Source: Octopus bimaculoides (taxonomy: Eukaryota). From it: a stretch of 44,088 bases of DNA. The translations under genes and the position numbers were made by a program. Each line of letters starts with the position of its first letter. Position 1 is the stretch's first letter. The DNA lies in assembly GCF_001194135.2 (NCBI RefSeq), contig NC_069004.1, positions 10,617,863-10,661,950 of the forward strand, written 5' to 3'. The notes under the pieces are model-generated. The model saw nothing but the letters and a program-made list of their open reading frames with translations. It ran no database searches and had not been told where the DNA came from. Positions 1 through 44,088 of the stretch are shown here, in pieces.

Positions 1-52
<52 letters not shown>
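1..52. repeat. (AG)n microsatellite
   Basis: Perfect AG run from base 1. Confidence 0.98.
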
Positions 53-55
<3 letters not shown>

Positions 56-169
56 AATAACATCAGAAGGACCAGAGTATGTTGGATAGAAGGCAAGAGT
101 ATGTGATGGGTGGAGACAAGAGTGATGGATATAGTGATATGTTTGTTGGTTTTTGTGCAAAAATCCAGA

Positions 170-565
170 GGAGTGGCTGTGTGGTAAGTAGCTTGCTTAT
201 GAACCACATGGTTCTGGGTTCATTCCCATTGCGTGGCAACTTGGGTAAGTGTCTTCTACTATAGCCTCGGGCTGACCAAAGCCTTGTGAGTGGATTTGGT
301 AGACAGAAACTGAAAGAAGCCTGTTGTGTATATGTATGTATATATATGTATATGTTTGTGTGTCTGTTTTTGTCCTCCCAACATCGCTTGACAACTGATG
401 CTGGTGTGTTTAGGTCCCCGTAACTTAGCGGTTCGGCAAAAGAGACTGATAGAATAAGTACTAGGCATCCAAAGAATAAGTCCTGCGGTCGATTTGCTCA
501 ACTAAAGGCGGTGCTCCAGCATGGCCGCAGTCAAATAACTGAAACAAGTAAAAGAGTAAAAGAGA
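170..565 (+). mobile_element. tRNA-derived SINE, family A, near full length
   Basis: Head GGAGTGGCTGTGTGGTAAG...GGTTC (Pol III A/B-box-like), CORE-like CTTGGGTAAGTGTCTT, internal (TA/TG)n, 3' end GAAACAAGTAAAAGAGTAAAAGAG. At least 7 related copies occur in this window. Resembles octopus SINEs from memory. Confidence 0.9.
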
Positions 566-764
566 GTTCTCAATACACACCTGCGCTTCTGTGTCTCTTA
601 CAATTGTTTGATGGTAAACTGGAGTATTTCTTCATACTTAAAGGTTTTGTGCATTTTGCTGATGAGTATGGTTGAACATTGACTGCATGAAACTTTTTGG
701 TTTGGGCAGATATTTGTTATTACTAATACATGATTGTTAAGTGTGTGTGGAGAAAGAGAGAGAG

Positions 765-883
765 AAATAGTTGATAGAGCGATAGTTGAAGATATAGATT
801 GATGGATAGATTAGATAGGTAGGTACATAGATAAATAGATAGCTAAGAAGAGGTACATAAATTGATGGGTTTGTGTGTGTGTT

Positions 884-927
<44 letters not shown>

Positions 928-982
928 TTAAGAGTAAAAGTTAGATGGCTAGGTAGATAGATATATGCCGAAAGCAAAATAA

Positions 983-1016
<34 letters not shown>

Positions 1017-1075
1017 GTATTTGCATATGTGCATACACACCATTACATGTGTATGTGTGTATACACACACATAAT
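765..1075. repeat. Microsatellite cluster: GATA-like, (GA)n, (CA)n, (TG)n
   Basis: Visible simple repeats. Confidence 0.9.
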
Positions 1076-1681
1076 ATGCAGGTATGCAATGCACAACCCT
1101 TTATACAGACAGATGATTAGATAGTNNNNNNNNNNNNNNNNNNNNNNNNNNNNNNNNNNNNNNNNNNNNNNNNNNNNNNNNNNNNNNNNNNNNNNNNNNN
1201 NNNNNNNNNNNNNNNNNNNNNNNNNNNNNNNNNNNNNNNNNNNNNNNNNNNNNNNNNNNNNNNNNNNNNNNNNNNNNNNNNNNNNNNNNNNNNNNNNNNN
1301 NNNNNNNNNNNNNNNNNNNNNNNNNNNNNNNNNNNNNNNNNNNNNNNNNNNNNNNNNNNNNNNNNNNNNNNNNNNNATGGCAGAAAGGATGTGTGTGGGT
1401 GTGTGTGTAAGGTGGGGGTAGGGGGGAGGAGTGGGGGAGGGTTTGCTACATGAACAAAGTTTTGAAAAAAGTATTCAAATAATATAAAGAGCATTATTTC
1501 TCTCTCTCTGGTTCTCTTTCTCTCTGTCCTCTTGTTATTTATACCATCCCATTTAATCATGTATTTATATATACAATATGTATACAGAATATACATGTGT
1601 ATATGTATGAATGTATGTATGTATATATATATATGTATGTATATATATGCAAACTTTAAGTTAGTTAAAATGTGTTTGTGA

Positions 1682-1853
1682 TATATTTCAACTTCTAAAC
1701 GCAAATTCGCTGCATTTATCACGGAGAAAGAAAAGTTCTCTTTTATGGTAAAAGATGTAAAAACACCATATCTACCTGGTGATGTTCTGTCAGATTCCTT
1801 GATGCAGTGTTTCTGGCTCTTTAGCCTTCCTCAATGGGAAATATCAAAGAGAG
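1682..1853 (+). CDS. Candidate coding exon 1 of an unidentified + strand gene; 5' boundary uncertain, in-frame ATG at 1745
   Basis: Stop-free frame after TGA 1679-1681: YISTSKRKFAAFITEKEKFSFMVKDVKTPYLPGDVLSDSLMQCFWLFSLPQWEISKR. Ends at donor GAG|GTAACT in phase 1, matching the exon at 14096. No strong acceptor found. Confidence 0.45.
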
Positions 1854-1944
1854 GTAACTCTGAGCAGATTTAAAGCCTTAGCTTTAACTAAAAAACAAGT
1901 CAGCAACATTGACTGAGCATTGTTGAACTGCTTGTGTGTACGTA

Positions 1945-1977
<33 letters not shown>

Positions 1978-2040
1978 CACACACACACACACATATATGT
2001 AGATGTGTGTGTGTGTGTGTGCATATTAAAGGTTAAAGTG

Positions 2041-2232
2041 TAAAGACTCCCTTTGGTCATGAATGACCATGGGATTCCTAAAATGTTTCCCTCCGAGGCA
2101 TAAGTCTGAGCAAGGTTGTTTATGGAAGACCAGCAGTTGCCCATTCATACAAGCCTCGCTTTTCCATGCCACCAATGTTATCCAAGGGAAAGGCAAAGGC
2201 CGATACAGCTTGGCACCAGTGATGTCACAATT
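2041..2232 (-). mobile_element. SINE family B, 5'-truncated
   Basis: Reverse complement aligns to 2428-2622 (GGTGCCAAG, GCCTTTGCCTTTCCCTTGGATAACAT, GGTCTTCCATAAACAACCTTGC, CCCATGGTCATTCATGACC). Confidence 0.88.
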
Positions 2233-2296
2233 TCATATTTAGTGGCATAATCTTTTTCTGAGTGATTTGGGCAACATACGGTCTTGTATTATTGTG

Positions 2297-2622
2297 TGAA
2301 GACACATGGTTTAATGGTTAGAGCGTCGGACTCACAATCACGAGGTAGTAAGTTCAATTCTCAGACCAGGCTGTGTTGTGTTCTTGAACAAAACTCCTTA
2401 TTTCACATTGTTCCAGTTCGCTCAGCTGTAGAAATGAGTTGCGATGCCACAGGTGCCAAGCCGTATTGGCCTTTGCCTTTCCCTTGGATAACATGCAGAG
2501 GGGAGGCTGGTATGCATGGGCGACTACTGGTCTTCCATAAACAACCTTGCCCAGACTTATGCCTCAGAGGGTAACTTTCTAAGTGCAATCCCATGGTCAT
2601 TCATGACCGAAGGGGATCTTTA
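2297..2622 (+). mobile_element. tRNA-derived SINE family B with CORE-like domain, near full length
   Basis: A-box-like TGGTTAGAGC and B-box-like GTTCAATTC, then TGTGTTCTTGAACAAAACTCCTTATTTCACATTG...CAGCTGTAGAAATGAG, which resembles CORE-SINE central domains (from memory). Confidence 0.8.
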
Positions 2623-2855
2623 TTATTGAATAAGAGAAACACCCCTTTGATTGATTTATGATGAGGGCTTTTTTCTGTAAACTTCTATGCAATACTTCCA
2701 ACTGACAACAATACTTGTCCACATAAACTATTTAATTTTGGTTTAACACTTCATTAAAGACCCCCATTTCCTCCATTTCCCACCAAACATAGAGCATAAC
2801 TTTTTATGGGTGTAGTCCAGGTTTGATGATGGATTCTTCTCTGGGTGTTAACCAT

Positions 2856-3270
2856 TACTCTTTTACTTGTTTCAGTCATTTGACTGCGGCCATGCTGGAG
2901 CACCGCCTTTAGTCGAGCAAATCGACCCCAGGACTTATTCTTTTTTGGAAGCCTAGTACTTATTCTATCGGTCTCTTTTGCCGAACCGCTAAGTTATGGG
3001 GACATAAACACACCAGCATCGGTTGTCAAGCGATGTTGGGGGGACAAACACAGACACACAAACATAGACACACACATACATATATATATATATGTACATA
3101 TATACGACAGGCTTCTTTCAATTTCTGTCTACCAAATCCACTCACAAGGCTTTGGTCGGGCCGGGGCTATAGTAGAAGACACTTGCCCAAGGTGCCACAG
3201 AGTGGGGATGAACCCGGAACCATGTGGTTGGTAAGCTAGCTACCTACCACACAGCCACTCCTGCGCCTAT
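2856..3270 (-). mobile_element. SINE family A, full length
   Basis: Reverse complement of 170-565 from tail TACTCTTTTACTTGTTTCAG to head CCACACAGCCACTCCTGCGCCTAT. Confidence 0.92.
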
Positions 3271-3509
3271 ATTGTTGATTTCATTGGGCACAATTACAGA
3301 AAACCCACTCCTGCTTGTGTTTATTTGGCAAGGAAAAAAATATAATGACCATCCTGAAATATAACAATATTTGTTTCAACACATGGTTTCACATCGGGAA
3401 TCTTGCAAAACCAATACATCAACGTGAAGATTATAATGTTTTAAACCTTTTAATACTAATCCAGCTAACACCTGTCTGTAGTTCTATGATACAAACTTCC
3501 TGTCTGAAG

Positions 3510-3799
3510 TGATTTAAATTAAAATCTTCCATGAAAATTGTGTTTATTTATGTTCCAAACACCATTTTAATAATGACAGTTATTTTACTAAATTCTTCAT
3601 TGCTTTGAAAATTAATTGAAACAAAGACAGTATATTTCAATTCAAATATGGTAAGAAGATAGTAAATAATGTCAAAGTTGTTTATTTTACTAAATTCTTC
3701 ATCATTTTCAAAATTAATTGAAATAGAGACAGTGTATTTCAACAGAAATATGGTAAGAAAATTGTTAATAATGACAAAGCTATTTTACTAAATTATTCA
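3510..3799. repeat. AT-rich ~100-bp tandem duplication (~2.3 copies), probably a decayed DNA-transposon end
   Basis: TAATAATG(A/T)C...TATTTTACTAAATTCTTCAT...AAAATTAATTGAAA...ATATGGTAAGAA recurs at ~3568, ~3664, ~3766. Transposon origin is from memory only. Confidence 0.6.
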
Positions 3800-3850
3800 T
3801 TCATCATCATCATCATCTAACATCCATTTTCCTTGCTGGCATGGGTTAGA
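3800..3850 (-). mobile_element. RTE-type retroposon 3' tail fragment, family D
   Basis: (CAT)n followed by AACATCCATTTTCCTTGCTGGCATGGGTT, matching 6311, 8061 and 17851. Confidence 0.75.
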
Positions 3851-4148
3851 TCAGGGGGTTGAGGAACCTGTTTAACAATTTACCCTAAAATATATTTATT
3901 TATGCTGATGTTACCTCCTTGATTTGAAAGGAAGAAAATCATAGATTCTTTGAATTCAAAAGGTTTATTGAATCTATTTACACTGTCCATTACATTGGAC
4001 AGATGCAGTGTTGCCAGAAGAAAAATTTCTGTTATAACAAGGAACACATTTTTTATATAATTTTACTTATGTCTAACGAGTCCTCATTGCTCTCAAGAAT
4101 TTCATTTTTATCCCACTTGGGGTAATTTACCCCAGTTCACCGACCCCT

Positions 4149-4279
4149 GGGTTAGGTGATTTTGACTGGAGCTGGTAAGCCAGATGGTTGCACCAGGCTC
4201 CAGTCTGTTTTGATTGGTTTCTACGGCTGGACGCCCTTCCTAATGTGAACCACTCTACAGAGTTTTACTGGGTGTCTTC
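4149..4279 (-). mobile_element. Family D internal fragment
   Basis: CCAGATGGTTGCACCAGGCTCC...GGTTTCTACGGCTGGACGCCCTTCCTAATG matches the GGATGCCCTTCCT region of the copy at 17851-18170. Confidence 0.7.
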
Positions 4280-5592
4280 TAGTCTCCAGCATGGGTGCTT
4301 TTTATCTGTCCATAATTTAACTTCGCTTGGCNNNNNNNNNNNNNNNNNNNNNNNNNNNNNNNNNNNNNNNNNNNNNNNNNNNNNNNNNNNNNNNNNNNNN
4401 NNNNNNNNNNNNNNNNNNNNNNNNNNNNNNNNNNNNNNNNNNNNNNNNNNNNNNNNNNNNNNNNNNNNNNNNNNNNNNNNNNNNNNNNNNNNNNNNNNNN
4501 NNNNNNNNNNNNNNNNNNNNNNNNNNNNNNNNNNNNNNNNNNNNNNNNNNNNNNNNNNNNNNNNNNNNNNNNNNNNNNNNNNNNNNNNNNNNNNNNNNNN
4601 NNNNNNNNNNNNNNNNNNNNNNNNNNNNNNNNNNNNNNNNNNNNNNNNNNNNNNNNNNNNNNNNNNNNNNNNNNNNNNNNNNNNNNNNNNNNNNNNNNNN
4701 NNNNNNNNNNNNNNNNNNNNNNNNNNNNNNNNNNNNNNNNNNNNNNNNNNNNNNNNNNNNNNNNNNNNNNNNNNNNNNNNNNNNNNNNNNNNNNNNNNNN
4801 NNNNNNNNNNNNNNNNNNNNNNNNNNNNNNNNNNNNNNNNNNNNNNNNNNNNNNNNNNNNNNNNNNNNNNNNNNNNNNNNNNNNNNNNNNNNAATAATAA
4901 TAATAATAATAATATGATGATGGGCATTTCGATGGTGATGATGGTAGTAGTAGTAATGATGATGACGATGATAATTGCCTGAACAATTTTATTTTTCTTA
5001 GAGGAATTTCTAGGTCAACTTAAATGAAGAAATTAATATATTGGCACATTTTCCTTTCTCGGTTGCCAACTCAACAGGTCAATGATGATTAATTCCTGAT
5101 TTCAGATTTCAAACAAATAAGTGAAAGAGAACCAAAAAAAAAAAACGACTTCCTCCTGCTCCCCACCCCCTAAAAAAACCCACCGACCATTTTCTACGAG
5201 AAGTTACTAATTTCCTGACTATTGTTCCAAAATTTGCTTCTTTGACTAGTTTCAAGCTAATTCTTCAGTCCTGACTTGATTGGAACTTTTCTCACTCTAC
5301 AGTACAGATTTGCTTCAGGCATCTTCTGGAATTACAGAAGACACAAAAGAGACCTGCCTAATATTTTAGTATTATTTTTGTCTAATGTTCTCTTTACCAC
5401 ATTTCCATGGGTCATATGGACTTCTTTGAAGTAGATTTTCTATGGCTAGGGACCTCCACCTCCTCCACACCATCATCAACTTGCCCCTGTTTCCAACCAA
5501 GTTTAATGTTTCTCCACGGAGTGCATATCTACCTGGAAAATTGGAAATAAATTCATAGCACCTTTTGAGAGCACTCACTGTGATGAAATACC

Positions 5593-5983
5593 GGAGTGGC
5601 TGTGTGGTAAGTAGCTTGCTTACCAACCACATAGTTCCGGGTTCAGTCTATCTCACTGCGTGACATCTTGGGCAAGTGTCTTCTACTATAGCCTCTGGCC
5701 GACCAAAGCCTTGTGAGTGGATTTGGTAGACGGAAACTGAAAGAAGCCTGTCGTATATATATATATATATGTATATGTGTTTGTGTGTCTGTGTTTGTCC
5801 CCCCAACATCACTTGACAACCGATGGTAGTGTGTTTACGTCCCTGTAACTTAGCGGTTTGGCAAAAGAGACTGATAGAATAAGTATTAGGCTTCCAAAGA
5901 ATAAGTCTTGGCGTCAATTTGCTCGACTAAAGGCGGTGCTCCAGCATGGCCACAGTCAAAAGACTGAAACAAGTAAAAGAGTA
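5593..5983 (+). mobile_element. SINE family A, near full length
   Basis: Collinear with 170-565. Confidence 0.92.
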
Positions 5984-6132
5984 GATCAACTAGAATTATA
6001 TCGTTTAAGTTCATTTGTGTTTATCTAATATGTAACACCTCACTGTTGTTTTTGCTTCCTGACTGATTAAATTTCCCCAGAAGAGAATTGTGATAGTACC
6101 ATTTACTATTGTTTCAAAGACAATCATTATAT

Positions 6133-6235
6133 ATAGGCACAGGAGTGGCTGTGTGGTAAGTAGCTTGCTTACCAACCACATGGTTCCGGGTTCCATCCCA
6201 CTGCGTGACACCTTTGGCAAGTGTCTTTTACTATA
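6133..6235 (+). mobile_element. SINE family A, head only (3'-truncated)
   Basis: ATAGGCACAGGAGTGGCTGTGTGGTAAGTAGC...GGCAAGTGTCTTTTACTATA. Confidence 0.88.
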
Positions 6236-6310
6236 AACTTATTTGTTTTCGTATTTCATGTTGTTTATGGTTTGTGACATCCTGTACCCATATATGCATA
6301 TATATATATA

Positions 6311-6400
6311 TCATCATCATCATCATCATCGTCGTCGTTTAACGTCCGCTTTCCATGCTAGCATGGGTTGGACGATTTGACTGAGGACTGGTGCAACCAG
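6311..6400 (-). mobile_element. Family D 3' end with (CAT)n tail
   Basis: (CAT)n...CGTTTAACGTCCGCTTTCCATGCTAGCATGGGTTGGACG. Confidence 0.85.
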
Positions 6401-6491
6401 ATGGCTACACCAGATGGCTACACCAGATGGCTACACCAGATGGCTACACCAGATGGCTACACCAGATGGCTACACCAGATGGCTACACCAG
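6397..6491. repeat. Perfect 13-bp tandem repeat (CCAGATGGCTACA), ~7.3 copies, running into a gap
   Basis: 95 bp = 7 x 13 + 4, no mismatches. Confidence 0.97.
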
Positions 6492-7077
6492 NNNNNNNNN
6501 NNNNNNNNNNNNNNNNNNNNNNNNNNNNNNNNNNNNNNNNNNNNNNNNNNNNNNNNNNNNNNNNNNNNNNNNNNNNNNNNNNNNNNNNNNNNNNNNNNNN
6601 NNNNNNNNNNNNNNNNNNNNNNNNNNNNNNNNNNNNNNNNNNNNNNNNNNNNNNNNNNNNNNNNNNNNNNNNNNNNNNNNNNNNNNNNNNNNNNNNNNNN
6701 NNNNNNNNNNNNNNNNNNNNNNNNNNNNNNNNNNNNNNNNNNNNNNNNNNNNNNNNNNNNNNNNNNNNNNNNNNNNNNNNNNNNNNNNNNNNNNNNNNNN
6801 NNNNNNNNNNNNNNNNNNNNNNNNNNNNNNNNNNNNNNNNNNNNNNNNNNNNNNNNNNNNNNNNNNNNNNNNNNNNNNNNNNNNNNNNNNNNNNNNNNNN
6901 NNNNNNNNNNNNNNNNNNNNNNNNNNNNNNNNNNNNNNNNNNNNNNNNNNNNNNNNNNNNNNNNNNNNNNNNNNNNNNNNNNNNNNNNNNNNNNNNNNNN
7001 NNNNNNNNNNNNNNNNNNNNNNNNNNNNNNNNNNNNNNNNNNNNNNNNNNNNNNNNNNNNNNNNNNNNNNNNNNNNN

Positions 7078-7207
7078 ATACCATGTGAACTACGATGAAA
7101 AAAATACGAGAAAGATATGCTATATAATTCTGTTTTGTGCAGGGGTTCCTTGAGACATGTAATTTATTTTAAGGGTTACGCAAGGGTAAAATGGTTGAGA
7201 AACATTG
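7078..7207. mobile_element. hAT-like non-autonomous DNA transposon end
   Basis: Ends in AAAATGGTTGAGAAACATTG, similar to the reverse complement of the hAT/Charlie-type TIR CAGTGTTTCTCAAC. The partner TIR is not visible, possibly in the gap. Confidence 0.45.
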
Positions 7208-8060
7208 CTCTAGGATATAAAAGATTCACATAATGCAAGCATATCAAATATGTATTCCCGTCATCAGCAGCCTAGTGGATGTTACTATGGTTTCGATACC
7301 TGAGCAATACTATTCAGTCCAGCATTAAAAAATAAACACAGCTTGGGATTCAGTAGGCCAGCAACAGGAGTGAAACATTAGCGTAATATGTTCATTACAC
7401 ATTTACACCTGCTTATTACTATAAATAACAACATTAAAGCTGAGCAAGTTAGTAAGAAGCCTAAAGCTATAAAGCTATAAAGCTAGAAATTAGAAAGTAG
7501 TACCTAGAAAAAGAGAAATTGCTTTCCCCAACCAAAAAATGCCATTATTCTTCAGAAGGGCCATTGTTATATTGAAAACTATAGAACAAAATAGAATCAG
7601 CAAACTAAATGTATTGAGCAAAATTTACTGAACCACCGATACATTACATGGTAAATAATAACGACTGAACGAAGAAGAAATCTAGAACTTCAAAGGTGTA
7701 AGTTAATTAACGAACATAGAGTAATACATGTGGTGCTGTTTTGTACTCTGTAACATTTTTCAAGTATTTATTTCTTTTGGTTGAGTCAGTTTCTTGCTCT
7801 GGGCTGGAGTTTTGCCTGTGTTCCACAGGGTCATCAGGCAAGTTTTGTTATTACTTACCTGGTGACCAGGTAAGTGATAACTCCAAATCAGAGTGAGAAT
7901 GACTTGACCAAAAAAGAAAAAAGAAAAAAAACTACTGTGACATTGAGTACTTTTTTCGGACAGCGAACACACACACACACACACACACACATACGTGTGT
8001 ATGTGTGTGTGTGTGTGTATGTGTGTGTGTGTGTGTATGTGTGTGCACATGTCTATATTT

Positions 8061-8113
8061 CATCATCCTTATTATCATTTAACGTCTGTTTTCCATGCTG
8101 GCATGGGTTGGAC
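8061..8113 (-). mobile_element. Family D tail fragment
   Basis: CATCAT...TTTAACGTCTGTTTTCCATGCTGGCATGGGTTGGAC. Confidence 0.8.
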
Positions 8114-8439
8114 AATGTGTGTGTGTGTATGCATGTATGTGTGCATTGTGTGTGTGTGTGTGTGTGTGTGTTTACATACATATGTCATCACTAGAATAAA
8201 ATTGCTTTTATAAAACTGAAAGAGAACAAATGTCTCTCTCTCTTCCTCCCCCTCTGCTCCCCTGCTCCCTCTCTACTTACTCTCCCTGCCCCTGCCACCA
8301 TCGCCCTCCCCTACCCCCCCCTCTACTCAACCATAAAAGCTTAATGTCTACCTATCTGGAGCTCCTCTTCTTCTCCTCTGAATGTCAGCCAACTATAAAG
8401 AAATTGTTGTTAATGAAAAATTCATCAAGTCTAGTGCTT

Positions 8440-8900
8440 TAAACAACTTCTGCTCCTTTTGCACCACCACCTCCTCCTCCAACACCACCACCACCGTCAT
8501 GACTATCATCATCTTCATCAACATCTTTAATATCATCATCATCACAATTATCACCACCACTGTCATCATCATCATTACATGCCTGACAACCACCACCACC
8601 ACCACCGCCACCGTCGCCGTCATACCATCATCTTTGTTATTGTCATTATCATTACAATCACAATCATCATTACCATCACCAGCATCATCATCATCATCAT
8701 CATCATCACAGTTATCAGCAGCAGCAGCACCACCGCCACCACCACCTTTATTACCATTGTTCATCATTACTATCACAATCGTCACCACCACTACCACCAT
8801 CACATCATTATCACCATCACCATCATCATCGTCATGATCACCACTGTCATGCCACCATCACCACCACCATCATCATCCTCACCATCTTCACTGGTCATTC
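8440..8900. repeat. Degenerate (CAT/CAC/CAG)n trinucleotide low-complexity tract
   Basis: Mixed triplet repeats; source of the poly-I/T/H/S ORFs. Confidence 0.92.
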
Positions 8901-9447
8901 TCCTGTGAATAAAATCTTTTTGCTTTCATCTTTAACCAGAGTATGTCCCTATCACATTCAATCATTAATTGATCCCAGAACCAGTTCACACCGGACCAAA
9001 CCAGTCTTTGATCGTGAAAGGTTTCATCTCTCAAACTGACATCACTTAGAATACTTTTAAAATTTTCTGCTCTACTAACTAGGTTTTTCTTTTTTTTGAT
9101 TATTATTATTTTTTTTCTTTTAGTGTGTCTGTTTTAACCCCGATACCATCTTGTTCAGTTGGTCAGTCTAGTCTCCTGGCTAATTCTTCCCTGTTGACAT
9201 TCGCCCCCCCCCCCCCCNNNNNNNNNNNNNNNNNCGAGATGGAGTTAGAACTCTTAGACTTTAATTTCTGATTCAGGATTCCAGCAGAATTTGAACCTGT
9301 ATACTGTTAAATCACTTTATGTTGCTTTCGCTTTTGTGATAGCATATCCAACTTGGGAATCATTATGCTTGATGTTGTTGTCATCATCATCACCAACATC
9401 ATTATCATCATCACCAACATAAATCACATTGAGATAGAAAGGCAGTT

Positions 9448-9480
<33 letters not shown>

Positions 9481-10244
9481 NNNNNNNNNNNNNNNNNNNN
9501 NNNNNNNNNNNNNNNNNNNNNNNNNNNNNNNNNNNNNNNNNNNNNNNNNNNNNNNNNNNNNNNNNNNNNNNNNNNNNNNNNNNNNNNNNNNNNNNNNNNN
9601 NNNNNNNNNNNNNNNNNNNNNNNNNNNNNNNNNNNNNNNNNNNNNNNNNNNNNNNNNNNNNNNNNNNNNNNNNNNNNNNNNNNNNNNNNNNNNNNNNNNN
9701 NNNNNNNNNNNNNNNNNNNNNNNNNNNNNNNNNNNNNNNNNNNNNNNNNNNNNNNNNNNNNNNNNNNNNNNNNNNNNNNNNNNNNNNNNNNNNNNNNNNN
9801 NNNNNNNNNNNNNNNNNNNNNNNNNNNNNNNNNNNNNNNNNNNNNNNNNNNNNNNNNNNNNNNNNNNNNNNNNNNNNNNNNNNNNNNNNNNNNNNNNNNN
9901 NNNNNNNNNNNNNNNNNNNNNNNNNNNNNNNNNNNNNNNNNNNNNNNNNNNNNNNNNNNNNNNNNNNNNNNNNNNNNNNNNNNNNNNNNNNNNNNNNNNN
10001 NNNNNNNNNNNNNNNNNNNNNNNNNNNNNNNNNNNNNNNNNNNNNNNNNNNNNNNNNNNNNNNNNNNNNNNNNNNNNNNNNNNNNNNNNNNNNNNNNNNN
10101 NNNNNNNNNNNNNNNNNNNNNNNNNNNNNNNNNNNNNNNNNNNNNNNNNNNNNNNNNNNNNNNNNNNNNNNNNNNNNNNNNNNNNNNNNNNNNNNNNNNN
10201 NNNNNNNNNNNNNNNNNNNNNNNNNNNNNNNNNNNNNNNNNNNN

Positions 10245-10437
10245 TGTGTTTGTCCCCCCAACATCGCTTGACAACCGATGCTAGTGTGTTTACGTCCCCG
10301 TAACTTAGCGGTTCGACAAAAGAGACCGATAGAATAAGTACTAGGCTTACAACGAATAAGTCCTGGGGTCGATTTGCTCGACTAAAGGCGGTGCTCCAGC
10401 ATGGCCACAGTCAAATGACTGAAACAAGGAAAAGAGT
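10245..10437 (+). mobile_element. SINE family A, 3' half (5' half lost in gap)
   Basis: TGTGTTTGTCCCCCCAACATCGCTTGAC...GAAACAAGGAAAAGAG. Confidence 0.9.
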
Positions 10438-10440
10438 ATA

Positions 10441-10630
10441 GGTACAAGACCCGAAATTTGGGAGAGGGGACAGTCGATTACATCGACCCAAGTGTTCAGC
10501 TGGTACTTACTTATTTTACCGACCCTGAAAGGATGAAAGGCAAAGTTGATCTTGGCGGAATTTGAACTCAGAATGTAAAGACGGATAAAATGCTGCTCAG
10601 CATTTTGCCTGGCATGTTAATGATTCTGCC
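10441..10630 (-). mobile_element. tRNA-derived SINE family C (MetaSINE-like central domain)
   Basis: Minus strand reads ...TTCTGAGTTCAAATTCCGCCAAGATCAACTTTGCCTTTCATCCTTTCAGGGTCGGTAAAATAAG..., recalling the Meta domain (from memory). Confidence 0.75.
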
Positions 10631-10689
10631 GTATTATTATTATTATTATTAATAATAATAATAATAATAATGAATAAGTTCTAACATTT

Positions 10690-10927
10690 GTACAAAACCG
10701 GAAATTTCAAAGAGGAGGAGGGGCAGATATTCAAATCAACTCTCGTACTTGACTGGGGTTTTATTTTATTGACCCCCTCCCCCTCCTTGACCTCCACCCC
10801 CTGTCCGGAAGGATGAAAAGCAGAGTTGACCTTGGTGAGATTTGAACTTGGAATGTAAAGAACCGGAAACAAATACCGCAAGGTACTTTTGTCCAGTGCT
10901 TTAGCAATTTTTGCCAGTCCGTCACCT
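10690..10927 (-). mobile_element. SINE family C, diverged copy
   Basis: GGATGAAAAGCAGAGTTGACCTTGGTGAGATTTGAACT parallels 10530-10570. Confidence 0.7.
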
Positions 10928-11263
10928 AGTAAAATAACAACCATAAATAACAAACACAAAATCAATAGCAAAAGGAATAACAAAAATACAAAAACAAACA
11001 AACAAAATAAAGCCAAACAACTTCCGGGGTCTGAACAATTGTTGATTCATCAAAAGAGCTGTGTATGTCTGTGCGTGTGTAGTGTCTAATGTGTGTATAT
11101 GTATTTGGGTGTGTGTGTGAATGTGTGTGTGTGTGTATTATGTGTGTGTATGTCGGCAGTAGCTTTGATTAACTTATTGATGTTAAATAAATGATACTTT
11201 CAATGATAAATCAATTACAGTGATCACTTTGTATCAAACAATGGTATTATTAAGTAGGACAGT

Positions 11264-12560
11264 CTTGTGGTAGTGGTGGTAGTGGCAGCAGTGATGGTGG
11301 TGGCAGCAGTGGCGATGGCAGTAGTGGTGGTGGTGTNNNNNNNNNNNNNNNNNNNNNNNNNNNNNNNNNNNNNNNNNNNNNNNNNNNNNNNNNNNNNNNN
11401 NNNNNNNNNNNNNNNNNNNNNNNNNNNNNNNNNNNNNNNNNNNNNNNNNNNNNNNNNNNNNNNNNNNNNNNNNNNNNNNNNNNNNNNNNNNNNNNNNNNN
11501 NNNNNNNNNNNNNNNNNNNNNNNNNNNNNNNNNNNNNNNNNNNNNNNNNNNNNNNNNNNNNNNNNNNNNNNNNNNNNNNNNNNNNNNNNNNNNNNNNNNN
11601 NNNNNNNNNNNNNNNNNNNNNNNNNNNNNNNNNNNNNNNNNNNNNNNNNNNNNNNNNNNNNNNNNNNNNNNNNNNNNNNNNNNNNNNNNNNNNNNNNNNN
11701 NNNNNNNNNNNNNNNNNNNNNNNNNNNNNNNNNNNNNNNNNNNNNNNNNNNNNNNNNNNNNNNNNNNNNNNNNNNNNNNNNNNNNNNNNNNNNNNNNNNN
11801 NNNNNNNNNNNNNNNNNNNNNNNNNNNNNNNNNNNNNNNNNNNNNNNNNNNNNNNNNNNNNNNNNNNNNNNNNNNNNNNNNNNNNNNNNNNNNNNNNNNN
11901 NNNNNNNNNNNNNNNNNNNNNNNNNNNNNNNNNNNNNNNNNNNNNNNNNNNNNNNNNNNNNNNNNNNNNNNNNNNNNNNNNNNNNNNNNNNNNNNNNNNN
12001 NNNNNNNNNNNNNNNNNNNNNNNNNNNNNNNNNNNNNNNNNNNNNNNNNNNNNNNNNNNNNNNNNNNNNNNNNNNNNNNNNNAGTGGCAGCAGTGATGGT
12101 GGTGGCAGCAGTGGCGATGGCAGTAGTGGTGGTGGTGTTACTGTACATTGTTGTTTCATCAGACACCTTACATGTTCCTGCATTGTCTTTTCAGTGTTGT
12201 TTGTTGCCGGTTGTCATTGCCATGGTGGTGGTGGTGGTGTAATGTGTATTTTTGCTATTGTTGGTGGTGGTGATGTGTATATTGTTGTTGGAAGTTGGTG
12301 GGTCTGGTTACTGGCTGGTACACGTTCTTGTGTTGTTACTAGGTGTCTTGTTGTTGTAATTCTTGTTTGTTGTGACTGTTGCTGTAGTTCTTTACTGTTT
12401 CCTCCTATTGTTGCTGTTAGTTGAGTGCTCTTTTGTTGCTATTGTGTTGTTGTTGTACATTATTTTTTCATTGTGCTGTAGTGTTTACCGGTGTTGTTTG
12501 ATGGCTGCTGTTTATGTTGTTATTGTGAGAGGCAGGACCGAAGTAGGTAGCCAGTTGCAC
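11264..12560. repeat. (GTG/GTT/GCA)n low-complexity tract spanning a gap
   Basis: Triplet repeats on both sides of gap 11337-12082. Confidence 0.88.
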
Positions 12561-12798
12561 TAAACAATTCAGTTTCTCATTGTGGGACCCCAGACTTAAT
12601 GCCTTGTGGTATTAAACTAGTGGCTAGAACTGGTAGACCAACAGGCATGGCTATGTGCTTCAGAGGTTCACTTCATGTCCATTCGTTTTAAAGTTGAATG
12701 TTTTATCATCAAGTTGACTAATGGCTTATGTATGTGTGTGCACGTGTGTTTATTTAAAAGCACTGCTTTTAAATTCATTTAATTTAAAATAAACTAAA

Positions 12799-13110
12799 TT
12801 GTTGTTGTTGGCACTCGGTCGCTTACGATGTCGAGGGTTCCAGTTGATCCAATCAACGGAACAGCCTGCTCGTGAAATTAACGTACAAATTGCTGAGTTC
12901 TCCACAGACACGTGTACCCTTAACGTAGTTCTCGGGGATATTCAGCGTGACACAGTGTGACAAGGCTGACTCTTTGAATTACAGGCACAACAGAAACAGG
13001 AAGTAAGAGTAAGAGAAAGTTGTGGTGGGAGAGTACAGCAGGGTTCGCCACCATCCCCTGTGGGAGCCTCGTGGAGCTTTAGGTGTTTTCGCTCAATAAA
13101 CACTCACAAC
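12799..13110 (-). mobile_element. SINE family E; (CAA)n tail, head lost in gap
   Basis: (TTG)n start, then GCTCGTGAAATTAACG...CACAGACACGTGTACCCTTAACGTAGTTCTCGGGG...GTGACAAGGCTG. I recall this as an abundant octopus SINE with a Deu/Nin-like domain (unverified). Single copy in the window. Confidence 0.65.
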
Positions 13111-14095
13111 NNNNNNNNNNNNNNNNNNNNNNNNNNNNNNNNNNNNNNNNNNNNNNNNNNNNNNNNNNNNNNNNNNNNNNNNNNNNNNNNNNNNNNNNNN
13201 NNNNNNNNNNNNNNNNNNNNNNNNNNNNNNNNNNNNNNNNNNNNNNNNNNNNNNNNNNNNNNNNNNNNNNNNNNNNNNNNNNNNNNNNNNNNNNNNNNNN
13301 NNNNNNNNNNNNNNNNNNNNNNNNNNNNNNNNNNNNNNNNNNNNNNNNNNNNNNNNNNNNNNNNNNNNNNNNNNNNNNNNNNNNNNNNNNNNNNNNNNNN
13401 NNNNNNNNNNNNNNNNNNNNNNNNNNNNNNNNNNNNNNNNNNNNNNNNNNNNNNNNNNNNNNNNNNNNNNNNNNNNNNNNNNNNNNNNNNNNNNNNNNNN
13501 NNNNNNNNNNNNNNNNNNNNNNNNNNNNNNNNNNNNNNNNNNNNNNNNNNNNNNNNNNNNNNNNNNNNNNNNNNNNNNNNNNNNNNNNNNNNNNNNNNNN
13601 NNNNNNNNNNNNNNNNNNNNNNNNNNNNNNNNNNNNNNNNNNNNNNNNNNNNNNNNNNNNNNNNNNNNNNNNNNNNNNNNNNNNNNNNNNNNNNNNNNNN
13701 NNNNNNNNNNNNNNNNNNNNNNNNNNNNNNNNNNNNNNNNNNNNNNNNNNNNNNNNNNNNNNNNNNNNNNNNNNNNNNNNNNNNNNNNNNNNNNNNNNNN
13801 NNNNNNNNNNNNNNNNNNNNNNNNNNNNNNNNNNNNNNNNNNNNNNNNGCACCTATCAATGTGCTAACGATTCTGTGAGCTTGTTGCCTAAAAACAATTA
13901 TAATTACAACTTCAACAGCAACAACAACAACAATAATAATAATGAAAAATACAAGTTTTGGATTTTCACAAAAGTTATTAAAACTCTGAAATAATGAAAG
14001 TAAACAAATAAAAATCAATTTTTTTTGTGATGTGAAAAAAAAAAAAGCTATCTAATCTTTCACTTTAATTTTGTTTTCAAAATTTTAATTAAAAG

Positions 14096-14165
14096 ATGAT
14101 GATGCTGGCAGCGTTATGTCATTGAAATTTTCTTGGACCAATCTCTCGACTTACAAGTTTATTCG
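14096..14165 (+). CDS. Candidate internal coding exon 2 (70 nt, phase 1 to 2)
   Basis: AT-rich acceptor TTTTAATTAAAAG| and donor CG|GTGAGT. Reads (D)DDAGSVMSLKFSWTNLSTYKFI(R) and joins 15567 in frame. Confidence 0.7.
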
Positions 14166-14960
14166 GTGAGTTGCGATATTTCTTTTATTCCATTAAATTC
14201 AACCATGCCAGAGCACCCATATGGTTGTTTTTTTTAATGTCTTTTTCTGTTTAGTCTATTTTATAAGTTTTATATTGTGGGTGGTGGAAATAATTTACTT
14301 GTGGTAGACTGGCGTCTTATCCAGGGAAAGGTTTGTCTTGCATCTGTTACTTCAGAAGTGAGTTAGGTAGGTACTTTTCTTATAGATTTTCTCAATGACA
14401 ACAAAATCCCTTCTCAGGAAAATAACAAAGAAAATGAAGAGAACATTGTGCCTTGGACTTTCTGAAGAAGTTAGAACGACACAAAAACTGTTAGGTTCAC
14501 AATGTAAAAGACAGGTTATTAGGAAAATTAAAACTAAGACATTACACTGAACTTATAAAAAAAAAACTCATCATCATCACCAAGATGCTGGTGTTTTAAA
14601 AATGCTTACTGGTGCATTTGATTACACTCAGACAATTTGAGAAATGGTTAAAAAAAAAAAACAGGGTCCTGAAGTGCCTAAACCCAACCTAACCAATAAT
14701 CTTTCATATTTTATTTCTTTCAAGTACATCTTATTTTAGTTATTGTGTTTTGCAATTTTTATTTATTTATTTCAATGCAAATGTGTGTGTGTGTGTGTGT
14801 GTGTGTGTTTTTGTATGTTTATATGTGTGTGTCTAATATTCTTCATACAACCTTCTATGTATTGTTGAACATCTCTCATCTGCTCCCTTCATATTTGTGA
14901 ATGTAATTTCTTCACACTCCAGTTTACCCTTTCTAGTTAGAGTTTCATATACTATTTTAC

Positions 14961-15055
14961 TATTTTACTTGTTTCACTCATTTTGACTGCAGCCATGCTG
15001 GAGCACCGTCTTTAGTTGAACAAATCGACCCCAGGACTTATTCTTTGTTAGCCTA
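14961..15055 (-). mobile_element. SINE family A, 3' fragment
   Basis: TTTTACTTGTTTCA...GCCATGCTGGAGCACCGTCTTTAGT...CCAGGACTTATTCTTTG. Confidence 0.85.
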
Positions 15056-15144
15056 ACGCTTAGCGGTATTTCGCCTATCATTACATTCTGAATTAAAATT
15101 CCGCCAAGGTCAATTTTGCCTCTAATCCTGTCAGGGTTGATGAA
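15056..15144 (+). mobile_element. SINE family C fragment
   Basis: GCTTAGCGGTATTTCG...TTCTGAATTAAAATTCCGCCAAGGTCAATTTTGCC. Confidence 0.7.
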
Positions 15145-15495
15145 NNNNNNNNNNNNNNNNNNNNNNNNNNNNNNNNNNNNNNNNNNNNNNNNNNNNNNNN
15201 NNNNNNNNNNNNNNNNNNNNNNNNNNNNNNNNNNNNNNNNNNNNNNNNNNNNNNNNNNNNNNNNNNNNNNNNNNNNNNNNNNNNNNNNNNNNNNNNNNNN
15301 NNNNNNNNNNNNNNNNNNNNNNNNNNNNNNNNNNNNNNNNNNNNNNNNNNNNNNNNNNNNNNNNNNNNNNNNNNNNNNNNNNNNNNNNNNNNNNNNNNNN
15401 NNNNNNNNNNNNNNNNNNNNNNNNNNNNNNNNNNNNNNNNNNNNNNNNNNNNNNNNNNNNNNNNNNNNNNNNNNNNNNNNNNNNNNNNNNNNNNN

Positions 15496-15535
<40 letters not shown>

Positions 15536-15566
15536 GTGAAGAGTCTTTCTGTGTTGTTTCCTGCAG

Positions 15567-15717
15567 GAAGAACGAAGCCGGTAATATAACTTTGAAGTTA
15601 TTGGTACCAATTCCAGATTATATCCATCAACCGGATGCTTCATTGCATTTATTCCTGAACCCTGACTGTAACTATGGACTGAAAATTGACTGGGCTCTGA
15701 AAGAGACCCTGGGCCAG
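15567..15717 (+). CDS. Candidate internal coding exon 3 (151 nt, phase 2 to 0)
   Basis: Acceptor TCTTTCTGTGTTGTTTCCTGCAG| and perfect donor CAG|GTAAGT. 50 open codons: KNEAGNITLKLLVPIPDYIHQPDASLHLFLNPDCNYGLKIDWALKETLGQ. Confidence 0.8.
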
Positions 15718-16074
15718 GTAAGTGGAATCTTCTTCTTAGTCCTTCTGGAATCTCGTGCCAGCTGAGCCAATATTTGAAATGTCTAGTGGCTGCAATACCA
15801 GCCGGAAAAGTTTTTTTTTTTTTTTTTTACCTGTTTGTGTTCAGCAGCCACCTGGAGAAGTGCGATCTAATGCATGTTTTACTTCTGTTTTACATTGGGT
15901 CAACTATTGTTAAGGGTTGAAGTCCTTTGTGTTCTTGAAGGAGGAAATTTAGTATTTGGGATAAAATGTGGGATAAAGTATCCCACATTTTATTCCAAAA
16001 GTGTGGGATACGTTGGGATAAAGTGTGGGATACATTAATGATATCTGGTTTGGTTGTCTTACTGATATGGGATT

Positions 16075-16410
16075 TGGTTGTGTGGTCTGTCATGAGGTAG
16101 TTGTGAGATTGTGTGGTCTGTTGTCAAGTTGTTGTGAAGTCTGTGGTGCAGGTTGTATAACTTATGATTGAAGTAGTTGTAAGGTTGTGTGGTCTGTTGT
16201 GAGGTAGTTGTGAGATTGTGTGGTCTGTTGTGAAGTCTGTGGTGCAGGTTGTATAACTTATGATTGAAGTAGTTGTAAGGTTGTGTGGTCTGTTGTGAGG
16301 TAGTTGTATAGTCTTTGGTGAGATTGTTGTGAAACCTGTGGTGAGGGTTGTATAGTCTATAGTTGAAGTAGTTGTGAGGTTGTGGTATGAGGTGAGGTTG
16401 TTGGATGGCT
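16075..16410. repeat. GT-rich minisatellite, ~96-99-bp units with ~30-bp subunits
   Basis: GTTGTGAA(GT/AC)CTGTGGTG recurs at 16131, 16227 and 16326. Confidence 0.85.
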
Positions 16411-16414
16411 GTTG

Positions 16415-16635
16415 TGTGAGGGGGTGTTGAAAAGTTCCAGGCTTTAAGGGTATCACGAAAATCTTGGTTGGAGTCCTAACCTTCCGAGTTCTTTTATAGA
16501 GCTTAGAAAAGCTGAAGTACTGTTGCAATAAGTGTGTGAATCTGAGAGGGGAATATGTTGAATAAAATCATAATTAACTGATCCTCCTGCATTTTCTTTT
16601 ACTCAAAGCCAGGACCTTTCCAACATCCCCTTGTG
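16415..16635 (+). mobile_element. Tc1/mariner-derived MITE (~220 bp)
   Basis: Imperfect TIRs GAGGGGGTGTTGAAAAGTTCCAGGCTTT / AAAGCCAGGACCTTTCCAACATCCCCTTG. 16500-16565 encodes SLEKLKYCCNKCVNLRGEYVE*, typical of a mariner transposase C-terminus. Confidence 0.85.
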
Positions 16636-16698
16636 TAGACAATGGCAGAGAAGTAGTTGTGTAGTCTGTGATGAAGTTGTTGTTGTATATGATTATCT

Positions 16699-16766
16699 GT
16701 CTGAGTTCAAATTCTGTCAAGATCAATGTTGCTTTTTATCATTCTGGGGTTGATAAATGAAGCACA
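16699..16766 (+). mobile_element. SINE family C fragment
   Basis: CTGAGTTCAAATTCTGTCAAGATCAATGTTGCTTTTTATCATTCTGGGGTTGATAAATGAAG. Confidence 0.65.
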
Positions 16767-17329
16767 AGTCAAAGAACGGAGTTGGATGTCTTAAAAAAAA
16801 CAAAACAAAGNNNNNNNNNNNNNNNNNNNNNNNNNNNNNNNNNNNNNNNNNNNNNNNNNNNNNNNNNNNNNNNNNNNNNNNNNNNNNNNNNNNNNNNNNN
16901 NNNNNNNNNNNNNNNNNNNNNNNNNNNNNNNNNNNNNNNNNNNNNNNNNNNNNNNNNNNNNNNNNNNNNNNNNNNNNNNNNNNNNNNNNNNNNNNNNNNN
17001 NNNNNNNNNNNNNNNNNNNNNNNNNNNNNNNNNNNNNNNNNNNNNNNNNNNNNNNNNNNNNNNNNNNNNNNNNNNNNNNNNNNNNNNNNNNNNNNNNNNN
17101 NNNNNNNNNNNNNNNNNNNNNNNNNNNNNNNNNNNNNNNNNNNNNNNNNNNNNNNNNNNNNNNNNNNNNNNNNNNNNNNNNNNNNNNNNNNNNNNNNNNN
17201 NNNNNNNNTCTCCCTCTTCCTTCTCCTTCCTCTCCATTCCTTCCTTTCTCTCTATTTTACAATGTATCTCTTTGCATTTATGTCATCCTTTTATCCTTCT
17301 CTAATTACCAGTCTCTCATTTCCTCACTC

Positions 17330-17365
<36 letters not shown>

Positions 17366-17459
17366 CTCTTTTCCTTCATATCTTTCTCATCTCTAACTCA
17401 TTACTTCGCTTCTCTTCTCTCCATCTCTCTCTCACACACAGTCTTCCCTATGTCTTTTA

Positions 17460-17507
<48 letters not shown>

Positions 17508-17850
17508 ATCCCTCTCTGTCACCTCCCACCGCCAACTGTCGGACACAGTTCATTAAGGCAGCTGGAATTAGTTATTAATACACAACTGTTTCTGTTAGAT
17601 AATATTGATCTAACACTAAGCAAGGCATACACCTACACACAAACCCACACAGTCTCACAAACAGTCGCGGACACACACACACACATACATTGCGTTGCAT
17701 AAACACAAACATTCCTACACACCTACACACACATTACACACTTCATAAATACGTATAAGCATTCTTACGCACGCACGCAGGCCATGTGCCCTCTACGTCT
17801 GACAGGTTGTTCAATACAACCCTGTTTACTTTAAAATGCTACTTATAGGA

Positions 17851-17854
17851 CATT

Positions 17855-17896
<42 letters not shown>

Positions 17897-18170
17897 GTTT
17901 AACATCCACTTTCCATGCTGGCATGGGTTGGATGGTTTGACTGAGGACTGACTGGCTGTATCAGGTTCCCATCTGATCTGGCAAGGTTTCTACAGCTGGA
18001 TGCCCTTCCTATTGCCAACCACTCCGAGAGTGTAGTGGGTGCTTTTTACATGCCACCGACACGAAGGCCAGTCAGGCAGTTTTGGCATTGACCACGCTCG
18101 AATGGTGCTTTTTACATGCCACCAGCACGGGAGCCAGTCAGGCGGCACTGGCACCAACCACGCCCGAATT
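17851..18170 (-). mobile_element. Family D RTE-type retroposon 3' region with internal ~65-bp duplication
   Basis: Long (CAT)n tail and GGATGCCCTTCCT motif. GTGCTTTTTACATGCCACC...CCAGTCAGGC...ACCACGC(T/C)CGAAT occurs twice in tandem. Confidence 0.85.
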
Positions 18171-18262
18171 GTGTGTATATATGTTTCTCTATATTTGTGT
18201 GTGTGTATCCACAAGTTTGTGATGATAATTTGTGTGTATACATGTATATCTGTGTGTGTGTG

Positions 18263-18298
<36 letters not shown>

Positions 18299-18299
<1 letters not shown>

Positions 18300-18466
18300 G
18301 ACAGGCTTCTTTCAGTTTCTGTCTACCAAATCCACTCACAAGACTTTTGTCAGCCTGAGGCTATAGTGGAAGACACTTGTCCAAGGTCCCACGCAGTGTG
18401 ATTGAACCCAGAAGCATGTGGTTGGTAAGCAAGCTACTTACCACACAACTACTCTTATGCCTGTAT
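18299..18466 (-). mobile_element. SINE family A, 5' half
   Basis: ACAGGCTTCTTTCAGTTTCTGTCTACCAAATCCACTCACAAG...GCTACTTACCACACA. Confidence 0.88.
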
Positions 18467-18484
18467 ATTTATAATTTGTGTGTA

Positions 18485-18535
<51 letters not shown>

Positions 18536-18615
18536 NNNNNNNNNNNNNNNNNNNNNNNNNNNNNNNNNNNNNNNNNNNNNNNNNNNNNNNNNNNNNNNNN
18601 NNNNNNNNNNNNNNN

Positions 18616-18710
18616 CAAAAAGACAAAAGATGAAGACAGATGTATTAGTATAATGCTCAGGAAGTGAAAAAGTGTTTAACATTTCGAGCCTACGCTCTTC
18701 CTCAGAAAAA
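18616..18710 (-). mobile_element. Penelope-like element terminal remnant with minimal hammerhead motif
   Basis: Minus strand CTGAGGAAGAGCGTAGGCTCGAAATGTT = CUGANGA, stem GAGC/GCTC, GAAA. Confidence 0.55.
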
Positions 18711-18757
18711 ACCCCAGAAAGAAAATAAAGAATGTGTAGTGGCTAATATATAATCTG

Positions 18758-18801
<44 letters not shown>

Positions 18802-18905
18802 GTGTGTGTATATATATGTAAGTAAAAAAGAGTTGTTATAGTCATAAAAAAACAGACTATTAACTCAGTGATAGACTCATTCATAAAGTTCAATAGATTT
18901 TATAG

Positions 18906-18989
18906 TTTATGGAGAATCATTTCCAAAGTTTTGCTGGTCATTGGCCTCAGAATATCATTGTCAACAAAATTATTAGAAAATATGAAGAT
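18906..18989 (+). CDS. Candidate coding exon 4 (84 nt, phase 0)
   Basis: TTTTATAG| then FMENHFQSFAGHWPQNIIVNKIIRKYED, in phase with exon 3. The donor GAT|GTGTGT is weak and lies in a (TG)n run. Confidence 0.5.
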
Positions 18990-19259
18990 GTGTGTGTGTG
19001 TATGTTTGTGTGAGTTGTTTTATTAACCTATGTATGTGTATAGAATGTCAGTATGTATGTGTGTAATATATACGTATAAGTTGTGTATATGTCTCTTTCT
19101 TTCTGTCTCTGCTGTATGTGTATATGATGATGATGATGATGCTGCAGACGTGTTACTATGCCAACAAACCTTTTGTGTAGTTAAGTATAACTGTTATTAA
19201 ATCTGTTTATCTCCAACTAAACATGTTGTTTGCTTCTTTCTTTTGTTTCTTCACTCATC

Positions 19260-19293
<34 letters not shown>

Positions 19294-19394
19294 TNNNNNN
19301 NNNNNNNNNNNNNNNNNNNNNNNNNNNNNNNNNNNNNNNNNNNNNNNNNNNNNNNNNNNNNNNNNNNNNNNNNNNNNNNNNNNNNNNNNNNNNN

Positions 19395-22300
19395 CGTTAG
19401 TTTGTTCGTTCGTTCATACGTACGTATGTACATATGTACCTACTTATGTACGTTCGTTCGTACGTTCGTTCGTACGTTCATTCGTTTGTTCGTTCGTACA
19501 CACCTACGTTCAATTCTTCGTTCGTTCGTTTTTTTTTCGTACTTACGTACGTTCGTTCAATCGTTCGTTCATTTGTTTGATCGTTTGTTTGTTCGATCGT
19601 TCGTTCGTTCTTACATACGTACTTACGACGTATATCCGTACATACGTACGGACGTTCGTTCGTTGCCTCGTTCGTTAGTTGTTTTGTTCTTTCGTACGTA
19701 CGTACGTACGTTCGTTCATTTGGTCGTTCGTTCGTTTCATTCGTTCGTTCGTTCGTTTCATTCGTTCGTTCGTCCGTACGTACGTTCGTTCGTTCATTCA
19801 TATATATGTACGTAGGAACATACGTACGTTCTCTTGTTCGTTCGTTCGTTCGTCCGTTCTTTCGTTACTTCGTTCGTTATTTCGCTCGTTCATTCGTTTT
19901 TTTGTTTCGTTCGATCGTTCATTCTTTCGTACGTTCGTTTGTTTCGTTCTTCCGTACGTACGTACGATCATTCGTTTGTTCCTTCGCACATACGTACGTT
20001 CGTTTGTTCGTTCGTTCGTTCTTTCGTACGTACGTACATTCTTTCGTTCAATCGTTCGTTCGTACGTACGTGCGTACGTTCGTTAGTTTGTTCGTTCGTT
20101 CGCTCGTTCGTTCGTACGTTCGTTCGATATTTCGTGCTGACGTACAAACTTACGGACGAACGTTCGTTCGTCCGTTCGATCGATCTTTCTTTCGCACGTA
20201 TGTACGTACTTTCGTTTGTTCTTTGGTTCGTTTGTTCGTTCGTTCTTTCGTTCATTGGTTCGTACGTGCGTACGTTCGTTAGTTTGTTCATTCGTTCATA
20301 CGTACGTACGTACATATGTACCTACTTACGAACAAAGAAATGAGCATACGTATGTACGAACGAAAGAACGATTGAACGAACAAACGAAAGAACGAACGAG
20401 CGAGCGAAAGATTGAAAGAACGAACGTACGTACGAAAAGAAAACGAACGAAAGAATGATCGAAAGTACGAACGATCGAACGAACGAACATAGGTATGTAT
20501 GTACGTACAAACGACCGAACGAACGTACGTAAGTAGGTACATATGAACGTACGAACAAAGTAACGAACGTACGCGCGTACGAACGGACGTACGTTCGGTC
20601 ATTCTTACGCACGTACATTCGTTCGTTCGTTCGTATTTAGTAACGCATGTACGTTCGTTCGTACTTATGAACGTACGTACGATCATTCGTTCTATCGTTC
20701 TTTCGTAAGTACGTACGTACGCACATCCGTTCGTTCGTTCTTTCGTTTGTTCGTTCGATCGTTCGTTAATTCGTTCGTTAGTTCGTATGTAGGTACCTCC
20801 TAACGTACGTTCGTTCATTTGTTCGTTCGTACGTACGTACTTACGTACGTACGTACATTTATTCTTTCGTTCGTTCGTACGTACGTTCGTTAGTTCGTAC
20901 GTTCGTTCGTTCGTTCATTCATACGTATATACATATGGAAATACGTACGTGCGATCTTTCATTCGTTCGTTCGTTCATTTCGTTGGTAAGCTCGTTCTTA
21001 CGTACGTGCGTACGAGTGAGCGAACGAACGATATGAACGAACTAACGAACGAATAAACGAAAGAAAGAACGAACGAATGAACGAACGAACGAACGTACGT
21101 CCGTACGAATGTACGGACGAACGAATGTACGGACGTACGAACGAAGGTACGTACGTACGAACGAACGAACGAACAAACAAATGAACAAAAGAACGAACGA
21201 ACGTACGTATGTTCCTACGTACATATATATGAACGAACGAACGTACGTACGTGCGGACGAACGAACGAACGTACGTACGGACGAACGAACGAATGAAACG
21301 AACGAACGAACGATCGAACAACCGAACGAACAAAGAAACGGACGAACGTACGTATGAACGGACGAACGAACGAACGTACGTAGGTATGAAAAAAAACGAA
21401 CGAACAAAGAATTGAACGTACGTATGTACGAACGAACGAACGAACAAACGAACGTACGTAAATAGGTACATATGTACGTACGTACGTATGAACAAACTAA
21501 CGAACGTACGCACGTACGTACGTATGAACGAAAGAACGTACGTACGAAAGAACGAAAGAACCAACGAACGAACAAACGAACCAACGAAAGAACGAACGAA
21601 TGCACGTACGGACGAACTAACGAATGAAACGAACGAACGGACGAGCAAATGAACGAACGTACGTGCGTACGTACGGAAGAAAGAAAGAACGAACGAACGT
21701 CTGTACGTATGCACGGATTTACGCACGTAAGTATGTATGTAAGAACGAACGAACGATCGAGCAAACGGACGAACGTACGTATATTCGTACTTACATACGT
21801 ATGAATGAACGAACGAACGAACGAGCGTGCGTATGTTCGTACGTAATTATGTATGAACGTACGAACGAACGAACGAATGTACGTACGTACGAACGAACGT
21901 ACGCAGGTACAATCGAACGTACGTACGTAAGAACGAATGATCGTACGTATGAACAAATGTTCGAAGGAAGGAAAGAACGTGCGTACGTAAGTAAGTTCGT
22001 ACGTACGAACGAATAAACGAAAGAAGGAACGTAATTACGAAAGAACGAAAGAACGAACGAATGAACGTACGTATGTTCCTACGTGCATATATATGAATGA
22101 CCGAACGAACGAACATACGTACGTACGAACGAACGTTGTCAGAACGAATGAAATGAACGAACGTACGTACGAAAGAACTAACGAACGAAGCATTGAACGA
22201 ACGAACGTACGTAGGTACGAAAAAAAGACGAACAAAGAATTGAACTTACGTATGTACGAACGAACAAACGAACGAACATACGAACGTACGTAAGTAGGTA

Positions 22301-25300
22301 CATATGTACGTACGTACGTATGAACGAATGAACAAATTAACGAACGTACGCACGTACGTACGTACGAAAGAAAGAACGAACAACCGAACCAACGAACAAA
22401 CAAACGAACGAACGAAAGAACAAACGTATGTACGTAGGCACGAAAGAAATATCGAACGAACGTACGAAAGAATGAACGAACAAACGTACGTGCGAAGGAA
22501 CGAACGAACAAACGAATGAATGATCGTACATACGTACGGAAGAACGAAACAAACGAAAGAGCGAAAGACCGAACGAAGTAACGAAAGAACGGACGAACGA
22601 ACGAACGAGAGAACGTACGTATGTTCCTACAGATATATATATGAATGAACGAACGAACGAACGTACATACGTACGTACGAACGAACGTATGTAAGAACGA
22701 ACGAACGTACGTACGGACGAACGAACGAATGAAACGAACGAACGACCAAATGAACGAACGTACGTACGTACGAAAGAAAGAAAGAACTAACGAACGAACG
22801 TCCGTACGTATATACCGATTTACGTACGTAAGTCCGTATGTAAGAACGAACGAACGATCGAACAAACGGACGAACGTACGTATATTCGTACTTACATATG
22901 TATGAATGAACGAACAAACAAGCGTTCGTATGTACTTATGTATGAATGAACGAACGTACGAACGTACGAATGTACGAACGAATGAATGTACGTACGTACG
23001 AACGAACGTACGTACGTACGAACGAACGTACGTACGTACGAAAGAATGATCATACGTATAAACAAATGATCGAAGGAAGGAAAGAGAGTGCGTACGTAAA
23101 TAAGTTCGTACGTACGAACGAATAAACGAAAGAAGGAACGTAATTACGAAAGAACGAACGAACGAATGAACGTACGTATGTTCCTACGTACATATATATG
23201 AATGAACGAACGAACGAACGAACGTACGAACGAACGTATGTCAGAACGAACGAAAGTACGGACGGACGAACGAAGAAAAACCGAACGAACAAAGAAATGA
23301 GCGTACGTTTGTACGAACGAACAACCGAACGAAAGAACGATCGAAAGTACGAACGATTGAACGAACGAACAAACGTACGTAGATACGAAAAAAAAACGAA
23401 CGAACAAAGAATTGAACGTACGTATGTACGAACGACAAACGAACGAACGAAAGAACAAACGAACGTACATAAGGAGATACATATGTACGTAAGTACGTAT
23501 GAACGAACCAACAAACTAACGAACTTACGCACGTACGTCCGAATGAACGTACGTACGTACGAACGAAAGAACGTACGTACGTACGAAGGAACGTACGAGC
23601 GAACGAACGAACAAACTAACGAACGTACACACGTCCGAACGAACGAACATAAGAAAAAATGAACGAACGATCGAACGAAAGAATGTACGTACGTACGAAA
23701 GAACGAACGAACGAACGAACAAACGTACGTACGTACTTGCGAAGGTACGAACGAACAAACGAACGAACGAACGAATGATCGTTCGTACGTACGGAAGAAC
23801 GAAACAAACAAACGAAAGAAAGAACGAAAGAACGAACGATCGAATGAAGCAAACAAACGAATGAACGAACGAGCGAAAGAACGAACGAAGTAACGAAAGA
23901 ATGGACGAACGAACGAAGGAGAGAACGATCGAGCAAACGAAAGAACGTACGTACGTACGTATGTATGAACAAACGATGGAACGAATGAACAAACAAACTT
24001 ACGTACATAGGAATGAACGCATGTGCGAACGAAACAAAGATCGAACGAAAAAAAAACCAACGAACGTACGTACATACATCCGTACGTAGGAACGAGCGAA
24101 CGAACGTACAAACGAAGGTACGTACGAACGACCGTACGTACGAATGAATGAACGTACGAACGATCGAACAAACGAACAAAGGAAAGATCGAAGTAACGAA
24201 TGAACGTACGTACTTACGTACGTAAGAACGAACGAACGAACATACGTATACGTATGTACGTAAGTACGAACGAACGAAGGTACGTACGTATGTACGTAAG
24301 TACGAACGAACGATCGAACGAACGAAAGAAAGAACGTAAGAACGTAATTACGTCCGTACGACGTAACAACGAAGGAGCGAACAAACAAATGAACGAACGA
24401 ACTAACGAACGAATGTACGCACGTACGTACGTAGAAACGAACGACCGTACGCACGTATGTACGTACGTACGAAACATGAAAGAAACGAATGAAAGAACGT
24501 AAGTACGTACGTAAGAACGAACGAACGACAGAATTAACGAACGAACGAAAGAAGGAACGAACAAATGTAGGTACATACGTACGAACGAACGGACAAGCAT
24601 ACGTTCGACGGAACAAACGAACGAACGAACGATTGAACGAACGAACGAACAAACGAAAGAACGAACGAAAGTACGTACGTACGAACGAACGAGCGAGCGA
24701 AAGATTGAAAGAACGAACGTACGTACGAAGAAAAACGAACGAACAAAGAAATGAACGTACGTATGTATGAACGAACAACCAAACGAAAGAACGATCGAAA
24801 GTACGAACGATTAAACGAACGAACGAACGTACGCAGGTACGAAAAAAAAACGAACGAACAAAGAATTGAACGTACGTATGTACGAACGACAAACGAACGA
24901 ACAAACGAACGTACATAAGGAGGTACATATGTGCGTACGTACGTATGAACGAACGAACAAACTAACGAACTTACGCACGAACGAAAGAACGTACGTACGT
25001 ACGTACGAAGGAACATACGAGCGAACGAACGAACAAACGTACGTACATACTTGCGAAGGTACGAACGAACAAACGAACGAACGAACGAATGATCGTACGG
25101 ACGTACGTACGGAAGAACGAAACAAACGAACGAACGAGCGAGTGAAAGATTGAAAGAACGAACGTACGTACGAAAAAAACGAACGCACAAAGAAATGAAC
25201 GTACGTTTGTACGAACGAACAACCGAACGAAAGAACGATCGAAAGTACGAACGATTGAACGAACGAACGAACGTACGTAGATACAAAAAAAACGAACGAA

Positions 25301-28300
25301 CAAAGAATTGAACGTACGTATGTACGAACGACAAACGAACGAACGAACGAACAAACGAACGTACATAATGAGGTACATATGTACGTACGTACGTATGAAC
25401 GAACGAACAAACTAACGAACTTACGCACGTACGTCCGAACGAACGAACGAACGTACGTACGTACGAAAGAAAGAACGTACGTACGTACGTACGAACGTAC
25501 GAAGGAAAGTACGAACGAACGAACGTACGAGCGAACGAAAGAACAAATTAACGAACGTAAGCACGTACGTACGAACGAACGTAAGAAAAAAATGAACGAC
25601 CGATTGAACGAAAGAATGTACGTACGTACGAAAGAACGAACGAACGAACAAACGTACGTACGTACTTGCGAAGGTACGTACGAACAAACGAATGAACGAA
25701 CGAATGATCGTACGTACGTACGGAAGAACGAAACAAACGAACGAAAGAAAGAACGAACGAACAAGAGAACGACCGAAAGACCGAACGATCAAACGAAGCA
25801 AACAAACGAATAAACGAACGAGCGAAAGAACAAATGAAGTAACGAAAGAATGGACGACCGAACGATGGAGAGAACGATCGAGCAAACGAAAGAACGTACG
25901 TACGTAAGTATGTACGAACAAACGATGGANNNNNNNNNNNNNNNNNNNNNNNNNNNNNNNNNNNNNNNNNNNNNNNNNNNNNNNNNNNNNNNNNNNNNNN
26001 NNNNNNNNNNNNNNNNNNNNNNNNNNNNNNNNNNNNNNNNNNNNNNNNNNNNNNNNNNNNNNNNNNNNNNNNNNNNNNNNNNNNNNNNNNNNNNNNNNNN
26101 NNNNNNNNNNNNNNNNNNNNNNNNNNNNNNNNNNNNNNNNNNNNNNNNNNNNNNNNNNNNNNNNNNNNNNNNNTACGTACGAACGAACGAATTTAAGGAA
26201 AGAACGACCAAAAGAACGAAAGAACATGAAAGAAACGAATGAAAGAACGTAAGAACGTACGTAAGAACGAACGAACGACAGAATTAAAGAACGAACGAAA
26301 GAAGGAACGAACGATCGAACAAAAGAATTAACGAACAAATGTAGGCACATAATTACGAACGAACGAACAAGCGTACGTACGACGGAACAAACGAACGAAC
26401 GAATGATTGAACGAACGAAAGAACAAACGAAAGAACGAACGAAAGTACGTACGTACGAACGAACGAGCGACCGAAAGATTGAAAGAACGAACGTACTTAC
26501 GAAAAAAAACCGAACGCACAAAGAAATGAACGTACGTTTGTACGAACGAAAGAACGATCGAAAGTACGAACAATTGAACGAACGACCGATTGAACGAAAG
26601 AATGTACGTACGTACGAAATAACGAACGAACGAACAAACGTACGTACGTACTTGCGAAGGTACGAACGAACAAACGAACGAACGAACGAATTATCGTACG
26701 TAACTACGGAAGAAAGAAACAAACGAACGAACGAAAGAATGAACGAACGAAAGAACAAACAATCGAACGAAGCAAACAAACGAATGAACGAACGAACGAA
26801 AGAACGGACGAAGTAGCGAAAGAATGGACGAACGAACGAACGAGAGAACGATCGAGCAAAGGAAAGAACGTACGTACGTACGTATGTACGAACAAACGAA
26901 GGAACAAATGAACAAACAAACTTACGTACGTAGGAACGAACGCAGGTGTGAACGTAAGAAAGATCGAACGAAAAAACAAACGAACGTACGAACGAACGAA
27001 CGTATGTACAAACATCCGTACGTAGGAACGAGCGAACGAGCGAACGAACGTATGTACGTACGAACGAAAGGACTAACGTACATCCATACATACGAACGAA
27101 CGAATTTAAGGAAAGAACGAACACACGGACGAAAGAACGATTGAACATATGTACGTACATACGTAAGAATGAACGTACGAACGAGCGTACGTACGAACGA
27201 CCGTACGTACGTACGAATGAATGAACGTACGTACGTACGAACGAACGTATGAACGTACGTACGTACGAACGAACGTATGAATAAACGAAGGAAAGAAAAA
27301 AGTAACGAATGAACGTACGTACTCACGTACGTGAGAACGAACGAAAGAACGTACGAAGGAACGAGCGAACGAACGAACAAACTAACGAACGTACGCACGT
27401 ACGTACGAACGAACGAACGTACGAATGAATGAACGGACGATTGAACGAAAGAATGTACGTACGTACGAAAGAACGAACGAATGAATGAACGAACAAGCGT
27501 ACGTACATACGTACGAAGTTAGGAACGAACAAACGAACGAACGAACGAATTATCGTACGTACGAAGTAGCGAAAGAATGGACGAACGAACGAACGAGAGA
27601 ACGATCGAGCAAAGGAAAGAACGTACGTACGTATGTACGAACAAACGAAGGAACAAATGAACAAACAAACTTACATACGTAGGAACGAACGCAGGTGTGA
27701 ACGAAAGAAAGAACGAACGAAGAAACAAACGAACGTACGTACGAACGAACGAACGTACGTACGTACGTACGTACGAACGAAAGAACTAAAGTACATCCAT
27801 ACATACGAACGAACGAATTTAAGGAAAGAACGAACATACGGACGAAAGAATGATTGAACATATGTACGTACATACGTAAGAATGAACGTACGAACGAAAG
27901 AAAGAACGAACGAACAAGAGAACGAACGAACGAAAGAACGAGCGAACGAACAAACTAACGAACGTAAGCACGTACGTACGAACGAACGTAAGAAAAAAAA
28001 TGAACGACCGATTGAACGAAAGAATGTACGTACGTACGAAAGAACGAACGAAACGAACAAACGTACGTACGTACTTGCGAAGGTGCGAACGAACAAACGA
28101 ACGAACGAACGTACCTACGAACGAACAAATGAACGAAAGAACGTACGAAGGAACGAGCGAACGAACGATCAAACTAACGAACGAACGTACGAATGAATGA
28201 ACGAACGATTGAACGAAAGAATGTACGTACGTAAGAAAGAACGAACGAATGAACGAACAAGCGTACGTACATACGTACGAAGATACGAACGAACAAACGA

Positions 28301-31300
28301 ACGAACGAACGAACGAATTATCGTACGGACCTTCGGAAGAAAGAAACAAACGAACGAACGAAAAAATGAACGAACGAAAGAACGAACAATCGAACGAAGC
28401 AAATGAACGAACGAACGAAAAAACGGACGAAGTAGCGAAAGAATGGACGAAAGAACGAACGAGAGAACGATCGAGCAAAGGAAAGAACGTACGTACGTAC
28501 GTACGTATGTACGAACAAACGAAGGAACAAATGAACAAACAAACTTACGTACGTAGGAACGAACGCAGGTGTGAACGAAAGAAAGATCGAACGAAAAAAC
28601 AAACGAACGTACGTACGAACGAACGTATGTACAAACTTCCGTACGTAGGAACGAGCGAACGAGCGAACGAGCGAACGAACGTACGTACGTACGTACGAAC
28701 GAAAGGACTAACGAAAATCCATACATACGAACGAACGAATTTAAGGAAAGAACGAACAAACGGACGAAAGAACGATTGAACATATGTACGTACATACGTA
28801 AGAATGAACTACGAACGAGCGTAAGTACGTACGAACGATCAAACGAACGAACGAATGTAAGAACGAAGTAACGAATGAACGTACGTAATTTTGTACGTAA
28901 GAACGAACGAATGGACGAACGAACGATGGAGAGAACGATCGAGCAAACGAAAGAACGTACGTACGTAAGTATGTACGAACAAACGATGGAACGAATGAAC
29001 AAACAAACTTACGTACGTAGGAATGAACGCATGTGCGAACGAAAGAAAGATCGAACGAAAAAACAAACGAACGTACGTACGAACGAACGAATGTGCGTAC
29101 ATACATCCGTACGTAGGAACGAGCGAACGAACGTACGAACGAAAGACCTAACGTACATCCATACATACGAACAAACGAAGGAAAGAAAGAAGTAACGAAT
29201 GAACGTACGTACTCACGTACGTGAGAACGAACGAACGAACGAACGTACGTACGAACTAACAAATGAACGAAAGAACGTACGAAGGAACGAGCGAACGAAC
29301 GAACAAACTAACGAACGTACGCACGTACGAACGAACGAACGTACGGATGAATGAACGAACGATTGAACGAAAGAATGTACGTACGTACGAAAGAACGAAC
29401 GAACGAATGAACGAACAAGCGTACGTACATACGTACGAAGATACGAACGAACAAACGAACGAACGAAAGAATAAACGAACGAAAGAACGAACAATCGAAC
29501 GAAGCAAACAAACGAATGAACGACCGAACGAAAGAATGGACGAAGTAGCGAAAGAATAGACGAACGAACGAACGAGAGAACGATCGAGCAAAGGAAAGAA
29601 CGTACGTACGTACGTATTTACGAACGAACGAACGAGAGAACGATCGAGCAAAGGAAAGAACGTACGTACGTACGTATGTACGAACAAATGAAGGAACAAA
29701 TGAACAAACAAACTTACGTACGTAGGAACGAACGCAGGTGTGAACGAAAGAAAGATCGAACGAAAAAACAAACGAACGTACGTACATACATCCGTACGTA
29801 GAAACGAGCGAAGGAGCGAACGAACGTACGTACGAACGAAAGGACTAACTGCGAAGTTACGAACGAACAAACGGACGAACGAACGAATGATCGTACGTAC
29901 GTTCGGAAGAACGAACGAAGTAACGAAAGAATGGACGAACGAACGATGGAGAGAACGATCGAGCAAACGAAAGAACGTAAGTACGTACGTATGTACGAAC
30001 AAACGATGGAACGTATGTACGTACATACGTAAGAATGAACGTACGAACGAGCGGACGTACGAACGACCGTACGTACGTACGAATGAATGAACGAACGATT
30101 GAACGAAAGAATGTACGTACGTACGAAAGAACGAACAAGCGTACGTACATACGTACGAAGATACGAACGAACAAGCGAACGAACGAACGAATTATCGTAG
30201 GTACCTACGGAAGAAAGAAACAAACGAACGAACGAAAGAATGAACGAACGAAAGAACGAACAATCGAACGAAGCAAACAAACGAATGAACGAACGAGAGA
30301 ACGATCGAGCAAAGGAAAGTACGTACGTACGTATGTACGAACAAACGAAGGAACAAATGAACAAACAAACTTACCTACGTAGGAACGAACGCAGGTGTGA
30401 ACGAAAGAAAGATCGAACGAAAAAACAAACGAACGTACGTACATACATCCGTACGTAGGAACGAGTGAACGAGCGAACGAACGTACGTACGAACGAAAGG
30501 ACGAACAATAGAACGAAGCAAACAAACGAATGAACGAACGAACGAAAGAACGGACGAAGTAGCGAAAGAATGGACGAACGAAGGAACGTACATACATACA
30601 TCCGTACGTAGGAACGAGCGAACGAGCGAACGAACGTACGTGCGTACGTACGTACGTACGTATGTACGAACAAACGAAGGAACAAATGAACAAACAAACT
30701 TACGTACGTAGGAACGAACGCAGGTGTGAACGAAAGAAAGATCGAACGAAAAAACAAACGAACGTACGTACGAACGAACGAACGTACGTACATACATCCG
30801 TACGTAGGAACGAGCGAACGAACGTACGTACTNNNNNNNNNNNNNNNNNNNNNNNNNNNNNNNNNNNNNNNNNNNNNNNNNNNNNNNNNNNNGAAAGGAC
30901 AAACAATCGAACGAAGCAAACAAACGAATGAACGAACGAACGAAAGAACGGACGAAGTAGCGAAAGAATGGACGAACGAACGAACGAGCGAGAGAACGAT
31001 CGAGCAAAGGAAAGAACGTACGTACGTACGTACGTACGTACGTACGTATGTACGAACAAACGAAGGAACAAATGAACAAACTTACGTACGTAGGAACGAA
31101 CGCAGGTGTGAACGAAAGAAAGATCGAACGAAAAAACAAACGAACGTACGTACGAACGAACGAACGTACGTACATACATCCGTACGTAGGAACGAGCGAA
31201 CGAACGTACGTACTTACGAACGAAAGAACTAACGTACATCCATACATACGAACGAACGAATTTAAGGAAAGAACGAATAAACGGACGAAAGAACGATTGA

Positions 31301-34300
31301 ACATAGGTACGTACATACGTAAGAATGAACTACGAACGAGCGTACGTACGAACGAACGATCGAACGAACGAACGAAGGTAAGAACGAAGTAACGAATGAA
31401 CGTACGTAATTTTGTACGTAAGAACGAACAGACGAATGATGGTACGTACCTACGGAAGAACGAAACAAATGAACGAAAGAAATAACGAACGAACAAGAGA
31501 ACAAACGAACGAAGGAACGAACGATCGAACGAAGCAAACAAACGAATGAACGAACGAGCGAAAGAACAAACGAAGTAACGAAGGAATGGACGAACGAACG
31601 ATGGAGAGAACGATCGAGCAAACGAAAGAACGTACGTACGTAAGTATGTACGAACAAACGATGGAACGAATGAACAAACAAACTTACGTACGTAGGAATG
31701 AACGCATGTGCGAACGAAAGAAAGATCGAACGAAAAAACAAACGAACGTACGTACGAACAAACGAATGTGCGTATATACATCCGTACGTAGGAACGAGCG
31801 AACGAACGTACGAACGAAAGACCTAACGTACATCCATACATACGAACGAACGAATTTAAGGAAAGAACGAACAAACGAACGAAAGAACGATTGAACGTAT
31901 GTACGTACATACGTGAGAATGAACGTACGAACGAGCGTACGTACGAACGACCGTACGTACGTACGAATGAATGAACATACGTACGTACGAACGATCGAAT
32001 GAACAAACGAAGGAGAGAAAGAAGTAACGAATGAACGTACGTACTCACGTACGTGCGAGCGAAAGAACGAACGAATGTACGTACGAACGAACAAATGAAC
32101 GAAAGAACGTACGAAGGAACGAGCGAACGAACGAACAAACTAACGAACCTAGGCACGTACGTACGAACGAACGAACGTACGAATGAATGAACGAACGATT
32201 GAACGAAAGAATGTACGTACGTACGAAAGAACGAACGAACGAATGAACGAACAAGCGTACGTACATACGTACGAAGATACGAACGAACAAACGAACGAAT
32301 GAATGAATTATCGTACGTACCTACGGAAGAAAGAAACAAACGAACGAACGAAAGAATAAACGAACGAAAGAACGAACAATCGAACGAAGCAAACAAACGA
32401 AAGAACGGACGAAGTAGCGAAAGAATGGACGAACGAGAGAACGATCGAGCAAAGGAAAGAACGTACGTACGTACGTATGTACGAACAAACGAAGGAACAA
32501 ATGAACAAACAAACTTACGTACGTAGGAACGAACGCAGGTGTGAACGAAAGAAAGATCGAACGAAAAAACAAACAAACGTACGTACGAACGAACGAACGT
32601 ACGTACATACATCCGTACGTAGGAACGAGCGAAGAAGCGAACGAACGTACGTACGTACGAACGAAAGGACTAACTGCGAAGTTACGAACGAACAAACGAA
32701 CGAACGAACGAATGATCGTACGTACGTACGGAAGAACGAACGAAGTAACGAAAGAATGGACGAACGAACGATGGAGAGAACGATCGATGAAACGAAAGAA
32801 CTACGTACGAACAAACGATGGAACGTATGTACGTACATACGTAAGAATGAACGTACGAACGAGCGGACGTACGAACGACCGTACGTACGTACGAATAAAT
32901 GAACGTACGTACGTACGAACGTACGAATGAACAAACCGAAGGAAAGAAAGAAGTAACGAATGAACGTACGTCCTCACGTACGTGAGACCGAACGAACAAA
33001 CGAACGAACGTACGTACGAACGAACAAATGAACGAAAGAACGTACGAAGGAACGAGCGAACGAACGAACAAACTAACGAACGTACGCACGTACGTACGAA
33101 CGAACGTAAGAAAAAAATGAACGACCGATTGAACGAAAGAATGTACGTACGTACGAAAGAACGAACGAACGAACGTACCTACGAACGAACAAATGAACGA
33201 AAGAACGTATGAAGGAACGAGCGAACGAACGAACAAACCAACGAACGTACGCACGTAAGTACAAACGAACGAACGTACGAACGAATGAACGAACGATTGA
33301 ACGAAAGAATGTACGTACGTACGAAAGAACGAATGAACGAACAAGCGTACGTACATACGTACGAAGATACGAAAGAACAAACGAACGAACGAACGAATTA
33401 TCGTACGTACCTACGGAAGAAAGAAACAAACGAAAGAATGAACGAACGAAAGAACGAACAATCGAACGAAACAAACAAACGAACGACCGTACGTACGTAC
33501 GAATAAATGAACGTACGAATAAATGAACGTACGTACGTACGAACGTACGAATGTACAAACCGAAGGAAAGAAAGAAGTAACGAATGAACGTACGTACTCA
33601 CGTACGTGAGACCGGACGAACAAACGAACGAACGTACGTACGAATGAACGAAAGAACGTACGACGGAACGAGCGAACGAACGAACAAACTAACGAACGTA
33701 CGCACGTATGTACGAACGAACGTAAGAAAATAATGAACGACCGATTGAACGAAAGAATGTACGTACGTACGAAAGAACGAACGAACGAATGAACGAACAA
33801 GCGTACGTACATACGTACGAAAATACGAAAGAACAAACGAACGAACGAACGGACGAACGGATTATCGTACGTACCTACGGAAGAAAGAAACAAACGAAAG
33901 AACGAAAGAATGAACGAACGTACGAAAGAACGGACGAAGTAGCGAAAGAATGGACGAACGAACGAACGAGAGAACGATCGAGCAAAGGAAAGAACATACG
34001 CACGTACGTATGTACGAACAAACGAAGGAACAAATGAACAAACAAACTTACGTACGTAGGAACGAACGCAGGTGTGAACGAGAGAAAGATCGAACGAAAA
34101 AACAAACGAACGTACGTACATATATCCGTACGTAGGAACGAGCGAACGAACGTACGTACGTACGAACGAAAGGACAAACAATCAAACGAACGAACGAATT
34201 ATCGTACGTACCTACGGAAGAAAGAAACAAACGAACGAACGAAAGAATGAATGAACGAAATAACGAACAATCGAACGAAGCAAACAAACGAATGAACGAA

Positions 34301-37300
34301 CGAACGAAAGAACGGACGAAGTAGCGAAAGAATGGACGAACAAACGAACGAGAGAACGATCGAGCAAAGTAAAGAACGTACGTACGTACGTATGTACGAA
34401 CAAACGAAGGAACAAATGAACAAACAAACTTAGGTACGTAGGAACGAACGCAGGTGTGAACGAATGAAAGATCGAACGAAAAAACAAACGAACGAAGGAA
34501 CGTAGTACATACATCCGTACGTAGGAACGAGCGAACGAGCGAACGAACGTACGTACGTACGAACGAAAGGACAAACAATCGAACGAAGCAAACAATCGAA
34601 TGAACGACCTAACGAACGAACGGATGAAGTAGCGAAAGAATGGACGAACGAACGAACGAGAGAACGATCGAGCAAAGGAAAGAACGTACGTACGCACGTA
34701 TGTACGAAGAAACGAAGGAACAAATGAACAAACAAACTTACGTACGTAGGAACGAACGCAGGTGTGAACGAAAGAAAGATCGAACGAAAAAACAAACGAA
34801 CGTACGTACGAACGAACGAACGTACGTACATACATCCGTACGTAGGAACAAGCGAACGAGCGAACGAACGTACGTACGTACGAATGAAAGGACGAACAAT
34901 CGAACGAAAGAAGGATTGAACGTATGTAAGTACATACGTAAGAATGAACGTACGAACGACCGTACGTACGTACGAATGAATGAACATACGTACGTACGAA
35001 CGATCGAATGAACAAACGAAGAAAAGAAAGAAGTAACGAATGAACGTACGTACTCACGTACGTGAGAACGAACGAACAAATGAACGAAAGAACGTACGAA
35101 GGAACGAGCGAACGAACGAACATACATCCGTACGTAGGAACGAGCGAACGAACGTACGTACGTACGAACGAATGGACTAACGTACATCCACACATACGAA
35201 CGAACGAACTTAAGGAAAGAACGAACAAACGGACGAAAGAACGATTGAACATATGTACGTACATACGTAAGAATGAACGTACGAACGAGCGTGCGTACGA
35301 ACAAACGATCGAACGAACGAACGAAGGTAAGAACGAAGTAAATAATGAACGAACGTAATTTTGTACGTAAGAAAGAACGATCGAATGATGGTACGTACGT
35401 ACGGAAGATCGAAACAAAGGAACGAAAGAAAGAACGAACGAACAAGAGAACGAACGAACGTAAGCACGTACGTACGAACGAACGTAAGAAAAAAATGAAC
35501 GGCCGATTGAACGAAAGAATTAGGTACGTACGTACTTGCGAAGGTACGAACGAACAAACGAACGAACGAACGAACGAACGTACCTACGAACGAACAAATG
35601 AACGAAAGAACGTACGAAGGAACGAGCGAACGAACGAACAAACTAACGAATGTACGCACGTACGTACGAACGAACGAACGTACGAATGAATGAACGAACG
35701 ATTGAACGAAAGAATGTACGTACGTACGAATATACGAACGAACAAACGAACGAACGAACGAATTATCATACGTACCTACGGAAGAAAGAAACAAACGAAC
35801 GAACGAACGAATGAACGTACGAACGAGAGGACGTACGAACGACCGTACGGACGTACGAATGAATGAACGTACGTACGTACGAACGATCGACTGAACAAAC
35901 GAAGGAAAGAAAGAAGTAACGAATGAATGTACGTACTCACGTGCGTGAGTACGAACGAACGAACGAACGAACAAACTAACAAACGTACGCACGTACGTAC
36001 GAACGAACGAACGTACGAATGAATGAACGAACGATTGAACGAAAGAATGTACGTACGTACGAAAGAACGAACGAACGAATGAACGAACAAACGTACGTAC
36101 ATACGTTCGAAGATACGAGCGAACAAACGAACGAATGAACGAATTATCGTACGTACCTACGGAAGAAAGAAAGAAACGAACGAACGAAAGAATGAACGAA
36201 CGAAAGAACGAACAATCGAACGAAGCAAACAAACGAATGAACGAACGAACGAAAGAACGGACGAAGTAGCGAAAGAATGGACGAACGAACGAACGAGAGA
36301 ACGATCGAGCAAAGGAAAGAACGTACGTACGTATGTATGTCCGAACAAACGAAGGAACAAATGAACAAACAAACTTACGTACGTAGGAACGAACGCATGT
36401 GTGAACGAATGAAAGATCGAACGAAAAAACAATCGAACATACGTACGAACGAACGAACGTACGTACATACATCCGTACGTAGGAACAAGCGAACGAGCGA
36501 ACGAACGTACGTACGTACGAATGAAAGGACGAACAATCGAACGAAGCAAACAAACGAATGAACGAACGAACGAAAGAACGGACGAAGTAGCGAAAGAATG
36601 GACGAACGAACGAACGAGAGAACGATCGAGGNNNNNNNNNNNNNNNNNNNNNNNNNNNNNNNNNNNNNNNNNNNNNNNNNNNNNNNNNNNNNNNNNNNNN
36701 NNNNNNNNNNNNNNNNNNNNNNNNNNNNNNNNNNNNNNNNNNNNNNNNNNNNNNNNNNNNNNNNNNNNNNNNNNNNNNNNNNNNNNNNNNNNNNNNNNNN
36801 NNNNNNNNNNNNNNNNNNNNNNNNNNNNNNNNNNNNNNNNNNNNNNNNNNATACGTACGAACGAACGAACGTACGTACATACATCCGTACGTAGGAACAA
36901 GCGAACGAGCGAACGAACGTACGTACGTACGAATGAAAGGACGAACAATCGAACGAAGCAAACAAACGAATGAACGAACGAACGAAAGAACGGACGAAGT
37001 AGCGAAAGAATGGACGAACGAACGAACGAGAGAACGATCGAGGAAAGGAAAGAGCGTACGTACGTACGTATGTACGAACAAACGAAGGAACAAATGAACA
37101 AACAAACTTACGTACGTAGGAACGAACGCAGGTGTGAACGAAAGGAGGATCGAACGAAAAAACAAGCGAACGTACGTACGAACGAACGAACGTACGTACA
37201 TACATCCGTACGCAGGAACGAGCGAACGAACGTACTTACGTACGAAAGAAAGGACTAATTGCGAAGTTACGAACGAACAAACGAACGAACGAACGAATGA

Positions 37301-40300
37301 TAGTACGTACGTACGGAAGAACGAACGAAGTAACGAAAGAATGGAAGAACGAACGATGGAGAGAACAATCGAGCAAACGAAAGAACGTACGTACGTACGT
37401 ATGTACGAACAAACGATGGAACGTATGTACATACATACGTAAGAATGAACGCACGAACGAGCGTACGTACGAACAACCGTACGTACGAATGAATGAACGT
37501 ACGTACGTACGAAAGATCGAATGAACAAACGAAGGAAAGAAAGAAGTAACGAATGAACGTTCGTACTCACGTACGTGAGAACGAACGAACGAACGAACGT
37601 ACCTACGAACGAACAAATGAACGAAAGAACGTACGAAGGAACGAGCGAACGAACGAACAAACTAACGAACGTACGCACGTACGTACGAACGAACGAACGA
37701 ACGAACGAAAGAAAGAACGAACGAACGTACGTGCGTAAGAATGGCCGTTCGTACGTACGCGCGTACGTTCGTTACTTTGTTTGTTTGTTCGTTAGTTCGT
37801 TCTTTCATTTGTTTGTTCGTTCCTTCGTTGTTACGTACGTACGGACGTATTTGCGTTCGTTCGTACGTAGGTACTTATATACGTACCTACGTACGTAATT
37901 ACGTTCGTTCGTTCTTACGTTCTTTCTTTCGTTCGTTCGAATTTACGTACGTACGTACGTAACTTCGTTCGTTCGTACCTACGTACATATGTACGTACGT
38001 TCGTACTTTCGTTCGTTCGATCGTTCGTACGTACGTAGGTTCGTTCGCTCTTTCGCTCGTTCCTACGTANNNNNNNNNNNNNNNNNNNNNNNNNNNNNNN
38101 NNNNNNNNNNNNNNNNNNNNNNNNNNNNNNNNNNNNNNNNNNNNNNNNNNNNNNNNNNNNNNNNNNNNNTCATTCGTTCGCTCGTTCGTTCGTACGTTCG
38201 TTCGATATTTCTTCCGCACATACGTACGTACGTTTGTTCTTTCGTTCGTTTGTTCGTTGGTTCCTTTGTTCATTCGTTGGTTCGTTTGTTCGTTCGTTCT
38301 TTCGTACGTACTTACGTAAGGGCGTACGTTCGTTAGTTTGTTCATTCGTTCATACGTACGTACGTACATATGTACCTACTTACGTACGTTCGTTTCTTCA
38401 TTCGTTCGTTCCTTCTTTCGTACATACATACGTCCAATTTGTTCGTTCGTTTTTTGTCGTACCTACGTACGTTCTTTCGTTCAATCGTTCGTTCGTTCGT
38501 TCGTTCGTTCTTTCGTTCTACGTACGTTCGTCCGTTTCATTGTTCGTTCGTTTGTTCGGTCGTTCGTTGGTTCTTACTTACGTACGTAAATCCGTACGGA
38601 CGTTCGTTCGTTGCCTCGTTCGTTAGTTATTTCGTTCTTTCGTACGTACGTACGTTCGTTCGTTAGTTCGTTCATTCATATATATGTACCTAGAAACATA
38701 CGTTCGTTCGTTCGTTCGTTCGTTCGTTCGTAATTACGTTTCTTCTTTCGTTTATTCGTTTGTACTTACGAACTTACTTATGTACGCACGTTCTTTCCTT
38801 CCTTCGAGCCTTTGTTCATACGTACGTTCGTTCGTTTGTACGTACGTAGGTTCGTTCGTACATTCGTACGTAAGTACGTTCGTTCGTTCGTTCATTTATA
38901 CATATGTACGTACGAACATACGCACGCTCGTTCGTTCGTTCATTCATAGATATGTACGTACGAATATACGTACGTTCGTTCGTTCATTCGTTCGTTCGTT
39001 CATTCGTTCGTTCGTTCATTCGTTCGTTCGTTCTTTCGTTTGTTCGTTCGTTAGTTCGTTCATATCGTTCGTTCGCTCACACATACGTACGTACGTACGT
39101 ACTAACGAGCTTACCAACGGAATGAACGAACGAACGAACGAAAGAACCAAAGTACGAACGATCGCACGTACGTACGTACGTACGAACAAACGAACGAACG
39201 AAAGAGTGAATGTACGTACGTACGTAAGTACATACGTACGATCGAACAAACGAACGAACGAACGTAAGTACGTACGAACTAACGAAAGAATGAACGAACG
39301 ATCGAACGAACAAACGAAAGAACGTACTAACGAACGATCGAAATGACGAACAATAGAACAAACAAACCAACAAAGGAACGAACGTTCGTACGGCCGAACG
39401 TACGTACGATCGAACGTACGAAACTAACGATGGAACAAACGAACGAATGAACGAAACAAACAAATGAACGAACTATCGACCGAACGAACGAACAAACGAA
39501 CGAAAGAATGAATGAACGAACGAACGAACAATAGAACGAATGAACGAAAGAAAGAACGAACGAACGTACGTGCGTAAGAATGACCGAACGTACGTACGCG
39601 CGTACGCTCATTAGTTTGTTCGTGTGTTCGTTCGTTCGTACGTACATATGTACCTACTTACGTACGTTCGTTCGGTCGTTTGTACATACATACATTCCTA
39701 CGTTCGTTTGTTCGATCGTTCGTATTTTCGATCGTTCTTTCGTTCGTTGTTGTTCGTTCATTTCTTTGTTCGTTCGTTTTGTTTTCGTACGTACGTTCGT
39801 TCTTTCAATCTTTCGCTCGCTCGTTCGTTCGTACGTACGTAATTTCGTTCGTTCTTTCGTTTGTTCGTTCGTTCGTTGGTTCAATCGTTCGTTCGTTCCT
39901 ACGTACGTTCGTTCGTTTGTTCCGTCGTACGTACGCTTGTTCGTTCGTTCGAACGTATGTACCTACATTTGTTCGTTAATTCGTTTGTTCGATCGTTCGT
40001 TCCTTCTTTCGTTCGTTCGTTAATTCTTTCGTTCGTTCGTTCTTACGTACGTACTTACGTTCTTTCATTCGTTTCTTTCATGTTTCGTACGTACGTTCAT
40101 ACGTGCGTACGTTCATACGTGCGTACGTTCGTTCGTTCCTACGTACGTACGTGCGTACATTCGTTCGTTAGTTCGTTCGTTCATTTGTTTGTTCGTTCCT
40201 TCGTTGTTACGTACGTAGGTACTTATATACGTACCTACGTACGTTCGTTTGTTCTTACGTTCGTTCGTTCTTACGTTCTTTCTTTCGTTCGTTCGTAATT

Positions 40301-43300
40301 ACGTACGTACATACGTACCTTCGTTCTTTCGTTCGTTCGTTGGTTTTTACGTACGTAAGTACGTAGGTTCATTCTTTACTTCGTTCTTTCCTTCGTTCGT
40401 TCGTTCGATCGTTCGTACGTACGTACATTCATTCATTCGTACGTACGTACGCTCGTTCGTACGTAAATTCTTACGTATGTACGTACATACGTTCAATCGT
40501 TCTTTCCTTCGTTTGTTCGTTCGTTTTTTAATTTCGTTCGTTCGTACGTACGGACGTACGTTAGTTCTTTCGTTCGTACGTACGTACGTTCGTTCGACCG
40601 TTCGTACGTACGGATGTTAGTTCGTTCGATAGTTTCGTACGTTTGATCGTACGAACGAACGAGCGAACGAACGAACACACTAACGAACGTAAGCACGTAC
40701 GTACGAACGAACGTAAGAAAAAATGAACGACCGATTGAACGAAAGAATGTACGTACGTACGAAAGAACGAACGAACGAACGAACAAACGTACGTCCGTAC
40801 TTGCAAAGGTACGAACGAACAAACGAACGAACGAACGAATGATCGTACGTACGTACGGAAGAACGAAACAAACGAACGAAAGAAAGAACGAACGAACAAA
40901 AGAACGAAAGAACGAAAGAACGAACAAACGAACGAAAGAACGATTGAACGTATGTACGTACATACGTAAGAATGAACGTACAAACGAGCGTACGTACGAA
41001 CGAACTACGTACGTACGAATGAATGAACGTACGTACGTACGAACGATCGAATGAACGAACGAACTAACGAACGAATGTACGCACGTACGTACGTAGGAAC
41101 GAACGAACGTACGCACGTATGTACGTACGAAACATGAAAGAAACGAATGAAAGAACGTAAGTACGTACGTAAGAACGAACGAACGAACGACAGAAGGAAC
41201 GAACGATCGAACAAAAGAATTAACGAACAAATGTAGGTATATACGTACGAACGAACGGACATGCGTACGTACGACGGAACAAACGAACGAACGAACGATT
41301 GAACGAATGAAATACCAAACGAAAGTACGTACGTACGAACGAACGAGCGAGCGAAAGATTGAAAGAAAGATCGTACGTACGAAGAAAAACGAACGAACAA
41401 ACGTACGTACGTACTTGCGAAGGTACGAACGAACAAACGAACGAACGAACGAATGATCGTACGTACGTACGAAAGAACGAAACAAACGAACGAAAGAAAG
41501 AACGAACGAACAAGAGAACGAAAGAACGAACTAACGAACGATCGAAAGGACGAACAATAGAACAAACGAACCAACAAAAGAACGAACGTTCGTGCGGCCG
41601 AACGTACGTACGATCGAACGTACGAAACTAACGAAGGAACAAACGAACGAACGAACGAAACAAACAAATGAACGAACTATCGACCGAACGAACGAACAAA
41701 CGAACGAAAGAATGAATGAACGAACGAGCGAACAAAAGAACGAATGAACAATTGAAAGAAGATCAAACGTACGTACGTAAGTACATATGTACGTAGGTAC
41801 GTAGGTACGTACGAAAGAGTGAATGTACGTATGTACGTACCTACGGACAAAAGAGCGAACGAATGAACAAACTAACGACCGAACGAACGAACGAAAGGAC
41901 AACCGAACGCACGAATGGATGTGCGTACGTACGTACGTAGGAAAGAACGATAGAACGAATGAACGTACGTACGTTCTTAAGTAAGTACGTCCGTTCATAA
42001 GTAAGTACGTACGAACGATCCAACGAACGAACGTACGTTACTAAATACGAACGAACGAACGAACGAACGAACGAAAGAAAGAACGAACGAACGTACGTGC
42101 GTAAGAATGACCGAACGTACGTACGTTCGTACGTACGCGCGTACGCTCATTAGTTTNNNNNNNNNNGTAAGAATGACCGAACGTACGTACGTTCGTACGT
42201 ACGCGCGTACGCTCATTAGTTTGTTCGTGTGTTCGTTCGTTCGTACGTACATATGTACCTACTTACGTACGTGCGTTCGGTAGTTTGTACATACATACAT
42301 ACCTACGTTCGTTCGTTCGATCGTTCGTACTTTCGATCGTTCTTTCGTTCGTTTGTTCGTTCGTACATACATACGTTCATTTCTTTGTTCGTTCGTTTTT
42401 TTTCGTACGTACGTTCGTTCTTTCAATCTTTCGCTCGCTCGTTCGTTCGTGCGTACGTAATTTCGTTCGTTCTTTCGTTTGTTCGTTCGTTGGTTCTATC
42501 GTTCGTTCGTTCCTACGTACGTTCGTTCGTTCGTTTGTTCCGTCGTACGTATGCTTGTTCGTTCGTTCGTACGTATGTACCTACATTTGTTCGTTAATTC
42601 GTTTGTTCGATCGTTCGTTCCTTCTTTCGTTCGTTCATTCTTACGTACGTACTTACGTTCTTTCATTCGTTTCTTTCATGTTTCGTACGTACGTTCATAC
42701 GTGCGTACGTTCGTTCGTTCCTACGTACGTACGTGCATACATTCGTTCGTTAGTTCGTTCGCTCATTTGTTTGTTCGTTCCTTCGTTGTTACGTACGTAG
42801 GTACTTATATACGTACCTATGTACGTTCGTTCGTACGTACGTAATTACGTTCGTTCGTTCTTACGTTCTTTCGTTCGTTCGTTCGTACGTAGGTTTATTC
42901 TTTACTTCGTTCTTTCCTTCGTTCGTTCGTTCGATCGTTCGTACGTACGTACGTTCATTCATTCGTACGTACGTACGCTCGTTCGTACGTAAATTCTTAC
43001 GTATGTACGTACATACGTTCAATCGTTCTTTCCTTCGTTTGTTCGTTCGTTTTTTAATTTCGTTCGTTCGTACGTACGGATGTACGTTAGTTCTTTCGTT
43101 CGTACGTACGTACGTTCGTTCGACCGTTCGTACGTACGGATGTATGTACGTACGATCGTTCGTTTGTTCTTTCGTTTGCACATGCGTTCGTTCCTACGTA
43201 CGTACGTTTGTTCATTCGTTCCTTCGTTTGTTCGTGCGTACGTACGTACATTCTTTCGTTTGCTCGATCGTTCTCTCGTTCGTTCGTTCGTAAATTCTTT

Positions 43301-43781
43301 CGTTACTTCGTTCGTTCTTTCGGTCGTTCGTTTGTTTGTTTCGTTCGATCGTTCGTTCTTTTTTCGTTCGTTCGTTTGTTTCGTTCTTCGGTATGTACGT
43401 ACGATCATTCGTTCGTTTGTTCGTTCGTTTGTTCGTTCTTTTGTACGTAGGTACATTCTTTCGTTCAATCGTTCGTTCATTCTTTCGTACGTTCGTTCGT
43501 TCGTACGTACGTGCGTACATTCGTTAATTTGTTCGTTCGTTCGTTCGTACGTACGTACGTACGTTCGTTCGTTCGTGCGTAAGTTCGTTACTTTGTTCGT
43601 TTGTTCATACGTACGTACGTACATATGTACCTACTTATGCACCTTCGTTCGTTCGTTCGTACATACGTACGTTCAATTCTTTGTTCGTTGGGGTTTTTTT
43701 CGTACCTACGAACGAACAAAGAAACGGACGAATGTACGGACGAACGTACAGACGAACGTACGGACGAACGTACAGACGAAC
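19395..43781. repeat. 24.4-kb complex (AACG/TACG) tetranucleotide-based satellite with internal inversions
   Basis: Nearly all sequence parses into AACG, TACG and single-substitution variants; alternating (TTCG)- and (CGAA)-oriented blocks; five internal gaps. Confidence 0.98.
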
Positions 43782-43794
43782 CCATTCCTTGTCC

Positions 43795-43970
43795 ATCACG
43801 TGATTGATCATTATTCGAATCGGCAACTTCTTCGAACCGTTCCCGCCAGAACGCGAACTGACCAATCACGGCCCCTAATAAGGTCACGTGATAGAGTAAA
43901 ATTCTGAAGCCCATAGTTTTTTATAAATAGCTTTAACTCATACCCAATAATTTGTCTCGGTCCAGTTTCT
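43795..43970 (+). promoter_or_regulatory. Putative Pol II proximal promoter
   Basis: ATCACGTGAT 43795-43804, TTCCCGCC (E2F-like) 43840-43847, GACCAATCA (CCAAT 43862-43866), GTCACGTGAT 43883-43892, TATAAATA 43922-43929, then a pyrimidine-rich/Inr-like stretch ~43951-43972. Confidence 0.6.
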
Positions 43971-44045
43971 CTTTGACAACTGTTCCGTGTACCACACGAC
44001 AGCAGCAGCAGCCAGCGACCACTTCAGCAGCTTCGTCCAGCCACG

Positions 44046-44088
44046 ATGACCTCCGCCGTCGCCACATCAGCAACAAGAGTCTACTACT
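44046..44088 (+). CDS. Possible start of a downstream gene, open to window end (MTSAVATSATRVYY...)
   Basis: First ATG after the TATA box, context CCACGATGA (A at -3), in GC-richer unique sequence. Only 14 codons visible. Confidence 0.4.
   Translation, partial: MTSAVATSATRVYY

What the first reader, a model, noticed from the sequence alone, without database searches (positions are those of the whole stretch)
19395..43781. 24-kb 'two-word' CpG satellite built from AACG and TACG
Seen: more than half the window is a 4-nt-register array in which an asymmetric word (AACG/CGTT) and a self-complementary word (from GTAC/ACGT) are interleaved in long, reproducible patterns, with a CpG roughly every 4 bp. 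The flanking DNA is AT-rich and CpG-poor. It is neither a plain microsatellite nor a fixed-monomer satellite: specific word orders recur over hundreds of bp. Inference: it may be a lineage-specific chromatin domain (giant CpG island, heterochromatin or centromere-related block). I do not recognise it as a described family.
Basis: partly seen in the sequence, partly recalled or inferred. Interest (0 to 1): 0.85.

Follow-up and report, generated by a model that had tools for sequence, protein, structure and literature searches.

The report
Degenerate AACG/TACG CpG-rich satellite block
About 24 kb of this window really is a decayed four-letter repeat built mainly from AACG and TACG, enlarged by copying and flipping blocks of a few hundred bases; it is unusually rich in CpG but is most likely ordinary junk-type satellite DNA, not a proven chromatin domain.

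Summary
Positions 19395-43781 (23,754 read bases) carry 3,548 CpGs: 14.9 per 100 bp, observed/expected 3.26, against 1.4 per 100 bp and 0.38 in the left flank. 96% of CpG-to-CpG spacings are multiples of 4. AACG (33%) and TACG (18%) are the main words, and most other words are one substitution away.

It is not a pure microsatellite, because the longest perfect run is 28 bp. It is not a fixed-monomer satellite, because there is no period beyond 4. Word orders of 0.2-0.7 kb recur at 85-99% identity far more often than in Markov controls.

The array has a recently amplified core (26.2-37.7 kb), older edges, and ten segments of alternating strand joined by only three junction types.

Caveats:
- Two internal gaps are probably unmerged contig overlaps.
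- The left boundary is itself a gap.
- The assembly is a gap-rich draft.

Best reading: a compound tetranucleotide tract that decayed, then grew by unequal exchange and by inversions at hairpin-forming TACG tracts. CpG survives because octopus repeats are reported to be unmethylated.

Centromere, heterochromatin or CpG-island function is untested. The closest analogue is the GATA/GACA Bkm satellite.

The parts
19295..19394 (.). 100-N assembly gap that forms the left boundary of the array. The unique side ends in (TA)n.
   Evidence: The junction between flank and array was not sequenced; linkage rests on scaffolding only.
19395..43781 (.). Whole AACG/TACG array: 23,754 read bases plus 633 N.
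   Evidence: CpG 14.9 per 100 bp, o/e 3.26, 96% of CpG spacings are multiples of 4.
19395..20296 (-). Segment with AACG on the minus strand (CGTT on top); old, diverged left edge.
   Evidence: Strand segmentation. Few paralogous matches, about 80% identity.
20359..20585 (+). Short AACG-on-top segment.
20592..20996 (-). CGTT-on-top segment.
21023..37727 (+). Main 16.7-kb AACG-on-top segment.
   Evidence: AT skew +0.5 to +0.65.
26174..37727 (+). Recently amplified core, a mosaic of 0.2-0.7 kb blocks.
   Evidence: 5-17 paralogous matches per position at 88-98.6% identity; 11 copies at 94% or more (plus one at 89%) of a 152-bp module, at spacings of 311-2226 bp.
30669..30820 (+). Reference copy of the 152-bp landmark module.
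   Evidence: Other copies at 94% or more start at 26891, 27640, 28514, 28978, 31055, 31653, 32484, 34710, 36344 and 37077.
37746..39073 (-). CGTT-on-top segment (right edge domain).
39104..39590 (+). AACG-on-top segment.
39629..40643 (-). CGTT-on-top segment; a direct paralogue of 42194-42887 (88.7% over 735 bp).
40654..42183 (+). AACG-on-top segment.
42190..43689 (-). CGTT-on-top segment. Its right end repeats the sequence at the left start of the array (19395-19540 resembles 43590-43700).
43711..43781 (+). Terminal 24-bp-period stretch (GACGAACGTACGGACGAACGTACA, 2.3 copies) ending the array.
37700..37770 (.). Convergent (+|-) strand-switch junction. Copies of the same junction lie at about 20585, 39590 and 42183.
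   Evidence: shared core ACGTGCGTAAGAATGACCGAACGTACGTACG...CGCGTACGCTCATTAGTTTGTTCG. As single-stranded DNA it folds at -39 kcal/mol, z = -6.1.
20960..21060 (.). Divergent (-|+) junction. The junction at 39073/39104 is its reverse complement.
   Evidence: 87% identity over about 180 columns. The 39030-39150 copy forms a hairpin with z = -6.5.
36439..37043 (.). Probable assembly artefact: 193 bp (36439-36631), then 219 N, then the identical 193 bp (36851-37043).
   Evidence: 100% identity; the merged sequence aligns colinearly with paralogue 34185-34893 (672 of 701 aligned columns).
42101..42222 (.). Probable assembly artefact: 56 bp, then 10 N, then the identical 56 bp. Contains a strand-switch junction.
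43782..44088 (+). Unique right flank with promoter-like features: two CACGTGAT motifs, a CCAAT motif, TATAAATA, and an ATG at 44046 whose reading frame stays open to the window end.
   Evidence: GC 48%, CpG o/e 1.17. Only 14 codons are visible, so the gene could not be identified.

Best explanation
This is a non-coding, satellite-like block with no required cellular function. It is a compound tetranucleotide tract that decayed and was then re-amplified.

Proposed history; the steps are inferred, the anatomy is shown:
1. An (AACG)n microsatellite grew by replication slippage.
2. A first-base A-to-T change produced TACG. Tandem TACG is self-complementary and alternates purine and pyrimidine. Both words spread by slippage into a compound tract.
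3. Substitutions and small indels accumulated. The substitutions include CpG-to-TpG/CpA words (AATG, AACA, TATG, TACA) and AAAG. Indels occur about once per 180 bp. Together they broke the tract, so slippage largely stopped and unique word orders were created.
4. Unequal exchange or template switching between misaligned tracts duplicated blocks of 0.2-0.7 kb. This was most recent and frequent in the core (26.2-37.7 kb).
5. Hairpin- or cruciform-forming TACG tracts caused a few inversions. Later duplications copied those breakpoints.

CpG stays dense for two reasons: the blocks are renewed by duplication, and repeats in octopus are reported to be essentially unmethylated.
For: - Period-4 register: lag-4 identity 0.70, and 96% of CpG spacings are multiples of 4.
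- Words are AACG and TACG plus one-substitution derivatives. Perfect runs reach at most 28 bp.
- There are 131 off-register tokens among 5,752. Register coherence is lost within about 200-300 bp.
- Long paralogous blocks are far more frequent than in Markov nulls and lie at irregular offsets with no fixed period.
- The core has 5-17 paralogues per position at 88-98.6% identity; the edges have 0-2 at 80-89%. From general knowledge, this core/edge pattern is what unequal exchange produces in tandem arrays.
- Nine strand switches reduce to three junction sequences, found as diverged copies in both orientations.
- TACG runs and junctions fold as strong DNA hairpins, z = -3 to -6.5.
- Between paralogues, CpG-site transitions are only about 2.5 times non-CpG transitions.
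- Fewer than 10% of octopus CpGs are methylated, and methylation is absent from transposons and other repeats (10.1101/2021.11.18.469068).
- O. bimaculoides has the most SSRs of 719 eukaryotes surveyed (PMC6387519).
- Small two-word tracts of the same kind exist elsewhere (L008).
- The long ORFs are a by-product of stop-free repeat frames and match only low-complexity peptides.
Against: - Only one locus in a gap-rich draft is visible, so copy number, chromosomal position and true length are unknown.
- The left flank is CpG-depleted (o/e 0.38). CpG therefore does decay in this genome, and lack of methylation alone does not explain an o/e of 3.26.
- Word composition and CpG density are almost identical in old edges and young core. 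This could reflect constraint or biased conversion rather than neutrality.
- The array ends about 265 bp upstream of a promoter-like region with an ATG, so a regulatory or chromatin role is not excluded.
- The source organism was not verified.
Confidence: 0.6

Rival explanations
1. The array is a functional chromatin platform. In this reading, 24 kb of unmethylated CpG at 15 per 100 bp recruits CxxC-type or Polycomb/Trithorax factors, or acts as a boundary, and so influences the adjacent promoter-like gene start.
For: - Extreme CpG density.
- Uniform composition in old and young domains.
- The array ends about 265 bp before a promoter-like region with an ATG.
- Octopus repeats are reported to be unmethylated.
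- From general knowledge of vertebrates, unmethylated CpG-dense DNA is enough to recruit such factors.
Against: - No chromatin data are available.
- GC is 43%, and the sequence is low-complexity with ongoing duplication, inversion and decay, as expected for unconstrained DNA.
- The neighbouring gene is unidentified.
- CpG-island-type regulation has not been shown in cephalopods in the papers read.
Confidence: 0.12
2. The array is one copy of a genome-wide satellite family that marks centromeres, pericentric heterochromatin or a specialised (for example sex) chromosome.
For: - Satellite-like organisation with a homogenised core and diverged edges.
- Hairpin-forming palindromic tracts.
- The analogous two-word GATA/GACA Bkm repeats accumulate in W-chromosome heterochromatin of snakes (PMC5793158).
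- Draft assemblies usually collapse such arrays.
Against: - Only 24 kb is seen, scaffolded between SINE-rich DNA and a promoter-like unique flank.
- No other AACG/TACG tract occurs in the 19-kb left flank.
- No copy-number or cytological data are available.
- No paper in the library describes such a cephalopod satellite.
Confidence: 0.1
3. The array is largely an assembly artefact. Short-read contigs from one or several much shorter or simpler repeats were mis-joined, duplicated or flipped by the assembler or scaffolder.
For: - Sixteen gaps in 44 kb.
- Two internal gaps are flanked by 100%-identical sequence.
- The left boundary is a gap.
- Six of the nine strand switches are crowded into the last 6 kb, which also contains two gaps.
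Against: - Gap-free stretches of 4-6.5 kb lie wholly inside the array.
- Paralogous blocks and junction copies differ by 1-20% instead of being identical, as real diverged copies do.
- Eight of the nine strand switches lie in contiguous sequence. The ninth lies 17 bp beyond a gap, in sequence that is duplicated on both sides of it.
Confidence: 0.08

Closest known systems
Bkm (banded krait minor) satellite: interspersed (GATA)n and (GACA)n
   Same: Both are two-word tetranucleotide satellites whose words differ by a single base. The words are interleaved within a larger repeat, forming long arrays rather than a pure microsatellite (PMC5793158; further detail is from memory).
   Different: - The Bkm words contain no CpG and neither is self-complementary.
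- Bkm is dispersed and concentrated on heterochromatic sex chromosomes.
- Here only one locus is known, the words are AACG/TACG, CpG density is extreme and the array contains inversions.
- There is no sequence relationship.
Compound or interrupted microsatellites and 'cryptically simple' sequence (generic (AACG)n and (ACGT)n simple-repeat classes)
   Same: - Same motifs and 4-bp register, with slippage as the generating process.
- Sub-kb AACG/TACG compound tracts occur in unrelated contigs (L008).
- Perfect AACG tracts up to 4.7 kb and ACGT tracts up to 2.1 kb are on record in other animals.
   Different: - This array is 24 kb at only about 70% purity, and its longest perfect run is 28 bp.
- Growth is now by duplication of 0.2-0.7 kb blocks and by inversion, not by unit slippage.
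Classical satellite DNA with higher-order repeats (for example alpha satellite)
   Same: It is a long tandem array with a homogenised centre and diverged edges, paralogous blocks at 85-99% identity, and probable growth by unequal exchange.
   Different: - There is no fixed monomer or higher-order period; autocorrelation is flat beyond about 300 bp.
- Module spacing is irregular.
- Abundance and chromosomal location are unknown.
Vertebrate CpG islands
   Same: It is long, and its CpG o/e is far above 0.6. It is probably unmethylated, inferred from the octopus methylome paper. It lies next to a promoter-like region.
   Different: - GC is 43%, below 50%.
- It is tandem low-complexity sequence rather than unique promoter DNA.
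- It is roughly 20 times longer than a typical island.
- Its methylation and chromatin state have not been measured.

Membership tests
Tetranucleotide microsatellite (SSR) | Head-to-tail repetition of a 1-6 bp unit | tested here: met
   TRF period 4; lag-4 identity 0.70; 96% of CpG spacings are multiples of 4.
Tetranucleotide microsatellite (SSR) | A single motif at high purity | tested here: not met
   There are two main words plus derivatives. TRF reports 69-71% matches. The longest perfect run is 7 units.
Tetranucleotide microsatellite (SSR) | Short tract, usually well under 1 kb | tested here: not met
   About 24 kb, with gap-free stretches of up to 6.5 kb inside the array.
Satellite DNA with a fixed monomer or higher-order repeat | A constant monomer or higher-order period | tested here: not met
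   No autocorrelation peak from 200 to 8000 bp. The 152-bp module recurs at spacings of 311-2226 bp.
Satellite DNA (broad sense) | Long non-coding tandem array with sequence homogenisation among copies | tested here: met
   The + segment has 155 self-matches of at least 200 bp, against 0-9 in null models. Core copies are 88-98.6% identical. No coding or RNA-family signal.
Satellite DNA (broad sense) | High genomic copy number and heterochromatic location | not testable with these tools
   No cephalopod genome, reads or cytology were accessible. The metagenome scan found only unrelated tracts of 0.5 kb or less.
CpG island (Gardiner-Garden and Frommer criteria, from memory) | Length over 200 bp and CpG o/e above 0.6 | tested here: met
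   o/e 3.26 over 23.7 kb.
CpG island (Gardiner-Garden and Frommer criteria, from memory) | G+C above 50% | tested here: not met
   GC is 42.9%.
CpG island (functional sense) | Unmethylated in the germline and marked as a promoter | not testable with these tools
   The only evidence is indirect: octopus repeats are reported to be unmethylated, and the array has one CCGG site, so RRBS would not sample it.
Centromeric satellite | CENP-A association; one large array per chromosome | not testable with these tools
   No data. The visible context (SINE-rich flank, promoter-like flank) does not suggest a centromere.
Bkm-type two-word simple satellite | Two tetranucleotide words differing by one base, interleaved in long arrays | tested here: met
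   AACG 33% and TACG 18% of words. A-type runs average 5.2 words and T-type runs 2.7 words, interleaved throughout.
Bkm-type two-word simple satellite | GATA/GACA sequence and enrichment on sex chromosomes | tested here: not met
   The words are different, so this is an analogue, not a member. Chromosomal location is unknown.

The most novel reading that the evidence does not exclude
AACG/TACG arrays could be an undescribed, octopod-specific satellite family. In this reading, large unmethylated CpG-dense blocks that can form hairpins or Z-DNA mark a specialised chromatin compartment: centromeric, sex-chromosomal, or Polycomb/CxxC-bound domains next to genes. The locus seen here would be one collapsed copy.
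Probability: 0.1. Interest if true: 0.75.

Novelty: new member of a known kind. Interest (0 to 1): 0.4.

Why it matters
If the array is real at this size, it is one of the most CpG-dense long tracts one could find: 15 CpG per 100 bp over 24 kb, in a genome whose surrounding DNA is CpG-poor.

That makes it useful in three ways:
- It is a natural test of whether cephalopods leave repeats unmethylated.
- It tests whether dense unmethylated CpG alone attracts chromatin marks in an invertebrate.
- It shows how a palindromic microsatellite word drives inversions inside arrays.

Practically, it flags assembly errors (two spurious gaps). It also flags a region that MspI-based methylation assays cannot see, because it has one CCGG site against 1,044 ACGT sites.

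If it proves to be a single neutral locus, it is an ordinary though striking satellite.

Tried and rejected
- Fixed long period or higher-order repeat: base autocorrelation to 8 kb shows none.
- Chance recurrence of word orders: rejected by word shuffles and order 1-3 Markov controls.
- Coding potential: the long ORFs (up to 401 aa without N) only reflect stop-free frames of CGTT/CGTA. The protein search gave only weak low-complexity hits, the best at 43% identity, to short RSFV/HSFI-type tracts in unrelated eukaryotes. This route therefore gave no cephalopod relatives.
- RNA families, tRNA genes and telomere repeats: none found.
- Perfect large palindromes at strand switches: arms are only 70-79% complementary, and junctions are shared diverged copies rather than fold-back artefacts.
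- Metagenome scan for a 24-nt two-word signature: 12 contigs, with tracts of 0.5 kb or less.
- Literature: nine searches found no description of an AACG/TACG array or of any octopus satellite family.
- A fuzzy-regex module search timed out and was replaced by BLAST.
- Source organism: could not be verified. ARAGORN found no tRNA-like head.


Full report

Yes. From 19395 to 43781 the sequence changes abruptly.
- CpG rises from 4-24 per kb in the left flank to 114-163 per kb in the array.
- Over 23,754 read bases there are 3,548 CpGs: 14.9 per 100 bp, o/e 3.26, GC 42.9%. 75% of all C lie in CpG.
- The 14.8 kb of read left flank has 1.40 CpG per 100 bp, o/e 0.38, GC 38.2%.
- 96% of successive CpG spacings are multiples of four: 4 bp in 60%, 8 bp in 21% and 12 bp in 10%.
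- TRF calls period 4 at 69-71% matches across the block.
- Read in register, the words are AACG 33.4% and TACG 18.3%. One-substitution derivatives follow: AAAG 6.1%, AACA 5.7%, AATG 5.1%, then ATCG, TATG, TACA, AGCG and others. 131 of 5,752 tokens are off register.

**2. Neither a microsatellite nor a fixed-monomer satellite.**

- Perfect runs are short, at most 7 units or 28 bp.
- Base autocorrelation is 0.70 at lag 4 and decays to background within 200-300 bp. This matches one register slip per roughly 180 bp. There is no peak up to 8 kb.
- Long word orders do recur. The 16.7-kb + segment has 155 self-matches of at least 200 bp, 72 of them at 90% identity or more, the longest 732 bp. Word shuffles and order 1-3 word Markov chains give 0-9 such matches and none at 90%.
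- A 152-bp module occurs 11 times at 94% identity or more, plus once at 89%, at spacings of 311 to 2226 bp.

**3. Domain structure.**

- The core (26.2-37.7 kb) has 5-17 paralogous matches per position at 88-98.6% identity.
- The edges (19.4-23.4 kb and 37.7-43.8 kb) have 0-2 matches at 80-89%.
- A landmark, TACATATGTACCTACTTA, marks the edge domains and is absent from 25.4-37.7 kb.
- Composition is nonetheless nearly constant everywhere: CpG 14.6-15.3 per 100 bp, AACG 31.5-33.9% and TACG 17.3-19.7% of bases.

**4. Strand switches.**

The asymmetric word flips strand nine times, giving ten segments. The switches reduce to three junction sequences.
- The four convergent junctions (about 20585, 37727, 39590 and 42183) share one core.
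- The divergent junction at 20996 is the reverse complement of the one at 39073, at 87% identity.
- A third type occurs at 20296 and 43689. The divergent junction at 40643 resembles none of the three types.

Because the copies are diverged, they look like a few old inversions later propagated by block duplication, not assembler fold-backs. TACG repeats are self-complementary and alternate pyrimidine and purine, as the sequence shows directly. As single-stranded DNA, a TACG run and the junction regions fold into long hairpins with z-scores from -3.0 to -6.5 against dinucleotide shuffles.

**5. Gaps (the scan program's request).**

- 36632-36850: the 193 bp on the left are 100% identical to the 193 bp on the right. 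After merging, the region aligns colinearly with its paralogue 34185-34893, with 672 matches in 701 aligned columns. Keeping the duplicate leaves 206 unaligned residues.
- 42157-42166: 56 bp are duplicated identically across the gap, and merging again improves the alignment.
- Both gaps are therefore probably unmerged contig overlaps, making the array about 0.48 kb shorter. Alternatively they hide whole units of about 0.32 kb.
- 30833-30892 sits between 90%-identical tandem paralogues.
- 25930-26173 and 38070-38169 keep the same strand on both sides.
- Register across gaps says nothing, since the register also drifts in contiguous sequence.
- The left end of the array is a 100-N gap (19295-19394), so adjacency to the left flank rests on scaffolding only.
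- With 16 gaps in 44 kb, the assembly is a draft and the true length is uncertain in both directions.

**6. What it is not.**

- No Rfam family, tRNA gene or telomere repeat is present.
- The long ORFs exist because CGTT/CGTA frames lack stop codons. A database search returned only low-complexity RSFV/HSFI tracts from unrelated eukaryotes.

**7. Surroundings.**

- The left flank is AT-rich, CpG-poor and full of gaps. It carries at least six copies of a roughly 400-bp SINE-like repeat.
I could not verify the organism.
- The right flank (43782-44088) is unique, with GC 48% and CpG o/e 1.17. It has two CACGTGAT motifs, a CCAAT motif, TATAAATA, and an ATG at 44046 whose frame stays open to the window end. 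The array therefore abuts what looks like a gene start.

**8. Most likely explanation (confidence about 0.6; steps inferred, anatomy shown).**

1. An (AACG)n tract expanded by slippage.
2. An A-to-T change created the palindromic word TACG, and both words spread into a compound tract.
3. Substitutions and indels interrupted the tract.
4. Growth then continued by unequal exchange or template switching of blocks of a few hundred bp, mainly in the core.
5. Hairpin-prone TACG tracts seeded a few inversions.

CpG decay is visible but mild. TpG/CpA-type words make up about 15% of words. Between paralogues, CpG-site transitions are only about 2.5 times non-CpG transitions. This fits the report that fewer than 10% of octopus CpGs are methylated and that methylation is absent from transposons and other repeats (10.1101/2021.11.18.469068). 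It also fits the exceptional SSR load of O. bimaculoides: 7.6 million SSRs covering 6.45% of the genome, the highest count of 719 eukaryotes (PMC6387519).

Points against this reading:
- The flank's o/e of 0.38 shows that CpG does decay in this genome.
- Composition is uniform across old and young domains.
- The array lies next to a promoter-like region.

**9. Rivals.**

- A CpG-platform chromatin function (about 0.12).
- Membership of a genome-wide centromeric or heterochromatic family (about 0.10).
- A largely artefactual assembly (about 0.08).

None can be settled without long reads, copy-number data and epigenomic data.

**10. Comparison with known things.**

- The closest analogue is the Bkm satellite, in which GATA and GACA are interleaved within a larger repeat on snake W chromosomes (PMC5793158). 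It has the same two-word, one-base-difference logic but different words, no CpG and no palindromic word.
- The motifs themselves are generic SSR classes. Perfect AACG tracts up to 4.7 kb (an ant) and ACGT tracts up to 2.1 kb (carp) are on record.
- A roughly 400-bp AACG/TACG compound tract occurs in an unrelated metagenome contig (L008).
- The array meets the CpG-island o/e criterion but fails the GC criterion.
- No paper in the searchable library describes this array or any octopus satellite family.

**11. Verdict.**

The array is a real, striking, but probably neutral satellite-like block, and a new member of the class of compound-microsatellite-derived satellites. Interest is moderate (0.4). 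It would rise sharply if the family proved to be genome-wide and tied to a chromatin state.

Noticed in passing
window 170-559, 2855-3262, 5593-5983, 10245-10438, 18272-18454, 6139-6235, 14952-15056: At least six full or partial copies of a roughly 400-bp dispersed SINE-like repeat at 84-94% identity, in both orientations, in the 19-kb left flank. ARAGORN finds no tRNA-like head.
   Followed up: partly
window 43782-44088: A CpG-containing, promoter-like unique flank (two CACGTGAT motifs, a CCAAT motif, TATAAATA) with an ATG at 44046 (MTSAVATSATRVYY...) that runs off the window. The gene could not be identified.
   Followed up: partly
window 36439-37043 and 42101-42222: Assembly gaps flanked by 100%-identical sequence (193 bp and 56 bp). 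These are probably unmerged contig overlaps.
   Followed up: yes
window 6396-6491: A perfect 13-bp tandem repeat (ACCAGATGGCTAC, 7.4 copies) running straight into a 586-N gap, so the array is probably longer than shown.
   Followed up: no
window 16130-16386: A G/T-rich tandem repeat with a 96-bp period (2.6 copies, 88% matches) and internal 31- and 44-bp sub-periods.
   Followed up: no
window 19295-19394 and 38070-38169: Two gaps are exactly 100 N, the conventional placeholder for unknown length, whereas most other gaps have irregular, estimated sizes. One of the two is the left boundary of the array.
   Followed up: partly
L008 280-620 (metagenome contig OFHQ01036762.1): A roughly 400-bp compound (CGTT)n/(CGTA)n tract with the same two-word structure in an unrelated, unidentified contig. 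This shows the motif pair arises independently at small scale.
   Followed up: partly
window 19395-43781: AAAG (C-to-A at word position 3; 351 words) is as common as the deamination-type words AATG and AACA, while the complementary change AACT is rare (69 words). This strand-asymmetric excess is probably inflated by block duplication or AAAG slippage, but it is not explained.
   Followed up: no
window 1-19294: The left flank has a CpG o/e of only 0.38, although octopus intergenic DNA and repeats are reported to be unmethylated. The cause of this depletion is unexplained.
   Followed up: no

What the first reader, a model, noticed from the sequence alone, without database searches (positions are those of the whole stretch)
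20555..42215. All four CGAA-to-TTCG strand switches carry the same palindromic junction cassette
Seen: orientation flips at ~20328, 20575, 21000, 37760, 39095, 39600, 40648, 42140 and 43703. Each CGAA-to-TTCG flip contains the 14-bp palindrome CGTACGCGCGTACG (20568-20581, 37754-37767, 39593-39606, 42132-42145) beside GTGCGTAAGAATG(A/G)CCG or its reverse complement. I did not spot this cassette elsewhere by eye, apart from the gap-flanking duplicate at 42198. Inference: one fold-back/template-switch event at a GTAC palindrome was later amplified with the array, or the cassette is a recurrent inversion site.
Basis: partly seen in the sequence, partly recalled or inferred. Interest (0 to 1): 0.75.

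Follow-up and report, generated by a model that had tools for sequence, protein, structure and literature searches.

The report
Copied strand-switch junction in a tetranucleotide satellite
A 24-kb degenerate (CGAA)n/(CGTA)n satellite, probably from an octopod genome, flips orientation nine times; its four head-to-head flips are diverged copies of one old junction spread by segmental duplication, which is ordinary satellite behaviour.

Summary
The window holds a ~24.4-kb degenerate (CGAA)n/(CGTA)n array (19395-43780) with nine orientation flips. Each of the four CGAA-to-TTCG flips carries CGTACGCGCGTACG beside GTGCGTAAGAATGRCCG, and neither motif occurs elsewhere in the window.

The fifth copy (42198) is an assembly duplicate: an exact 56-bp contig-end overlap was left unmerged around a 10-N gap.

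The 14-mer is not the breakpoint. It is a one-base variant of a normal array motif, CGTACGCACGTACG. Nine copies of that motif have the same upstream flank (12 one-mismatch copies in all). The strand switch lies 4-16 bp beyond the 14-mer, in a self-complementary CGTA tract. The "cassette" is also a three-substitution variant of another normal array piece.

All four junctions share these private variants and mosaic flank homology. Three of them (J1, J3, J4) share the ~115-270-bp right flank. J1 with its tail-to-tail partner is an inverted copy of the J3 module. So there was one ancestral junction, later duplicated, once in inverted orientation.

A fold-back or template-switch origin is plausible but not shown. 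Only J2 keeps mirrored arms (46 bp, 54-bp spacer).

This is an ordinary satellite feature of low interest.

The parts
19395..43780 (.). Degenerate tetranucleotide (CGAA)n/(CGTA)n satellite array of ~24.4 kb. It is a mosaic of 300-730-bp duplicates at 80-96% identity. There are ten orientation blocks.
   Evidence: TRF finds period 4 with 69-72% matches. Orientation bins. Self-BLAST. CpG o/e is 3.28 against 0.39 in the flank.
20555..20612 (-). Junction J1, head-to-head, cassette in reverse complement. The perfect 14-mer is at 20568-20581, the switch interval at 20586-20591, and the cassette reverse complement at 20596-20612.
37731..37781 (+). Junction J2. The cassette is at 37731-37747, the switch at CCG|TTCG (~37747/37748), and the 14-mer at 37754-37767. 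The right flank TTCGTTACTTTGTT is shared with J1. J2 is the only junction with fold-back-like mirrored arms: ~37646-37691 against ~37745-37790, 91% identical, with a 54-bp spacer.
39570..39622 (+). Junction J3. The cassette is at 39570-39586 and the 14-mer at 39593-39606. The right flank CTCATTAGTTTGTTCG is shared with J4.
42097..42156 (+). Junction J4. The cassette is at 42097-42113. The true strand switch lies in the perfect 18-bp palindrome CGAACGTACGTACGTTCG (42112-42129). The 14-mer is at 42132-42145. The contig ends 11 bp later.
42157..42222 (.). Assembly artefact: 10 N followed by a 56-bp exact repeat of 42101-42156 (unmerged k-1 contig overlap). The palindrome at 42198 is J4 counted twice.
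20981..21014 (+). Tail-to-tail junction T2. It carries the unique 16-mer CGTTGGTAAGCTCGTT, which is the reverse-complement partner of T3.
39076..39119 (-). Tail-to-tail junction T3. The switch lies in an (ACGT)4 run, and the same unique 16-mer sits on the minus strand at 39104-39119.
20298..20327 (.). Tail-to-tail junction T1, in ACGTACGTACGTACATATGTAC. This contains the 12-bp palindrome GTACATATGTAC.
40640..40660 (.). Tail-to-tail junction T4, at the 8-bp palindrome TCGTACGA.
43697..43715 (.). Tail-to-tail junction T5 (TTCGTACCTACGAA). It precedes the last ~80 bp of the array.
20359..21877 (-). Module M1, an inverted copy of module M3. It is collinear across two switch points (J1 and T2).
   Evidence: The best BLAST alignment pairs 20359-21877 with 39861-38281.
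38281..39861 (+). Module M3: the end of the minus-orientation (TTCG) block 37761-39087, then T3, ~510 bp in plus orientation, J3, and the start of the next minus-orientation block.
41372..43221 (+). Module M4, a direct duplicate of M3 from ~39175 to 40627 that includes J4. Identity is 79-89%. It has ~320 extra bp (41782-42100) that resemble J1's flank.
37655..37691 (+). One example of the canonical array unit 'Y': GAACAAACTAACGAA-CGTACGCACGTACG-TACGAACG. The nine copies have their 14-mers at 21505, 22345, 27390, 29316, 33081, 35984 and 37670 (+) and at 20065 and 20261 (-). The non-cassette arm of every junction derives from this unit.

Best explanation
The region is a long, degenerate tetranucleotide satellite: (CGAA)n with frequent CGTA units, CpG-rich, built as a mosaic of segmental duplicates. 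It lies in a gapped short-read draft of what is probably an octopod cephalopod genome. One ancestral head-to-head strand switch arose inside a self-complementary CGTA tract. It joined two ordinary array pieces. One piece is 'X' (...CGTAC-TAAGAATGAACG-), on the CGAA side. The other is 'Y' (GAACAAACTAACGAA-CGTACGCACGTACG-TACG) in inverted orientation. That junction lineage then acquired private substitutions. X became GTGCGTAAGAATGRCCG, and the 14-mer of Y became the perfect palindrome CGTACGCGCGTACG. The junction was then copied, together with 0.1-1.6 kb of surrounding array, by the same unequal-exchange or segmental-duplication processes that built the rest of the array. This gave J2, J3 and J4 in one orientation. 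J1, together with a tail-to-tail junction, was copied in the opposite orientation. The copies later diverged by 4- and 12-bp slippage indels in the CGTA tract, by point changes and by flank exchange. Shown: the array, the flips, the uniqueness of the cassette, its derivation from canonical units, the shared ancestry of the four junctions, the inverted module, and the duplicate at the gap. Inferred: that the first switch was made by a fold-back or template switch (or by inverted microhomology recombination) in the CGTA tract, and that the junction has no function of its own.
For: Array and flips. The palindrome and the 17-mer occur only at the four junctions. Alignment A2 shows all four junctions collinear with seven canonical Y copies through the 14-mer. 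They differ there only by A to G, and then leave the canonical sequence in a CGTACGTACG tract to continue as TTCGGYCATTCTTACGCACGTACGTTCG. The cassette differs by three substitutions from a 9-copy canonical piece ATACG-TAAGAATGAACG. Shared flanks: the MAFFT alignment, longest exact matches of 28-79 bp between junction pairs, and M3/M4 at 79-89% identity over 1.0-1.6 kb spanning the junction. Inverted module: an exact 16-mer found only at T2 and T3, on opposite strands, and a single collinear alignment of 20359-21877 with 39861-38281 across two flips. The junctions lie inside contigs, not at scaffold joins. Each has its own sequence variant within +/-28 bp, so at least four distinct junction sequences exist in the assembly. 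Strand switches inside simple satellites are known: more than 200 inversion breakpoints were reported in human HSat3B5 and beta satellite (10.1101/2021.07.12.452052).
Against: Flank similarity alone is weak statistically, because any two array pieces align at 70-78% and many at 80-96%. Unconstrained local-score nulls gave p of about 0.13-0.5 for most flank pairs, and only the J3/J4 right flank was clearly above the null (p of about 0.003). J2 shares only ~110 bp on the left and ~28 bp through the 14-mer on the right; beyond that, its right flank matches a different array unit. Mirrored arms expected of a fold-back are absent at J1, J3 and J4. The association of switch points with ACGT tracts is only marginal (8 of 9 against 58% of random positions, p of about 0.05, with fewer independent events). 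About 5% of the array's 57-mers are repeated, and J3 and J4 share exact 57- and 79-bp blocks. The order of segments, and which right flank belongs to which junction, therefore cannot be guaranteed from this assembly. No reads could be examined.
Confidence: 0.72

Rival explanations
1. The cassette is a recurrent inversion hotspot. It pre-existed in the array, and independent strand switches happened next to it several times.
For: J2's right flank beyond ~28 bp belongs to a different array unit from that of J1, J3 and J4. Because every canonical Y copy has the same proximal flank, independent joins to different Y copies would look alike for ~30 bp.
Against: There is no un-inverted cassette anywhere in the 24 kb, even with 2 mismatches allowed. 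All four junctions share the private CGCG variant in the non-cassette arm, which no other Y copy has. J1 and J2 share the rare TTCGTTACTTTGTT variant. J1, J3 and J4 share ~115-270 bp of right flank.
Confidence: 0.08
2. Assembly artefact. The flips or the multiplicity of junctions were created by a short-read de Bruijn assembler and scaffolder working in a repeat. The causes would be chimeric contigs, unmerged overlaps, or haplotypes laid in tandem.
For: The scaffold is heavily gapped. Three gaps are flanked by exact 56-, 56- and 193-bp overlaps. The 42198 copy is certainly such an artefact. About 5% of 57-mers are repeated. J3 and J4 share exact 57- and 79-bp blocks, and a contig breaks exactly at J4.
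Against: J1, J2 and J3 lie 300-5000 bp inside gap-free contigs. The palindromes are 14-18 bp, far shorter than k, so they cannot create hairpin paths. The flanks are not reverse complements of each other. The four junctions differ in sequence within one k-mer of the switch. J3 and J4 flanks are only 79-89% identical, too diverged to be alleles.
Confidence: 0.12
3. The palindromic cassette is a functional element, such as a cruciform or hairpin site, a protein-binding site or a recombinase target, and is kept at block boundaries by selection.
For: As single strands, the junction 80-mers fold at -15 to -22 kcal/mol, against -11 to -14 for control Y units.
Against: Any head-to-head CGAA/TTCG join is self-complementary by construction. 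Two of the four junctions fold no better than their shuffles (z of -1.3 and +0.45). The copies differ by indels exactly in the putative stem. There are only low-complexity ORFs and no recombinase nearby. Tail-to-tail ends lack the cassette.
Confidence: 0.03

Closest known systems
Strand switches (inversion breakpoints) inside simple satellite arrays, e.g. human HSat3B5, beta satellite and divergent alpha satellite (Altemose et al., 10.1101/2021.07.12.452052)
   Same: A long tandem array of a short unit with many internal orientation flips. The breakpoints are embedded in, and amplified with, duplicated array segments.
   Different: The unit here is a CpG-rich tetranucleotide in a probable cephalopod. 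The array seen is only 24 kb, in a draft assembly. Its chromosomal location and copy number are unknown.
Fold-back inverted duplications with a short single-copy spacer (Hermetz et al. 2014, PMC3907307; short templated inverted duplications at breaks, PMC11724301)
   Same: A head-to-head junction at very short self-complementary microhomology. At J2, 46-bp mirrored arms flank a 54-bp spacer that contains the cassette.
   Different: Mirrored arms are missing at the other three copies and are short at J2. There is no terminal deletion or large duplicated arm to test. The event is old and overlaid by later duplications.
ODIRA, template switching between leading and lagging strands at short inverted repeats, giving direct-inverted-direct copies (PMC10766183)
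   Same: Alternating orientation blocks are bounded by one head-to-head and one tail-to-tail junction. Each junction lies at a short palindromic tract. The blocks 39600-40648 (-), 40648-42139 (+) and 42139-43703 (-) are homologous in a direct-inverted-direct pattern.
   Different: All blocks of the array are built from the same repeat mosaic, so this homology is expected anyway. The junctions are not mirror-symmetric, and no replication origin is known.
Microsatellite-derived satellites with irregular higher-order structure (established knowledge of satellite evolution by slippage and unequal exchange)
   Same: A period-4 core, ~70% unit identity, and nested duplicates of 0.3-0.7 kb at 80-96% identity.
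   Different: It contains a self-complementary variant unit (CGTA), which gives built-in palindromic tracts. It is strongly CpG-rich (o/e 3.3) in a CpG-depleted flank (o/e 0.39).

Membership tests
Simple-sequence (microsatellite-derived) satellite array | Head-to-tail tandem repetition of a short unit over kilobases | tested here: met
   TRF finds period 4 (CGAA/CGTT) with 69-72% matches, in rows covering 19451-43674. Orientation bins show continuous array from 19401 to 43800.
Simple-sequence (microsatellite-derived) satellite array | Higher-order or segmental duplication structure within the array | tested here: met
   382 self-BLAST pairs, the best 300-730 bp long at 80-96% identity. There is no fixed long period.
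Simple-sequence (microsatellite-derived) satellite array | Presence at many loci, or in heterochromatin, in the genome | not testable with these tools
The cassette is absent from the metagenome and viral collections.
Intra-satellite strand-switch (inversion) breakpoints | The array unit changes strand inside one continuous array | tested here: met
   Nine flips. Eight lie inside gap-free contigs, and J4 lies at a contig end with a 56-bp overlap.
Intra-satellite strand-switch (inversion) breakpoints | Breakpoints confirmed by reads that span them | not testable with these tools
Fold-back inverted duplication | Arms that are reverse complements of each other directly flanking a short spacer | tested here: inconclusive
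   In the mirror BLAST of each junction, J2 has 46-bp arms (91%) with a 54-bp spacer. J1, J3 and J4 have no in-register mirror. A Y unit within 100 bp upstream of a given point would occur by chance about 5% of the time; this is my estimate from 12 motif copies in 24 kb.
Fold-back inverted duplication | Microhomology or self-complementary sequence at the switch point | tested here: met
   The switch lies in CGTACGTACG. J4 has the perfect 18-bp palindrome CGAACGTACGTACGTTCG.
ODIRA-type inverted triplication | Direct-inverted-direct copies of one segment bounded by two short inverted repeats | tested here: inconclusive
   Block 39600-40648 matches block 42139-43703 directly (83-89%). Block 40648-42139 matches the reverse complement of 42139-43703 (80%, 94% in a 252-bp core). 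The same unit mosaic fills the whole array, so this is not specific.
Site-specific invertible segment (recombinase target) | The same site in inverted orientation at both ends of each inverted block | tested here: not met
   The cassette is present only at head-to-head ends. The tail-to-tail ends carry other sequences.
Site-specific invertible segment (recombinase target) | A recombinase gene nearby | tested here: not met
   The window has only low-complexity or repeat-derived ORFs. An array-ORF search gave only generic FVRS-repeat hits.
Scaffolding artefact (unmerged contig overlap) | The sequence before the gap is identical to the sequence after it | tested here: met
   This applies to the 42198 copy only: 42101-42156 equals 42167-42222, 56/56. 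The same 56-bp signature occurs at gap 11337-12082, and a 193-bp one at gap 36632-36850.

The most novel reading that the evidence does not exclude
The self-complementary CGTA units scattered through this CGAA array act as built-in strand-switch hotspots. Replication template switching, or inverted microhomology recombination, in (CGTA)n tracts would then repeatedly create seamless inversions. That would make this CpG-rich cephalopod satellite a natural model of microsatellite-mediated inversion. It would also explain why nearly all nine flips, of at least five independent origins, sit in palindromic tracts.
Probability: 0.2. Interest if true: 0.45.

Novelty: new member of a known kind. Interest (0 to 1): 0.2.

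Why it matters
It matters mainly as housekeeping. The striking palindromic cassette is a lineage marker of one duplicated inversion breakpoint inside a simple satellite. It is not a recombination signal or a mobile element. One of its five apparent copies, and several 'gaps', are scaffolding artefacts that inflate the array.

If long reads confirm the structure, the locus is a compact, datable example of how a strand switch inside a satellite is propagated by segmental duplication. It would also show how self-complementary variant units (CGTA) may seed such switches.

Tried and rejected
No read or long-read test of any junction was possible, and read laying was therefore not used.
2. Rfam and tRNA scans of the window found nothing.
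3. A protein search with a junction-spanning array ORF returned only generic FVRS low-complexity translations of unrelated (TTCG)-like microsatellites. No related locus could be fetched.
4. Exact scans for the cassette in metagenome contigs and viral contigs gave 0 hits. The genome-contig collection holds only bacteria and archaea and was not used.
5. Ungapped autocorrelation showed no fixed higher-order period.
6. Anchored global and unconstrained local alignment scores of the flanks against random array pairs did not discriminate, because the whole array is self-similar. I relied instead on rare shared variants and unique landmarks.
7. I tested a simple model in which the palindrome is the crossover product of two antiparallel copies of the quasi-palindromic 14-mer. 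It predicts a long perfect palindrome at head-to-head junctions and canonical flanks at tail-to-tail ones. Neither is seen, so I rejected it.
8. I rejected quasipalindrome 'perfecting' by hairpin templating as the source of the A-to-G change, because the changed base would lie in the loop (inference).
9. I rejected a foreign-insert or transposon-end origin of the cassette, because it is three substitutions from a 9-copy array piece.
10. Literature searches for a described octopus or cephalopod CGAA/AACG satellite found nothing relevant.
Full report
**What the window is**

The 44,088-bp window is a heavily gapped scaffold with 16 runs of N. The first 19 kb contain dinucleotide microsatellites and at least six copies, on both strands, of a ~400-bp SINE-like element. 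An ORF read from that element has one named relative, a hypothetical protein of Argonauta hians (E 1.7e-7). The sequence therefore probably comes from an octopod cephalopod. This is a lead, not a proof. Rfam and tRNA scans found nothing.

From 19395 to about 43780 the sequence is one degenerate tetranucleotide array. TRF reports period 4 (CGAA/CGTT) at 69-72% matches.

Read in unit orientation, the array is 45% A and 12% T, with CpG o/e of 3.28. The non-N left flank has CpG o/e of 0.39. Among units flanked by CGAA on both sides, 41% are CGAA. The commonest variants are CAAA (12%), AGAA (8%), CGAT and TGAA (5% each) and CGTA (4%). Runs of the self-complementary CGTA unit cover 18-23% of the array.

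There is no fixed long period. Self-BLAST instead shows a mosaic of 300-730-bp duplicates at 80-96% identity, on a background of 70-78% between any two pieces.

**Checking the observation**

Tetramer counts in 100-bp bins and extrema of cumulative strand skew give ten orientation blocks. The flips fall at 20311, 20586, 21003, 37742, 39087, 39597, 40648, 42118 and ~43703.

The perfect 14-mer CGTACGCGCGTACG occurs only at 20568, 37754, 39593, 42132 and 42198. The 17-mer GTGCGTAAGAATGRCCG occurs only at 20596(-), 37731, 39570 and 42097, even with one mismatch allowed.

**The gaps**

- **42157-42166.** The 10-N gap is flanked by an exact 56-bp suffix-equals-prefix overlap (42101-42156 = 42167-42222). 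The same 56-bp signature flanks the gap at 11337-12082. This points to contig ends that overlap by k-1 in a k=57 graph and were scaffolded rather than merged. The palindrome at 42198 is thus J4 counted twice.
- **36632-36850.** This gap is flanked by an exact 193-bp overlap.
- **30833-30892.** This gap is flanked by a 338-bp end-to-start match at 90%.
- **25930-26173 and 38070-38169.** These show no overlap, so continuity there is unknown.

Array orientation is the same on both sides of every gap except the one at J4.

J1, J2 and J3 lie 300-5,000 bp inside gap-free contigs. The flips are therefore not scaffolding orientation errors.

About 5% of the array's 57-mers are repeated. J3 and J4 share exact blocks of 57 and 79 bp. 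That explains why a contig ends at J4. It also means the long-range order of segments cannot be guaranteed.

**What the cassette really is**

Twelve one-mismatch versions of the 14-mer occur in the array. Nine of them, read in unit orientation, are CGTACGCACGTACG preceded by GAACAAA(C/T)TAAC(G/A)AA and followed by TACGAACG. I call this canonical piece Y.

I aligned the four junctions, read so that the non-cassette arm is in CGAA orientation, with seven Y copies (alignment A2). All four are collinear with Y through the 14-mer and differ there only by A to G. They leave the canonical sequence 4-16 bp later, inside a CGTACGTACG tract.

In J4 the switch lies in a perfect 18-bp palindrome, CGAACGTACGTACGTTCG (42112-42129). 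The cassette itself is three substitutions away from another canonical piece, GTACATACG-TAAGAATGAACG, which has nine copies.

Three conclusions follow:

- The 14-bp palindrome is not the breakpoint. It is a private one-base variant of a normal array motif and sits next to the breakpoint.
- The cassette is not foreign DNA.
- Both arms of the junction are ordinary array.

**One origin or several**

All four junctions share the private CGCG variant in one arm and the private three-substitution cassette in the other arm. They have the same relative order and spacing, apart from 4- and 12-bp indels in the CGTA tract.

Beyond the core, the copies share flanks in a mosaic pattern.

- **J3 and J4.** They share a 79-bp exact stretch. 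Their flanks align at 79-89% over 1.0-1.6 kb spanning the junction.
- **J1, J3 and J4.** Read as its reverse complement, J1 shares the right flank with J3 and J4 over ~270 bp of alignment, with a ~115-bp high-identity core (CATATGTACCTACTTACG ... TTTCAATCTTTCGCTCGCTCG).
- **J1 and J4.** They also share ~80-150 bp of left flank (CGTTACTAAATACGAACG).
- **J1 and J2.** They share a 28-bp exact stretch that includes the rare TTCGTTACTTTGTT variant.
- **J2 and J4.** They share 59 bp exactly on the cassette side.

The tail-to-tail junction T2 (20981-20996) and T3 (39104-39119) carry an exact 16-mer found nowhere else, on opposite strands. The best alignment of 20359-21877 is one collinear match to the reverse complement of 38281-39861, running across two flips. 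A module holding both a tail-to-tail and a head-to-head junction was therefore duplicated in inverted orientation. That single event accounts for the three flips near 20.3-21.0 kb.

Unconstrained alignment-score nulls were uninformative, because the whole array is self-similar. The case rests on the rare shared variants and unique landmarks.

The recurrent-hotspot reading is disfavoured. No un-inverted cassette exists in the window, and the tail-to-tail ends lack the cassette. J2's right flank beyond ~28 bp does belong to a different array unit. I attribute that to later unequal exchange, but it leaves a small probability that J2 was partly independent.

**Mechanism of the first switch**

A switch inside a self-complementary CGTA tract is what either of two processes would produce: a fold-back or template switch, or recombination between inverted microhomologies. 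These are established models (PMC3907307, PMC10766183, PMC11724301).

Eight of the nine switch intervals contain or abut a CGTA-type palindromic tract. However, 58% of random array positions also have such a tract within 10 bp. With copies discounted there are at most five independent events, so the association is suggestive only.

Mirror-image arms, the hallmark of a fold-back, are absent at J1, J3 and J4. At J2, a Y unit at ~37646-37691 is mirrored by the right arm at ~37745-37790 (46 bp, 91%), with a 54-bp spacer that contains the cassette. This could be the remnant of the original fold-back, with the cassette as its spacer. Since Y occurs about once per 2 kb, chance is about 5% (my estimate).

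Single-strand folding of the junctions (-15 to -22 kcal/mol against -11 to -14 for controls) shows no more than is expected of any CGAA/TTCG join. The mechanism therefore remains an inference.

**Comparison with known systems**

Strand switches inside simple satellites are well documented. More than 200 inversion breakpoints have been reported in human HSat3B5 and beta-satellite arrays, and inversions occur in divergent alpha satellite (10.1101/2021.07.12.452052).

This locus behaves the same way: a breakpoint embedded in the array is copied with it. I found no published description of this cephalopod tetranucleotide satellite. A protein-level search for related arrays returned only generic low-complexity matches. 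The cassette is absent from the metagenome and viral collections.

**Verdict**

- "Fold-back at a GTAC palindrome" is plausible, but the named 14-mer is a marker rather than the breakpoint.
- "Recurrent inversion site" is not supported.
- The 42198 copy is an assembly artefact.

This is a new example of a known kind of satellite architecture, seen in a draft assembly that cannot vouch for long-range order. Interest is low.

Noticed in passing
window 11337-12082, 36632-36850, 42157-42166, 30833-30892: Gaps are flanked by exact suffix-equals-prefix overlaps of 56, 193 and 56 bp, and by a 338-bp overlap at 90%. These are contig ends that overlap (k-1 = 56) but were scaffolded with N instead of merged. 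The gap lengths are therefore spurious, and the sequence is duplicated.
   Followed up: yes
window 19395-43780 versus 1-19294: The array has CpG o/e of 3.28, while the non-N left flank has 0.39. The commonest variant units include CAAA and TGAA, the products expected from CpG transitions. This is a 24-kb CpG-rich island of repeats in a CpG-depleted genome.
   Followed up: partly
window 66-560(-), 2850-3270(+), 5650-5985(-), 6130-6235, 10245-10440, 14982-15062, 18270-18466: Copies of a ~400-bp SINE-like element with an internal (TA/CA)n stretch, 85-97% alike. An ORF read from it hits a hypothetical protein of Argonauta hians, the only clue to the organism.
   Followed up: partly
window 20981-20996 and 39104-39119: Two tail-to-tail (TTCG-to-CGAA) junctions share an exact 16-mer, CGTTGGTAAGCTCGTT. 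It is found nowhere else and lies on opposite strands. So these flips also have a copied junction cassette, as part of an inverted ~1.5-kb module.
   Followed up: yes
window ~37646-37691 and ~37745-37790: At J2 only, a 46-bp inverted repeat (91%) flanks a 54-bp spacer that contains the cassette. This may be the remnant of the original fold-back.
   Followed up: partly
window 43781-44088: Unique DNA follows directly after the array. It contains two CACGTG boxes, a CCAAT box, TATAAATA and an ATG at 44047 (MTSAVATSATRVYY...) that runs off the window. It looks like a promoter and first exon abutting the satellite.
   Followed up: no
window 16130-16406, 3580-3783, 18038-18169: Short tandem duplications unrelated to the array: 96-99 bp in three copies (two identical), 102 bp in two copies (84%), and 66 bp in two copies (80%).
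   Followed up: no
window 39600-40648, 40648-42139, 42139-43703: Three neighbouring blocks are homologous in a direct-inverted-direct pattern (83-89% direct; 80-94% inverted). This resembles an inverted triplication, but the same unit mosaic fills the whole array, so it is not specific evidence.
   Followed up: partly
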